DNA of 64,000 nucleotides from Candidatus Sumerlaeaceae bacterium (GCA_049968255.1 JBMFRB010000006.1:190207-254206); one strand, 5' to 3'; shown: positions 1 to 64,000, counted from the stretch's first letter. The notes: generated by a model not told the origin, from the sequence alone. Numbers and translations are program-made.

Positions 1-137
1 AACAAACCGTAGCATTTTGCAGAGTTCTTTTGGGCAAAGATGGTCGGAGAGGTCTAGGCGCCCCAGGTGTCGTGGATCTGCAAGTCCGTGCGCGATGGTG
101 GCAGCTTCGTGTGGCACTGGCATGACCTTTTGCCACG

Positions 138-1853
138 TCATTCGGACTTCTCTGCGGTGTGAGTCCTGACTTTGAATAGAACTGCATGAGGAAAGCCCAG
201 TTTTATTTCTTCAACATTCTCGCCAAGCGCGTGCTTCAAAACTTCTGCTCGACGGGGCGAAGAGAGCACGGCAGTGGCATGCATACGGCGGACGAGTTCT
301 AGTGTGGGTGTGCTTCGGAACTCATCCAGCATTTGACGTTTTTCCTCCGCAAAAGGCGTGTTGAATAGGTGTGAGTTCACGCTGCGATGGTGAGTGAGAA
401 CAGGGATAAGGGGAACAAAAAAGCTGGTGGCAGGGGGCAGGTCATCAACGAGCACTGTTTCGGTGGTTGGCAATTTGTCCAAGGCGTTGAGCAACTCGAT
501 GTCAGCTTTCGGCGGCGCGAAGAGGATGCTGGTGCGCGGTAGACACGTAACGTTGCGCGTGCACCAGATGAGGTTGTCAGGCAGATGAAGAAAGAAGAGT
601 GCAACTGCGCACGAAACAATGAGACGCTCGGCGTGAAGGGGCCTCCACATGCGAAGCACGCTTTCCAACCCCTCCGTCGCAAGAAGGGCGAGTGGAACGT
701 AAAGATATCCGTGCGAGAAATGAAGCGGCTGCATTCCATAGCCGCGCGGCAGGATTTTATCCTGATAATTCAGCAGTGCTGCCACCACGGCCCACACAAC
801 GGCAAGTCGAAATTCAGAACGCTTCCATTGCTCCGAGAAGCGCGGGGGCAAAAATGCCGCGAGAGCGAGAGGCGCGAGCAGGCCATACGCGGACACGATT
901 TGCGAAAGAAGCATGACGGCTGGGAAGTTTTGCATCTGCTGGTAAACGGAGCGGTGTTCTGGATCGCGCGCGAGGAAGACCCCATAGTAAAGCGCGAAAA
1001 GCGCATTGATCGCAACGATGGCGGCAAAGGGGCGTAAGCAGGGACGATTGCCGCGCGCCCACTCCACGACAAGCCAACTTGCCAGAATGAGGGAGACTTC
1101 GAGTCCGGTGTAGGGGTGTGCCCACCATGCGAGAAAAACCGTAACACAGCCGGCTGCGAATGCGCGTTTCATGCAAAAGAGAACTGCGCCAAAGAACAGA
1201 ATGTGATAGCAGATTTCGGGCGAATAGAAAAGATTGCGGAAGAGCTGGACTTGCCAGTCGCCGTAGCCACCTTCCGCGGTGGAGAATTCGCTCGTGAAAA
1301 GGAACCAAAGCAAACTGAGCCACGAATCCGGCGGGGTTTTGTTGAGCTGGCCGACGAGCACGTTCACGGTTGTCGAGAACAATGCTGTGGCCCAAGCAAG
1401 TCCGCCTCCGAGAAGCATCAGAGCGAGTAAGGGATTGGCGCCGCGCCGCCAGCCATGGAGGAACCGAAAGATGCGGGCGGCCAATAGCAGCATAATCGGA
1501 CCGAAAAGCACACGCACTCCCCCATCAATGACGGAAAACGATACTCCGGTGAGCCGCCAAATCCAGCCAACGAGTAGGAAGTAAAGGTGGGAATAGTGAC
1601 GTCGGCTATCTGGAAGATTTGAGTAAGGATTTGCTGCGAACAGGCCGTTGCCGGATTCGACATACTCGCGCGCACAGGCATAATACACAGGCTGATCTAC
1701 CTGGACAAATCCGAGGTAAACCCGCGAGGGCGGGAGGAACCAAGCGTGAGCAATGATTCGCAACGCAAAAACCAAAGCCGCGGCCACGGCCAGTAACTCG
1801 GGCCAATAACGGGCACAGAATGCGCGAACTCTAGCCGAACTGCTCGTGCTCAT
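138..1853 (-). CDS. Polytopic membrane protein, GT-C-like glycosyltransferase (putative)
   Basis: About 570 aa with many hydrophobic helices. The first TM is followed by a loop with an acidic motif (QVDQPVYY) and there is a C-terminal soluble domain, which is a GT-C-like layout. Start placed at ATG 1853 (MSTSSSAR). Confidence 0.55.
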   Translation of the reverse strand: MSTSSSARVRAFCARYWPELLAVAAALVFALRIIAHAWFLPPSRVYLGFVQVDQPVYYACAREYVESGNGLFAANPYSNLPDSRRHYSHLYFLLVGWIWRLTGVSFSVIDGGVRVLFGPIMLLLAARIFRFLHGWRRGANPLLALMLLGGGLAWATALFSTTVNVLVGQLNKTPPDSWLSLLWFLFTSEFSTAEGGYGDWQVQLFRNLFYSPEICYHILFFGAVLFCMKRAFAAGCVTVFLAWWAHPYTGLEVSLILASWLVVEWARGNRPCLRPFAAIVAINALFALYYGVFLARDPEHRSVYQQMQNFPAVMLLSQIVSAYGLLAPLALAAFLPPRFSEQWKRSEFRLAVVWAVVAALLNYQDKILPRGYGMQPLHFSHGYLYVPLALLATEGLESVLRMWRPLHAERLIVSCAVALFFLHLPDNLIWCTRNVTCLPRTSILFAPPKADIELLNALDKLPTTETVLVDDLPPATSFFVPLIPVLTHHRSVNSHLFNTPFAEEKRQMLDEFRSTPTLELVRRMHATAVLSSPRRAEVLKHALGENVEEIKLGFPHAVLFKVRTHTAEKSE

Positions 1854-1966
1854 CGGGAGACAGTAAGGAGCCAGGCTTGCATGGCTTGTCACGCGCGGAA
1901 TTTTTGCCCCAGGGTAGAAACTTTTTTCGCTCGCAGGATGGAGTAGGTTCCAATAGAAGGAGAATT

Positions 1967-2479
1967 ATGCGCATTATGGGGATAGATCCGGGGCTTGCTC
2001 ACACTGGCTACGGAGTTATCGAATTTACGGGCAGCGAAAGCCGCATGTTGGTCATGGGCGAGATTGTGACGCGGGCCGATGCGGCTCTTGCGCTGCGCCT
2101 GCAGGAGATTCACGATAGGTTGCATGCGGTGATAGAAGCGTGGCAACCCGAAGCCGTAGCCGTGGAAAGCCTTTTTTTCTGCACGAACGTTCGCACGGCC
2201 ATTGCCGTGGCCCAAGCTCGCGGAGTTGCTTTGCTGGCGACGGCTACCGCAAATGTCCCGCTCTTCGAATACACACCGCTCGAGATCAAGCTGGCTGTGT
2301 CAGGCTACGGCAAAGCCACAAAGGAGCAGATGCAGAAAATGGTGCGGGCGATCCTCGGCTTGCGGGAGGAGCCGCGGACGAGTCATGCCGCGGACGCGCT
2401 AGCGGCGGCGCTGTGTCACGCGCATTCGCAGCGTTTTCAGCAGTTCGTGGAGTGGTCGCAGTCGAGCCGACGGCGCTGA
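1967..2479 (+). CDS. ruvC: Holliday junction resolvase RuvC
   Basis: MRIMGIDPG..TGYG, AVESLFF, QARG, EYTP..IK..V.GYGKATKEQ and HAADALAAA motifs; AGAAGGAG SD before ATG 1967. Confidence 0.96.
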   Translation: MRIMGIDPGLAHTGYGVIEFTGSESRMLVMGEIVTRADAALALRLQEIHDRLHAVIEAWQPEAVAVESLFFCTNVRTAIAVAQARGVALLATATANVPLFEYTPLEIKLAVSGYGKATKEQMQKMVRAILGLREEPRTSHAADALAAALCHAHSQRFQQFVEWSQSSRRR

Positions 2480-2550
2480 CAACTCGGGAATACGAAAAAA
2501 CCAGCACCGTAAGGGTGAAGTCATGTCAGGGCCAAGGAGTTATTCCCGAA

Positions 2551-3693
2551 ATGGCGCAGTTTCTCTACATTCACGTTCCATTTTGCGAAGCTCGGTGCCC
2601 ATATTGCGACTTTTTTACGTTGGGAAAAGGAGCCCAAGCGCAGGAGTTGGCGAATGCCTGGCTTGAGCTCGCGGGGCGTGAGCTCGAACTTTGGATCGAG
2701 GCGGGAGACGTAAGTCCGAGCGATCCGGTGGCCACCATTTACTTCGGCGGTGGGACGCCGAGCTTGCTCTCTGGCCAGGCCATGCGACGCTTTCTCGATC
2801 AGGTCGGACGGCATGTGACGTTTGCGCCCGATATAGAGGTGACGGTCGAAATGCAGCCACGCACCGCGGATCTCGAAAAGCTACGTAGCTATGCTGAAGC
2901 TGGCGTGAACCGCTTTTCTATCGGTGCACAGACATTCTCTTCTGAGCTGCTCGCGTTGCTTGAGCGGCGGCATTCCGTCGCCGATACAGTCGAGCTCATC
3001 CGCGATGCGCAGCGCTTCGGGCGCGTTTCCATAGACCTTATCGCGGCTTTGCCCGGCCAGACTCTTGAGCAATGGCAGGAGGATCTGGAAACGGCGCTGA
3101 GTTTTTCACCAGTTCATCTAAGCATTTATGAGCTAACTTATTATCCTGACACGCGCTTGCGAACGTGGCTTGAAGAAGGGCGGGTACACCAGGCGGATGA
3201 AGACCTTCGTTTAGCAATCCTTGATTGGACCATTGAGCACCTCACTTCGGCCGGCTACGAGCACTACGAGATTTCGAATTTTGCTAAGCCTGGGTTACGC
3301 TCGCGGCACAACGAAAACTATTGGCGACTTGGTAACTATGTTGGACTGGGTGCTGGCGCGCACTCTTTCATCTTTCCGCATCGCTACGTCAATCCGCCGG
3401 ACGTCAACGCATACAGCAAAATCGTTCGCGCAGGACAACTTGCTCGACAGCTGGCGGATGCGCGCGACGAGAACATCTTTCTCCTCGAAAACATTTTTAT
3501 GGGGCTGCGCCTTGTCGAGGGAATCGAACTTGCGCAATTCCGCCAACGCTTTGGTGTGGATGTGATTGCCTGCTATTTTGATCGTCTCGCGCCTCTCGTT
3601 GAAGAGGGTTTTCTTGAAATCACGCAGACGCACCTGCGTCTTACGCGCAAAGGCCTGATGCGAGCTGACGCTGTGGTGGGGTATCTCGTGTGA
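2551..3693 (+). CDS. hemW: Radical SAM heme chaperone HemW (HemN-like)
   Basis: LYIHVPFCEARCPYCDF, YFGGGTPS, HYEISNFA, HNENYW, GLGAGAHS. AAGGAG SD before ATG 2551; the longer ORF from 2140 is an in-frame extension over ruvC. Confidence 0.9.
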   Translation: MAQFLYIHVPFCEARCPYCDFFTLGKGAQAQELANAWLELAGRELELWIEAGDVSPSDPVATIYFGGGTPSLLSGQAMRRFLDQVGRHVTFAPDIEVTVEMQPRTADLEKLRSYAEAGVNRFSIGAQTFSSELLALLERRHSVADTVELIRDAQRFGRVSIDLIAALPGQTLEQWQEDLETALSFSPVHLSIYELTYYPDTRLRTWLEEGRVHQADEDLRLAILDWTIEHLTSAGYEHYEISNFAKPGLRSRHNENYWRLGNYVGLGAGAHSFIFPHRYVNPPDVNAYSKIVRAGQLARQLADARDENIFLLENIFMGLRLVEGIELAQFRQRFGVDVIACYFDRLAPLVEEGFLEITQTHLRLTRKGLMRADAVVGYLV

Positions 3694-3907
3694 GGCCAGT
3701 GAGTGCCCCCGCACTTGTTCGTGGTGATTGGTAAGGCGCCACATGCGCGGCCCGCGCTTCTTCAAACTGATTCCTCTGGGTTGGAGACGTAGAGGCTGAG
3801 AATTTGCGCGAGAACAAAGATGACTTGCGGCGCAGCGCTTGGGCAACGCGTATCTCCCCTGCTGTGCTTGAGCATGAAACCTGCGCGGGCGCGCGGTGAG
3901 TGCAACA

Positions 3908-6838
3908 TCAGGAGGGAGATGCCGCAGCACGATGGAGTGCGTCGCGAATCACCTCGGCAAGATGCTGCGGCACACGCCCTGTTGCCTGACGAATTTGTTC
4001 GCGGCAACTGAAACCGTCAGCAATCACGAGGTCTTGAGGAGCGGCGTTGCGCACAGCGGGCAGGAGTGCGCGTTCCCCAATCTTCATCGAAAGTTCGTAG
4101 TTTGCAGCCTTGAAACCGAAGCTGCCTGCCATGCCGCAGCAGCCGGGCTCGGGTGCGCCGAATTCGATTCCCATGGCGGCCATCACCTGCTCATCGTATT
4201 TCACCTGCATGACAGCTTTATGGTGGCAATGGGCATGAAAGACGGCGCGGCGTTCGTAACGCGGGAGCGGCCAATCGCCACATTGTTTCACAAGGAATTC
4301 GGCAAGAAGATAGGTTTGCTCACCGAGGGCCTGCGCGCGTTTGTCTTCTGGGAAAAGTCCCAGCAATTCGTCGCGAAACACTGCAGCACTGCTGGGTTCG
4401 AGCACGACGATTGGTACGCCAGCCTCAATTTCGGGGCCAAGTGCGGAGAGAATTTCACAGAGTAGCCGTTTTGCCAGGCCGAGCATTCCGGCGTCGTAGA
4501 GCGCACGGCCACAGGCCAAAGGTTTGCGTGGCACGAGGACGCGCCAACCTGCGGCCTCCAGCACCTCCAGCGCGGCTTTGAGCGGTTCGGGAGTGAAGTG
4601 ATTGTTGAAGGTATCCGGCCACAAAATCAGGGTGCGCTGGCTGATGTTTGCGCGCTGCACAGCTCCTTCTGCGGCATCAAGCGGGCGCTTCTCGAAAAAC
4701 CATTTCGTGAAGGTTTGGGAAGCAAACGGTGGCAATTGGCGCTGCGGGGCAATGCCGGCCAAGCGCTTGAGCTGCGTTCCGAATAGCGGCACGCCGAGAA
4801 ACCAATTTGCGAGGGTCGGTGAAAGTTCGGCCCAACGCGCCCAGCGGTGAATGAGCCCCAGAGCGTAGTGCTCAATGGGCCGCAGACGGCCCTCATAATA
4901 ATGTGAGAGAAACTCAGCTTTATAAGTGGCCATATCCACATTGACTGGACAGTCACTCTTGCATGCCTTGCACGAGAGGCAAAGGTCGAGTGCTTGCTTT
5001 ACTTCCTCACATCGCCAGGTGCTGGTGAGGAAATCGCCGCGGATCATTTCCTGCAACATGCGCGCTCTGCCACGCGTGGAGTGAAGTTCTTCACGTGTGA
5101 CCATGAAGCTCGGACACATCGCGCCTCCTTCCAGACGGCGGCAACGCCCGACACCCACGCACCGCAGCGTAGCACGCGCAAAGCTACCGAGACCTTCTTG
5201 GAAATAAAAGTGAGTGCGCGGCTGCCATGGCCGATAGTTCTCACCAAGGCGCAGATTTTCGGCTGGACCGTAGGCATCTACGATCTTGCCTGGGTTCATT
5301 TTATTGTCTGGATCCCAAATCGCTTTGAATTCGCGGAACGCTTCAACGAGCTCGGGGCCAAACATTTTGGGAAGCAGATGCGCACGGGCCTGACCGTCGC
5401 CATGTTCACCGCTCATCGAGCCACCGTAACGAACAATGAGGTCGCCTGCGGCATCGAGGAAGCGGACGAATTTTTCGATGCCTTCGCGCGACTGCAGGTC
5501 GAAATCGAGACGCAGGTGGACACAGCCATCGCCAAAGTGGCCATAGAGTGCACTCTCGTAGCCAAAACTGTCGCGCAATGCAGCGAAATCGCGCAGATAA
5601 GCAGCGAGGTTTTCGGGGGGAACTGCTGCGTCTTCCCAGCCAGGCCACGTGTGACGTCCATCGGGCAAAAATGCGGTGGCCCCGAGCCCACTTTTGCGCA
5701 CTTCCCAAATAAGTGCAGCTTCGCGTTCATCCGGGAATTTGACGGAAGGACGATGCGGACGGCGTTCGAGAGCTGCCACGAGAGCCTCGGCTCGCTCGCG
5801 TGCTTCTTTGGGGCTTTCACCTGGCATCTCGACGAGCAGCCATCCTGTTCCTTCGGGCAATGGATCATAATCATTCGGACCAAGACGTTTCTTGCGGCGC
5901 AGGAACCGACGAAGGTAGTCGTCCATTCCTTCCAAGCCGACAGGGCCATGGCGAAGAATTTCCGGCACTTCCTCCGCAGCCGTGAAGACGTCCGGATAGC
6001 CAAGGACCACAAGGCAGCGCGAGGGAGGGCTATAGACCAAGCGCACGGTGGCTTCGAGAATTGTCACGCATGTGCCTTCGCTGCCGACGAGCGCCCGGGC
6101 GACATTGAAGCCATTTTCAGGAAGCAGTTCGTCGAGGTTGAAGCCAGAAACGCGACGTGGCAATCGCGGAAAGCGCGTGCGGATGAGGTCGGCGTAGCGA
6201 TCGCGGAGGTCGCGCAGCTTGCGATAGATTTCTGCACGCGGGGCTCCCGCGCGGATAATCTGATCGAGCTCATCCTCGTTCACTGGTCCTACGCGCATGC
6301 GCTCGCCGCGGTAGGTGACGATCTCAAGCTCATGCACGTTGTCCGAAGTGCGACCGGCCATAACGGAATGAATGCCGCAGGAATTGTTGCCAATCATTCC
6401 GCCTATGGTGCAGCGATCGTGGGTGGCCGGGTCGGGACCGAACGTCAGGCTGTAGGGTGCAGTCGCGCGGTGGAGATCGTCGAGTATCGTGCCGGCCTGC
6501 ACGCGTGCGACGCGGCGTGCCGGATCGATCTCCACGACTCGATTGAGGTACTTTGAGAAATCGAGTACGACCGCAACGTTGCAACATTGCCCGGCCAGGC
6601 TTGTGCCGCCGCCGCGACTGAGGATTGGCGCACCAAAGGTGCGGCACAGGTCGATGGCGGCAAGAACGTCTTCGGTTGAGCGCGGAATCACCACTCCGAT
6701 GGGAACTTGTCTGTAGTTCGAGGAGTCGGTGGCGTACATCGCGCGCGTTGCGCGATCGAAGCGCACTTCGCCAATGACTTGGCGCTTGAGCGCTTCCTCT
6801 AAAGCTCGCGCTTCTGCATTCAGCTTTGGTTCGCTCAT
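3908..6838 (-). CDS. FAD-linked oxidase fused to Fe-S/CCG domains (YdiJ/GlcD-GlcF-like 2-hydroxyacid dehydrogenase)
   Basis: RGGGTSLAGQ, GGMIGNNSCG, SGEHGDG, CVGVGRC, CLSCKACKSDCP and CCGMAGSFG motifs. Confidence 0.9.
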   Translation of the reverse strand: MSEPKLNAEARALEEALKRQVIGEVRFDRATRAMYATDSSNYRQVPIGVVIPRSTEDVLAAIDLCRTFGAPILSRGGGTSLAGQCCNVAVVLDFSKYLNRVVEIDPARRVARVQAGTILDDLHRATAPYSLTFGPDPATHDRCTIGGMIGNNSCGIHSVMAGRTSDNVHELEIVTYRGERMRVGPVNEDELDQIIRAGAPRAEIYRKLRDLRDRYADLIRTRFPRLPRRVSGFNLDELLPENGFNVARALVGSEGTCVTILEATVRLVYSPPSRCLVVLGYPDVFTAAEEVPEILRHGPVGLEGMDDYLRRFLRRKKRLGPNDYDPLPEGTGWLLVEMPGESPKEARERAEALVAALERRPHRPSVKFPDEREAALIWEVRKSGLGATAFLPDGRHTWPGWEDAAVPPENLAAYLRDFAALRDSFGYESALYGHFGDGCVHLRLDFDLQSREGIEKFVRFLDAAGDLIVRYGGSMSGEHGDGQARAHLLPKMFGPELVEAFREFKAIWDPDNKMNPGKIVDAYGPAENLRLGENYRPWQPRTHFYFQEGLGSFARATLRCVGVGRCRRLEGGAMCPSFMVTREELHSTRGRARMLQEMIRGDFLTSTWRCEEVKQALDLCLSCKACKSDCPVNVDMATYKAEFLSHYYEGRLRPIEHYALGLIHRWARWAELSPTLANWFLGVPLFGTQLKRLAGIAPQRQLPPFASQTFTKWFFEKRPLDAAEGAVQRANISQRTLILWPDTFNNHFTPEPLKAALEVLEAAGWRVLVPRKPLACGRALYDAGMLGLAKRLLCEILSALGPEIEAGVPIVVLEPSSAAVFRDELLGLFPEDKRAQALGEQTYLLAEFLVKQCGDWPLPRYERRAVFHAHCHHKAVMQVKYDEQVMAAMGIEFGAPEPGCCGMAGSFGFKAANYELSMKIGERALLPAVRNAAPQDLVIADGFSCREQIRQATGRVPQHLAEVIRDALHRAAASPS

Positions 6839-6980
6839 GTTTCAGGTTATGCTTGGCACGAGTGGCCTATTCGGAAGCGGGAATGCGTGGAAAATGGTGT
6901 GGTGAACAAACGAGCAGCGTGGGCGTTTTGTGTGACATAACAACGTAGCCCGACTTTATTGTTCGCGGAGAGTGACGAGA

Positions 6981-7709
6981 ATGTGTCGCATGGTAGGTTT
7001 CACGGCAGCGAAACCTGTGAGGGTGGGAGCATTTTTGGAAGCGGTGGCAGAACAAGCTCAGCACGGTTGCCAGCCGTGGGGGCGTCCTCACGGCGATGGC
7101 TGGGGCATGGCCCTGCTGACCCCAGCGGGCTGGTTTGTGGCCCACAGCAATCGGCCGATCTGGGAGTTTTCGTTGGGAAGACTTGCAGGCGTGGAGGCAA
7201 CAAGCGGGCTGGTGCATGCACGGCTAGCTTCGCCGAACACTCCTGTGAACCTGACGAAAGTGCATCCTTTCTGCGCCGTGATCGAAGGGCAGACCTATGC
7301 ATTCTGCCATAACGGCAGTATCACGCGACGAGAGCGGCTGCCGCGACCTGCCAACATTACACTCGCGCCGGACGCCATTGATACAGAGCAGTATTTTGCA
7401 CTTGTGCAGGAGCGCCTGGCCTGTGGCGATAGCGAGGAGGAGGCGCTAGCGACGACTGTGAAGGACATCGAGAACGTGTCGTGCGAGTTTAGCTCACTGA
7501 ATGCCCTGTTGTTGAGCGAAAAGAAGCTGGTTGCTGTGAGAGGACCGGTGGACGAGAAGTATCGGCACTATTATACAATTTACGTGCACTGTGGGCCAGA
7601 GATTGTAGCCGTCAGCACGGAGCCTTTATCGGCGTTCAGCGAGAGCGTGCCGCTCGACGGAATTTTTGCAGCGGCCCACGGATCGATAGCAACACGCCAT
7701 CCGCTGTGA
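6981..7709 (+). CDS. Class II glutamine amidotransferase (EgtC/YafJ-like Ntn hydrolase)
   Basis: N-terminal M-C-R nucleophile, HGDGWG, HARLAS, HPF, HNG and DTE motifs. Confidence 0.88.
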   Translation: MCRMVGFTAAKPVRVGAFLEAVAEQAQHGCQPWGRPHGDGWGMALLTPAGWFVAHSNRPIWEFSLGRLAGVEATSGLVHARLASPNTPVNLTKVHPFCAVIEGQTYAFCHNGSITRRERLPRPANITLAPDAIDTEQYFALVQERLACGDSEEEALATTVKDIENVSCEFSSLNALLLSEKKLVAVRGPVDEKYRHYYTIYVHCGPEIVAVSTEPLSAFSESVPLDGIFAAAHGSIATRHPL

Positions 7710-7794
7710 GAATCAAATAGAGGGCGGGAGAAGACCGACCGCTGAAGTGACACTGTCCAGCTCGCTCTCTCATGTCTTTCAACGAGGACGCATA

Positions 7795-9228
7795 ATGCCG
7801 CGCGCACTTCTGCTAGTTCCCTGGATCTACGACTTTGCGGCGTACGATTTCTGGTCGTGTCCGGTGGGCTTGCTTAGTCTTGGAGCCGTGCTGAGGAGCA
7901 GCGGATGGGAAGTCGAGTTTGTGGACTTGACGGATCGCCACCACCCTGGGCTTGGACGCGAGCTGAAAGAAAAGTGTTTTCACACGGGCAAATACTATGC
8001 GGAGGAGGTGCCCAAGCCTCCCGCGATCGCGTGGGTACCACGGCGCTACAAGCGCTACGGCCTCCCACCGGACATTGCTGAGGCGGATTTGGCGCAGCGT
8101 CCGCGGCCTGACGTCGTGCTGGTTACTTCGCGCATGACGTATTGGTACCCAGGTGTATGCGAGGCGGTTGCTTTGGTGCGCCGAATTTGGCGCGATGTGC
8201 CTGTGGGTTTGGGAGGGACGTATGCGACGCTTTGCTACGACCACGCACGACTGAAAACGGGTGCGACATTTGTATTTCGCGGCGAGGGAGAGCAAGCGCT
8301 GCTGGAAGTTGTGGAGCAGCTGACAGGGGTGCGGACGCCCGCGGCGCCGCTGTCTAGGATTTCGCTCGACGTGCTCGATTCGCTGCCTTTTCCGGCCTGG
8401 GAGCTTCGCCGGTGGAACAAAGCGGTAGTGGTCGAGACGAGTCGGGGGTGTCCTTATCATTGCTCATACTGCGCAACGAAGTTGCTGCTTGCGCGATGGC
8501 GGGCAAAATCGCCAACACGTGTGGCGGACGAAATAGACTTCGCCGTAAACGAGCTTGGCGCTGAGGATATCGCTTTTGCGGATGATGCATTGCTCCTTAA
8601 TCCCAGTCGGCATTTTCTCGCGTGGGCAAAAGAGGTGGAACGCCGCCGCATCCGTTGCCGATTCCACACCCCCAATAGCCTTTTCGCGAGCATGATTTCG
8701 CGCGAAGTAGCCGAGGCGATGCGGGCTCTGGGGTTCGAAACAATAAGGGTGAGCTTGGAGACCGCAAGTGATGAGCGGCTAGAAAAACTCGGGAGGCGGA
8801 TTCGGCCCCGCCATTTTGTCGAGGCGATGAGAAACCTGCGGGCGGTCGGTTACCGGCCGGAGCAAATAGGGGTGTACATTTTGTGTGGTCTGCCAGGGCA
8901 GCATGCTGAGGAAGTGAGGCATTCGGTGGACCTCGTTGTGCAAGAAGGCGGCACACCACGCCTGGCGGAATACTCCCCAATTCCCGGCACGGCAGAATGG
9001 CAACGCGCGTGCCAGACGACGCAGCTGGCACTTGCAGAGGAACCGCTGCTGCAGAATAACTCGGTTTTTTGGTGGGCCAGCGGTGCCATACGCCCCGCGG
9101 AGATGGCAGAACTCAAGCGCTATGCACGTGAGGCAATGCAACGTGGTGGAGCAAATGAGGCGGGTGCTGGCCAAACATTGACCGTCAAAGCCACTGAAGA
9201 GAGATCGCCAAATGGAACCTGCAATTAA
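7795..9228 (+). CDS. B12-binding-domain radical SAM protein
   Basis: N-terminal cobalamin-binding-like region (PWIYDFAAYDFW, LGGTYATL, GEGE) followed by TSRGCPYHCSYC; GAGGA SD. Confidence 0.88.
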   Translation: MPRALLLVPWIYDFAAYDFWSCPVGLLSLGAVLRSSGWEVEFVDLTDRHHPGLGRELKEKCFHTGKYYAEEVPKPPAIAWVPRRYKRYGLPPDIAEADLAQRPRPDVVLVTSRMTYWYPGVCEAVALVRRIWRDVPVGLGGTYATLCYDHARLKTGATFVFRGEGEQALLEVVEQLTGVRTPAAPLSRISLDVLDSLPFPAWELRRWNKAVVVETSRGCPYHCSYCATKLLLARWRAKSPTRVADEIDFAVNELGAEDIAFADDALLLNPSRHFLAWAKEVERRRIRCRFHTPNSLFASMISREVAEAMRALGFETIRVSLETASDERLEKLGRRIRPRHFVEAMRNLRAVGYRPEQIGVYILCGLPGQHAEEVRHSVDLVVQEGGTPRLAEYSPIPGTAEWQRACQTTQLALAEEPLLQNNSVFWWASGAIRPAEMAELKRYAREAMQRGGANEAGAGQTLTVKATEERSPNGTCN

Positions 9229-9372
9229 TACCGGAGGACTTATTTCCGAGCACGAGCTTTCGTGTGGAGCGCCAGCGCGAGTTTGGGAGGGTTATCCCCA
9301 AACGAGAGTCACGAATCTACCTTGATTCCAGAGCCAGCGAGATGAGCATCGCTTGAGGGAACAATTCGACCC

Positions 9373-12054
9373 ATGACAGGCAAAATGAGGACAGATCCTG
9401 AGAAGTTGCGCCGGCTGCGATGGAACCCTTTGCCGGTGGCAGTGACGATGAGTGCGATGATGGTGGCGCTGGTCCTGATGAGTTCGGAGCGACAGACGTC
9501 CGTGCGCAGGGAACCTCCGCTACCGTCCGAGCTGCAAATCATGCTCGCGAAAACGAAACTGTCCGGAGCGAGTGCGCCTGGTCAGCAGGCCCAGAGCGCC
9601 GCAATACACACGGATGCGGATTTGACGGCGGAAGAAGCACAAGCGGATGCGTTGGGAGTGGCTTCCTCCCCCATATCGGGGCAGGCATTGGCGCCTGCTG
9701 AACGAGCTGCAGTGGGTCCGCCAGCAGGAGCTCAAAATCTTGCGGTGCTTCGTGGAAATTCAACTTTAGCACCCTCGGCCGATGGTGCCACCCCAACGGC
9801 CAGTGAGCCGCTCGATTTGCCAGTGGCAGCACCGAATGCGAGGGGTTCGTCGACGCTTGGTACTGCGCCTTATGCGGCAACTTCGAAGCCGAGTCTCGAT
9901 CAAAGGCAGAGAGATCCGCTGGAAGAGATCCGGCGCGCCATGGCGCCGACAAATCCAGGTACGCTCGGCAACCGTGGGTTGCCCATCCCAACACCGCCGC
10001 CGATTGCTATGCCGCGCGAGCTGGCGCAAGCTACGCCCGCCCCCACGCGCACTGCATCTGTCTTGCAACGAGTGCGCAACATCCCCACGCACCTCATTCA
10101 AACGCCCTATCCGATTCTGACAAATTCGTCGAGCACGGATGAACCCTCTCCTGCTGCTGACCCAACTTTGGCAACGGATGTGGGAAAGACTCCATTGTGG
10201 AGCGACCCCAATCATCCGCTGCTAAAAGGGCTGCGGGAGGACACGGTCGCAATCCCGACGGTGCCTTCGGGAACACTCCAAGTGTCTTCAGCGGAGTCGC
10301 TTGCCATCACCCCATCCGTGAGCCGAGTCCCGCGCATCGAGGCATCGAGTGTCCCCTCTGGTGCGAGGAACACGCCGTCACGCGAAAGGGTTTCTCCCGT
10401 CGTGACCCCGCAGGTTTTCTCGGCATCACCGCCTCAAGAAGGGAACCCATCTCTCACACCTGGAGCAACTGCACCGGAGGCCACACTGCGGCCGACACAA
10501 GCGCCGACTGCTGCGGTCGACAGTAGCGAACCGACTGCCTCTCCGCGTGGCGCTGCGCCGCGCGAACTCGAACACTCACTGGGGCACGAATCGCGAATAT
10601 CCCCAAGTGAACGGACGTGGGCAACACCGCCGCCTACGTTCGAAAAAGAAATTCGCACAACTGGGGAATTTACCGTGCGAAAAGGTCGAGCAATTGTCAC
10701 ATTCTCAAATGTCCCCGTAGAGAGTGTGCAAACACGGTTGTCGGCCACAAGTTCCACGGTCGCAGGAGAGGAAGAAACGCCGACGGTCTCAGCGTCGAAA
10801 GTCACGGCGCTTCCTAAGGAGGCGCAGCCGGAAGCGACCACCGTGGTACCTGCAGACATCCCCAAGTTCGAACCGAAGGACGAGAGCGAACCACTTGTAG
10901 AGCAGCGGCTTCAGGAGCTAGCGCGCACTGGAAGCGACACGAAACTTGCGCAGCGGCTAGCTAGCAAAGCGATTCCGGCAAGTGTGGGGGACCGCATTCT
11001 CACCCGCGAGGAACTTGAGCGCCACGTGCGCGCATTTGAAACTCTTCGCGGCTACAAATTGAATGAAGATCAGCGCGTCAATATTGAAGGCGTGCTGGCG
11101 CAGGACTGGCTCGAGCGCACAGCTGTTGCGGCGATCGCGCGCGAACATGGCCTGACCGTGAGCGACGAGGAAGTGTCGGCTGAGATTGAGCGACGTAAGG
11201 CGCGATTCGGTCAGAACTTGCCAAACGCGCTGCGACAGGCTGGCTTCTCGGAACAAGAAGTGCGCGAGGAAATGCGCAATGCGCTTCTGGTGGACAAGCT
11301 CGTGGAAAAGACTATGGCGGAAACATACCCAGAGAGCAAACTCCGCGAACTTTATGAAGCACATCCGGAGCGCTATACGCCCTCGCGGCGGTTGCACGTG
11401 CGCGAGATCTTTAAGCAGAAACAGCCAGGGCGAGAGCAGGAAGCACGAGCAGCGATTGAGCGCATTCGGCTAGAAATCGCAAAGGGGGCAACATTTGAGG
11501 AACTGGCGCAGCGCGAAAGCGAATCCCCAACGCGCGAGCAAAATGGCGACCTTGGCTGGATAGACGCGTCGAAACCACTCTCACCACGACAAGCTCAAGC
11601 CCTGGCAGATCTGAAACCAGGACAGGTGAGCGACGTCATCGAGCTCGGCGATGGCTTTCAGTTGCTGAAGGTTGTCGAAATTGAGGAGCCGAAGCCTGGC
11701 TTTGAGGGCGCACGTGAGGCAGTCAAGACCGCCGTGCGTGACCACATTATTGGCATGGCTTACGACGAAGCAATGGCACGCTATGAAGTCAAGCTGCGCA
11801 ACAAGCGTTTGACGCCGCGATTACCGCATCCCGAGGTGAGTAAAGCGACGTCGCCTGCGGGTGGCGGTGCAAAGACCCAGAGCGAAACGCAAAACCCCCG
11901 CAGCCAGAGGGCAAAGCGGCCAGCAACGCAGGCGCCAACAGCAACGCCCGCGCTGCTGTCGCAACCCAAGCAGCTCGAACCGCCACCAGCAAACCAGACG
12001 CCTGGCGCTAAGCGGCGCCTCATTCCATTTTTGAAGAAGCGCAGTGAGCAGTGA
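9373..12054 (+). CDS. Membrane-anchored SurA/PpiC-type peptidyl-prolyl isomerase with a long Pro/Ala/Thr/Ser-rich linker
   Basis: N-terminal TM, about 480 aa of low-complexity sequence, then SurA-like helices and parvulin motifs (FEELAQRESE, NGDLGW, LKPGQVSDVIE). Confidence 0.8.
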   Translation: MTGKMRTDPEKLRRLRWNPLPVAVTMSAMMVALVLMSSERQTSVRREPPLPSELQIMLAKTKLSGASAPGQQAQSAAIHTDADLTAEEAQADALGVASSPISGQALAPAERAAVGPPAGAQNLAVLRGNSTLAPSADGATPTASEPLDLPVAAPNARGSSTLGTAPYAATSKPSLDQRQRDPLEEIRRAMAPTNPGTLGNRGLPIPTPPPIAMPRELAQATPAPTRTASVLQRVRNIPTHLIQTPYPILTNSSSTDEPSPAADPTLATDVGKTPLWSDPNHPLLKGLREDTVAIPTVPSGTLQVSSAESLAITPSVSRVPRIEASSVPSGARNTPSRERVSPVVTPQVFSASPPQEGNPSLTPGATAPEATLRPTQAPTAAVDSSEPTASPRGAAPRELEHSLGHESRISPSERTWATPPPTFEKEIRTTGEFTVRKGRAIVTFSNVPVESVQTRLSATSSTVAGEEETPTVSASKVTALPKEAQPEATTVVPADIPKFEPKDESEPLVEQRLQELARTGSDTKLAQRLASKAIPASVGDRILTREELERHVRAFETLRGYKLNEDQRVNIEGVLAQDWLERTAVAAIAREHGLTVSDEEVSAEIERRKARFGQNLPNALRQAGFSEQEVREEMRNALLVDKLVEKTMAETYPESKLRELYEAHPERYTPSRRLHVREIFKQKQPGREQEARAAIERIRLEIAKGATFEELAQRESESPTREQNGDLGWIDASKPLSPRQAQALADLKPGQVSDVIELGDGFQLLKVVEIEEPKPGFEGAREAVKTAVRDHIIGMAYDEAMARYEVKLRNKRLTPRLPHPEVSKATSPAGGGAKTQSETQNPRSQRAKRPATQAPTATPALLSQPKQLEPPPANQTPGAKRRLIPFLKKRSEQ

Positions 12055-14033
12055 AACAGGGAAAGACATCTCAGACACAGTTGAGAGCCAAGCAACGTAG
12101 CTTAACGTCCTCCCAACGAAGTCGACGCCGCGGTCGCCTTCAGCCGAGCGCACAGCCTCAAGCTGGACTGGAACCTAAGCCATCGTGGCGCGAACGGCTG
12201 GGCTTGTCGCTGGCAACTCCAGAACCGTCGGCGATGGCGGACGGCGAGCGCACTCATTGGTTTTGGAAGGTTCTTCTTGTTGCTCTGCCGGTTTATTACT
12301 GGCTAGCATTTGGGCGCTATGGCCTTGGCGAGCGCGATGACGGTTTCGTACTTGCGCAATCGTGGCGCGTCATCAATGGTCAGCTTCCCCACCGGGACTT
12401 CATTAGCGTGCGGCCAGCCATGTCTGCTTATGATCATGCGCTGTCGCTTCTGCTAATGCCTGAAGCATGGGAAATGATTTTTGACCGGCTGCTGAATTAC
12501 GCAGAAATGGCGGCCGCCAGTTTCTTTCTTTTTGCTGCCATGGACCGCTGGCTCCCGCTTCGGCGTTTTGGACTGGATCTCTACGTCGTCTCCGCAATCG
12601 GGTTCATTTATTCGATGCACAATTTTCCCCCGATGGCATGGACGACGACAGATGGCGTTTTCTATTTTTCGCTTGGACTGTATTTCCTCAGCCGTGGCGA
12701 GCAGTGGCGTTGGCTCATTCCCGGATTGCTAGCTGTGCTGGCTGGCCTGCTAACAAAACAATCTTTTATCGCTATGCCGCCACTTGCGCTTGCCGTAGTG
12801 GCAACGCTCTACGGTTGGCGCGCGCTACTGAGGGCGGTTGGGGTGCTTGCTGGCGCTTCGCTGCTCCTCACGCTCTGGGGTGCGGCCGTAGGCGTCTTGG
12901 AGCCGATGATCTACCAGACCACGAACACGACTGGTCGAGGGAATGTGTTTATTTATAGCGGACTCTTCACGTACTTCGAGCGCGCTAGCTACTTTTTGCC
13001 AGTGCTCTCGTTTGCCATGTTGCGCCTTGCGGCTGTGCGATGGCCAAAAGCGGCGAGCAAGGGATTCGCGTTTGTGGCGCTCGCCTGTTGCGTGGCGCTG
13101 CTTTTCGAAACGCTCGACAACTATTTAGCGCCGCAAATTCTTTTTCGGAGACTTGCTGCAAAGCTCACATTTGGTCTCATGGCACGCAATTATGGCGGCA
13201 AGAGCTTTGCAGAGATTTTCCAAGAGTTTGTCCATCACCCAGGCTGGGGCGATGGCGGCATGGGATTCAATATCCCCTTTCACGCAGTGCGGAGCCTTTT
13301 CTGGTTGGGCCTAGGGGCTGCACTTGCGACACTCCAACTTCGCCGCGTGCCGGCCTCAGTTTTTCCGTTGTACGGGCTCGTTCTGGCGTGGTCGTGCTCG
13401 GCAACCAATGGCTATCCCACCCCCGCACTTTGTTCAGGGCCCCTGGTGTTTGCGCTTTTTCATGCGGCTTATCCTCTGATGCCGCGGCGAGCTGCAAAAG
13501 TTCTGGCGCAGATTCTGCTTTGGGGCGGCTTGGCCGTGTATTCGTTCGCGAATTGCTTTCCCTATCAGTCCAAGCCCATCTGGCGGTGCGTGCATCCCAT
13601 GGGCACAATCTTTAAGAAGGCTTCTTTTATCTGGGCTGATGAGCGCTCCTGGCGCTGCTACTCCGAACTTGCCGCGCTCACGAAACGCTACGGCACGAAT
13701 TTCAAGACGCTGCCGAATGTTCCGCTTGCGAATTATCTCACGAACACCATTCCGCCGATTCCTGTGGACTGGGTGGAAGATTACGAGCTGCCTGGCGAGT
13801 GGCGCGATGTGGCGCTTGAGCTGGATCGAAGTGGTGCTGTTGTCTTTTTGCGCAGGGAACTCATGGAATCGGAGCTTCTTCCGCATTATCAGTTCGGGGG
13901 CATTAATTCCACCGTGGCTTTCTACGTGACGAAGACGTGGAGGAAAATCGAGTCCGGTCCAGCATTTGATGTTTACGTCCGCGAGATGAACACGTCTTCT
14001 CCACTCGAAATCCAATGGGCCCACAAGAAGTGA
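12051..14033 (+). CDS. Polytopic membrane protein, GT-C-like glycosyltransferase (putative)
   Basis: GTGA overlap with the upstream stop; motif ERDDGF..AQSWRVINGQLPHRDF after the first TM, TKQ motif, many TM helices. Confidence 0.55.
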   Translation: MKQGKTSQTQLRAKQRSLTSSQRSRRRGRLQPSAQPQAGLEPKPSWRERLGLSLATPEPSAMADGERTHWFWKVLLVALPVYYWLAFGRYGLGERDDGFVLAQSWRVINGQLPHRDFISVRPAMSAYDHALSLLLMPEAWEMIFDRLLNYAEMAAASFFLFAAMDRWLPLRRFGLDLYVVSAIGFIYSMHNFPPMAWTTTDGVFYFSLGLYFLSRGEQWRWLIPGLLAVLAGLLTKQSFIAMPPLALAVVATLYGWRALLRAVGVLAGASLLLTLWGAAVGVLEPMIYQTTNTTGRGNVFIYSGLFTYFERASYFLPVLSFAMLRLAAVRWPKAASKGFAFVALACCVALLFETLDNYLAPQILFRRLAAKLTFGLMARNYGGKSFAEIFQEFVHHPGWGDGGMGFNIPFHAVRSLFWLGLGAALATLQLRRVPASVFPLYGLVLAWSCSATNGYPTPALCSGPLVFALFHAAYPLMPRRAAKVLAQILLWGGLAVYSFANCFPYQSKPIWRCVHPMGTIFKKASFIWADERSWRCYSELAALTKRYGTNFKTLPNVPLANYLTNTIPPIPVDWVEDYELPGEWRDVALELDRSGAVVFLRRELMESELLPHYQFGGINSTVAFYVTKTWRKIESGPAFDVYVREMNTSSPLEIQWAHKK

Positions 14034-14109
14034 TGGCTGGGGAGGAAGGATTCGAACCTTCGAATGCGGGTTCCAAAGACCCGTGCCTTAGCCACTTGGC
14101 GACTCCCCA
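14034..14109 (-). tRNA. tRNA-Gln (anticodon UUG)
   Basis: Reverse complement TGGGGAGTCGCCAAGTGGCTAAGGCACGGGTCTTTGGAACCCGCATTCGAAGGTTCGAATCCTTCCTCCCCAGCCA: cloverleaf, TTG anticodon, TTCGAAT T-loop, encoded CCA. Confidence 0.96.
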
Positions 14110-14202
14110 GCGTTGGCAGTTTTTTCTTACAGTTGCGCAAAGCAGCAATTCAGCACGCTGGGCATTGTAGAATGCACAGAAGCAGAGGTTTGCAGTGATT
14201 GA

Positions 14203-15573
<1,371 letters not shown>

Positions 15574-15593
15574 GCCTAGACGAGGTCGAAATC

Positions 15594-16796
15594 ATGTCGG
15601 GGAAGATTCAACGAGAGGACGAAAGCGTATCGCAGCCGAGAGAGCGGCCGGGACTCGGCTTGGTTGAGACAAAGTACGTTGATCTATGCCAGGACGGCCT
15701 CGAACTTGAGAGCGGTGTGCGATTCGGTCCGATCACGGTCGCCTATGAGACATACGGTGAGCTTTCGCCCACTCGCGACAACGTCGTGCTCGTGTGTCAT
15801 GCGCTTTCGGGGGGAGCCCACGCGGCGGGATGGCTTCCCGGCCAGAAAAAGCCGGGGTGGTGGGATATCATGATCGGACCGGGGAAAGCGTTCGATACAG
15901 ATAAGTATTTTGTGATTTGCTCGAACGTGCTCGGCAGTTGTTATGGCACAACCGGGCCGAGTTCTCTCAACCCGCGTACGGGCAAGCCGTACGGTTTGAG
16001 CTTTCCGGTCGTGACGATTCGCGACATGGTCAACGTGCAGGCGCGATTGCTGGATCATCTGGGGATCTCTCGCGTGCTGTGCGTGACGGGTGGCTCGATG
16101 GGCGGAATGCAGGCGCTGCAATGGGCAGCTGCTTACCCGGAACGGGTGCAATCCGTGATTGCCATTGCGACGACTTGGCGACATTCGGCGCAACAGATCG
16201 CTTTCAACGAGGTCGCGCGCCAAGCCATCATGGCTGATCCGGCGTGGAACAAGGGCGATTACTATGACGGCGAGGGGCCACGCATGGGCCTGGCTGTAGC
16301 GCGCATGATCGGTCACATTACCTACCTATCCGACATCAGCATGGAGCGTAAATTTGGCCGGCGTCTTCGCAATCGCGAACGTTATGGTTTTGACTTTACC
16401 TCGATTGATTTTGAAGTGGAGAGCTATTTGCGCTATCAGGGGCAAAGCTTTGTCGAGCGCTTCGACGCCAACTCGTTGCTCTATTTGACCAAGGCCTTGG
16501 ATTATTTTGACCTGACGCAGGGAACTGGGGAGTTGAGAGAAGTTTTCCTTGGCACGAAGACGCTGTTTTTGCTCATGACTTTTTCTTCGGACTGGCTCTA
16601 TCCCCCGCAGCAGTTGAAGGAAGTGGCGCATGCCGTGCGCCGTGTGGGCGGCGACGCTACTTACTGCGAAATCAACAGCGACTACGGACACGACGCATTT
16701 CTTCTCGAACACGCGACGCAGGCACCACTTATCTCGTCGTTCCTTGAGCGTGCCAGCGGGCTCTTTTTCGAAGGAGACGGCGGTGAGGGAATCTAA
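15594..16796 (+). CDS. metX: Homoserine O-acetyltransferase
   Basis: [32 protein letters not shown] and GHDAFL motifs. Confidence 0.95.
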
Positions 16797-17379
16797 CAAG
16801 AAATTTATTGAGGATTGGATAGTGGCGCACACGCCTGAGCACGCCCGCGTGCTGGATGTGGGATGTGGCGACGGCCGGCTACTTGAGCACCTTGTGAAAG
16901 AGAAGAATGCGAGAGGAACTGGAATCGAGCTCGATGAAGCAAACGTGCGTCAAGCTATTCAGCGTGGCCTGAGTGTGCATCATGGAGACGCGGAAGAAGG
17001 CCTCGACCACTACGCCGATGACGGCTTCGACATCGTCATCTTCAGTTTGACGATCCAAGAGCTGGGTCATCCCCAGCGGTTGCTGCGTGAGGCGTTTCGT
17101 GTAGGGCGCCAGCTCGTTGTGACGTTTCCCAATTTTGGGCATTGGCTCGCTCGTTGGCAACTCGCCGTGCTTGGGCGTGCACCTAGCACTCCGTGTCTTC
17201 CCTACACGTGGTATGAAACCCCGAACCGCCATTATCTGACTGTGTTGGACTGGGAAGAATTTATAAAGGCAGAAGGCTGGCGAGTGCTGGATCGTGCATT
17301 TGTAAGCAATGGCAGCGAGGTGCGATGGCTGCCTAACTTGCGCGCCGAGGCCGCGATGTATCTGCTCGAGGAGGGCTGA
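16783..17379 (+). CDS. metW: Methionine biosynthesis protein MetW
   Basis: [26 protein letters not shown]; GTG start with AAGGAG SD overlapping the metX end. Confidence 0.92.
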
Positions 17380-17462
17380 GGCCAATCGTTGCACGTCTCA
17401 CCCCACGCCGGCATGGGCGGCGAAGAGATCCTGGCAATGCCTGAGGAGCAAAACAGCAATCT

Positions 17463-19379
17463 TCAGAGCAAAACTTTGCTGATCCCGAGGCGTTCCGCCA
17501 CCCGACGCAGTCGCATCAGGACATTGGAAGTGTCTGGCAGGCCCTGACGGGCGTACTGGCAGGAACGCACAGCATCCATACGCATGCCGCGGTATTCGTA
17601 AAGTTCGGCGAGCCGCACAAAAAGTTCGGCTTGCTGCGGCGCAATCCGAAAAATCGCCTGGCGCAGATGCCAAGTAGCAAGGGCGAAGGATTGGGCACGC
17701 TCGAGCTCGCGAACGAGCAGGAGACGGAGGACAAAATGGTTAGGATTGTTCGCCACACCAAGGCGCAGAATTTCCTGTGCGCGCGAAGGGATGTTCGTGT
17801 CGCTATAAAAAAGCGCAAGTTGCTCATAAAACGTCGGCACGTAAGGATTTGCTTTGATGGCATGTCGGTAAGCTGTTTCCACGCGTGGGGCCAGAGCAAG
17901 AAGGGCTCGCGAATCCCCAACAGCGCGCTCTTGATAATGTTGAGCCAACCGTGCCCATCCTTCCGCATAGAATGGGAAAATGAACACAGCACGTTCAACG
18001 CGCTGGCCGTAGTTCACGTCGGAAAGAGCTTCCCCTTCGCGGCGTTGGGCAAGGGCCTTGGCGCGGTGCGGCATGGCTTGGAGGGTAAGGAGGATGAGGG
18101 CCGTCACGCCGGCAACAGATGTACGCACCGCAACTCCCAAACGCGAAGGCTCGTGGCGCATCAATGCGGCGCTCAATTTCCCTCTTACGCGAGGCGTGGC
18201 CGTGGCATGCTGCTCAGCGAGATTCCATTTCTCGTAGAAAATGCGCATAGGATCGCGGACCGCAACCAAGCTGACAAATGTGCCAACAATCGCCCACAGA
18301 AAAACCCAGCCCCAAGGTTGAGCAAGATCGTCCGTCACAAAAAGTCGCGCGAATTCTAATAGAACGAGGGTCAGATAGACGAGCACGCTGAGCCGCAGCC
18401 GCCGGTTGGGAAATAACTGCCAGCGACGTAAAACAAACACCGGCACTCGCAACCATGCTGCAGCGAAGAGAACGGTGCCAACGGCGCCCCATTCACACGG
18501 GATTCGTGCGAAAGCTGGTACCACTGGCGGTAGCTCAAGGTAGCCGACTGGCCGAAAAGACGCGGCCATCCAGGGCCACGTCCCGACTCCACCGCCCGTA
18601 ATCGGATAGGCAAGAAAAAGGCGCCGGACCGTCGAGAGGAGTAAGGCCTGTGTAAATGCCCAATTGCCGAATATGCCAAGGCGATACGATTCGAGAAGAG
18701 CCAGGAGAGTCTGAACGATCCACACGGATATGCCGACGAGTATCGCCCCTGACCACAAAACAAAAACGAGATTTGCTGGCTTTTGCAGAAGAAAAAAAGG
18801 CTGAGCCAGCAGAATCACTAATCCGAAAGTGAAGGCGAGGCTCTGCATGGCCTCAAGCGAAACAACGGCGGCCTGAGCTGCTTCGTTAGCGGGGGCCGGA
18901 CGCGACAGCAGATGCTCAGCCCCTGCCCACAGTCCTAAACATACGGCCAAGGCCACAAGGTTGAAACTTCGCAGGCGACGGAAAAACAGATAGCGACCAA
19001 GGAGATAGGCCCACACGCCGTCAAGCATCCACGTAAGCGCAAGCGCTGTTGCGCCAGGCGCTTCGCTGTAATGCAAGGAAGCGGCCGAGTAGGCAAAAAA
19101 CACAGCGACGAGGAAATCAAAGTGAGACCAGTAAAGCGACTGGCGCCCACTAAGATTGTGGGCCGCCATACTCCCCACGAACCCTGCAGCGAGGAGTGTG
19201 TGGGCGAGCAAGGGCTGAAACCCCAAAGGGTCGTGGCTGAGTGCTAAAAGAATGAGCGCCCCGCCAAAGCACAAGAGAGCGAACACGTCGAGAAGAATGA
19301 CGGTTAGATCCGCACGGGTGATTTTCAGCGCTTCACGATGGCTCACGGCGCCACATTTGCGGTTCGAAGAACGTAGCAT
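17463..19379 (-). CDS. O-antigen-ligase-like (Wzy_C) membrane protein with C-terminal TPR repeats
   Basis: About 12 TM helices, [16 protein letters not shown] ligase-like loop, C-terminal TPR-like repeats (AIKANPY, GVANNPN). Start uncertain (19379 or GTG 19346); the ORF extension to 20213 lies antisense to maeB. Confidence 0.65.
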
Positions 19380-19505
19380 GGCAAGAAAATAGGCGGTCGG
19401 CATGGCTCGCGCGAAGCGACACTTGCAAAGGCAGGTTGGAGAATAGAATCGTTGCTGGCGAGACGGCAAACTCTCGCCTATCTCGGGTCGAGGAGAAAGA
19501 AATTC

Positions 19506-21746
19506 ATGACTACACGCGATGAAGCTCTTGCCTATCATAGCAGGCCGCCCGCAGGCAAAATTGAAATTCGGCCGACAAAACCTTGTCTCACGCAGCGCGA
19601 TCTGGCGCTGGCTTATACTCCCGGCGTGGCAGAACCGTGCCGCGAAATCGAAGCGAACCCCGAAGAGGTGTTTAAGTACACGGCTCGCGGAAATCTTGTG
19701 GCCGTGGTGAGCAATGGCACAGCGGTCCTGGGTCTTGGTGATATCGGTCCGCTGGCTGGCAAACCCGTGATGGAAGGCAAGGCTCTGCTGTTCAAGCGCT
19801 TTGCCGATATTGATGCCATTGATATTGAGTTGGCCACGAAGGCCCCAACGGAAATCATCCGCACCGTCCAACTTCTCGAACCCACCTTCGGCGGAATCAA
19901 TCTGGAGGATATCAAGGCGCCGGAGTGCTTTGAAATCGAGGAAGCGTTGCGCGCGACAATGCAGATTCCGGTGTTTCACGACGATCAACACGGGACTGCA
20001 ATTATCTCTGGTGCAGCACTGCTCAACGCGCTGGAGCTCGCAGGGAAACGCATTGAGCAAGTGAACATCGTGTTCAGTGGAGCCGGAGCAGCCGCCATCG
20101 CAACGGCGCGCTTCTATTGCCTTCTTGGAGCCCGCAAAGAGAACATCACCATTGTGGATTCCAAAGGGGTAATCTACGTGGGACGCAAAGAGGGCATGAA
20201 TCGGTGGAAGCAAGAGTTTGCCACCGAGACGTCGGCACGCTCGCTCGCTGAGGCTATGCGCGGTGCGGACGTGTTCGTGGGTCTTTCGGTGGCGGGACTT
20301 GTGACAGAGGAGATGCTCCGCAGCATGGCCGCGAAGCCCATTGTCTTCGCACTGGCCAATCCCGATCCGGAAATTCCCTACGATGTCGCGAAGGCGGTGC
20401 GGCCCGACGCCATCGTGGCCACGGGACGGTCAGATTATCCTAATCAAGTCAATAACGTTCTGGGGTTCCCCTTCATTTTTCGCGGGGCCTTAGATGTTCG
20501 TGCGCGTCAGATCAATGAACAGATGAAGGTGGCAGCGGCAAAAGCGCTCGCGGCGTTGGCCCGTGAGAGTGTTCCGGAGACAGTGGCAAAAGCGTACGGT
20601 CTGGAAACCATCACATTCGGGCCGGATTATCTTATTCCCAAGCCATTGGATCCGCGAGTTCTCACGTGGGTGGCTCCTGCAGTGGCCGAAGCGGCCATTG
20701 AATCCGGCGTGGCGCGGCACAAGCTGGACATCGCCAAGTACCGCGAGGCACTGGAAAACAGACTTGGGCGCTCACGCGAAATCATGCGCATCGTGTTCCA
20801 TAAGGCTCGCACGGCACCCAAACGGGTTGTGTTTGCGGAAGGAAGCCATTCGAAAATTCTTCAGGCCGCGCGACAGCTTGTGGATGAAAAGATTGCCTCT
20901 CCTATCTTGCTTGGCGATCCTCCAGCAATCGAAGCCCAAGCTGCTCGACTTCAAATTAGCCTCACAGGAATGCGAATTGAAAGTCTTGCGAATTCGCCAA
21001 ACCGCGACCGATACGCACGCCGCATATTCGAGTTGCGTTGCCGAAAAGGTGTGACGCTGAGTGAGGCTTTTGAACTCGTCAGGGATCCCAACTATTACGC
21101 GTCGGCTATGGTCGAACAGGGGGATGCCGATGTGATGATCTCCGGAATCGAGTATCATTATCCGGATGGGCTAAGGCCGCCGATGCGGATCATTGGGGTT
21201 GACCCCAAGCATAAAACGGCGGCAGGCGTCTACCTCATCATCACGAAGCAGCGCACGCTGTTCTTCGCCGACACGACAGTGAACATTGATCTCGATGCCG
21301 AACGCATGGCGCGCGTGGCGGTGCTTACGGCAAATCTGGCGCGGAGCTTTGGAGTGGAGCCGCGCGTGGCAATGCTAAGCTTCTCGAACTTTGGAAGTGT
21401 GCGCCACCCACGGACGGAGATGGTGCAGCAAGCTGTGAAGATGGCGCGCCAGTTGGATCCTACGCTCCAGGTGGATGGGGAACTTCAGGCTAATACGGCC
21501 CTCAATGCAGAGCATTTGAACGAGACTTATCCATTCAACATCCTCGGAGGCGAGGCGAACGTGCTCATTTTCCCGAATTTGGAGGCTGGGAATATCGGCT
21601 ACAAACTTGTGGCACGCCTTGCCGATGCAGAGCTTGTGGGCCCGATTCTTGTCGGCATGAAGAAGCCTGTCCATATTCTGCAGCGAGGCGATGAGGTAAA
21701 GGATATTGTCAACCTTACAGCCATCGCTGTGATCGGCGCACAGTAA
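19506..21746 (+). CDS. maeB: NADP-dependent malic enzyme with PTA-like domain
   Basis: [51 protein letters not shown], then a phosphotransacetylase-like C-terminal domain. Confidence 0.96.
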
Positions 21747-21803
21747 CGTGACGTGCGAACATGTGGTGGTGTTGTTACAATAAAAACAGGTGGAGTTGGC
21801 GGC

Positions 21804-22706
21804 ATGCGTGTGGCCATAACAGGCGCAACGGGTTTCATTGGACGAGCTCTCGCCACAGCGCTTGAACAACAGGGGGTAAAAGTGTGGCGACTGGTGCGGC
21901 GGCCTAGTGGCGCGCCCAACGAGGTCGCGTGGTCTGTTGAGCAAGGTGTTCGCGAACCTGCTAAAGTGGAAGGTTGCGATGCTGTAATTCATCTTGCGGG
22001 AGAAAGCATTGCGGGCGGTCTGCGTTGGTCAGCCGCGAAAAAAGCGCGAATCCGCGAGAGTCGGGTGCGTGGCACAGAAAGATTGGTCGAATCGCTGCGG
22101 CAACTCGCACAACCGCCGCAAACCCTGCTCTGTGCTTCGGCCATTGGCTATTACGGCGACCGCGGTGAGGAGATCCTGACCGAAACAAGCGCGCCGGGCC
22201 CTAAGGGATTTTTGGTTCAAGTCGCACGTGAGTGGGAGGCAGCTGCGCTGGAGGCGAGCACGTTTGGAGCACGAGTGGTGAATCTGCGTTTCGGCATTGT
22301 GCTTGGCCAAGAAGGCGGCGCTTTGCCACAAATGTTGCCGCTTTTTCGTTGTGGACTCGGTGGGCGCCTGGGCTCAGGGCGGCAGTGGTGGAGCTGGATT
22401 TCCATTCGCGACGTTGTTGGCGGCATCTTGCATGCGCTCGTACATCGGGAGCTTCAAGGTCCCGTGAACTTCACAGCGCCCGCGCCCGTGCGCAATGTGG
22501 AATTTACACGTGAGCTGGCGCGCTCTTTGCGTCGGCCAGCCTTTTTCGCTGCACCGGCATTCGCCCTACGGCTCATCATGGGACAAATGGCAGAGGAAAT
22601 GCTGCTAGCAAGCACCCGGGTCCTCCCTGAAAAGCTTCAAGCTACGAGCTATCGCTTCGTGCATCCCTCGCTGGATGTTGCCCTGGCTGAACTGCTTCGT
22701 GCTTAA
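21804..22706 (+). CDS. TIGR01777/YfcH-family NAD-dependent epimerase
   Basis: ITGATGFIG, HLAGESI, ASAIGYYG, GGRLGSGRQWWSWI motifs. Confidence 0.9.
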   Translation: MRVAITGATGFIGRALATALEQQGVKVWRLVRRPSGAPNEVAWSVEQGVREPAKVEGCDAVIHLAGESIAGGLRWSAAKKARIRESRVRGTERLVESLRQLAQPPQTLLCASAIGYYGDRGEEILTETSAPGPKGFLVQVAREWEAAALEASTFGARVVNLRFGIVLGQEGGALPQMLPLFRCGLGGRLGSGRQWWSWISIRDVVGGILHALVHRELQGPVNFTAPAPVRNVEFTRELARSLRRPAFFAAPAFALRLIMGQMAEEMLLASTRVLPEKLQATSYRFVHPSLDVALAELLRA

Positions 22707-22867
22707 GGTTTTGCGGGGACGAAGAAGTAGGCATGACACGTCGCCCAGCAGAGATGTACTTTTAGCTTGCCTTTGGGTTGGATGCTTCCGAGCACAGCGT
22801 ACGGCTCATGCGGCATGCCGCTGCTGCGCAAGACTTAGCGCAAAATTTTTTCGAAAGGTGAGCTGCC

Positions 22868-23440
22868 TTGGCTGAGAATTTCCCGATTGAACGTGTGATC
22901 ATGGAAGCGGACGACCTTGCGCGGGAACTAGCACTGCTGGCCGCCACGCTTCACCGTGACTTTCCGCACGACCCGCAACTTGTGCTGCTGGGCATCAAGA
23001 CGCGCGGCATTTTCCTGGCACAGCGTTTGGCGCAGTTGATGGAAGCGAATCATGGGCAAAAAGTGAAAACGGGCGAGATAGACATCACGCTCTACCGCGA
23101 TGACCTTTCGACCCTTGGGCCGCAACCTGTGGTGGGCAAGACAACGATAGACTTCGACGTGACGGACAAGAAGATCGTGCTCATTGACGACGTGATCTTC
23201 ACGGGGCGCACGATCCGCGCGGGGCTTGACGAGATTGTGGATTTTGGCCGGCCGCGCCTGATTCGTCTGCTTGTGGTGGTGGATCGCGGGTTGCGCGAGT
23301 ATCCAATCCAACCGGACTATGTGGCACGGCGCATCGAGACCGATTACTCGCAGGTGGTGCAGGTGCGTCTGACCGAGGTGGACGGCGAGGATCGCGTGGT
23401 TTTGTGCCGCTTGCCCGGCGCCGTGAGCCCCCAAAGTTAG
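22868..23440 (+). CDS. pyrR: Pyrimidine operon attenuator / uracil phosphoribosyltransferase PyrR
   Basis: GIKTRG, DITLYRDDL, VLIDDVIFTGRTIRA, VDRG.RE.PI.PDYV; TTG start. Confidence 0.92.
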   Translation: MAENFPIERVIMEADDLARELALLAATLHRDFPHDPQLVLLGIKTRGIFLAQRLAQLMEANHGQKVKTGEIDITLYRDDLSTLGPQPVVGKTTIDFDVTDKKIVLIDDVIFTGRTIRAGLDEIVDFGRPRLIRLLVVVDRGLREYPIQPDYVARRIETDYSQVVQVRLTEVDGEDRVVLCRLPGAVSPQS

Positions 23441-23502
23441 TCCGCAGAACAAAAAATAAACTACGTTCGTTCTCGGTACGCTTTGGCGGAACATTTACGG
23501 AT

Positions 23503-23578
23503 GCTGGCGTAGCTCAGCTGGCAGAGCAGCTGACTTGTAATCAGCAGGTCGTCGGTTCGAATCCGACCGCCAGCTCCA
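23503..23578 (+). tRNA. tRNA-Thr (anticodon UGU)
   Basis: GCTGGCGTAGCTCAGCTGGCAGAGCAGCTGACTTGTAATCAGCAGGTCGTCGGTTCGAATCCGACCGCCAGCTCCA: canonical cloverleaf with CCA. Confidence 0.97.
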
Positions 23579-23582
23579 CTTT

Positions 23583-24728
23583 TCATATCCACTCGATGAT
23601 CACCAATTTGCCCATGGCACGGAGCTTTTCGGCTAACAAGGGAACGATTTGCTGACGCCGCAAGATCCTCATCTGGAAAAAAGGCTGCGATGCCGTGGCG
23701 GGATTTTCGGATTTCCCCACCAAGAAAGTGATGTGGTCCGCCCGAACGAATTCCTCGTAGAGCTGGACCACCACGTTACGCTCTTCGATAGCTCGTGGCG
23801 CGGCGTCGAGCAGGTTATAGAGCTGGTTGAGGCTGACTGCACCTTCTGTGGCGTAGTCCACGCCGTCGAGCAAAAGGCGGGGCGGGCAATACGAGTGAAG
23901 TGATTTAGGGTCAACGATGGCTTCCGTGCCCAGTACGCGCGCGACAATTCCTGCCGTGGTCCCGCCACACACGATTTTGCATCCTTCGGAGGACAAGAAT
24001 TCCCTGACAACTTCCGCGTCCCTTGCTGGATCGCTGGGAGGACCGGTGAGAACAACAACGCGCCTAGCCCGTCGCAGGAGAATGAAGACGGCGGTGGCAT
24101 CGTCTGTTTGATCCGTAGCCGACAGCTCCTGTGCCCGCTTGACGAGAAAATGCGGCAAGCGTCGCAGCGACTCTGTGGCAAGAAAGAATTCCCCTTCGCG
24201 GCGGATGCCCTCGATGCCCCATCCCCAAGGCAATCCGTGACCAACACCAGCTTGAGTGACGCCGTCAGAAAAGAGCAAAAGGCCGTCGTTCTCTCTTAGT
24301 TCGAAACCATACTTGGCTACGAGGGCCCCGCCAAGGGAGACGTGCTCGGCCGGAACAGGATGCAGCCGTCGCCTCGAAAGCATGAGTGGCTCGGGCATCT
24401 CGTAAGCATAGACGGTGGCAGCGCCCGAAGGCATAAAATGGGCCACCGAGAGGGCCGACCACAAGGAGAGTTGGCGGCGATTTTCTTCGAGGGTGCTGAT
24501 AACGTCGCCGAGCGCATGGACGAGCGGGGTGGCGCACTCGATCTTTGCTCGCAAGCGTGTGAGAGCGAAATGGGCCGCCAGATTTGCGCGAATGCCACTC
24601 TTGAGGCCGTCACCCAGCATGACATAGGTGGCTTCGGGCTGGCGCAGCGTCACCACCACGTCCCCACTTGGGCTGTCGGGGATTTTGGGGATCTGGGCAT
24701 GCTCTATTTCAGCGTAAAGGCTTAGCAT
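23583..24728 (-). CDS. SpoIIE/PP2C-type Ser/Thr phosphatase (HfsC-like), hydrogenase-associated
   Basis: SGDVV, LGDGLKSG, FSDGVTQAG, DDATAV PP2C motifs plus the TGPP..D and CGGTT C-terminal domain; overlaps the hydS 3' end. Confidence 0.88.
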   Translation of the reverse strand: MLSLYAEIEHAQIPKIPDSPSGDVVVTLRQPEATYVMLGDGLKSGIRANLAAHFALTRLRAKIECATPLVHALGDVISTLEENRRQLSLWSALSVAHFMPSGAATVYAYEMPEPLMLSRRRLHPVPAEHVSLGGALVAKYGFELRENDGLLLFSDGVTQAGVGHGLPWGWGIEGIRREGEFFLATESLRRLPHFLVKRAQELSATDQTDDATAVFILLRRARRVVVLTGPPSDPARDAEVVREFLSSEGCKIVCGGTTAGIVARVLGTEAIVDPKSLHSYCPPRLLLDGVDYATEGAVSLNQLYNLLDAAPRAIEERNVVVQLYEEFVRADHITFLVGKSENPATASQPFFQMRILRRQQIVPLLAEKLRAMGKLVIIEWI

Positions 24729-26502
24729 GATTGGCGTGCATGGCACTCGGTTGCAGGTCGATTGCGTGTGGTTCGACAAGGGCCGCTTCGAGCAGGTTTT
24801 TGACAAGTTCTTCGCCGTGCGCAGTGTGCTCAGCCAGAAGCCTCGTGATATCCTGCGCCATACGCACCTGGTGTTCGAGCAACTGGCGACTGCGCTCGAG
24901 GGCCTCCCGATGAATCGTGGCCAGGCGCTCGCGATTAAGGTTGCTTTCGGTGACATCCACAAAGATCCCCACGATCTGCTCGTCTTGTTCGAGCGCGTAA
25001 ACGATCTGGTGGAAAATGCGGCCGTAGCGCGGCTCTGGTGCGGTGCGCTCGACTCTTGCGGCCCGGCCAGCAAGTACTTGCTCGAAAGGTGTAGCATCCG
25101 TCAGGTAAGAGATGTGACGCCCTAAGATGACATTTGAGCAAAGAAACATTTTCTCGAAGGCTGGATTCATCGCGATGATGCGCAGCTCATTGTCGAGAAT
25201 GACAATGCCATTGGGGCTTGTCTCCATGATGCGATCCACTCGGCGCTCGGCGAGCAGGCGCATGCGCGGCATGCACATTTCCGGCTCAGCCAGACCGCGG
25301 ACGACGGCGAGGGCTTTTTCGCGGCACGAGCGATAACCGCAAGCGCCGCAATCTAGTTGGTCGCGCGGATCAATTTTACCGATGCGGGCCAGAGCTCGGC
25401 GAATTGCGTCTTCAGTGGGGACGGTGCCATCAACCGCATGCGGCGTGTAGCTAGTAAGTAGCCAAGGCTTCCAGTCCGGCAGCGGCGGCGTGCTTGGAGA
25501 TCTGCTTGGGCCATTGCTCTGGCGTGCATGACTCAGCACGCGCAAGCGGCGCTGAAAAACACTCTCCTCGTCTGTGATGCCGGGGCCACCGATGCAGCCG
25601 CCATTGCAGAAGAGCGGCTCGACAACGGTGAGGCGCTGCGGCATAGGCGCTGCAAGACACTCCTGCAGCGGCTGGACACCCGAGATGCTGAAGACTTCAG
25701 GTGTGAGCAGGTCCGTTGGCAAGTCGGAGGCGTGAAGATGGCCTCCGGCCACAGGGAAAAGGCGGCCGCGCGAGGACCCCTCCTCATCAAATCGGCTTTC
25801 TTCCAACTGGTCGAATCTCAGGCCCTCGCGCTCGAACCACGCACGAAGTTCGCCAAACGTGAGCACACAGTCCACTAACCCTTGGTGCACCGCACGCTGA
25901 GCTTCGAACTTCTTGGCCACACAGGGTCCGATGAAGACCACAGCATCGGCGCCAACTTCGTTGCGTAGGTGCCGCCCGTGGGCGATCATCGGCGACACGA
26001 TGGGTACCAGGACGTCGACCGAGTGGGGAGCATAGAGCTCGACATAGCGAACGACCGTGGGGCAGGCGCTCGTCACGACAAGCGTAGGGCCGTCGTGCTT
26101 TTCCGCAAGCCACTGGGATGTGGCACGAGCCACAGCATCAGCCCCGACCGAAGTTTCGGCCACGTAGGAAAAGCCTAGTTTGCGCAACGCACTAGCGAGC
26201 CGAGGTATTTCGTGCTCGCCAAATGCCGCTGGATAAGTCGGCGCAACGCTCGCTGCGATTTTCTTGCCTGAGGCCAGCAGCTGCGCAGCCCAAGTCGTGT
26301 CGTCGCGGATGACCTTTGCGTTCTGGGGGCACTCTCGGACGCAGGTGCCACAGAAGAGACAACGTTCCTCGACGACCTGGGCTTGCCCGTCCTTCATCCG
26401 GATGGCCTTGACCGGACAGACCCGTACGCAACGGTAACAGTCGCGACACTTGGCGCGATTAGTGGAAATCAGCGGGGTTCTATTTGGGGCAAGGCCATTC
26501 AT
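24709..26502 (-). CDS. hydS: Sensory [FeFe]-hydrogenase (group C, HydS/HfsB-like) with PAS domain
   Basis: Two N-terminal ferredoxin motifs, variant H-cluster motifs TSACP / GPCVAKKFE / EPLFCNGGCIGG, CGACGYRSC Fe-S motif, PAS (ETSPNGIVILD..NPAFEKMF). Confidence 0.88.
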   Translation of the reverse strand: MNGLAPNRTPLISTNRAKCRDCYRCVRVCPVKAIRMKDGQAQVVEERCLFCGTCVRECPQNAKVIRDDTTWAAQLLASGKKIAASVAPTYPAAFGEHEIPRLASALRKLGFSYVAETSVGADAVARATSQWLAEKHDGPTLVVTSACPTVVRYVELYAPHSVDVLVPIVSPMIAHGRHLRNEVGADAVVFIGPCVAKKFEAQRAVHQGLVDCVLTFGELRAWFEREGLRFDQLEESRFDEEGSSRGRLFPVAGGHLHASDLPTDLLTPEVFSISGVQPLQECLAAPMPQRLTVVEPLFCNGGCIGGPGITDEESVFQRRLRVLSHARQSNGPSRSPSTPPLPDWKPWLLTSYTPHAVDGTVPTEDAIRRALARIGKIDPRDQLDCGACGYRSCREKALAVVRGLAEPEMCMPRMRLLAERRVDRIMETSPNGIVILDNELRIIAMNPAFEKMFLCSNVILGRHISYLTDATPFEQVLAGRAARVERTAPEPRYGRIFHQIVYALEQDEQIVGIFVDVTESNLNRERLATIHREALERSRQLLEHQVRMAQDITRLLAEHTAHGEELVKNLLEAALVEPHAIDLQPSAMHANHAKPLR

Positions 26503-26508
26503 TGGCGG

Positions 26509-28545
26509 TCACCTCGCTGCCACTTCGGTGCTTTCTGCCATGGCGAGCTGCCTTTCGATTTCTTCCACAACGCCCTCAACTGTCGCTTCGCTGATGAGGT
26601 TTCTTCCCACGGCGACGTTTGGGCCGTTGCGGCAGTTTTCGAAGCAGAAGGTTCCTTTGACAGCAACTTTGTCCTCCCAGCCGCGGGCTTGGCATGCTTG
26701 CACAAGCTGGTTGATCAGGTTGCGGCTGCCGCGCAGGAAACAGTTCGTACCCACGCAAACGGTCACGTTGAGGCGCGCTGCTTTGGGGCGCACGATGTCC
26801 ACAGGCTCTGCAGCCACGCGTCGGCGGCTCAGGTAGTGCGTATGCAGGAGTTCATGTGCTTTGGGGCTGGCCGGCGCTTCCAGGACAGTGCGATAGCACT
26901 CCATAACTGCGGGGTTTTGTTGGGCAGTATGGATCTCGACGCAACGGTCAATATCGTAGAGGGCTGCTGCGCGCTTGGCGATGGTGTTGCGCCGCGTGGA
27001 GACTGGCTGGCCGGCTCCTCCCACGCAACCCATAGGACATGCCATGACCTCGATGAGATCGTAGGAGGACTCGCCGGCAACGACTTTCTCTGCAATCCGG
27101 CGCGCGTTGGCTAGGCCATGTACCACGGCAATGCTGATTGGCATTCCGCCGATTTCGATCTTTGCTTCGCGTATGCCCTCGGTGCCACGGACTTCCTGGA
27201 ACTCAATTCGTACGAGGTCGGTGGCGTAAGTTTTGGAAACGACATAGCGCAGAACGGCCTCGGCCACGCCACCTGTTGTTCCGAATATAATTCCGGCACC
27301 GGACTTCTGGCCAAACGGCAGATCCATTGGCTCGGGACGTATTGAGGCCAGATCGAGCCCTTGGGCCTCGATCATCGCAATCAGTTCTTGTGTTGTGAGG
27401 ACGTAGTCCACCTCACGCCGGCCGTTACGCGTGAACTCTGGCCGCCGTGCTTCGAATTTCTTGGCTGTGCACGGCATGATGGATACACACACTAGCTGCT
27501 GGGGCTCGACGCCCAGCGCGGTGGGTAATGTGGCCTTGGCAAGCGAACCGAACATCTGCTGTGGAGAGCGGCACGAGCTTAGGTGGCCAAGCAAAGACGG
27601 AAAGTACTGCTCGGCAAACTTCACCCACGCCGGACAGCAGGAGGTAAACATAGGCAGTTTGCCGCCTTGCTCTTTGCGCTGTAAAAACTCCGTGCCTTCC
27701 TCGATCACTGTGAGATCAGCGGCAAAACAAGTATCATAAACTTGGGCGAATCCGAGCCTGCGCAACGCCGCGGCAATCTGGCCCGTGGCCACCGTGCCGC
27801 TGGGCAAACCTAAAGCTTCGCCCGCAGCAACGCGAACAGCTGGGGCAATCTGGGCGATCACTTTTTTGGTGGGATCGGCCAGAACCTGCCACACTTGCTC
27901 GATTTCCTGCCGAGCTACGATCGCCCCAGTGGGGCAGACGGCTGCGCATTGGCCGCAATGGACGCACTCGCTGCTACCGAGCGGCCGCCCCAACGCCGGC
28001 GTGACTACTGTTCGGCTACCACGAAAAGCAAAGTCTAGCGCCCCCACGGACTGGACTTCACGGCACACGCGCACGCAATCGCCGCAGAGAATGCAGCGGT
28101 TCGGATTTCGTTCGAGTGCCGGCGAAGACTTATCCAGCGGCAGGCCGGCGATGGTCGTTTTGAAGCGGACCTCGCGCACTCCCAAACGGCGCGCTAGGGA
28201 TTGAAGTTTGCACGCGGCGTTTTTCGGACAAGTGGGACAATCACGGTCGTGACTGGCCAACAACAGTTCAACAGCCACGCGACGCATCTCTCGAATTTCA
28301 GGTGACGTGGTGCGCACACGCATGCCAGGCTTGGGAACCGTGGTGCACGAGGTGACAATGCCCAGCCCCTCGACCTCGACAAGACAAAGGCGGCATGCGC
28401 CATAGACGCTGAGATGAGAATGATAGCAAAATGTGGGGATATCAATGTCGGCCTTGCGGCATACTTCGAGTAAATTCCGCTCGCGACCAAATGGGATTTC
28501 TCGACCATCTATGATAAGTTTGTTTTGCTGCGCGTATGGGGTCAT
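26509..28545 (-). CDS. hydA: [FeFe]-hydrogenase catalytic subunit (group A3) with C-terminal thioredoxin-like [2Fe-2S] domain
   Basis: IPTFC..GACRLC, HDRDCPTC, CILCGDC, CVHCGQC; H-cluster TSCCPAW, MPCTAKKFE, EVMACPMGCVGG; C-terminal VCVGTNC..FCFENC. Confidence 0.96.
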   Translation of the reverse strand: MTPYAQQNKLIIDGREIPFGRERNLLEVCRKADIDIPTFCYHSHLSVYGACRLCLVEVEGLGIVTSCTTVPKPGMRVRTTSPEIREMRRVAVELLLASHDRDCPTCPKNAACKLQSLARRLGVREVRFKTTIAGLPLDKSSPALERNPNRCILCGDCVRVCREVQSVGALDFAFRGSRTVVTPALGRPLGSSECVHCGQCAAVCPTGAIVARQEIEQVWQVLADPTKKVIAQIAPAVRVAAGEALGLPSGTVATGQIAAALRRLGFAQVYDTCFAADLTVIEEGTEFLQRKEQGGKLPMFTSCCPAWVKFAEQYFPSLLGHLSSCRSPQQMFGSLAKATLPTALGVEPQQLVCVSIMPCTAKKFEARRPEFTRNGRREVDYVLTTQELIAMIEAQGLDLASIRPEPMDLPFGQKSGAGIIFGTTGGVAEAVLRYVVSKTYATDLVRIEFQEVRGTEGIREAKIEIGGMPISIAVVHGLANARRIAEKVVAGESSYDLIEVMACPMGCVGGAGQPVSTRRNTIAKRAAALYDIDRCVEIHTAQQNPAVMECYRTVLEAPASPKAHELLHTHYLSRRRVAAEPVDIVRPKAARLNVTVCVGTNCFLRGSRNLINQLVQACQARGWEDKVAVKGTFCFENCRNGPNVAVGRNLISEATVEGVVEEIERQLAMAESTEVAAR

Positions 28546-28569
28546 TGGTCTTTCTCCTCGCTCGCTGAG

Positions 28570-30504
28570 TTAGGCATAAGTGATGGCATCAAGCTTGCAG
28601 GCGCTGAAACAGGCTCCGCAGCGAATGCAGCGCTCTTGATCGATGACGTGGGGTTTCTTGCGCTCGCCGCTAATGGCCCCCACGGGACACGCTCGGATAC
28701 ATAGGCCACAGCCGCGGCACTTCTCAGCGATGATGGTGGGCACGGCTAGAGCCTTGCATTGACCAGCCGGGCAGCGCTTGCGGTGGATGTGTGCTTCATA
28801 CTCATGGCGGAAATAGCGCAACGTCGAGAGCACGGGATTGGGGGCGGTTTTGCCAAGGCCGCAAAGCGATCCCTTCTGCACCGTGCGGGCGACGACTTCC
28901 AGCAATTCCAACGTTTGCGGCGTGCCGCGTCCCTCGATGATGTCGTCGAGCAGGGCGAGCATTTGCTTTGTTCCCTCGCGGCAGAGGACGCATTTGCCGC
29001 AGCTTTCGTTTTGCGTGAACTGCATGAAGAAGCGCGCCACTTGCACCATGCAGGTCTGAGAGTTCATCACGACAAGCCCGCCGGATCCCACCATGGCGCC
29101 GACACTCTTGAGGCTGTCGAAATCGAGGGGCAGGTCGAGATGCTCGTGAGTCAGGCAGCCGCCGGAGGGTCCGCCAATCTGTACGGCCTTGAAAGCGTCT
29201 TCGCGGATACGCCCCTTGCCGTCGGTCACCCCTCCACCGATGTCGAAAATGATGTGACGCAGCGTGGCGCCGAACGGCACCTCGATGAGGCCGGTGTTGG
29301 GCACATGTCCGGTGAGTGCAAAGGTTTTTGTTCCGGGGCTGGATGGTGTCCCAAGCGCGCGAAATCTCTGCGGCCCCTCGCGGATAATGAGCGGGACGGT
29401 AGCCAACGTCTCCACGTTATTGATCACCGTTGGCTTTCCCCAAAGACCCGACTGAGCAGGGAATGGCGGCTTGGGGCGCGGCATACCTCGCTGCCCCTCA
29501 ATTGAAGCGATGAGAGCGGTCTCCTCGCCGCAGACGAAGGCCCCAGCGCCCTCCATCAGCTCGATATCCACGGCATAGTTGGTCCCAAAAAGGTCATCGC
29601 CCAAGAGCCCCACTTCGTAGGCGTCGTCAATTGCTCGGCGCAGCCGGTGGACAGCCAAGGGATACTCGGCACGAACGTAGAGGTAACCCTTATGGGCGCC
29701 AATCGCTCGGGCTGCAATCAACATTCCCTCGATTACCGCGTGGGGATTGCCTTCCATGACACTGCGATCCATGAAGGCCCCTGGGTCACCTTCGTCGCCG
29801 TTGCAGATGACATACTTGATGTCGCCGGGCTGTTGACGAGCTGCGTCCCATTTCAGGCCGGTCGGGAAACCACCACCTCCTCGGCCGCGCAGACCCGCCT
29901 CTGTGATGATTTGGCAAATCTGAGCAGGAGTGAGTTGGATGAAAGCTTGCTGCGCAGCGCTGTAGCCACCTAGGCCAATATATTCAAGGATGTTTTCGGG
30001 ATCGATCAGACCACATTGGGCTAACACTAAGCGATGTTGCTTTGTGTAAAAATCAATTTGCTCAGTGTTGACCACGCGCTTTTTCGTGCGCGAGTCCACG
30101 AATAGCAGATGATCGACCGTCTCGCCGCCTAGTAGCGTCTTTTGGACAATCTCTGGGACGTCTTCTGGTTTCACGCGGACGTAGAAAACGTTCTGGGGAA
30201 GGATGGAGACGAGCGGCCCCATCTGGCAAAACCCCTGGCAGCCGCTGCGGCTTACCAGGAACTTGGCGGGGATGCGGTCGGTTGGCTCAGACTGTCCCTC
30301 GACAGCCTCAGCTTTGAGCTGGACCTCGACATCCAGGCCCCACTTGGCAATTTCGTGCAGAAGGGCTTCGTAGACCTTCAGGGAACCGCTAGCCACGCAG
30401 CCGGTGCCGGCGCAGACGATCACGCGTTGACGGATGTTGCGGGTGGCCCGGCGATATTCCTCGGCCATGGCTTCCAGGTCCGCAGTGCGTACAACGGTTG
30501 TCAT
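28570..30504 (-). CDS. hydB: Bifurcating hydrogenase diaphorase subunit (NuoF-like)
   Basis: GLRGRGGGGFPTG, NGDEGDPGAFMDR, GAFVCGEETAL, GGPSGG, ESCGKCVLCREG, N-terminal [2Fe-2S] and C-terminal 2x[4Fe-4S]. Confidence 0.94.
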   Translation of the reverse strand: MTTVVRTADLEAMAEEYRRATRNIRQRVIVCAGTGCVASGSLKVYEALLHEIAKWGLDVEVQLKAEAVEGQSEPTDRIPAKFLVSRSGCQGFCQMGPLVSILPQNVFYVRVKPEDVPEIVQKTLLGGETVDHLLFVDSRTKKRVVNTEQIDFYTKQHRLVLAQCGLIDPENILEYIGLGGYSAAQQAFIQLTPAQICQIITEAGLRGRGGGGFPTGLKWDAARQQPGDIKYVICNGDEGDPGAFMDRSVMEGNPHAVIEGMLIAARAIGAHKGYLYVRAEYPLAVHRLRRAIDDAYEVGLLGDDLFGTNYAVDIELMEGAGAFVCGEETALIASIEGQRGMPRPKPPFPAQSGLWGKPTVINNVETLATVPLIIREGPQRFRALGTPSSPGTKTFALTGHVPNTGLIEVPFGATLRHIIFDIGGGVTDGKGRIREDAFKAVQIGGPSGGCLTHEHLDLPLDFDSLKSVGAMVGSGGLVVMNSQTCMVQVARFFMQFTQNESCGKCVLCREGTKQMLALLDDIIEGRGTPQTLELLEVVARTVQKGSLCGLGKTAPNPVLSTLRYFRHEYEAHIHRKRCPAGQCKALAVPTIIAEKCRGCGLCIRACPVGAISGERKKPHVIDQERCIRCGACFSACKLDAITYA

Positions 30505-31019
30505 TGTGCGTCCTCCTCTTGCTGCGCGATTTTGTCCACGAGCTCGACTGCTTGCGAAGGTGTGAGATTGCCATGGACACCATCATCGATCACAACGACG
30601 GGAGCCAGGCCACATGCACCAAGGCAGGAGACGGTCTCGAGCGAGAATTGCATGTCATCGGTCGTGGTGGACGAACCTTCCAGCTTCAGGCGCTCGCGCA
30701 GGGCCTCGAGGATTGCCGTGGAGCCCTTTACGTGGCAAGCCGTACCGTCGCAGACCCTGATCTGGTGCTTGCCTTTGGGCTCGAGCGTGAAGTGCGCGTA
30801 GAAGGTGGCTACACCGTAAACATGGGCGGAGGGGAGGCCGAGAGCTGTCGCCACATATTCGAGAGCTTCAGGGGGAAGGTACCGATAGACCTGTTGAACT
30901 TGTTGAAGAATCGGCACCAGGAGATTTGGGTTTCGCTCGAAGCGATCGAGAATTTCGCAGAGTTGCTGAAAGCGGGCAGCGTTGGATTGACGTTCAACTT
31001 CGCAAGCACATGGCGCCAT
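30501..31019 (-). CDS. hydC: Hydrogenase NuoE-like [2Fe-2S] subunit
   Basis: GVATFYAHF, VCDGTACHVKG, CLGACGLAP; AAGGAGGT SD before ATG 31019; ATGA overlap with hydB. Confidence 0.93.
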   Translation of the reverse strand: MAPCACEVERQSNAARFQQLCEILDRFERNPNLLVPILQQVQQVYRYLPPEALEYVATALGLPSAHVYGVATFYAHFTLEPKGKHQIRVCDGTACHVKGSTAILEALRERLKLEGSSTTTDDMQFSLETVSCLGACGLAPVVVIDDGVHGNLTPSQAVELVDKIAQQEEDAQ

Positions 31020-31027
31020 AGAGGGTA

Positions 31028-31783
31028 CTAGGTGACCTCCTTCTTGGGAATGGTGGGGGCGAGGGACAGCACGCCCAGGGTGAGGGCACGCGTGAGCACG
31101 GCTAAGCTGGCAGAAAAATCCGCCCGCTCGACGAGGACATTTTCCGGCAGTTGCAAAGCGGCGCTGGTGAAATTCCAAATGGCTTTCACGCCGCCGGCAG
31201 CCATCATCTCGGCAACGCTTTGCGCAGCGCTGGCTGGCACAGTGAGGATGCCCAAGGGAATGCTTCGCTGACGCAGGAAGCTGGTGAGGTAGCCGATGGG
31301 CATGATCTCGCGTCCGTGCACCACGAGCCCCACCTTTTCCGGTGCGGCGTCGAAGGCCCCAACGATGTTCAATCCGTAGAGCGAGAAATTATAGCCAAGG
31401 AGAGCCGTCCCCAGGCTGCCAACGCCAACAAGCACGGCCTCGGTCGTCCGACGCCACCCAAGGAAGTCTTCGATGGCAGCGATAAGCTCGGCAATAGGGT
31501 ACCCCACCTTGGGGCGCCCCGAGATCTGCGTCAGCGCCAAGTCTTTGCGGACCTGTGTGGGATCGAAACGTAGATCTGCGGCAAGTTGCGTGCATGAGAC
31601 GACAGTTCGGCCCCGGGCCTGGTAATCCCGGAGAAGTCGGAGATAAAGCGGGAGGCGCCTGACGGAGGGCGTGGGGACCGTCTTTGGTTTTGCGTTGGTT
31701 ATTTGTTTGCTCAGTGTGCCGGCACCCATCTCCTGGGTTTCCCTCGCCTCGCTGTCGAGAATTTTTTCTCGTTTCGTTGTCAT
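31028..31783 (-). CDS. rex: Redox-sensing transcriptional repressor, Rex family (divergent paralog)
   Basis: PSVRRLPLYLR, QVRKDL, VGY, VGVGSLG Rossmann fold, GVKAIWNF; GGAGGA SD. Confidence 0.9.
   Translation of the reverse strand: MTTKREKILDSEARETQEMGAGTLSKQITNAKPKTVPTPSVRRLPLYLRLLRDYQARGRTVVSCTQLAADLRFDPTQVRKDLALTQISGRPKVGYPIAELIAAIEDFLGWRRTTEAVLVGVGSLGTALLGYNFSLYGLNIVGAFDAAPEKVGLVVHGREIMPIGYLTSFLRQRSIPLGILTVPASAAQSVAEMMAAGGVKAIWNFTSAALQLPENVLVERADFSASLAVLTRALTLGVLSLAPTIPKKEVT
31755..31772. promoter_or_regulatory. Palindromic operator candidate TCGAGAA-TTTT-TTCTCGT (variant Rex-type 7-4-7)
   Basis: Directly visible; within the first codons of rex. Confidence 0.6.
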
Positions 31784-31796
31784 GATAGTCCTCCAA

Positions 31797-31814
31797 TAGA
31801 GAAATTATTCTCTA
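31797..31814. promoter_or_regulatory. Palindromic operator candidate TAGAGAA-ATTA-TTCTCTA (variant Rex-type 7-4-7)
   Basis: Perfect 7-bp inverted repeat immediately upstream of the rex SD in an AT-rich promoter region. Confidence 0.7.
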
Positions 31815-31901
31815 AATTGTGTAGTTTGTTGCTTTGATTAAAATTGCGCCTTCGCTTTTTGGATCTTTACCCGGATCAGCGAAAGCTAAAGACCCCATAA
31901 T

Positions 31902-31919
31902 TGGAGAATTGCTTCTCTA
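31902..31919. promoter_or_regulatory. Palindromic operator candidate TGGAGAA-TTGC-TTCTCTA
   Basis: Third GAGAA-N4-TTCTC copy, at the far end of the rex promoter region, overlapping the corrinoid-gene stop codon. Confidence 0.6.
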
Positions 31920-32576
31920 ATTGAGGCCGGCTAAAAATTCGATAGCTGCTTGCGGATCGTGTCCGTAATGAGCGCCAATGCTCCGCGCGAAAGACTCACT
32001 GACCGGAGCTCCACCGACGATCACTGGGATGTCGAGCTCGCAACGGCGCAAGGACTCTATGACGACGGGCATCTGCTGCATGGTCGTGGTCAACAAGGCG
32101 GAGAGCCCTAGGGCCAGGGGCCGATGCTGGCGAACGGCCTCGACGAACTGTTCGGCTGGGACGCTCGTTCCGAGATCCACCACCTCCCACCCAGCGCCCT
32201 CGACCATGATTTTCACTAGATTTTTGCCGATATCGTGGACGTCGCCTTGCACAGTCCCAAGAACAAAAATCCCGCGACGTGGGACAGCGGCGCTTGCAAG
32301 GTGGGGCTTGAGAAGCTCGACGCCAGCTTTCATCGCTTTCGAGGCCATGAACACCTCGGGGAGAAAAATTTCTCCCGTGCAGAAGCGGCGCCCAACAATC
32401 TCCATCCCTGCCATAAGCCCATGGACGAGGATGCGCTGGGCTTCAATCCCTCCGGAGATTGCCTGCGTCACTTTTTCCGCCACACCCGCTTGTCCAGCCA
32501 GCGTAGGCGGATATTTCGATTGTGCATTGGCGTGTCCCATCGCCACGAGGTCTGCTATCTCTTTCAGGAGTTCCAT
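31917..32576 (-). CDS. Stand-alone corrinoid (B12-binding) protein, MtaC/MetH cap+B12 domain
   Basis: GEIFLPEV cap motif, GTVQGDVHDIGKNLV (DxHxxG), LSALLTTT, IVGGAP. Confidence 0.9.
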   Translation of the reverse strand: MELLKEIADLVAMGHANAQSKYPPTLAGQAGVAEKVTQAISGGIEAQRILVHGLMAGMEIVGRRFCTGEIFLPEVFMASKAMKAGVELLKPHLASAAVPRRGIFVLGTVQGDVHDIGKNLVKIMVEGAGWEVVDLGTSVPAEQFVEAVRQHRPLALGLSALLTTTMQQMPVVIESLRRCELDIPVIVGGAPVSESFARSIGAHYGHDPQAAIEFLAGLN

Positions 32577-33321
32577 CACGATTCTCCCTTAGTTTTTGGT
32601 TTTGACTGCGCTCGTTCTCGTGTCTGCTGAGAGGAAACAGCGAGAAAACCCCTGGCCGTCGCACGCGCGGAGCGCTCGTCCACCTTGCAATGACGTAAGC
32701 CTAAATCGGGTCAGCGCAGCGCACGTACGACGGTGCACCTGTCATTTTGCGAGCTCCTCGTCTAATGTGAGGATTTATTTCTCTTCCCGAGCGTCGGATG
32801 TCAAGACAAGGCGCCATAGCGCAAAGAGATGAGGGCGCTCAGTACCTCCAATGGCGGAGATTCGGACGAGTGGTGGTGCGACGACGCTCTTTTCTCCGTG
32901 CGTCGCGGTGGGGACGACGAAGAGATGTTTCGCGAAACAAGCCAGGGATGTGCTCGTCAGGAGCACATCGAAGCGTGGCAGAGAGAAAGAGAGTGAGGCT
33001 CCAAAGAGAGTCCGCCGAGTAGTGAACATTTGGCCAGAAGAGTGGCCCTCTGGCTCGTTAAGCTGGGCAGCAACACGCTTTTTCTGCCGACGATTGCTCG
33101 GAAAGACCTTGCTGGGCTGTGGGGCCATCCGGAGCAACGAGCGTCCCGCCTACGAAAGACTCGTGCCTTCGTTTGGGGCCGAAGTGGTGTTGGCTTTGCG
33201 GCGGTGTGATCATTTCTTCATAGTTCTGGCTCGATGACTACGCTTTGCTGCCAAGCATAGCAGCTCCGCCGTGAACGTGGCGTGTTGACATATGCAGTCC
33301 TCAGTGGCGAGGATCGCGACC

Positions 33322-36303
33322 ATGCAATCGCAAGAGATACGTCCCATCCGCAGAACTCGCTTGCCGGTGGGGATTGCGCTGGATGCTCTTACACTGACCA
33401 CCACTGTTCTGCTCATTCTCGCGTTTTATGTGCCGCGTTTTTCTCCCCATGCGAGCTTCGTGCTCGGTGATAGTCTCGATCAAAACGTGCCGCACCGGGT
33501 TTACGCCACGCAGCGTATCCAGCAGTGGCAGTTGCCCGAATGGTCAGATATGACCTTTGGCGGCTATCCTTTTCTCAGTGATCCGCAAACGGCAGTCTTT
33601 TTTCCGCCCTTTGCGGTGATGGAGCTCCTGGGGTGGATTCCGGACACATCACGCCGCTTCGATGCTGTGGCCTTGGGATTCGTACTCGCCGCGGGGCTGG
33701 GCGCCACAGCGCTCGCGCGTGGGTTGGGAGGGGGGCGGCTGGGAGCAATCGGCGCCGGTGTGTTCTTTGCACTCAATGGCTACATGGTGAATCATCTTTC
33801 CCACACGGTGATCACGAGCGCCATTGCTGCGGGTGTGTGGGGAATGTTTTTTTTGGCGCTAGCCTGTGCCCACGGCATGCCGCGTGCTTGGTGGGCTGCT
33901 GCCCTCTGCCTGGCCTCCTCGGTGCTGACAGGCCACTGGCAGACCTCCATGTTTGCGTGGTATGCCGCCACTGCTCTGGGCCTCTACCTCGTCCTTCGTG
34001 AAACTTTTCGCGGTCGTTCGCTCATGACGGGGTGGCGAAATTTCGTGGGACTGGCTTTCGTCTTTGTTGTGGCCGGGTTAGGCACTCTTGTGCAAGTGCT
34101 GCCGACTCTTGAGTTCTTGAAACATTCGACGCGCGAGAAGCTCGGCTTGAGCGATGCGCTGGCTTACTCGCTACCGCTTAAGCAGCTCGCTGGCCTTCTT
34201 GCGCCTGCATTTTATCAACCGCTGGTCTGGCGTGTTCCAGCTGAAAACCGTTGGGAGCTCTGCTGGAGCACGTGGGGCATGGACGGAGCGTGGGAGTTTC
34301 ATTTTTGGATCGGCATTGTGGCTGTGGCGTTGATGCTTTTCGGCTTGTTTGCTTACGCAAAACGCCTTTCGTCGTGGTTGTTGGCCGCAGCCCTTCTCTT
34401 TACTATCGTGGCCGCGATGGGCGAAGATTTTGCGCTTTATCGCTGGCTCTATTTTCACGTGCCAGGATTTCGTCAAATCCGTATTCCACCGCGGATGTTG
34501 TGGGTGGGATACCTGGCTGGAGCAGTTCTTCTCGGCCGAGGGGTAGACGCCGCCACGAGGATGCCGCGTTGGCCGTGGCGAAAATGGGCGCGAGCTGGCG
34601 CCATGCTTATGCTCCTTTGGCTTCTGGCTGCGATCGCCACTCTGCTCGCGTGGGCACTTTTTGTCACGGATAGCTGGGAATCGGCAGTCGAGATGTTGCT
34701 GGTGATTAATCCGAATTTCCGGGTTGGTGTACACCGGAGTGTGGAAGACTTCCTTGGGGACATCAGGGCGGCGGCATTCGTAGCAAGTTGTTTTTTCGTG
34801 GCGTCACTCGGCTGGCTGTGGTTGGCGGGTCGACGACGATCGCCTTCGCGAGCGCTTGGACTCGTTGCTGTTGTCTTGATGGCGGCGGAACTGACGGTCT
34901 ACGGAATCTACAAAAATATCCGCACCGATAGCGCGGGATTTTTTTCGGCCGTCACGCCCATGCATGCACTCATAGGCGAGCGCGTGGACGGTCGTCTCCA
35001 CTCGTTTGCGGTCGGCCCTTGGGAGAAAAACACCGGTGAAGCATCGGGAATTCCCCTGACGACTGGCTACAACCCAATGATACTTCGGTGGACCCATGCT
35101 TGCTTTCCCCCCGAAGAACCAACGCACGGTTGGAAATCGCGCGAGAGACTGCTGGATGTCTATAATGTCACGCACGTGGCGGCTCCTAGTGGCACTTGCA
35201 CTGTGGAGTTGCCGGGACTCTCTCGCCGCGCTGAGCTCACCACGGGTACGGGAAGCGTTTACCTTGCGCAGACAAGCGAGCAATTGAGCTCCACCTTAGA
35301 GATCTCAACGAAAGGTAAGGATCTCGCTGGCGTAGCCGTTGTCAGCGGCGCCATGGGAGTGTCTGGAGAAGCAGACGGCACGACTGTGGGCGTTGTGAGC
35401 TTGCTGGGTGAGCATGGCGACGAAATCACAAGTTTCGCGTTGCGCCTGGGGCACGAGACGGCCGAGTGGACGTATTTCGACCCAGGACTAGAGCTGAGTC
35501 CGGCTCACGTCGCACCGCCGCTCGCCTTCAAAGAGGGTCGCGATTTGTGCACATCGTCGACGGCTTATTTCTTGGCACGTTTCGACGTAAACACGACGAA
35601 GCCTGTGCGCACCGTGCGCATTCAAGCAAACCTCACTGCGCCACGGTGGCTCTCCGTGGCTCATGTGATCGAGATCACGAGCGAGGCACAGGCACACGTT
35701 CACCCCGCCGTGGAAGGTCTGGGCTATGTCGCGGTGCCATCGCGCGATCCCCGGCGCTGGATTTATTACCGGCGCCCGAGTGCTCTGGGCTGGGCATGGC
35801 TTGCGCCGGAGGCACAGCCAGTAAGCTACAAATCGAGTCTGCGGTGGGTGCGGCAGCGATTGGACGACCCTGCCTGGAATCCGAGGCGCACCGTGTGGGT
35901 GGACAAAAAGGCTTTTGCCACGACGGAATCGCTCGCTGCGCATAACGCGCAACGGCCCGCGGATTTTGTGGGACACTGCGAAGTCGAGCATCCTTATCCG
36001 GAGTTCTGGCGAATCCGCACACGCGGCAACGATCGAGCTTGGCTCTGCATTTCGAACACATGGTATCATGGGTGGCGCGCATCGGTCGACGGACGCAAGA
36101 CGCCGGTCGTGCGTGCCAATGGCCCGTTTATAGCTGTGCCAGTACCGGCGGGCGAGCACGTTGTCGAGCTTCGCTACTCGACGCCCTGGTTATGGCTAGG
36201 AGCGACCGTGAGCGCCCTAACCTGGACTGTGGCTCTGCTCGGGCTTATTGTCGGCTGGCAGCCCTGGGCCCGATTGATCCCAAAACAGGCAGCTCCAAAG
36301 TGA
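33322..36303 (+). CDS. YfhO-like large membrane protein (putative GT-C glycosyltransferase)
   Basis: GD..DQ..P and PEWSDMTFGGYPFLSDPQ after the first TM, GHWQ, RIPPR, C-terminal WYHGWRASVDG..AN..F.AVPVPAGEHVVELRY plus TM. Confidence 0.8.
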   Translation: MQSQEIRPIRRTRLPVGIALDALTLTTTVLLILAFYVPRFSPHASFVLGDSLDQNVPHRVYATQRIQQWQLPEWSDMTFGGYPFLSDPQTAVFFPPFAVMELLGWIPDTSRRFDAVALGFVLAAGLGATALARGLGGGRLGAIGAGVFFALNGYMVNHLSHTVITSAIAAGVWGMFFLALACAHGMPRAWWAAALCLASSVLTGHWQTSMFAWYAATALGLYLVLRETFRGRSLMTGWRNFVGLAFVFVVAGLGTLVQVLPTLEFLKHSTREKLGLSDALAYSLPLKQLAGLLAPAFYQPLVWRVPAENRWELCWSTWGMDGAWEFHFWIGIVAVALMLFGLFAYAKRLSSWLLAAALLFTIVAAMGEDFALYRWLYFHVPGFRQIRIPPRMLWVGYLAGAVLLGRGVDAATRMPRWPWRKWARAGAMLMLLWLLAAIATLLAWALFVTDSWESAVEMLLVINPNFRVGVHRSVEDFLGDIRAAAFVASCFFVASLGWLWLAGRRRSPSRALGLVAVVLMAAELTVYGIYKNIRTDSAGFFSAVTPMHALIGERVDGRLHSFAVGPWEKNTGEASGIPLTTGYNPMILRWTHACFPPEEPTHGWKSRERLLDVYNVTHVAAPSGTCTVELPGLSRRAELTTGTGSVYLAQTSEQLSSTLEISTKGKDLAGVAVVSGAMGVSGEADGTTVGVVSLLGEHGDEITSFALRLGHETAEWTYFDPGLELSPAHVAPPLAFKEGRDLCTSSTAYFLARFDVNTTKPVRTVRIQANLTAPRWLSVAHVIEITSEAQAHVHPAVEGLGYVAVPSRDPRRWIYYRRPSALGWAWLAPEAQPVSYKSSLRWVRQRLDDPAWNPRRTVWVDKKAFATTESLAAHNAQRPADFVGHCEVEHPYPEFWRIRTRGNDRAWLCISNTWYHGWRASVDGRKTPVVRANGPFIAVPVPAGEHVVELRYSTPWLWLGATVSALTWTVALLGLIVGWQPWARLIPKQAAPK

Positions 36304-36526
36304 ACTCTTTCTCCCCCCGAGCCGCGCCGAAGTCGATGCAAAACATAAAGCCGTCGGCTACAAATCATTGAAATGCCATAATTGACTGCAAAAGCGCATA
36401 GTGCGGTTCGAATTGAAATGCAGGGATGTTTTTTCGTAAAAGCGTGGGGGTCCATAAATGGAAATCAGCGATTGCGATTTAGCTGCCGAAACATAACCTG
36501 CGCTAGGCGCAGGGGAGTCTACGTCT

Positions 36527-39214
36527 ATGAGTACGCGAGCAGAGCGTGGGGTTTTAGCAATCCTGACGGTGCAGCGAGAGCAAGTCGTCGCAACAAGCGG
36601 CGACGTCCGGCAAATTCTGGGCCGCGGCAGCGACACGATTGAGGGAAAGGAGCTCCAGGAGCTGTTTGCGGCTGAGAGTGTGGCTGCGCTGCACAATGCG
36701 CGAAACGCGACACAATCCCCCTCAGTGCGCTGGCTGGCACTGACGGCACTCTGCCCAGCGGGCGAACCACGGGACGTCGAAGGGATTGTAATTGCCGGTG
36801 GCAACGTGTCGTCCGAAGAGTGGTTGCTTGTGCTGCAGCCGCAACCGCCGCTGCAAAGCACGGAACTTGACGCCATGCCGTGGGCGCTTCTTATGTTGCG
36901 TCCGCTTCTCGATCCCCAAGGCGACATTTTCGATTATCGTATCCGCTTTATCAACTCGCAGGCATGCAAGCTGTTCGGGGTCGAGAAAAAGCATGTGGAG
37001 GGGCGTCTTCTCACTGAAGCCCCTATGGGCTTTGAACGGGAATGGATCCGCCGCGTGGGCGAAGCTTATAGAACCCAGCAATGCGTGACGTTCCTTGGCC
37101 AAACCGAAGCTGGTGGCCGTTATTTCGAGCTGACCGCATTTCCTACCCAGCACGCAGATCTTGCGTGCTGCGTGAGTGACGTGACAAATCAGGTCGAGCG
37201 GCAGGAGCAGCTCGAAACAACGCTGCAGCGGTTAGAATATGTACTCGAAAGCTCGCCCATCATCTTGCACGTGCTGCGCTACGATGAGAGGCTTGGTGAT
37301 TTTGTTCCCGCATGGGTCAGCCCGAGCGTAGCATATGTTTTGGGCTACACAGTAGAGGAGGCGCTGCGGCCGGAGTGGTGGCTGGAGGTCATGAATCCAG
37401 AAGATCGTGACGTGGTGGCTCGCCACTCGAGAGAAGTATTGGCGAAGGGACAGCAGCAGCTTGAGTATCGCGTGCGCACCAAATGGGGGCGCGAGATTTG
37501 GATCCAAGATTTTGCGCGTGTGACCAAGGTGCACGACGGGCGACCGGTGGAAGTGCTTGTGACGTGGACGGATATCACGCGTCGCGTGATCAACGAACAG
37601 CTTCTCAAAGAGGAGATCCATCGGCATCAGACGATATACGAGCTCGGGCGGGCGTTTGCTGGGGAGATCACCGCAGGGGGGGTCGCACGGGCTGCGGTTC
37701 GCAAGTGTGCTGAGAACGTGGAGGCAAGCCTTGCCTGGATCGGATTGAAGGAGATTGACGGGACGATTCGGCCCATTGCCTCGTGGCCAGAGAACCACCC
37801 TTTCCTCGACGATCTTCAGGTGCGATGGGATAACACGCCCCTTTCGAAAGGGCCGACGGGACGCGCCGTGGTGACGGGATACGAGCAAAGTTTTCCTGAT
37901 TTCACAATCGAACCGTCCGTTGCTCCGTGGCGATCGCGTCTGAACGAGTTTGGTTTTCGTAGCGGTTTTGCGGTTCCGCTGATTCACAAAGGCCAGGTGT
38001 TGGGCAACCTCACTCTCTATTCCGATAAGAGCGGACATTTCGTGGGCCGTGGGGAGCAGATCATTCGGGAAGTTGCGCCATTTATTGCGGCTGAATTGTC
38101 GGGGCAATTATCCTACGACCTGGCCCAGCAAAGACTTCAGCAGCTCGAGGGGCTTCGCCGCATTGATTTACAAGTCATTGCGGATCCTAACCCTGAGCTG
38201 GTTATGGCCCAGCTACTGCAAGAAGTCATTGGTGGGCTTCAAGTTGATGCCGCAGCTGTCGTTTCAATCTCCGATCGTGAGCGAGGGAAAATCTTGTTGC
38301 ATAGTGGCTTCACGCAGTTTCCTCCCAACGAGTTCACGCTACCGTCGGGTGGTGTACGCCACAAGGCCGTAAAAACAAAATCCCGCGTTGTGGTGGAAAA
38401 TCCGTGCAGCATTCCCACGGAGTTTGCTCTAAGCGATTTTTTTGTGTCGCAAGGTTTTGCGTGGATTTGCGTACAACCGATTATGACGCCCGACCGTGTT
38501 CTGGCTCTCCTCGAACTTTACTCGCGCCGTAGGCTCACTCCTACGCAGGAATGGTTTATTCTCTTAGAGACGCTGGCGGGGCAAGGCGCGATTGGTTTGG
38601 AGTTGGCGTGGCACGTGGCACAAACGGCTCAGCATGCGGAGGAACTTCAGCTGGCTTACTCGGCAACGATGGAAGGCTGGGTGAAGGCTCTCGAAATGCG
38701 CGACCGTGAGACGGAAGGTCACACCCATCGGGTAACAGCCCTGACATTGAGGCTGGCCAAGCTTTCAGGCGTGCCGGAAGAACAATTGCCGCATATCGAG
38801 CGAGGTGCCCTGCTTCACGATTTAGGGAAGATTGGCATCCCTGACACGATCTTGCACAAACCTGGACCGCTCACCGACCAAGAGTGGGTAATCATGCGGC
38901 GGCACCCGGTGCTCGCCAAGGAAATGCTGGAGAAAATCGAGTATCTGCAGCCGGCAATGGACATTCCTTATTGCCACCACGAAAAATGGGATGGAACGGG
39001 CTATCCTCGCGGCCTCGCTGGTGAGGCGATACCGTGGCCTGCCCGTCTGTTCGCGGTAACGGACGTTTGGGATGCTTTGACGAGTGATCGACCTTATCGG
39101 AAGGCATGGCCAAAAGGAGAAGCGTTGGCCTACATCGCTGCGCAATCGGGGAAGCATTTTGACCCACGCGCAGTGGACCTCTTTCTCCAATTGGTTTCTC
39201 ATGGGGAAGCCTAG
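36527..39214 (+). CDS. PAS/GAF-containing HD-GYP c-di-GMP phosphodiesterase
   Basis: PAS/PAC and two GAF-like regions; RDRETEGHTHRV, LLHDLGKIG, HHEKWDGTGYP, DALTSDRPY. Confidence 0.92.
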   Translation: MSTRAERGVLAILTVQREQVVATSGDVRQILGRGSDTIEGKELQELFAAESVAALHNARNATQSPSVRWLALTALCPAGEPRDVEGIVIAGGNVSSEEWLLVLQPQPPLQSTELDAMPWALLMLRPLLDPQGDIFDYRIRFINSQACKLFGVEKKHVEGRLLTEAPMGFEREWIRRVGEAYRTQQCVTFLGQTEAGGRYFELTAFPTQHADLACCVSDVTNQVERQEQLETTLQRLEYVLESSPIILHVLRYDERLGDFVPAWVSPSVAYVLGYTVEEALRPEWWLEVMNPEDRDVVARHSREVLAKGQQQLEYRVRTKWGREIWIQDFARVTKVHDGRPVEVLVTWTDITRRVINEQLLKEEIHRHQTIYELGRAFAGEITAGGVARAAVRKCAENVEASLAWIGLKEIDGTIRPIASWPENHPFLDDLQVRWDNTPLSKGPTGRAVVTGYEQSFPDFTIEPSVAPWRSRLNEFGFRSGFAVPLIHKGQVLGNLTLYSDKSGHFVGRGEQIIREVAPFIAAELSGQLSYDLAQQRLQQLEGLRRIDLQVIADPNPELVMAQLLQEVIGGLQVDAAAVVSISDRERGKILLHSGFTQFPPNEFTLPSGGVRHKAVKTKSRVVVENPCSIPTEFALSDFFVSQGFAWICVQPIMTPDRVLALLELYSRRRLTPTQEWFILLETLAGQGAIGLELAWHVAQTAQHAEELQLAYSATMEGWVKALEMRDRETEGHTHRVTALTLRLAKLSGVPEEQLPHIERGALLHDLGKIGIPDTILHKPGPLTDQEWVIMRRHPVLAKEMLEKIEYLQPAMDIPYCHHEKWDGTGYPRGLAGEAIPWPARLFAVTDVWDALTSDRPYRKAWPKGEALAYIAAQSGKHFDPRAVDLFLQLVSHGEA

Positions 39215-40017
39215 CGGCCCTTTGACCAAATCCCGCGGCGGGCTTCGCGCGCCGCGCTCTCTGCACGCAAGTAAGGCGTGAGATCCTGGAAGGGATAGAA
39301 ATCCGACGGCTCGACGTACCCATAACCTTGTTCGAGCATGAACGTGTTGAGTTCTAGTGCGTCTGGCGTTTGGACGATGCCGAGGATATTGCCGTCGAGA
39401 TCGCGGAGGGGATCATTGAGCGTGATGCGAAGTTTCTGCCCACGGGTGAGCTCGCGCAGGCGGCGTGTGGCTTCGCGCACGTAATAGCGAATGACAGGAT
39501 CAGGATCGCGCTGGCCATAGCAGCGCACGCCGCGCAATCGCAATTGCTCGCCGGTGTCAAGAAGGAGGACGCACCGGTTGAGCACGTCAACAACTTCGGC
39601 CTCTGCGGGGGCATAGCGCACGAGCCCCTCCGGCGTTGTCTCCGTGCGAACGATGGTCCGGTTCGGATCACGCCGGCTGAGAGGTTCGAGCGGGGGCAAG
39701 GCCAGCGTGGAGAGAATGAGTCGCGAGTACTCTAAATCGCTGTAACGCTCGGGCGCAGCCCCGGGCAGCGGAGTGGGCTGGGGAACGATCTGAGTGACAA
39801 TGAATGGGCTAAGCTGGTAGCCAGTGACGCGCTGCGATGCGTAACGGTTATAAACTTCATCCGCTTTGCGGGAGGGGCCGGTGACGAAATCGGAGCGCGG
39901 CGGGGCAGATTGTGAGATCGCCGCAACAACACATAAGGTAAAAACGACCACAATGTGAATGATGCGCCCCAACCGTAAGCCACTCATCGCATAGCCCATG
40001 GGAATAAATGCTCTCAT
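39211..40017 (-). CDS. Exported thermonuclease (SNase)-fold protein, catalytic residues degenerate
   Basis: Signal-like N-terminus; LRLRGV, RDLDGNILG, LNTFMLEQGYG and AESAAREARRGIW SNase pattern. Start uncertain. Confidence 0.7.
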   Translation of the reverse strand: MRAFIPMGYAMSGLRLGRIIHIVVVFTLCVVAAISQSAPPRSDFVTGPSRKADEVYNRYASQRVTGYQLSPFIVTQIVPQPTPLPGAAPERYSDLEYSRLILSTLALPPLEPLSRRDPNRTIVRTETTPEGLVRYAPAEAEVVDVLNRCVLLLDTGEQLRLRGVRCYGQRDPDPVIRYYVREATRRLRELTRGQKLRITLNDPLRDLDGNILGIVQTPDALELNTFMLEQGYGYVEPSDFYPFQDLTPYLRAESAAREARRGIWSKGR

Positions 40018-40160
40018 GACTCGATCTCTTTGCGGTGGAGTATATCCCTAAGCGAAGCGGGATGTGCAATGAAAGTTTTTCTTTCTTCACGTTTTCTGAA
40101 TCCCTCCACGTGCACGGCATGGGAAGGGCATGCAACGAAGAAGAAATAAGGTGAGAGGCT

Positions 40161-40601
40161 ATGGTTTATCTACGGCGAAAAGTTGAGTTCTGCGCAAGTC
40201 ACCGCCTCTACAACGCGGCGCTAAGTGAAGAGGAGAATCGGGCTATTTACGGCCGATGTGCTAACCCAAGCGGGCACGGCCACAATTACACACTTGAGGT
40301 GACGGTGCGCGGAAGGATGGATCCGCGCACGGGGATGGTCATCGACCTCAAGCAACTTAAGCAGATTATCGTCGAGGAAATCGTGGAGCGTGTTGATCAC
40401 AAGAATCTGAACACAGATGTGGACTTTCTGCGCGACGTGATCCCGACTTCCGAGAACTTGGTCGTGAGTTTCTGGGGCCTACTGGAGAAGCGATTGGTAG
40501 GCATTTGCGAGCTTTACGAAGTGCGATTGTGGGAGACAGAAAACAATGTTGTCTTTTATCGAGGCGAGGACGAGGAAATTGTGCGCCACGGCACGCGGTG
40601 A
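40161..40601 (+). CDS. queD: 6-carboxytetrahydropterin / 6-pyruvoyltetrahydropterin synthase
   Basis: FCASHRL, CANPSGHGHNY, GMVIDL, DHKNLN, PTSENL, LWETENN. Confidence 0.85.
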   Translation: MVYLRRKVEFCASHRLYNAALSEEENRAIYGRCANPSGHGHNYTLEVTVRGRMDPRTGMVIDLKQLKQIIVEEIVERVDHKNLNTDVDFLRDVIPTSENLVVSFWGLLEKRLVGICELYEVRLWETENNVVFYRGEDEEIVRHGTR

Positions 40602-40734
40602 GCGGAAAAAAGCGCTGGGGAGGTAGCGCAAAGAGTACTCGCACGCCTGCAGGCACATAGCGTGTGGTTGTGAAAACGGTGGCATTGGACGAATCACGAC
40701 AATGCGGGCGATGGGAAGAAAGGGTGGTGTCGCG

Positions 40735-41562
40735 TCATTTCACGGCATCGAGCAGCTCGTCCACTGTGCGCGGCACGAGGTGAGCACGCTTGGGCTGGCC
40801 ATTCGCTCGGTAGAATCCGACCGTTCCGGCGCGAAAGGCTTGAAGCTGGCGCGCCAGATCTGCATCTGTCCGCATATCAATTTTCACCGCAATGAATTTT
40901 TTTGCGAGTGCCGCGCGCACGCGCGAGTCCCCGAAGATTTTCTCCTCCACGAAGCGCCCGTTATCCGAATCTGGGTTGGCGAAAAGAACAAGGATCTCTT
41001 TGTTCGATTTTTTTGCTGTTTCGAGTGCGTCCCGTATGGAGTTCTTCCATTCGATCGGTGGCGCCTGCATGATCCCTTCTGCCGCACCTGTTGTCGTTGC
41101 CGCCGACAGCTCCTGCACTGACGACTTAGCGAGTTCTGGCTTCGCTAGACCGAGCCAGATTTGATCGAATTTGTCGAGGTGCCCTTCCAAAGCCCCACGA
41201 AATTCGGCAATCGCGACGCGCGCTGTGATTTCTTGCCCCTCACGAAGCTTGTCGTTGAAAGGGATTTTGTTCCAAACGCCCGGCCAGATGGCGATGCGCA
41301 GATTGCCGGTGCCGTCGCTGAGGATAAACGAATGTGGGGCGGTTTCACGCCACGAGGCCTTATAGGCGGTGATCGTTCCCTGTATAGTTACTTCGCTGCG
41401 CAGATAGTTGCGATCTATTTGTGAAATCGGAACCACAAACCCAGCCTGGGCAGAGGGAGAACTTCCAGGCTGCCCCTGAGACACCGCAGCGACAGCAAGA
41501 AGTGCAATCATCATGCCCCCCACCACCGGTGTCGCGTACCCTTGACGCAATGCGCTTACCAT
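40735..41562 (-). CDS. Exported protein with OB-fold and thioredoxin-like domain lacking CxxC
   Basis: Hydrophobic signal (MMIALLAVAAVS), OB-fold pattern (EVTIQGTI..FILSDGTGNLRIAIW), Trx_7-like C-terminus (IEW..ALETAKKSNKEILVLF..KFIAVKID). Confidence 0.65.
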   Translation of the reverse strand: MVSALRQGYATPVVGGMMIALLAVAAVSQGQPGSSPSAQAGFVVPISQIDRNYLRSEVTIQGTITAYKASWRETAPHSFILSDGTGNLRIAIWPGVWNKIPFNDKLREGQEITARVAIAEFRGALEGHLDKFDQIWLGLAKPELAKSSVQELSAATTTGAAEGIMQAPPIEWKNSIRDALETAKKSNKEILVLFANPDSDNGRFVEEKIFGDSRVRAALAKKFIAVKIDMRTDADLARQLQAFRAGTVGFYRANGQPKRAHLVPRTVDELLDAVK

Positions 41563-41746
41563 GGAGCCACCTCTTTACTTGCCGAATAGGATTTATTACC
41601 TCAGCCGCTCGCATGGTTGCAAGAGCTATCTGGCCTGTTCACATTGTTTGGCGCGGCAGAGGCTAGGCAAAATTTCATGTTTACGTTGTGCAAGAAGAGG
41701 TAGCAGACTCGCGAGTGACAATTTGGCAAAAAGGATCACAGGGCTT

Positions 41747-42775
41747 ATGAAAGCACAACAGATTGTGGTGAACAAAGGAAGGCCGGTTTTGCGCGCGATC
41801 GAACTGGGAGAGTTACCAGAGCGCTTTGTCCGCGTGCGTGTGCGTTTTAGCGGTATTAGTGCGGGGACCGAGCTGGCCATCATCAGACGCAGCGCCTTGG
41901 AGCCAGAGAGCACGCTTGCGCTAGGCTACCAGGCGGTGGGTGAGGTGATCGCGGCTGGGGCCGGTGTTCAGCAAATTGCGCAGGGGACTGTGGTTGCATG
42001 CTACGGCGCACCTTATGTTTGCCACGCGAGCTTTCTGGATGTGCCGGAACGCCTTTGCGCTCCCGTGCAGACGCCAGAACCGATACCGGAGCAAAGTTTC
42101 TGCGGTCTAGGCACAATTGCACTTCATGCGGTGCGGTTAGGAGCGCCTCAGCTTGGAGATATCGTTGCGGTGGTGGGGATGGGCTTTCTTGGGAATTTGG
42201 TGGCGCAGCTTGCCACGTGTGCCGGTGGGCGGGTGATTGCGGTGGAGTCACATGCGGATCGCCGCGCAATGGCACAGAGCACGGGGCTCGTCGTGCAAGG
42301 CACTTGGGAGGATTTGGCGCGGGAAATCGAGAGTTGTTCAGAGGGCCATGGAGCGGACGTCGCCTTCATGGTTGCTCATGCGTGCGGAAACGATCTTTTG
42401 GAAAAGTGTGTTCGTCTGTTGCGCTTGCGCGGTCAGCTGGTGATTGTGGGCGCAGCAGACGCTGTCTTGCCGCGCGATGCCCTTTTCGAGAAGGAAGCAT
42501 CGCTCTTGGTGTCGCGAGCTGGCGGCCCTGGCCGTTATGATCCGCAATACGAAGAAGGGAAAGTGGACTATCCTTATGGCTACGTGCGCTGGACGGAGGG
42601 GCGAAACTTGCGCGAGTTCGTGCGGCTTATGAGTGAGGGGCGAGTGACAGTGGAGCCGCTTGTGACAACGGTGGTGTCGGCTGCTCAGTGCGACGAGATT
42701 TACTCTACCCTTGCTAACCAACCTGGCAAGTATGTGGGCGTGGCTTTTGACTGGAGCGAGGTGCAAGAGCAGTGA
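41747..42775 (+). CDS. MDR-family (zinc-binding dehydrogenase-like) oxidoreductase
   Basis: SGISAGTE, LGYQAVG, VVGMGFLG, GPGRYDPQYEE..DYPYGYVRWTEGRNL. Confidence 0.85.
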   Translation: MKAQQIVVNKGRPVLRAIELGELPERFVRVRVRFSGISAGTELAIIRRSALEPESTLALGYQAVGEVIAAGAGVQQIAQGTVVACYGAPYVCHASFLDVPERLCAPVQTPEPIPEQSFCGLGTIALHAVRLGAPQLGDIVAVVGMGFLGNLVAQLATCAGGRVIAVESHADRRAMAQSTGLVVQGTWEDLAREIESCSEGHGADVAFMVAHACGNDLLEKCVRLLRLRGQLVIVGAADAVLPRDALFEKEASLLVSRAGGPGRYDPQYEEGKVDYPYGYVRWTEGRNLREFVRLMSEGRVTVEPLVTTVVSAAQCDEIYSTLANQPGKYVGVAFDWSEVQEQ

Positions 42776-43776
42776 TCTCGCGTTTTTTGCGGAAGCTAAG
42801 CGTCCTGCGCTCGGGCCTTTCCTTGAGCAGCACCAAACTCTGCGCCGAGCATGTACGGTTGGCGGTGGCACTGGGCGCGAGTGTTGCTTTGCTTCTTGCC
42901 GGTTGTGCGCAAAAGTTGCCCGAGAAAAAGCGCGACGGGCGGCTGCGGGTTGTTGCCACGACAAGCATTGTGGCGGACATGGTGCACCAGATAGCCGGCG
43001 ACCGCATCGAATTGCACGCATTGATGGGTGCTGGGGTTGATCCTCACCTCTACAAAGCTAGCGAAGGCGACGTCTTACGAATCGCGCAGGCCGATGTGGT
43101 GTTTTACAACGGTTTGCACCTGGAAGCGAAAATGGCTGATGTGTTGGAGAAAATTAGCAAGCGGGTGCGAACGGTGGCTGTGACAGCGCGGATTCCCCGC
43201 GAGCGTTTGCTCCGGACCGAAGCTAACCACGAGACACCCGATCCCCACGTGTGGTTCGACGTGGGGCTTTGGCGCCTCACTGTGCCGGAGATTCGGGATG
43301 CGCTCAGCGAGCTTGATCCGGCGAGCTCGGACACATTTCATCGCAACGCGGCTGCCTTTGATCGAGAACTGCAAGAGCTGGATGCTTACATACGAACACG
43401 AGCGGCAACGATCCCGGCACGCCAGCGTGTGCTCATTACGGCGCACGATGCCTTCCGTTATTTCGGGCGAGCCTACGGGTTTGAGGTTGTGGGGCTCCAA
43501 GGAATTTCCACAGCTAGTGAGGCGGGAACGAATGATATCGAGCGGCTAGCTAGACTTATCACGGAGCGGCACGTCCGGGCAATTTTTGTCGAGTCGTCCG
43601 TGCCGCAGCGCACCGTGCGGGCTGTGCAACAGGCAGTTCGGGCGCGAGGCGGCGACGTAGCCATCGGCGGGGAACTCTTTTCTGATGCTCTTGGCAACCC
43701 GGGCACCCCCGAAGGAACTTACGTGGGGATGGTTCGTTACAATATCGAGACAATTGTAAAGGCGCTGAAACCATGA
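42772..43776 (+). CDS. Mn/Zn/Fe ABC transporter substrate-binding lipoprotein (TroA/MntA)
   Basis: LLLAGC lipobox, [31 protein letters not shown]. Start uncertain. Confidence 0.93.
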
Positions 43777-44558
43777 GAAACGACGGTGAGGAGACACAAA
43801 GATCAAGTGACGCGCTTCCCGCTGTGGAAGTGAGCGATCTCACGGTCGCCTATCAGACAAAGCCAGTGCTGTGGGATGTAGACTTGACGGTGCCCCAGGG
43901 TGTGCTGATGGCAATTGTGGGGCCGAATGGTGCAGGCAAGACAACGTTGCTAAAGGCCATTCTTGGGCTGGTGCCGATTGCGGCCGGCCAGGTGCTGATC
44001 TTCGGGCGCCCACTTGCGGAGCAGCGGCACGTGGTCTCATACGTGCCCCAGCGCGGCAGCGTGGATTGGGATTATCCGACAACGGTGCTAGACGTCGTGC
44101 TTATGGGGCTCTACCGATACGTTGGGTGGATTCGACGTCCCGGGCACTCTGAACGAGAGAAAGCAATGGAAGCGCTACGCCTGGTGGGAATGGCAGATTT
44201 TGCCAAGCGTCAGATCAGCCAGCTTTCGGGTGGTCAGCAGCAGCGCGTGTTTTTGGCGCGTGCACTGGTGCAAGACGCGAAATTATTTTTTATGGACGAG
44301 CCGTTCCAAGGCGTGGATGCCACGACGGAGCGCGCGATTATTGAAATCCTTCAACGATTGAGGTCAGAAAATAAAACCGTTGTCGTCGTGCATCACGACC
44401 TCCAGACAGTGCCGGAGTACTTTGACTGGGTCACGCTCATTAACGTGCGACGAATCGCGTGTGGACCCGTGCGTGAGGTTTTCACCGAGCAAAACCTCCG
44501 CGCTGCCTACGGCGGGCGTATGGCATTCTTCATCGAGCTGCGCGAGGGGGGCTGCTGA
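43773..44558 (+). CDS. Mn/Zn/Fe ABC transporter ATPase (TroB/MntB)
   Basis: [26 protein letters not shown]. Confidence 0.95.
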
Positions 44559-45706
44559 TGGGTCCCGGTCCGGAAAACGTCGCGTCGCTAGGAGACATGC
44601 TGGCAAGTCCCATTCTGCGCACAGTGGCGTTGGGGTCAGGGATCTTAGGCGCAGTCAGTGGGGCCTTGGGATGTTTCGCACTTTTGCGGCGTCAAAGCCT
44701 TGTGGGCGATGCGGTTTCGCACGCGGCGTTGCCGGGCATCGCGTTGGCATTTCTGCTGACCGGCACGAAATCTTCTGTTGGGCTCCTGCTGGGGGCAGCG
44801 CTGGCCGGATGGGTGGGAATGGTGTGGGTCCTGGCCATTATGCGAACGACTCGGCTGGATGAGAACACGGCGCTGGGTATTGTGTTGGCGACTTTCTTTG
44901 GCTTTGGTCTGGTGCTACTCACGTTTATTCAGCGCTTGCCTAATGCGAATCAGGCAGGGCTCGACACTTACCTCTTTGGCCAGGCGGCAACAATGCTGCA
45001 CGAGGATGTGCTGGTGCTGGCGTGCGGTGGCGTGTTGCTGATGGGGATTGTCGCTCTTTTTTGGAAAGAATTCAAGCTGGTGAGCTTCGACCGCGAGTTT
45101 GCCGCGACTGTTGGTTACCCGGTGCACCGCCTGGAATTGTTGCTGACGCTGTTGCTGGTCGGGGGCATCGTGTTGGGATTGCGCACAGTGGGCGTCGTCC
45201 TTATGAGTGCGATGATTGTGGCTCCCGCAGCGGCGGCGCGTCAGTGGACAAATCATACGGGGATGATGGTCGTGTTGGCGGCGCTCTTTGGTGCAGGAGC
45301 CGGTGTGGGCGGTGCAGTGGCAAGTTCGCTAGTCGCCCACTTGCCTACAGGGCCGGCTATTGTCGTTGGCGCGACGATGTGGGCAGTTGGTTCACTGTTT
45401 TTCGGTGCGAAACGAGGACTACTGTGGCAATGGCTGCGTTTACGAATCTTGCAGCGGCAACTTGCGGAGGAAGCCATCCTCATAGGGCTATACGAGCTGG
45501 CGCAAACACACGGAGGCGAGCGCCATGGCCATGCCGAAGGGGCGATTCGCGCACTCTCGCCAAACATCGTGGGAGTTCGCCGGCGCCTGCGCAAGCTCGA
45601 GCAGCGCCGCCTCGTCGAGCAAACCTCGCCTCGCGCGTGGGCGCTCACGGAAATGGGGCAAGCCGAGGCTCAATACATGGTGGAAAAGGCGCAGGAGAAG
45701 CGATGA
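44558..45706 (+). CDS. Metal ABC permease (TroC/MntC) with C-terminal winged-helix-like tail
   Basis: GDAVSHAALPG, LFGQAA, FWKEFKLVSFD ABC-3 motifs; about 90-aa cytoplasmic extension. Confidence 0.9.
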   Translation: MGPGPENVASLGDMLASPILRTVALGSGILGAVSGALGCFALLRRQSLVGDAVSHAALPGIALAFLLTGTKSSVGLLLGAALAGWVGMVWVLAIMRTTRLDENTALGIVLATFFGFGLVLLTFIQRLPNANQAGLDTYLFGQAATMLHEDVLVLACGGVLLMGIVALFWKEFKLVSFDREFAATVGYPVHRLELLLTLLLVGGIVLGLRTVGVVLMSAMIVAPAAAARQWTNHTGMMVVLAALFGAGAGVGGAVASSLVAHLPTGPAIVVGATMWAVGSLFFGAKRGLLWQWLRLRILQRQLAEEAILIGLYELAQTHGGERHGHAEGAIRALSPNIVGVRRRLRKLEQRRLVEQTSPRAWALTEMGQAEAQYMVEKAQEKR

Positions 45707-46818
45707 CGCAACCTCAGCTAGAAATTCAGCTTATCGCCGTGCTTGTAGCAGTGGCTTGTGCGTTGCCAGGTGTGTTTTTGGTTTTGCGGCGTGCAGCCAT
45801 GGTGAGCGATGCAATTAGTCATTCGATTCTGCTCGGGATCGTCGTTGCCTATTTCGCTGTGCGCGATCTCAGTTCACCAATCCTCGTGTTGGCAGCCACA
45901 GCCACGGGCGTGCTCACAGTGTGGCTCGTGGAAGCCCTTACGCGAACGCGTCTCGTGCGAAACGATGCCGCGACCGGTTTAGTCTTTCCCACTCTTTTTG
46001 CACTTGCAGTGATCCTCATCGCACGCTACGCGCGCACACTCCATCTTGATACCGACAGTGTGCTTTTGGGCGAGTTGGCCTTTGCCCCGTTCAACCGCTT
46101 TGAGGTTTTTGGCCATGATGTTGGTCCGATTTCTGCATGGGTTATGGGTGGTATCCTGCTGCTCAATGTGCTGTTCGTGAGCCTTTTCTATAAAGAGCTC
46201 AAACTGGCGACGTTCGATCCGGAATTTGCAGCCGCGCAAGGTTTTGCGCCTGGCCAGCTGCACTATGCGCTCATGACGTTGGTCAGCATGACCGCCGTGG
46301 GAGCTTTCGATGCAGTGGGTAGCGTGCTGGTGGTGGCGCTCATGATCGCGCCAGCCGCCACAGCCCTCTTGCTCAGTCATCGGCTGTCAGCGGTCCTGAT
46401 GCTGGCGGCGGGCATCGGTGCTGCTTCGGCACTGATCGGCTATTGGGTAGCGCATGCGATGGACGCTTCTATCGCGGGCTCCATGGCGACGACATGCGGT
46501 ATGATGTTTCTGGCCACCTACTTTTTCGCTCCAGGAGTTGGCCTTGTGGCGCAGGTTCGACGGCGCCAGCAGCAGCGAATCGAGTTTGCGTTGAGAATGC
46601 TGGCCGTGCATTTGGCGCAACACGAGCGGCGCCCAGAGGCATTGGTAGAGAATCGTCCCGAGCACTTGGTGGAACATATCCGTTGGACGAACGATTTTGC
46701 GCGACTGGTGGTGCGTCGGGCACTTGCGGAGAGTGTTGTCACACTGGAAAACGGGCGTTTGACGCTTACGGAAGAAGGGCGTGCTCTCGCAAGCGAATCA
46801 GTGATTCAAGGTCCCTAA
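45703..46818 (+). CDS. Metal ABC permease (TroD/MntD) with C-terminal winged-helix-like tail
   Basis: SDAISHSILLG, HLDTDSVLLGE, FYKELKLATFD; ATGA overlap at 45703. Confidence 0.9.
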   Translation: MTQPQLEIQLIAVLVAVACALPGVFLVLRRAAMVSDAISHSILLGIVVAYFAVRDLSSPILVLAATATGVLTVWLVEALTRTRLVRNDAATGLVFPTLFALAVILIARYARTLHLDTDSVLLGELAFAPFNRFEVFGHDVGPISAWVMGGILLLNVLFVSLFYKELKLATFDPEFAAAQGFAPGQLHYALMTLVSMTAVGAFDAVGSVLVVALMIAPAATALLLSHRLSAVLMLAAGIGAASALIGYWVAHAMDASIAGSMATTCGMMFLATYFFAPGVGLVAQVRRRQQQRIEFALRMLAVHLAQHERRPEALVENRPEHLVEHIRWTNDFARLVVRRALAESVVTLENGRLTLTEEGRALASESVIQGP

Positions 46819-46919
46819 TCAGCAGTTCAATCGCTTAGAAATAATTATAACTTGGTCGACCTGGCACAAGGCGTTTCTAACTTCCACTTGTGAGCAGGTC
46901 GGCGAGAATTTTCCCATGT

Positions 46920-47210
46920 TCAGAGCAAAGCTTGAGGGGCGCCAAGAGCGCGCACTTTGTCTTCGGCGATGCGCGCTTCTTTTTCCACGCCGGCAGCGCG
47001 GTAAGCATCAGCGAGTCCTTGCCACGCTGCGACAAACTCGGGGTTCAGCTCTACACAGCGCCGAAATTCTGCGGCAGCTTGCAGAAGCGCTCCTTCGCGG
47101 AGATATTCACACGCCAGCTCGTAATGAGCCCGCTCGTCGAGTGCATCAGCGTGAATGCGTTGCACGAGCTCAGCGACTCGTTGCGCCTGTAGGTGCTGTT
47201 GGTTTGCCAC
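46920..47210 (-). CDS. Small TPR protein
   Basis: AHYELA..AAAEFRRCVELNPEFVAAWQGLADAY TPR pattern; GTG start with AGGAGAGG SD. Confidence 0.75.
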   Translation of the reverse strand: MANQQHLQAQRVAELVQRIHADALDERAHYELACEYLREGALLQAAAEFRRCVELNPEFVAAWQGLADAYRAAGVEKEARIAEDKVRALGAPQALL

Positions 47211-47991
47211 GTGTGTCCTCTCCTGGTGAATAACCACAATACGTGAAGAAACTACGCGCCCATTGTGTGAAAGGCGCAAAACCGTTTTTCAAGTATTCCA
47301 CTTCGTCGGGAGAATTTGGCAGGCCCTTGAGTTTTTTGTAAGCGGCCAACTGCGGCAGCCACACGAAATCGCGGGCGAAGAAGGGATGATAAAGCACCCA
47401 TCGCCCCGCTTCCTGGTAAACAAGTGTGACGTAGTCCACAGGGCGGCCGCTCGAGCTGTCGGTCACAAGTGCCACTCCGTAAGCACTGCCGACGGGACGG
47501 TAGAATTTTGGCAGGCCGGTGATGTCTCGTGGCATGTTGCGAAGCAGCGCTTCCGCTACGAACACTTTTTTCTCTTCGGTTGAGCTCGATGCAATGGTTC
47601 CGGAACTCAGCAGGTCAATGAGCAGTGGGGTGTTGGCCCGCAACCATTGTTCGTCCTCGGAGCTAAAAACGCGGAGCAACGCCTCGAGGCCATCGGGGGC
47701 CTTATTCGTAATTTTTTTTGCTGCTTCGCGATATTGATCCCACAGCGTTTTTACCGGCACGTTTTCAAAGACGATTGGCGTTGGTGTGGGGGTCATTGTG
47801 GCCGTGGGTTGGGCTAGTCCCGCTTGGGGTGCGGGCGCAGGCGGGTGTGCCTCGACCGGCTGTTGACCAGCAGGTTGGGGCACTGGCGGCACGCCTGGGT
47901 CAGCTGGCGGGACGTCGATTGGCTGGGCCAACGCTGCGGCGCAGCTGACCAGGAGTGCGGTGATTGCGAGGAATCGTTTCACTGTCATCAC
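47170..47991 (-). CDS. Exported hypothetical protein with Pro-rich N-terminal linker
   Basis: Sec signal (KRFLAITALLVSCAAALA-Q), Pro/Gln/Thr-rich linker (TPTPTP), globular C-terminal domain of unknown family. Confidence 0.7.
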   Translation of the reverse strand: MMTVKRFLAITALLVSCAAALAQPIDVPPADPGVPPVPQPAGQQPVEAHPPAPAPQAGLAQPTATMTPTPTPIVFENVPVKTLWDQYREAAKKITNKAPDGLEALLRVFSSEDEQWLRANTPLLIDLLSSGTIASSSTEEKKVFVAEALLRNMPRDITGLPKFYRPVGSAYGVALVTDSSSGRPVDYVTLVYQEAGRWVLYHPFFARDFVWLPQLAAYKKLKGLPNSPDEVEYLKNGFAPFTQWARSFFTYCGYSPGEDTRGKPTAPTGATSR

Positions 47992-48352
47992 GACTTACTT
48001 TGGTGACATCCTTTTGTTTATGGAGAAAATATCTGTTTCTACGTAAATGCAAGCTCGCAACTTCTTCGCTAAGCCAGAGCGTTATGTTGGCATAAAACCA
48101 CGGCATAGGCAAGACTTGTTTGTGCACGCGGGGCAAAAAGTACTTTTGAGGACGTGTGCGGTTCGTTCATGCGACGATGCTCAAGTGCGAGAGTGGGTTG
48201 CTGTTGGCACGGGAAGCGTCTGTGATGTGGCCGGACAGCCGCGTTTGTGCTCGCGCTTTAGCAAATGATCGCGCGAACTTGTGGTAGATAAACGTGGCAA
48301 AATCGAGGGGATATCCACCAACCTGGTTTTTTGAACCGGCAAACGACGGGCT

Positions 48353-48967
48353 ATGAGACTGACAATGAACCATCACAATAGCGCACGAGAGCGGTATCGG
48401 CTGCGACGGGCTTTTTATCGCGAGCACTTCGGCCGTCTGGTGGCTGAGGAGGGAGTGGCCAAGCTGGATCCGGAGCTTGTGCGCCAAATCGATCTGGCGG
48501 CTAAACAGATGGCGATCGAAAATGAACAGCTGCGCGAGGCGTTCAAGCGCCAGAAGGCGGATTTCGACAATTTTCGTCGGCGCACACTGAAGGAAAAAGA
48601 GGAGCTGCGCGATGCAGCAAAAGAAGCCTTTCTCGCGACGCTCTTGCCAGTGCTCGACAACTTTGAGCGGGCGCTGGAAAGCGCACGAAGTGCGAAAGAT
48701 GTGCAGAGTGTGCGCCAAGGCATCGAGATGATCGCGAGCCAGCTCATGAGCACGCTCGCAAGCGAGGGGCTCGAGCGAGTGGACCCCTTTGGGCAGCAGT
48801 TTGACCCAACGATTGCGGAAGCGTTGAGCACGGAAGAACGTGCGGACGTTCCCGACGGACAGATCATCGAGGTGCTGCGGCCCGCTTATCGCTTCAAGGG
48901 ACGGCTCATTCGCCCTGCTCTCGTGAAGGTGGCGAAAAAGCCAGCGGAGGAAGCGAGCAAAGCCTAA
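48353..48967 (+). CDS. grpE: Nucleotide exchange factor GrpE
   Basis: ADFDNFRRR, LLPVLDNFERAL, FDPTIAEA, RLIRPALVKVA. Confidence 0.88.
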   Translation: MRLTMNHHNSARERYRLRRAFYREHFGRLVAEEGVAKLDPELVRQIDLAAKQMAIENEQLREAFKRQKADFDNFRRRTLKEKEELRDAAKEAFLATLLPVLDNFERALESARSAKDVQSVRQGIEMIASQLMSTLASEGLERVDPFGQQFDPTIAEALSTEERADVPDGQIIEVLRPAYRFKGRLIRPALVKVAKKPAEEASKA

Positions 48968-49131
48968 AAGATATCGTGGTAAAAGGATCGCGAAGCGGCG
49001 AGATTTTCTCGCTGCTTTTTTTGCGTTTGCCCACTTGGCCAAATTCTGCCGATCTGGAGCGTCGGGCGTTTTTTCCCACTTGTCAACGCACAGCAAGGGG
49101 GCTGTGTTTTCGGCGTACAAGGACCACAATC

Positions 49132-50148
49132 ATGGTTTTGAAACCGCATAAACTCGAACGGGGAATGACAATCGGGCTGGTGGCCCCGGCCAGTGCTGCC
49201 CGGGATATCCAGGCCATTGACAAAGGAATCGAGAACCTGAAACGGCTCGGTTTCGCGGTGTATGAAGGACGCTACACGCGCACTCGCCTGGGCTACCTTG
49301 CCGCGCAGGATAAGGACCGCCTTGCTGATTTCAACGCCATGCTGCGCGCTCCCAAAGTGGATGCCATCATGTGCATCCGTGGAGGGTACGGGGCGATGCG
49401 GCTGTTGGAGGGCATTGATTACAAGGCGGCCCGTAAAAATCCGAAGCCGATCCTGGGCTACAGCGACATTACCGCGCTTCACCTCGCATTCTGGCGCCGC
49501 TGTCGGCTGGTAACCTTTCACGGCCCGATGCTGCTGAGCGCCTTTGCCAAAGAGGAAGTGAGGCCGTTTACCGTGGAAAGCATGATGCGCACTGTGATGT
49601 CGGCGCTGCCACCTGGTTCGGTGTGGCAAGGCGCCCCCGACCATCGCTATCGTGTTGTTCGCGACGGACGCGCTCGGGGACGACTCGTGGGCGGCAATCT
49701 GTGTCTGGTGACGGCACTCTTGGGAACTCCCTTCGAGATCGATACGCGTGGGGCGATCGTGTATCTTGAAGATGTGGATGAGAAACCTTACCGAATTGAT
49801 CGCATGTTGACGCAACTTCTGCTGGCAGGAAAACTTCGCGATGCGGCTGGCATTGTTTTCGGGCGAAACGTGCCGGACAATGATACAGCGCAAATCGAGA
49901 CTCAGCGCTTCGCTCAGGGCGTCGCGCGCAAGGTCGAAGGTTTCCCTCGCAAGCCATCGCGAGATTATGAGCAGATCATTGACGATGTGATTGCAGACCG
50001 ATTGCGGCCGTTGGGAATACCGGTCATGATTGGAGCGCCTTTTGGCCACATTGATGATTACACAACGATCCCCTTTGGCGTGATGGGGAGCTTGGATACA
50101 CGCAAAGGAGAACTGATCATCGAAGAGGCTGCGGTAGAAGAGTTGTAA
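49132..50148 (+). CDS. ldcA: LD-carboxypeptidase (peptidase S66)
   Basis: VAPAS, RGGYG, GYSDIT (catalytic Ser), GGNL, LEDVDE, FGH. Confidence 0.9.
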   Translation: MVLKPHKLERGMTIGLVAPASAARDIQAIDKGIENLKRLGFAVYEGRYTRTRLGYLAAQDKDRLADFNAMLRAPKVDAIMCIRGGYGAMRLLEGIDYKAARKNPKPILGYSDITALHLAFWRRCRLVTFHGPMLLSAFAKEEVRPFTVESMMRTVMSALPPGSVWQGAPDHRYRVVRDGRARGRLVGGNLCLVTALLGTPFEIDTRGAIVYLEDVDEKPYRIDRMLTQLLLAGKLRDAAGIVFGRNVPDNDTAQIETQRFAQGVARKVEGFPRKPSRDYEQIIDDVIADRLRPLGIPVMIGAPFGHIDDYTTIPFGVMGSLDTRKGELIIEEAAVEEL

Positions 50149-50201
50149 AAGCATCGCCCAAAAAAGTGACGAAAGACCACCAGTGCTGGAGGAGAGGATC
50201 A

Positions 50202-50537
50202 ATGAGCACAACAGGCATTCACAAGACGTTTGCGCTGCTTGTGCAGCAGCATCTGACGCAGGCGCTATGGTTTTGCGGCGAAGTCAGCGCCAAAGAGGAC
50301 CGCCATCTGGAACTCGCGAAGCTGGAGATTTCGCTTCTGGAAATCATTCAAGAAAAGACCCGAGGGAACTTGACCAACGACGAACAACGGCTGCTGGCCG
50401 ACGCGCTGCACGAAGCTCGTATGGCCTATGTGTTTGCATCGCAAAAACCTAAACCAGAGAAAGTGGAGCAGAGCGAGGCTCAGCCGCTTGCGGAGAATCT
50501 AGGGAGTGCCACAAGCTCGCACGAATCGTCGCATTAG
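50202..50537 (+). CDS. DUF1844-family protein
   Basis: QAL..G...LELAK..I..L..IQEKTRGNL..DE..LL...L...R..YV pattern. Confidence 0.75.
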   Translation: MSTTGIHKTFALLVQQHLTQALWFCGEVSAKEDRHLELAKLEISLLEIIQEKTRGNLTNDEQRLLADALHEARMAYVFASQKPKPEKVEQSEAQPLAENLGSATSSHESSH

Positions 50538-50576
50538 ACGCGGGCAGCGCTCAACACAAGTCGGCGTGAGGAGAAC

Positions 50577-50648
50577 AAAAAAGAGCGCGAGCCATGAGGG
50601 GGCCGAAAAGAGAAATGGCACACGCCGAAGAGAAGGCTCGCGCTTTTT
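50577..50648. terminator. Possible bidirectional terminator between convergent genes
   Basis: 10-bp inverted repeat AGCGCGAGCC/GGCTCGCGCT flanked by an A-tract and a T-tract; the loop is long (about 41 nt). Confidence 0.35.
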
Positions 50649-50687
50649 GCTTGAGGGAGTTCTTGCCACGCCTGCGAGGACAAGATC

Positions 50688-51695
50688 CTACCGTACTTTG
50701 AGCACCATGCGATATCGAGCCTGGTTGGCACGAACGCGTGCGATGGCTTCGTTCACGCGATCGAGTGGGAGAACCTCGGCCTGGGCTCGTATACCGTGGC
50801 GTGCCGCAAATGTCAGCATTTGGCGGATGCCAGCGCGTCCCCCGATAATTGTGCCGCTGATAGTTTTTTGTCCGCCTACGAGCTGCATGACCGGGACGCT
50901 GATGTTCCCGGGCGAGGCCCCGACGAGCTGCAAACGGCCATGTTTGCGCACAAGGCTGAGCCACTGTGGCCAGTTTAGGTCCACAGTGACAGTGGACAAA
51001 ATGAGATCGAAAGAGTTTGCGAGTGCTTTCATGGCTTTGTCGTCGCTCGTGACGACAAAATGATGAGCGCCCAGGCGTTTGGCTTCCGCCTCTTTCGAAG
51101 GCGATGTGGAGAAGGCTGTGACTTCGCAGCCCATGGCTCGCGCAAACTGCAACGCAAGATGTCCGAGGCCACCAATGCCAATGACGCCCACACGATCCGT
51201 GGACCGAGCGAAACGATTGAGCGGCGTGAAGACGGTGATTCCAGCACACAACAGCGGGGCTGCATGTTCTGATGGGACTCCTTCAGGAATGGGAAAAGCG
51301 AAGCGGCTGTCGGCAACAAGATATTCGGCATAACCACCTGGCCGCCCCACGCAAGTCGCGACGTGGCGAGCACAAGCTGGTTCTTCGCCACGCTCGCACC
51401 ATTCACACGCCATGCATGAGGCACATTGCCATCCGACGCCTACGCGATCGCCTTCTTTCAGATGCTGGACAAGAGCTCCCTTGCGTGCCACAATTCCAAC
51501 GACCTCGTGACCAGGGACGAGCGGGTAAGTGCTCACGCGCCAGTCGTTGTCAATGAGGTGGATGTCACTGTGGCAGATGCCGCAACACTCCACCGCGATT
51601 TCCACATCGAAGGGACCAAGCTCGGAGGGACGCTCCAATTGAATGGGCTCCAATTCCTTTCCTGCCGCGGGAACGGCGTAAGCGCGAAAACTCAT
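50688..51695 (-). CDS. NAD(P)-dependent Zn alcohol/aldehyde dehydrogenase (Ahr/YahK, CAD-like)
   Basis: CGICHSD, PGHE, CxxCxxC structural Zn, APLLCAGITV, GIGGLGH; AAGGAGG SD before ATG 51695. Confidence 0.92.
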   Translation of the reverse strand: MSFRAYAVPAAGKELEPIQLERPSELGPFDVEIAVECCGICHSDIHLIDNDWRVSTYPLVPGHEVVGIVARKGALVQHLKEGDRVGVGWQCASCMACEWCERGEEPACARHVATCVGRPGGYAEYLVADSRFAFPIPEGVPSEHAAPLLCAGITVFTPLNRFARSTDRVGVIGIGGLGHLALQFARAMGCEVTAFSTSPSKEAEAKRLGAHHFVVTSDDKAMKALANSFDLILSTVTVDLNWPQWLSLVRKHGRLQLVGASPGNISVPVMQLVGGQKTISGTIIGGRAGIRQMLTFAARHGIRAQAEVLPLDRVNEAIARVRANQARYRMVLKVR

Positions 51696-52005
51696 AGCAT
51701 CCTCCTTCTTGCGAAAGTTGTGAATCAGGCAACGGAACGACAAAAAGCAGTCCTCGCTGGGGATTACAATACGAGAGCTAAAAGCATCTCGGGAGGGGGG
51801 CACAAGGGGGACTGATTCCGGCCTCTTTTTTGGCATTTTGAGAGAAGCGGAGTAAAATTCGCAAAAAATCCGCGAAAAATAGCCTAATCGTCGACGGAGC
51901 ACGGCGAGGCCGTGGGCTTTTTTGAACGCTAACACGTGCATTTGCAATTCTTTATCAATTGGGATGCAGTGGTCATTTTTCATGTTGACCTTTGAGTCCT
52001 TTTCA

Positions 52006-52023
52006 TTGTGAAAAGTATCACAA
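52006..52023. promoter_or_regulatory. Canonical Rex operator 1 (TTGTGAA-AAGT-ATCACAA)
   Basis: One mismatch to the established Rex consensus TTGTGAA-N4-TTCACAA. Confidence 0.75.
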
Positions 52024-52027
52024 ATGG

Positions 52028-52045
52028 TCGTGAAAGTTTTCACAA
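52028..52045. promoter_or_regulatory. Canonical Rex operator 2 (TCGTGAA-AGTT-TTCACAA)
   Basis: One mismatch to the Rex consensus; centre is 22 bp from operator 1 and it ends 13 bp before the rrf2 ATG. Confidence 0.75.
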
Positions 52046-52058
52046 ATAGCACGAGACC

Positions 52059-52607
52059 ATGCTCGCATTGAACCAAACAACGGCTTACGCCATTCTGACG
52101 CTTGGGCTGCTCGAGGATCCCAACGGCAAGCCATTGCACGTGGAGGAAATCGCGCGGGCGACTGGCATTCCGCGGGCCTATCTGGCAAAGCTGGTGTATC
52201 GCCTCAGGCGCAAGGGCTTTGTGACGACGCGGCGCGGTTTTCGCGGAGGGGTAACATTGGCCCGTCCGGCCAATGCTATCGCTCTGCTGGAGGTGGCGGA
52301 AGCGGTGACGGGCCGGCCTTTTAGCGCGCCGTGCCTGCTAGGGCTGCGAATTTGCGGCGACAGTGCAACGTGCCCTCTTAACCGCTTTTGGACCAAGACG
52401 GTGGAGATGGTCCGTCAGGGCTTGCTGCACGCCACAGTTGCGGACGCGGGGAATCTGCGGTGCGTGGCCTCGGCTCGACGTTTGCGCGACCAGCGAGTTG
52501 CCCGGCTGGACGTGGCCATCAAGCCATCGCTTGGCGGTGAGCAAAATGCGCAGTGGCATGATTCAGGCGGGCCAACGACTTTTCCCAAGGAAGGGAGGGC
52601 CAAATAG
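52059..52607 (+). CDS. Rrf2-family transcriptional regulator (putative Fe-S binding)
   Basis: YA..L, IA...GIP..YL.K, RG.RGG..LAR wHTH; C-x6-C-x5-C motif (CLLGLRICGDSATC). Confidence 0.9.
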   Translation: MLALNQTTAYAILTLGLLEDPNGKPLHVEEIARATGIPRAYLAKLVYRLRRKGFVTTRRGFRGGVTLARPANAIALLEVAEAVTGRPFSAPCLLGLRICGDSATCPLNRFWTKTVEMVRQGLLHATVADAGNLRCVASARRLRDQRVARLDVAIKPSLGGEQNAQWHDSGGPTTFPKEGRAK

Positions 52608-52612
52608 CCATC

Positions 52613-53212
52613 ATGGATGTCACCACGAGGCATATCAAATATCAGGCCGATTGCGACCAGAGTTTCCCTGCAGCGATCAAGAAGATTCCGGGCTGTGAGA
52701 AGCTCGACAGTTGCATCCAGTGCGGCACGTGTTCGGGCGTGTGTCCGCTAAGTATCTACATGGACATGACCCCGCGGCGTGTGATGAACTTGGTGCGCTA
52801 TGGCTTCAAAAAAGAGGTCATGGCATCGAACACGATTTGGCTGTGCTCTTCGTGTTATGCATGCACGGTGGAATGTCCGCGCGAGATAAAAGTGACGGAC
52901 ATCATGTACGCACTGAAGCAGATGGCCATTCGGGAGCGCGCCTACCCACGCCGCTTTGCGATGGTTGTGCTGGCGAATGAATTTTACAAGATGGTGCGGG
53001 CGCGTGGCCGCGTGAACGAAATCCACTTGGTGACGCGGCTGAATCTGCTGACCAATCCGCTTAAGATGTTGGGCATGGCACGGTTGGGAATCGAGCTGAT
53101 CCGACGCGGACGATTCTCGCTGCGGCCTGAGAGCGTGCGCGATCCACAACGCATCCGCGAGATCATGGAGTATCCCGAAAACGGAAACGCAAAGGAGGTG
53201 CGAGCGCAATGA
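52613..53212 (+). CDS. hdrC: Heterodisulfide reductase subunit C
   Basis: CIQCGTCSGVCP and IWLCSSCYACTVECP. Confidence 0.9.
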   Translation: MDVTTRHIKYQADCDQSFPAAIKKIPGCEKLDSCIQCGTCSGVCPLSIYMDMTPRRVMNLVRYGFKKEVMASNTIWLCSSCYACTVECPREIKVTDIMYALKQMAIRERAYPRRFAMVVLANEFYKMVRARGRVNEIHLVTRLNLLTNPLKMLGMARLGIELIRRGRFSLRPESVRDPQRIREIMEYPENGNAKEVRAQ

Positions 53213-54099
53213 GATACCATTACTTCCCTGGATGCTCGGTGCTGGGCACGGGACGAGCGTGTGAGGAAAGCACTCAAGCGGTCATCCGCGAACTTGGCGT
53301 GCAACTAAAGGAAATCGACGATTGGAACTGCTGTGGGGCCACAGCCTACATGTCCGTGGACGAACACAATGCGCTAGCGCTCGCGGCTCGCAACATTGCC
53401 CTGGCGGAACAAGAGGGCGCCACGCAAATGACGACACCTTGCAGTGGTTGTTATCTTGTTCTTAATAAAACAAAGCACTATATTGAGGAATATCCTCAAG
53501 TCGGCAATCGGGTGAAGGGATCGCTGCGCAAGGCGGGACTGAACTACAAGGGCAACGTGCGCGTGCGTCACATGCTCGACATCTTTGTCAACGACGTGGG
53601 CCTTGATGAGATCAAGAAGCACGTAAAGGTCCCATTGAAGGGTGTGAAAGTTGCGGCCTACTATGGCTGTCAGACGGTGCGTCCTTTCAAGGATTTTGAC
53701 CAGCAACACTTTCCCACAAAGATTGATGAGTTATGTGAAGCGCTCGGCGCCAGCTCTGTGCACTTCCCGCTGAAGACGCGCTGCTGCGGGGGCAGTCAGA
53801 TGGGTACGCTTCCGGCGGTGGCCCAGCGGCTAGTCTTTGCGATTCTTCGCGAAGCCAAGCGACAAGGGGCGAATTTGATCGTGAGCGTCTGCCCCCTGTG
53901 CCACTTCAATCTGGACTCCTATCAGGTGGAGATTGTGCGCCGCTTCGGCGAGGACGTCTCGATTCCGTGCATGTACTACACGCAGCTCATGGGGCTAGCT
54001 TTTGGGATAGATCCCATAACATTAGGCCTGCAGCGCAATCTGACGTGGGACCAGTGTGAGCTACGCAATCGGTTCGCGCCTGCTGCGGTGGGAGCATAA
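53209..54099 (+). CDS. hdrB: Heterodisulfide reductase subunit B
   Basis: YFPGC, WNCCG, PCSGC, YYGC, RCCG and CPLC CCG-domain motifs. Confidence 0.92.
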   Translation: MRYHYFPGCSVLGTGRACEESTQAVIRELGVQLKEIDDWNCCGATAYMSVDEHNALALAARNIALAEQEGATQMTTPCSGCYLVLNKTKHYIEEYPQVGNRVKGSLRKAGLNYKGNVRVRHMLDIFVNDVGLDEIKKHVKVPLKGVKVAAYYGCQTVRPFKDFDQQHFPTKIDELCEALGASSVHFPLKTRCCGGSQMGTLPAVAQRLVFAILREAKRQGANLIVSVCPLCHFNLDSYQVEIVRRFGEDVSIPCMYYTQLMGLAFGIDPITLGLQRNLTWDQCELRNRFAPAAVGA

Positions 54100-54112
54100 G
54101 GAGGTGAGTACG

Positions 54113-56104
54113 ATGGAGAATAACGGCAAAGAGGTGCGCATTGGAGTTTACATTTGCCACTGCGGCCTGAACATCGCGGGCACAATTGACGTGAAAGCTG
54201 TTTGTGATTACGCGCAAACGCTGCCGCACGTAGCACTGGCGCGCACTTATAAGTACATGTGCTCGGATCCGGGCCAGGAGATGATCATCGCGGACATCGC
54301 CGAGCACGGCTTGAACCGCATCGTGGTGGCGGCGTGCTCGCCGAATCTTCACGAGGCGACTTTCCGCGGTGCGCTGCAGCGTGCGGGACTGAACCCATAC
54401 TTTTTCCAGATGGTGAACATCCGCGAGCATGCCTCGTGGGTGCACGAGGATCGAGCGGCGGCCACTGAGAAGGCGAAAGACCAAGTGCGGGCGGCAGTCG
54501 CACGGGTTCAGTATCATAAGCCGCTTGAGCGCAAGCGCTTCGCAGTGGAGCAGAGCGTGCTTGTGGTCGGTGGCGGCATTGCCGGCATTACGACGGCCCT
54601 CGAAATTGCTAACAGTGGCAAGCACGTTTTCCTTGTCGAACGCGAGCCTTCGATTGGCGGGCACATGGCGAAGTATGATAAGACCTTTCCGACACTTGAT
54701 TGTGCGGCGTGCATTCTCACCCCAAAAATGAGTGAGGTGCGTGAGCATCCGAATATTACGTTGTGGACGTATTCGGAAGTACAAGAGGTCGCGGGCCACG
54801 TCGGCAAGTTCCAGGTCAAGGTGCGGCGCAAACCGCGCTACATTGATGAGGACCTGTGCGTGGGGTGCATGGAGTGCGTGAGCGCGTGCGTTTATAAGGA
54901 GCCCAAATTCGAGGATGAATTCAACGAGGGACTAGGCAAGCGCAAACCGATTTTCATGCCCTTTCCGCAAGCAGTGCCGCCAGTGGTGACAATTGATCCG
55001 GACACATGCCTGAAATTCAAAACGGGCAAATGCAAATCGCCGTGCGCCACGGTGTGCGACCGCAAGGCGGTAGATTTCACTCAAACCGAGCGAATTGAAG
55101 AGATCGAAGTCGGTGCGGTCGTGATCGCGACGGGCTTCAAGACCTTCGATGCGACGCGTCTTCCGCTGTATGGCTACGGCATTTACTCGAACGTCTACAC
55201 GTCGCTGGAGGTTGAGCGGCTTGTGAATTCGTCGGGGCCAACGGGTGGTGAGATTGTTTGCCGCGACGGACGCAAGCCGAAATCCATTGGCATCATTCAC
55301 TGCGTTGGCTCGCGCGACAAAAAGACAAACCGCTGGTGTTCGCGCGTGTGCTGCATGTACTCGCTCAAGCTAGCGCATCTGCTGCGCGAGCATACGGGCG
55401 CGGAAGTTTACCAGTTCTACATTGATATGCGCTGCCCTGGCAAGGGCTACGATGAATTCTACGAGCGCCTGCTGGATGAGGGAATTCAAATGATCCGCGG
55501 GCGCGCCGCTGAGGTTACCGACTGGACAATGACGCCTGAAGAAGAGGGCAAACTGGTCATTCGCGTGGAGGATACGCTTTCAGCCTACGTCCGGCGCATC
55601 CCCGTCGATATGGTGGTGCTCTCGGTCGGCCTCGAACCTGCAGAGGGTGCCGATGAAGTACGGCGCATGTTTAATATCTCGTGCTCGAAGGAAGGCTTTT
55701 TCCTCGAGAAACATCCGAAACTCGCGCCTGTGGAAACTGCGACTGCCGGGGTATTCATCGCGGGCTGTTGCCAAGGCCCCAAAGATATTCCTGACACTGT
55801 GGCGCAGGCTGGGGCCGCTGCGGCGCACGCGATCGCCTTGCTCGATAAAGGCTTCGTGGAGATCGAGCCAAACACGGCCTACATCAATCCCGATCACTGC
55901 AGCGGATGCAAATCGTGCATCCCGCTATGCCCCTATCATGCGATTAGCTTCGATGAGCAGCTCAAGAAGGCTCGCATTGATGAGGCGCTGTGTGCGGGGT
56001 GTGGGACGTGTGTCGCGGCGTGTCCGTCGGGGTCGATCATCCAAAATCTATTCGAGGACGAAGAGATCTTCAGCGAAATTGACGAGGTGTTGAGCCATGT
56101 CTGA
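54113..56104 (+). CDS. hdrA: Heterodisulfide reductase subunit A (flavin-based bifurcating)
   Basis: GVYICHCG, NIREH, VVGGGIAG, TFPTLDCAACIL, HCVGSRD, CSRVCCM, C-terminal ferredoxin; AAGGAGGT SD. Confidence 0.95.
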   Translation: MENNGKEVRIGVYICHCGLNIAGTIDVKAVCDYAQTLPHVALARTYKYMCSDPGQEMIIADIAEHGLNRIVVAACSPNLHEATFRGALQRAGLNPYFFQMVNIREHASWVHEDRAAATEKAKDQVRAAVARVQYHKPLERKRFAVEQSVLVVGGGIAGITTALEIANSGKHVFLVEREPSIGGHMAKYDKTFPTLDCAACILTPKMSEVREHPNITLWTYSEVQEVAGHVGKFQVKVRRKPRYIDEDLCVGCMECVSACVYKEPKFEDEFNEGLGKRKPIFMPFPQAVPPVVTIDPDTCLKFKTGKCKSPCATVCDRKAVDFTQTERIEEIEVGAVVIATGFKTFDATRLPLYGYGIYSNVYTSLEVERLVNSSGPTGGEIVCRDGRKPKSIGIIHCVGSRDKKTNRWCSRVCCMYSLKLAHLLREHTGAEVYQFYIDMRCPGKGYDEFYERLLDEGIQMIRGRAAEVTDWTMTPEEEGKLVIRVEDTLSAYVRRIPVDMVVLSVGLEPAEGADEVRRMFNISCSKEGFFLEKHPKLAPVETATAGVFIAGCCQGPKDIPDTVAQAGAAAAHAIALLDKGFVEIEPNTAYINPDHCSGCKSCIPLCPYHAISFDEQLKKARIDEALCAGCGTCVAACPSGSIIQNLFEDEEIFSEIDEVLSHV

Positions 56105-56609
56105 GACATACGAGCCCAAAATCGTGGCGTTTTTCTGCAACTGGTGCACCTACGCAGCGGCGGACCTGGCAGGTGTGTCGCGGATGAAATACGCGCCGAA
56201 TCTGCGCACGATTCGCCTGATGTGCAGCGGCCGTGTGGATCCACAGTTCGTGCTCGAGGCGTTTGCTCGCGGGGCGGATGGCGTGCTTATCGGGGGATGT
56301 CACCCCGGCGACTGCCATTACATTAGCGGAAACTATAAATGCCTGCGGCGCTTCAAGCTGCTCAAACGCGTGGTGGAGCAGATGGGCATCGAACCGGAGC
56401 GGCTGCGCCTCGAATGGATCTCGGCCTCTGAGGGCGACAAGCTTCGGCAAGTGGTGAACGAGTTCGTGGCAAAGCTGCGTGAGCTTTCGCCGCTAAATTT
56501 ACCGCAGCGGTTCGTTGAGTGGGACAAGGAGGTTTCCGAGCTCAAGGACAAGGTTGTCGCTGCGCAGCAGGAGCAAGCATCGCACGAGGAGGTGACCAGC
56601 CATGCCTGA
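56097..56609 (+). CDS. mvhD: Methyl-viologen-reducing hydrogenase delta subunit
   Basis: FFCNWCTYAAAD, MCSGRVD, GCHPGDCHY, WISASEG. Confidence 0.93.
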   Translation: MSETYEPKIVAFFCNWCTYAAADLAGVSRMKYAPNLRTIRLMCSGRVDPQFVLEAFARGADGVLIGGCHPGDCHYISGNYKCLRRFKLLKRVVEQMGIEPERLRLEWISASEGDKLRQVVNEFVAKLRELSPLNLPQRFVEWDKEVSELKDKVVAAQQEQASHEEVTSHA

Positions 56610-57573
56610 GAAACCAAAGATCGCATTCTACTGGTGCGCGTCGTGCGGCGGCTGCGAGGAGTCGGTGGTTGATTTAGCGGAGAGCATCCTGGACGTGGTC
56701 GGCGCGGTGGACATTGTGTTTTGGCCTGTGGCCATGGATTTCAAGGTGAGCGACGTTGAGGCCATGCCGGACAAGTCTATTCTGGCGACAATGATCAACG
56801 GCGCGATCCGCACATCTGAGCAGGAAGAGATGGCGCGCCTCTTGCGGCGCAAAAGCCAATACCTCATCGCCTATGGTTCGTGTGCTCATTTGGGGGGGGT
56901 GCCAGCACTAGCCAACCAGTTCGCGCGAGAGCAGATTCTCGAGTACGTATACAAGCAAGCGCCGACAGTGACGAATCCTGAGGGCGTCGTGCCACAGCCG
57001 AAATTTCGCGACAATGGTCACGAGGTGGCCCTGCCGGAGTTCCGCAATGTGGTGAGGGCCCTGGATCAAGTGGTGGATGTGGATTACTATATCCCAGGCT
57101 GTGCCCCCTCGCCTAAGCTTTTAGCGCAAGCGGTAGGCGCCCTACTCAAAGGTGAGCTTCCGCCGAAAGGCAGCGTGCTCGCGCCCGACGTGGCTCTTTG
57201 TGACGAATGTCCGCGCAAAGAATCGAAGCCGACCGAAGTCAGCTTCAAAGAGTTCAAGCGGCCGCACGAAGTCCTTGCTGATCCGAGCCTGTGCTTCTTG
57301 GCGCAAGGCATCATTTGCATGGGGCCAGCCACGCGTAGCGGATGCGGCGCGGCGTGCATTTCCGGCAACATGCCTTGCACAGGTTGCTATGGGCCGCCGT
57401 CACGAGTGCGCGATCAGGGAGCAAAAATCCTTTCGTCGCTGTGCGCCAATGTGGCTGCAGACGAAGAAGCGGAGATCGAAAAGGTCCTGGCCACGATTCC
57501 AGATCCGGTAGGGACTTTTTACCGCTATAGCCTGGCGCGTTCGCTGCTGCGGCGACGTGCAAACCTGAAATGA
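56602..57573 (+). CDS. mvhG: [NiFe]-hydrogenase group 3c small subunit
   Basis: CASCGGC, YGSCA..GG, YIPGC, LCDECP, ICMGPATRSGC..C...PCTGC. Confidence 0.9.
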   Translation: MPEKPKIAFYWCASCGGCEESVVDLAESILDVVGAVDIVFWPVAMDFKVSDVEAMPDKSILATMINGAIRTSEQEEMARLLRRKSQYLIAYGSCAHLGGVPALANQFAREQILEYVYKQAPTVTNPEGVVPQPKFRDNGHEVALPEFRNVVRALDQVVDVDYYIPGCAPSPKLLAQAVGALLKGELPPKGSVLAPDVALCDECPRKESKPTEVSFKEFKRPHEVLADPSLCFLAQGIICMGPATRSGCGAACISGNMPCTGCYGPPSRVRDQGAKILSSLCANVAADEEAEIEKVLATIPDPVGTFYRYSLARSLLRRRANLK

Positions 57574-57594
57574 ACGTTCGAGGAGTGATGAGCC

Positions 57595-59118
57595 ATGGAT
57601 AAACAGATTCAGGATGTTTTCAACGAAGGACACAAGCAGGCCAACGCCGCGTACACGGCAGCACGCCGGCGCATCACAGTGGATCCCATCACGCGGCTGG
57701 AGGGACATGGCAAGATTGACATCTTCCTCGATGAAAAAGGCGACGTCGAGCGAGCTTACTTTCAGGTGCCGGAGCTGCGCGGCTTCGAGGTTTTTAGCTT
57801 GGGGCGTCCTGCTGAGGACATGCCACAAATCACAAGCCGCATCTGCGGCGTATGTCCCACCGCCCACCACATGGCCGCGACAAAAGCGCTGGACGACCTT
57901 TTTAAGGTGGAGCCCCCATCGGCGGCGAAAAAGCTACGCGAACTCGTTTATAACACGTTCATGCTCGAGGACCATGCTTTGCACGTGTTTGTGCTTGGCG
58001 GGCCAGACTTCATCGTAGGTCCGGAGGCACCAGCTTCCATGCGCAACATCTTGGGCGTGGTGGAGAAGGCTGGGCTCGAAGTTGGGAAACGGGTGATCGC
58101 CACGCGCCGCAAGCTGCGTGAATTTATTGCCTATTTGGGGGGCAAAGTCATCCATCCTGTGCTGGGGTTGCCCGGCGGCGTGGCCAAAGGCATTGCCAAG
58201 GACGATCTGCCGCAATTTCAGGAACTGTGCCGAGAAGCGCTCGATTTCGCCCTGTTTACTCTCCAAATCTTCCGCGATATCGTGTTGAAAAACGATGAGT
58301 ACGTGAAGCTCATCACATCGGACGCCTACACGCACCGCACCCATTACATGGGGCTGGTGGACGAGAACAATTGCCCGAATTTCTACGACGGCATGATTCG
58401 CGTCGTGAATCCAACCGGCCAGCAAGTGGCAAAGTTCCCCGTGCAAAAATACTTGGATTATGTGGCGGAACATGTCGAGCCGTGGAGTTACGTGAAGTTC
58501 TGCTATTTGAAGCCGATTGGGTGGAAAGGGTTTGTGGACGGCCCAGAGAGCGGTATTTACTCGGTGGCCCCCCTGGCACGCCTCAACGCCTCCGAGCGTA
58601 TGGCCACACCGGAAGCCCAAAAGGCTCGGGAGGAATACTTCGCCACGCTTGGCTACCCGGTTCATCACACACTCGCCAATCACTGGGCGCGGGTTGTCGA
58701 GATGGTGTACGCGGCCGAACGGATGGTGGAGCTCATCAATGATCCGGAAATCACAAACACGGAAATCCGGCGCCTGCCCACGGAACGCCCGAGTGTGGGA
58801 ATAGGGGTGGTGGAGGCTCCGCGCGGAACGCTGATTCACCACTATGAGACTGACGAGCGTGGCATTCTCACGAAGGTGAATCTCATCGTGGCGACGCAAA
58901 ACAACTCGGCGCGCATGGCGATGAGTGTGGAGAAAGCCGCAAAAGCTCTGATCCGAGGCGGGCAAGTCAGCGAGGGGCTCCTGAACAAGGTGGAGATGGC
59001 CTTCCGAGCTTACGACCCCTGTCATGCGTGTGCCACTCACTCGCTGCCCGGAGAAATGCCTTTGATCGCCCGCATTCGCAACGCGGCCGGCGAGGTGATG
59101 CAGGAAGTCCGACGCTAA
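57595..59118 (+). CDS. mvhA: [NiFe]-hydrogenase group 3c large subunit
   Basis: TRLEGHG, L1 RICGVCPTAH, EAPRG, L2 RAYDPCHACATH followed by a cleavable C-terminal tail. Confidence 0.93.
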   Translation: MDKQIQDVFNEGHKQANAAYTAARRRITVDPITRLEGHGKIDIFLDEKGDVERAYFQVPELRGFEVFSLGRPAEDMPQITSRICGVCPTAHHMAATKALDDLFKVEPPSAAKKLRELVYNTFMLEDHALHVFVLGGPDFIVGPEAPASMRNILGVVEKAGLEVGKRVIATRRKLREFIAYLGGKVIHPVLGLPGGVAKGIAKDDLPQFQELCREALDFALFTLQIFRDIVLKNDEYVKLITSDAYTHRTHYMGLVDENNCPNFYDGMIRVVNPTGQQVAKFPVQKYLDYVAEHVEPWSYVKFCYLKPIGWKGFVDGPESGIYSVAPLARLNASERMATPEAQKAREEYFATLGYPVHHTLANHWARVVEMVYAAERMVELINDPEITNTEIRRLPTERPSVGIGVVEAPRGTLIHHYETDERGILTKVNLIVATQNNSARMAMSVEKAAKALIRGGQVSEGLLNKVEMAFRAYDPCHACATHSLPGEMPLIARIRNAAGEVMQEVRR

Positions 59119-59144
59119 GCGTGCAAGGAGATGGGTGCGTAGGG

Positions 59145-59681
59145 ATGCAGCAAGGGGAAGACAGGCAAAGCGCGCGAGTTCTTGTCCTGGCGATGGGGAA
59201 CGACATCCTTGGTGATGACGCTGTGGGCTTTTTGGCAGCTCGCGCGCTTCGCGAAGATTTCGAAAGCAAGGCTGAGTTTGTTGAGACGGGGGAGGCAGGG
59301 CTTGCGCTTGTGGAACTCTTAGAAGGTTACGACAAGGCTCTTTTGCTCGACGCGTGCGTAACGGCGCGACACGAGGTGGGAACAGTCCTGGAGTATGGGC
59401 CGGAAGATTTTTCGCGAGTCGTTGCTCCCTCGCCACATTATGCAGGACTGCCGGAAGTGCTCGATTTGGCGCAGCGGCTAGAGCTCGACTTTCCACGGGA
59501 AATTCGGATTCTCGCGCTTGAGGTCGAGGATCCTTTCACCGTGAGGGAAGGTCTCTCCCTAGCGGTGGAAGCGGCTCTACCGCGATTCATCGCACGCGCG
59601 CGGCAGGTGTTGGGCGAGCTGATTGGCGCTGGGGCAGAACGCGTCATCGCGCAGGGCGACAGCGCAACGCTCGAACGATAA
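59145..59681 (+). CDS. Hydrogenase maturation protease (HyaD/HycI family)
   Basis: MGNDILGDDAVG, LLDA, SPH motifs; directly after mvhA. Confidence 0.9.
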   Translation: MQQGEDRQSARVLVLAMGNDILGDDAVGFLAARALREDFESKAEFVETGEAGLALVELLEGYDKALLLDACVTARHEVGTVLEYGPEDFSRVVAPSPHYAGLPEVLDLAQRLELDFPREIRILALEVEDPFTVREGLSLAVEAALPRFIARARQVLGELIGAGAERVIAQGDSATLER

Positions 59682-59753
59682 TTTGCTAGCGAGTTAAACT
59701 CTCAGCCTCTGCCACGCACGAGCATGGCATCCATCGCTTCCTGACAAGATGTT

Positions 59754-61766
59754 TTACCGCATACGTCCGGGAACCACGAACTCACGTTCGATCTTCAGCG
59801 TACGGAAGCGGAAAGTGTACGGTGTGTTGGAAAGTGGCTGATTCGTGCTCGTGCGCACGCTGCGGTCAATTGTCACGGTGTATTCCTTGCCTCCTTCGAG
59901 ATCTGCGAAAATTCGAGCGACAGTCCACCCCGTCTTGGGGTCTGCGTCGAAAACGATATTGGGGTCTACATCGAGGCGCGGCCGGATTTTCACCGAGTTG
60001 AGATTGAAAGTCTCGGTGCGGATGCGCGTATTGAAGAAGACCGAGATAGGCATATTTTGTCCGTTGACGCGAGCGTCCACAGCGCCGTCGCGCGGGCTCG
60101 TGCGCATGATGCCGGGCGCCCCAGTGACAAAAGCAAACGTGTAGTCTTGCTTCATCGCGAGGCCTGTCTGATCGGTGGCTCCGCGCCCCACAGTGATTTG
60201 ATACCGCGTGTTGAAACGAATGGGACGAGTGTCGTCGTCGTTGGAAAACACGAGGACGGCGGTGCGATCATCGGCCGCGGGATGACTTCCTGTTCCCATG
60301 TGAAACGTGTAGACAGGCTGTGGCTCCATGACGATGGCTTTCTCTACACTGGCAGTATCCATGGGCTTGGAGAATTTGATCTTCACGATGAGCTCGTAGC
60401 TCACCATGACATTTCGCGCGCCGTCGGGGGGATCGGTCCAGATCACACGCGGGTAGTCGCGCTTGAGCTCGAGCTGGATGGTGCCGACGTCGACGGTTTG
60501 CCCCGGCTGCACGTCTACAGCCTCGAGACGTGCCGGCTCGTAACCTTCGCGTGTGGCAGTGACAACGTAGGTTCCAGGCGGAACTTGCTCGATGAGAAAT
60601 GCACCATCGGAACCGGTCGCGCTTATGAGCCGCGTTCCAGCAAGTGCGACCTGGACTCCTGTGGGATCGGCTGGCTGGTCAGGAGTTTCGCCCTCGAGCA
60701 CGACCTTGCCCTTCACACTGCCAGGTGTGGGTTTTTCAGCCGGTGGTGGGGTAAGATCAATGGCGAGCTCAACGACTTTTTTGTCGCGCAGGTCAGCAAG
60801 ATAGGAGCGGGGCAATGCGCCATCGAGCGAAGCCAATACGGTGTAAAGGCCGGCGGGCAAACGCGCGAACTCGAAGCGGCCGTTTTCGTCCGGCGCCACG
60901 ATGTAGTCCGAGTTATCGAGGGCGAGTGTGACGCGCGAGAACTCGCTGATTTCGTTTCCGGAGGCATCGAAGAGGCGGACGCGCCCGAGAATCATGCGAT
61001 CGCCCGAAAGTTCAGCGCGTGTGATTGGCGCGGTAGCGAACCGCTCTTGAGCCGATTGCTCTGGTTCCATGAGTACGCTGTCGGCTTTCGTTTCCTCACC
61101 ACCAACGATGACAGCGTCAATAGCCACGCTTTGGTAGCCGGGCTTTTCGAATGTGATGCGATAGGCCCCTTGCTCGACATTGACAAAGCGGTAAACGCCG
61201 GCTTCGTCCGTGACCGTGACGAGCGGCGTGCCTTGGAGCCGCACAAGTACACCGTCATTACGCGGTGCATCGACCAGCGTCACATAGCCAAGAAGCGAAC
61301 CGAGGCGCCGCTGCGGGAGCATCGCGGCGCTGTTTGTGGTAAGAGGACTGCCGAGGCGTTCCAGAATTGCTGTGCGGGCAATGTAAGGCTGCTCGCGTGT
61401 GTGGATGGTAGGATCGAGTTCGACGCGATCGACGGTAGCTGTTTGATACCCTTGGCGTTCGGCCACAATCGTGTAGGTGCCGGCCGGCAAATCCGCGATG
61501 GTATAGGCGCCGTTTTCGTCCGTGTGCGCATTATACGAGGTGCCGGCAAGATAGACGAGAATGCCGAGATGTCCGCCTGGCGCAGCATCAGCAAGAAGTG
61601 CGCGGCCCGTGATGTAGCCGCGTTTTTCGGGCATGGCAGCAGCGGCCTCATCCGGGGTCTTTTGCCGCGCACGACATCCCACGAACACAAGCAACGTGAG
61701 GACAGAAAGCAACGCAATTGTCGCCCTTGTCATCGACAATTTGCTCTGCCAGCAAAGATCACTCAT
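59754..61766 (-). CDS. Lipoprotein with repeated carboxypeptidase-regulatory-like beta domains and C-terminal Ig-like (Big_5) domains
   Basis: VFVG-C lipobox; about four repeats of G..V.L.GT...TD..G.Y/F....L..G.Y....GY; two T.P.DGA..V...I...F domains. Alternative start 61733. Confidence 0.78.
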   Translation of the reverse strand: MSDLCWQSKLSMTRATIALLSVLTLLVFVGCRARQKTPDEAAAAMPEKRGYITGRALLADAAPGGHLGILVYLAGTSYNAHTDENGAYTIADLPAGTYTIVAERQGYQTATVDRVELDPTIHTREQPYIARTAILERLGSPLTTNSAAMLPQRRLGSLLGYVTLVDAPRNDGVLVRLQGTPLVTVTDEAGVYRFVNVEQGAYRITFEKPGYQSVAIDAVIVGGEETKADSVLMEPEQSAQERFATAPITRAELSGDRMILGRVRLFDASGNEISEFSRVTLALDNSDYIVAPDENGRFEFARLPAGLYTVLASLDGALPRSYLADLRDKKVVELAIDLTPPPAEKPTPGSVKGKVVLEGETPDQPADPTGVQVALAGTRLISATGSDGAFLIEQVPPGTYVVTATREGYEPARLEAVDVQPGQTVDVGTIQLELKRDYPRVIWTDPPDGARNVMVSYELIVKIKFSKPMDTASVEKAIVMEPQPVYTFHMGTGSHPAADDRTAVLVFSNDDDTRPIRFNTRYQITVGRGATDQTGLAMKQDYTFAFVTGAPGIMRTSPRDGAVDARVNGQNMPISVFFNTRIRTETFNLNSVKIRPRLDVDPNIVFDADPKTGWTVARIFADLEGGKEYTVTIDRSVRTSTNQPLSNTPYTFRFRTLKIEREFVVPGRMR

Positions 61767-61854
61767 GGCTGTCGTATCCTTTGCAATTTCTCTGGAAAAT
61801 CTTATGCCATGCCTAAGCGTGTCATCAATGACCATATACGAGCAGGCAAAAACG

Positions 61855-62463
61855 ATGCGAGAGATTTTACTGGCCACAACAAACTCGGGGAAGCTCCGGG
61901 AACTGGAAAGGATTCTCGGCAAGACGCAAGGTGTTGGGCTTCTCACGGCACGGGACTTTCCGGAGATCGAGGCGCCCGAAGAGACAGGCACAACTTTTGA
62001 GGACAACGCAAGGCTCAAAGCTCTTTATTACGCGGAGCGCACGGGTTTGGCCTGCGTGGCAGACGATTCGGGGTTGGTCGTGGACGCCCTCGGTGGCCGC
62101 CCCGGCGTGATGTCGTCTCGCTACGCACCAACGGATGCCGAACGTATCAGCAAGCTGCTCGCTGAAATGCGCGATGTGCCAGATATCCAGCGTACGGCAC
62201 GGTTTGTGTGCGCTGCGGCGTTTGCGCTGCCTTGCCCCACGCCGCACATCGTGGCACTGACGCGTGGCGAATTAGAAGGCAGCATCGCGCATGAGCCGCG
62301 CGGGACGCATGGTTTCGGGTTCGATCCTGTTTTCTATGTGGCAGAGCTTGGCTGCCATCTTGCCGAAGTTGCCACCGACGTGAAAAACACTATCAGTCAC
62401 CGGGCGCGAGCATTGTCTCAACTGCGGCCGTATTTACAAGAGTGGCTTCTCAGGCGGTCCTAA
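61855..62463 (+). CDS. rdgB: dITP/XTP pyrophosphatase
   Basis: LATTNSGKLRE, ADDSGL, PGV.S.RY, GFGFDP, SHR motifs. Confidence 0.94.
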   Translation: MREILLATTNSGKLRELERILGKTQGVGLLTARDFPEIEAPEETGTTFEDNARLKALYYAERTGLACVADDSGLVVDALGGRPGVMSSRYAPTDAERISKLLAEMRDVPDIQRTARFVCAAAFALPCPTPHIVALTRGELEGSIAHEPRGTHGFGFDPVFYVAELGCHLAEVATDVKNTISHRARALSQLRPYLQEWLLRRS

Positions 62464-62565
62464 TGTTTTCCGCTTGATGAGATTGCGTGCCAGGCCTTGG
62501 TTCAAGACGAAGGGAAAGAAAGCTAAGTGTTTGAGATTTCTCCCTGGCGAAAGGGTTATCCTCTT

Positions 62566-63711
62566 ATGAGTATTCGCGTGGGAATTATCGGATGCGGCGG
62601 GATTGCAGGGCAGCATGCGCGAGGCTACGCTACCTGTCCGGATGTAGAAATTGTTGCGTGCGCAGACATTTCGCTCGAACGCGCGCAACAATTTGCTGCA
62701 GAGTTTAGCGTCCCCCGTGCGTACAGCGATTATCGCACAATGTTAGCACATGAGAAACTCGATGCGGTTTCCGTCTGCACCCCCAATTACGCGCATTGCG
62801 AACCAACGGTGGCCGCGCTAGAAGCCGGCGTTCATGTGCTGTGCGAGAAGCCGATGGCCATGAGCGTAGCGGAAGCGCAACGGATGGTTGAAGCGGCGCA
62901 CAGGACCAAAAGAATGCTGACGGTGGGGCACCATTTCCGATTTGTGCCATTCATTCGATTCATCAAACGGCGCATTGACGAGGGCTTGCTGGGCGACATT
63001 TATTTCGGGCGTTCGCACGCGTTACGTCGTCGAGGCGTGCCTGGATGGGGCGAATTTCACATCCGCGATAAATCGGGCGGTGGGCCGCTTATTGATATTG
63101 GCGTGCACGCGCTCGATTGCATTCTTTGGCTGATGGGCAGTCCGCAGCCGGTCACGGTCACGGGCAAAACCTACACAATGTTTGGCAATCGGACGTCGTT
63201 TTTCTCGGCATGGGGCGAATACAAGCGCGAGGATTTCGACGTCGAGGACTTTGCAGTGGGCTTCGTGCGTTTTTCCAATGGGGCCACACTGAGCCTGGCA
63301 GCTAGTTGGGCAGCTCACATTGAGGAAAACGAGGATTTCTCGCAGTTGGTTTTGGGCGACCGAGGCGGTGTGATGTTGAGACCGTTCGGTGTTGGTGCTG
63401 GCGTCAGGATTCTCAGCTCCCGCGAGGAGGCGCTGCTCGACGTTATTCCCTCAGGGTTTCCAGAAAAGCATCCGCACATTGAAGAAATTCAGCACTGGGT
63501 GGCCTGCCTGCGCGGCGAAGCCGAGATACTTGTTAAGCCCGAGGAGTGCCTAAATGTGCAACGCATCATCGAAGGAGTATACCGTTCAAGCGAGCTGGGG
63601 CGCGAAATGCGTGTCGAAGAGCTCGCGCCATCACGGCGTGCGGAACCCTCCCGGCAGCAGACGGCATCATCTTCGAAGAATAGAGGCCGCGGTGGACGCC
63701 GACGGTCCTAG
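62566..63711 (+). CDS. Gfo/Idh/MocA oxidoreductase
   Basis: GIIGCGGIA, VCTPN..H, VLCEKPMA, GGGPLIDIGVH. Confidence 0.93.
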   Translation: MSIRVGIIGCGGIAGQHARGYATCPDVEIVACADISLERAQQFAAEFSVPRAYSDYRTMLAHEKLDAVSVCTPNYAHCEPTVAALEAGVHVLCEKPMAMSVAEAQRMVEAAHRTKRMLTVGHHFRFVPFIRFIKRRIDEGLLGDIYFGRSHALRRRGVPGWGEFHIRDKSGGGPLIDIGVHALDCILWLMGSPQPVTVTGKTYTMFGNRTSFFSAWGEYKREDFDVEDFAVGFVRFSNGATLSLAASWAAHIEENEDFSQLVLGDRGGVMLRPFGVGAGVRILSSREEALLDVIPSGFPEKHPHIEEIQHWVACLRGEAEILVKPEECLNVQRIIEGVYRSSELGREMRVEELAPSRRAEPSRQQTASSSKNRGRGGRRRS

Positions 63712-63846
63712 GCGCCGCGCTTTCGCAGGGGCACTATCAGCAAGTCAACGAATTAATAGTTTATTTGTTTGGTGGAAAAAGCTTGAACACACGAGTTCCG
63801 TTTTTGTGACGTATTAGTGTGGGGCAGAATTTCAGAGCATTTCCTT

Positions 63847-63888
63847 GGGGCGCCTCATTCGTCCCGTGCACGGCGACAAGGCGCCCCC
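63847..63888. terminator. GC-rich hairpin downstream of the partial minus-strand gene
   Basis: GGGGCGCCT...AGGCGCCCC outer stem with inner CCGTGCACGG; no strong U-tract. Confidence 0.35.
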
Positions 63889-63893
63889 CTCTT

Positions 63894-64000
63894 TTAGTAG
63901 AACTCCCACTCGCTGACGGCACTCACGGCATCGAGATGATAGCCAAAGAGGTAGTCGCCGAGAATCCATCCCTCAGTGGCGGCCGTGTTATTCGGTAGCG
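63894..64000 (-). CDS. 3' end of a gene entering from the right edge (not in the ORF track)
   Basis: Manual translation of the minus strand: ...LPNNTAATEGWILGDYLFGYHLDAVSAVSEWEFY-stop (TAA at 63894-63896). Confidence 0.55.
   Translation of the reverse strand, partial: LPNNTAATEGWILGDYLFGYHLDAVSAVSEWEFY

Follow-up and report, generated by a model that had tools for sequence, protein, structure and literature searches.

A Rex subgroup with a predicted shifted operator on HydABC/HydS operons of Candidatus Sumerlaeaceae and relatives

Rex, and the pairing of its gene with the genes for HydABC/HydS hydrogenases or with adhE, are already known (PMC10084766, PMC5707799, PMC10055695). The consensus operator of S. 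aureus Rex is TTGTGAA-N4-TTCACAA (PMC2883068), and the Clostridiaceae Rex has the variant operator TTGTTAA-N4-TTAACAA (PMC8457756). In the Rex-DNA complex from S. agalactiae, G5 and G7 bond with the pair Arg50/Arg51, respectively, while Ala47 reaches T6 and C16 through water molecules; farther out, the minor groove at the operator's end is read by Arg62 of the wing (PMC8376106). For T. aquaticus Rex, the NAD(H)-binding residues have been described, along with the redox switch residues Arg16, Tyr98, and Asp188 (PMC6125430). Regulation of the R. albus hydrogenase by Rex and HydS has been proposed (PMC10084766), and HydS is reported to share an operon with another hydrogenase gene (PMC10055695). 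Members of Sumerlaeota possess group A3 [FeFe] and group 3c [NiFe] hydrogenases, and the available portions of the paper describing them contain no mention of Rex (PMC8092238).

The window (the whole stretch of 64,000 nucleotides from Candidatus Sumerlaeaceae bacterium that was analyzed) carries on its minus strand the genes for a corrinoid protein, rex, hydC, hydB, hydA, a HydS-type hydrogenase, and a SpoIIE phosphatase, in this order (Table 1). Judging by domain content, hydC, hydB, hydA, the PAS-bearing hydrogenase, and the Ser/Thr phosphatase form a single run of the HydABC/HydS type. Against the model NF040763, HydA scored 730.8 bits, under the cutoff of 765; the protein (26509-28545) has an additional C-terminal thioredoxin-like [2Fe-2S] domain at residues 588 to 663. 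The minus-strand open reading frame at 22928-23494 was rejected as an operon member, as it had no Pfam match and a phosphoribosyltransferase is encoded on the opposite strand. The corrinoid protein gene (31917-32579) lies on the same strand as rex and may be cotranscribed with it. No methyltransferase partner adjoins this gene, and, among the best 80 of 518 loci of relatives, a corrinoid protein gene upstream of rex was also found in the closest locus (L001) and in none of the other 79. Thermotoga maritima has a second rex paralog, TM1427 (“Rex2”), in a hydABC/hydS gene cluster, beside a bifurcating hydrogenase and a sensory HydS; a literature search for this Thermotoga Rex paralog (TM1427, Rex2), or for a Rex associated with a sensory HydS, found no paper.

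Table 1. Positions of genes and candidate regulatory sites in the window
Feature	Position	Strand	Remarks
SpoIIE-family Ser/Thr phosphatase gene	23583..24725	-	PF07228; final gene of the run
Phosphoribosyltransferase gene	22868-23440	+	PF00156; convergent, after the SpoIIE gene
hydS-type sensory [FeFe] hydrogenase gene	24709..26502	-	PF02906, PF04060, PF13188; H-cluster domain + FeS + PAS
hydA, group A [FeFe] hydrogenase large subunit	26509..28545	-	TIGR02512, above cutoff
hydB, NuoF-like FMN/NADH subunit	28570..30504	-	PF01512, PF10589
hydC, NuoE-like 2Fe-2S subunit	30501..31019	-	PF01257; start ATG 31019 from a reading of the junction sequence
rex	31028..31783	-	251 aa; PF06971 + PF02629
O3, candidate operator	31754..31773	.	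GTCGAGAA-TTTT-TTCTCGTT; 17.0 bits, second best in the window
Shine-Dalgarno GGAGG of rex	31790..31794	-	6 nt before ATG 31783; GGAGG and ATG conserved in L001
O2, candidate operator	31796..31815	.	ATAGAGAA-ATTA-TTCTCTAA; 21.9 bits, strongest site
O1, candidate operator	31901..31920	.	TTGGAGAA-TTGC-TTCTCTAA; 12.0 bits
Stand-alone corrinoid (B12-binding) protein gene	31917..32579	-	PF02310, PF02607; directly upstream of rex
Two canonical-type boxes, at 52006 and 52028	52006..52045	.	22 bp apart; separate from the new operator set

The rex product combines the N-terminal winged-helix and the C-terminal Rossmann domains typical of Rex, and its best NCBIfam model is NF003994, with a score of 258 bits against a cutoff of 130. 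In the AlphaFold model, the mean pLDDT is 89.4, with values of 50 to 59 for the first 30 residues, a low-confidence N-terminal extension of ∼30 aa. All top 18 matches in a structure search with this model were Rex proteins, the best one being 1xcb (Z score of 22.0 and root mean square deviation of 1.9 over 189 residues). The window protein is similar to canonical Rex (1xcb, 3ikt, 3ket, and 7wb3) in its fold (Z scores of 18 to 22), the GxGxxG loop, the Arg16/Tyr98/Asp188 set, and the R-[KR]-D helix, but shares only 30 to 37% identity with these proteins and belongs to a type with Thr, Val, or Ile at the position of Ala47. The loop is intact (G120-x-G122-x-x-G125), Asp145 is the acidic residue after the second strand, and Arg49, Tyr131, and Asp222 align with the T. 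aquaticus residues Arg16, Tyr98, and Asp188. The equivalent of Asp188 is Asp in only 47 of the 87 matched homologs, which counts against the main reading given below. The window protein, a Rex that retains the NAD(H) switch residues, is predicted to bind an inverted repeat as a dimer and to be released by NADH.

The altered wing SGRPKVGY claimed in the preliminary description was found in the open reading frame 31028-31783 on the minus strand, where the recognition helix reads DPTQVRKD and the wing reads GRPKVGY. This change is not private to the window gene: Pro91 and Lys/Arg92 are each present in 119 of the 120 best homologs, the Arg79/Lys80 pair is invariant in all 120, and a P-[KR] wing is found in 102 of the 150 representatives from a profile search. 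All 10 canonical controls have Gly at position 92, and the window Rex departs from the canonical wing G-x-x-G-x-G-Y. The subgroup is characterized by Thr, Val, or Ile in the helix where canonical Rex mostly has Ala or Ser and by the wing x-P-[KR]-x-G-Y; compared to the canonical [KRQ]-G, P-[KR] puts Pro where Arg62 of S. agalactiae Rex reads the minor groove. In a midpoint-rooted tree of 97 rows, the 10 canonical-wing controls split from the 87 other rows with support values of 100/99. With this midpoint root and only 10 canonical controls, the P-[KR] rows enclose three from Bacteroidales, which takes 2 changes, with 1 change in 16% of bootstrap trees. The window Rex appears to fall in a P-[KR]-wing subgroup apart from canonical Rex, with the Bacteroidales rows nested within it, and its closest named relatives come from Ca. 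Sumerlaeaceae (for example, L001).

The Bacteroidales proteins (L081, L082, and L084) resemble the subgroup in their best model, NF003994, and their side of the tree, but have the wing G-[RK]-T-R-V-G-Y, Ala in place of the base-reading Arg79, and Asp in place of the redox switch residue Tyr131. No upstream box of either type was found in any of these 3 loci, and their neighbors are housekeeping genes; these proteins may bind DNA differently or not at all. Several other unusual arrangements were observed. Four proteins of 394 to 443 aa (P0121, P0147, P0159, and P0176) are head-to-tail double Rex proteins, with two Rex units per chain; P0121 has two Pro-containing wings, and P0147, P0159, and P0176 have wings of the canonical type. 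These chains could be single-chain pseudo-dimers reading asymmetric operators. Two loci from Verrucomicrobiota (L026, 8993-10657, and L073, 8602-10639) each encode two divergent rex genes of the same subgroup, one with the Thr-type and the other with the Val-type helix.

Exact GAGAA-N4-TTCTC cores are found four times in the 64-kb window, at 31757, 31799, 31904, and 32361. When the window was shuffled 100 times with its dinucleotides preserved, such cores numbered 0.01 on average and never more than 1; among 200,000 composition shuffles of the segment 31720-31930, one copy of the core appeared in 31 and two or more in none. The three palindromes originally noticed near the rex start have been confirmed in their positions and quoted flanks, while the fourth exact core, at 32361, had been overlooked. 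This additional core (32361-32374) was rejected as an operator: it lies in the corrinoid protein gene, reads G-E-I-F-L-P in frame, scores -3.4 bits with the family matrix described below, and is probably a chance product of coding sequence. A search of L001 for the matching codons found none. The other three cores belong to the candidate operators O1 to O3, at the head of the rex-hydC-hydB-hydA-hydS-SpoIIE phosphatase run, each with 4 or 5 mismatches to the canonical TTGTGAA-N4-TTCACAA.

When the window was ranked with a matrix derived from other genomes, O2 came first in the entire 64 kb, O3 second, and O1 fourth. The third-ranked match, a hybrid TTCGTGAA-ACTT-TTCGCGGT (33995-34014, 12.3 bits) inside a YfhO-like gene, is probably due to chance. 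O2 ends 1 base ahead of the GGAGG ribosome-binding site of rex, and L001 has a site at the same position. O3 occupies bases +11 to +30 of rex (codons K-R-E-K-I-L-D) and is probably truly intragenic, because the GGAGG and the ATG of rex are conserved in L001. The counterpart of O3 in the DNA of L001 is degenerate. The 8 closest relatives (P0002 to P0009) have an R-E/K/D-x-x-L-D/E peptide at their otherwise variable N termini; O3 encodes this peptide in the rex frame, and its conservation is indirect evidence for O3. O1 overlaps the stop codon of the upstream corrinoid protein gene, and L001 carries a 23.5-bit site where O1 stands in the window. O3 and O1 are separated from O2 by 42 and 105 bp, respectively, i.e., 4 and 10 helical turns, a spacing that would allow contacts on the same face of the DNA.

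Conservation of the palindromes was assessed in the best 80 of 518 confirmed relatives (from 599 pattern matches) in GTDB, a sample that leans towards the window protein; the motif was built without the window itself. Upstream of these best 80 of 518, no palindrome of the 5-N4-5 type was more frequent than GAGAA (24 copies in 22 loci), which was outside the top three in a coding control. Unseeded palindromic expectation maximization on 400 bp upstream of the same best 80 of 518 loci yielded ATCGAGAA-N4-TTCTCGAT, a result shared by the six top-scoring runs from up to 60 random starts. The resulting family operator of 20 bp can be written as ATCGA(G/T)AA-N4-TT(C/A)TCGAT, with frequencies at motif position 6 of 0.59 for G and 0.39 for T. 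Like the canonical operator, it is an inverted repeat around an AT-rich spacer of 4 bp, retains the two guanines that Rex contacts, and lies over promoters, but it has TCGAGAA for TTGTGAA and a conserved outer A. The earlier view of a 7-4-7 Rex site with GTGAA changed to GAGAA was right about the shift of the operator but not about its extent: with its 8-4-8 layout (ATCGAGAA), the family motif exceeds 7-4-7, and it departs from TTGTGAA at two positions instead of one.

In five-fold cross-validation, sites of at least 14 bits within 400 bp were detected in 60 of the best 80 of 518 loci, compared to 0.19% of 1,600 dinucleotide-shuffled sequences, to which the full matrix was applied. Within 600 bp, the full matrix found sites in 62 of these best 80 of 518, in all 20 named phyla of the set (phylum labels of metagenome-assembled genomes were taken as given, and a few, e.g., L037 and L060, look doubtful on the tree). 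Elsewhere in the 1.19 Mb of flanking DNA, only 11 sites reached 15 bits, and 8 of these still belonged to a rex operon, either heading it or lying divergent to it (L015, L039, L050, and L062). The controls were 14 of the 19 rex matches from a plasmid collection; with the subgroup matrix, none of these 14 loci had an upstream score above 6.4 bits, whereas canonical boxes with one mismatch preceded rex in two loci from actinobacteria. The motif is conserved upstream of the relatives, as the cross-validated 60 of the best 80 of 518 loci indicate.

Promoter positions point in the same direction. Among the best 80 of 518 loci, 44 have a clear TTGA-type promoter, chosen regardless of the sites, and in 34 of these 44 a site starts 18 to 34 bp after the -35 start (random mean of 5.2 and maximum of 13 in 2,000 draws); a second cluster of sites lies 15 to 27 bp before the -35 start. 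By its placement over promoters in the relatives, this is the geometry of a repressor. In the window, a scan revealed no clear sigma70 promoter, the best candidates matching at 7 or 8 of 12 positions. The one with the best fit to the family geometry, TTTTAA-16-CACAAT starting at 31843, is weak (7 of 12) and was not accepted. The ends of the motif resemble ATCGAT and are self-palindromic, so neighboring sites may share them and overlap in steps of 14 bp; the canonical sequence does not permit such arrays. When only unshared bases were counted, a partner site was found at 14 bp in 23 and at 28 bp in 8 of the 62 loci with sites (from the best 80 of 518), against 0 to 2 loci for any other offset from 15 to 44. 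The 14-bp overlap is not a mere by-product of the self-palindromic ends, as 23 of 62 loci keep it when only the 14 unshared bases are scored. These arrays in relatives suggest two or three dimers binding cooperatively; the window has no 14-bp staggered overlap.

The same data bear on the idea that the palindromes are RNA hairpins acting as a terminator, an attenuator, or in translation control, rather than protein sites. O3 was flagged as terminator-like on the plus strand, and O2 abuts the ribosome-binding site. However, the sequence itself is conserved, beyond pairing; the many sites upstream of the -35 start would escape transcription; the overlapping 14-bp arrays cannot all pair together; and the region has 3 predicted terminators, a count near the shuffle mean of 0.8 (standard deviation, 1.2). 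We consider hairpins a highly improbable explanation. Autoregulation of the window rex via a new predicted operator is well supported because of the footprinting, and this part of the preliminary description has held up: the site is conserved upstream (60 of the best 80 of 518 loci), overlaps the promoter (34 of 44), and follows rex when the downstream genes change.

With respect to the target genes, hydABC is linked to rex in 49 of the best 80 of 518 loci, with hydC directly after rex in 48 and divergent in one. HydS-like proteins are encoded in 33 and SpoIIE phosphatases in 20 of these 80 (best of 518), counts that are limited by contig ends. Within 600 bp, sites are present in 47 of the 49 hydABC-linked loci (L015 and L065 stay below 14 bits) versus 15 of the 31 others among the best 80 of 518. 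The 16 of 31 without a site belong mostly to a Planctomycetota branch, 9 of them being Planctomycetota without hydABC nearby. A scan of 127 open reading frames neighboring rex in the non-hydABC loci revealed methylmalonyl-CoA carboxytransferase operons at L014, L054, L061, L066, and L071 and, in divergent orientation, at L039. In L050 and in L015, which is also hydABC-linked, adhE is directly upstream of rex and the sites precede adhE; L021 encodes HydS-type hydrogenases without hydABC, and L009 has a divergent nuoA-like gene. Accordingly, the initial label “hydrogenase-dedicated” fits the 49 hydABC-linked loci of the best 80 of 518 but is too narrow for the 15 of 31 others that have a site, including carboxytransferase loci, and for the adhE-rex heads. 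Since the sites also stand on carboxytransferase, adhE, and other operons, the regulon would seem to comprise redox-balancing fermentation operons, mostly but not only those for hydrogenases.

This distribution could also be explained by another transcription factor of hydrogenase and fermentation operons that binds the palindromes and has rex as only one of its targets. Such a factor would agree with the absence of an upstream site from 16 of the 31 rex loci without hydABC (best 80 of 518) and with L062, where the sites are at the hydC end of a divergent region, ∼570 bp from rex; besides, the hydABC promoters sampled are those with a nearby rex. Against it, the site stays with rex over carboxytransferase, adhE, and other genes in 15 of the 31 (best 80 of 518), the contacts known for Rex agree with the spacing and with both guanines, and operator position 6 tracks Rex residue 76 (mostly G in 37 and T in 4 loci for Thr; T in 16 and G in 0 for Val/Ile). 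Altogether, we regard control by such a factor as quite improbable and Rex itself as the protein that would bind the sites.

As for the residues that could read the changed bases, sequence alignment with S. agalactiae Rex equates Arg50 with Arg79, Arg51 with Lys80, Ala47 with Thr76, and Arg62 with Pro91, and both contacted guanines are kept in GAGAA. The T-to-A change (GTG to GAG) falls at the Ala47/Thr76 position, so that, by analogy, the recognition helix rather than the wing would read it; for the outer ATC, the wing change is the likelier explanation. The position 6 counts come from unshared half-sites only, with positions 5 and 6 masked in site calling, and include 8 ties among Thr76 loci and 3 among Val/Ile loci (from the best 80 of 518). 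A claim of proven coevolution of Thr/Val/Ile with G/T was not upheld, as supported branches offer only 1 (quick tree) or 2 (careful tree) independent pairs, with p values of 0.5 to 1. After correction for kinship, the rule linking residue 76 to position 6 may be taken as a lead, not a result.

Retention of the canonical base readers Arg79 and Lys80 is compatible with a single global Rex that binds the new and the canonical boxes about equally and also controls the hdr-mvh genes, GAGAA being a local preference. The two boxes at 52006 and 52028, which precede an rrf2-hdrC-hdrB-hdrA-mvhD-mvhG-mvhA-maturation protease operon (window positions 52006-59681, by Pfam domains), each match TTGTGAA-N4-TTCACAA at 13 of 14 bases and are weakly positive with the subgroup matrix (4.0 and 4.6 bits, respectively). 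Sites of the CRP type follow the consensus TGTGA-N6-TCACA. The same boxes match it at 10 of 10 and 9 of 10 positions, and sequence alone cannot separate CRP/Fnr from Rex here; the initial designation as canonical Rex boxes is thus borne out by the match itself but shared with a CRP/Fnr motif. A single Rex would also agree with the GTGAA half-sites in the subgroup's own operators (11 of 260) and with the gene content, given that Pfam searches found no second rex in the window and, among the best 80 of 518 loci, only the same-subgroup copies in L026 and L073. The global Rex elsewhere in the genome and the orthogonality to it, as put forward in the preliminary description, are conjectures, the analysis of this genome having covered the window. 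On the other hand, exact GT[GT]AA-N4-TT[AC]AC was found within 400 bp upstream in none of the best 80 of 518 loci, and a canonical-type box with at most 2 mismatches was found within 600 bp in only 4 of these 80 (best of 518); with equal binding, autoregulatory sites from as many as 20 phyla would be expected to have reverted to the canonical sequence in more cases. We therefore find one Rex with equal affinity for both boxes unlikely and prefer a Rex with its own operator. In L040, a canonical-type TTGTGAT-ATTT-TTCACAA lies ∼254 bp upstream of the rex match, in one region with three subgroup sites, which hints at dual control. A canonical box after rex in L026 was discounted, as it is in the hydC reading frame (F-V-K-V-F-T) and is probably coding.

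Among described Rex proteins, the Clostridiaceae variant resembles the subgroup in having a shifted operator, whose G/T variation affects the position that also varies in GAGAA/GATAA, but keeps the outer TTGT and the canonical wing; the clostridial controls have Gln at the Lys80 position and group with canonical Rex in the tree. C. thermocellum Rex_1799 (Clo1313_1799/Cthe_0422), compared by eye and outside the tree, shares the wing and helix type (SRPKLGY and DVQVRKD; PMC8457756). In that study, this protein was one of 131 factors in the screen and one of nine chosen for a second test, and it produced no DAP-seq peaks in two rounds of a screen that succeeded for only ∼11% of the factors (PMC8457756). 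The plasmid-encoded Rex of R. albus 7 (RUMAL_RS17350, L083) has the GRPKVGY wing, the GVQVRKD helix, and NF003994 as its best model. Its gene order, rex-adhE-...-hydS-type-SpoIIE, is similar to the HydS-type/SpoIIE neighborhood of the window, and the region upstream of rex-adhE (7820-7850) contains an ATCGAT pair 15 bp apart, 1 bp over the family period, that scores 5.4 bits and fails the matrix. The missing peaks of Rex_1799 and the longer R. albus repeat both count against the main reading.

Seen directly were the palindromic sites and how well they are conserved, where they stand relative to promoters in the relatives, the Rex fold, and the residues for NADH sensing. With binding, repression, and release taken by analogy from characterized Rex proteins, we consider it quite probable that the window protein represses its own operon through the new operator and is released by NADH. 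A Rex dimer would bind ATCGA(G/T)AA-N4-TT(C/A)TCGAT over the promoter and the start of translation of this operon and, at a low NADH/NAD+ ratio, repress rex-hydCBA-hydS-phosphatase. Upon a build-up of NADH, the dimer would close and let go of the DNA, and the bifurcating-type HydABC made after derepression could dispose of NADH and reduced ferredoxin as H2; the direction of this flux is inferred from characterized HydABC enzymes.

A literature search for the subgroup operator found no report, though it may have been described elsewhere; nothing on a second Rex motif was found in the available portions of PMC5886521, PMC8579813, PMC3750489, and PMC3878776. A broader proposal is possible but tentative: the subgroup may represent a widespread second Rex lineage, orthogonal to the canonical one, that runs its own NADH circuit on electron-sink operons (HydABC/HydS, AdhE, and propionate carboxytransferase), with a 20-bp operator whose self-palindromic ends would let two or three dimers stack at 14-bp intervals and repress in a cooperative, switch-like manner, a helix residue (Thr versus Val/Ile) that sets G or T at position 6, and an operator for orphans such as Rex_1799. 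If orthogonal, the Rex-operator pair would provide a second NADH-responsive repressor-operator part for reporters. Rex operators have been treated as nearly invariant, and scans for canonical boxes would miss the regulon of this subgroup, whose operator predicts what to seek ahead of rex-adhE in clostridia that make ethanol. HydABC/HydS operons have a central role in the formation of H2 by fermentation, and, in the available portions of the papers concerned, their regulation by Rex/HydS has been proposed without naming a site (PMC10084766, PMC5707799, PMC10055695). The operator, together with the predicted promoter geometry and the residue-to-base rule, would make this proposal a concrete, testable switch for hydrogenase control.
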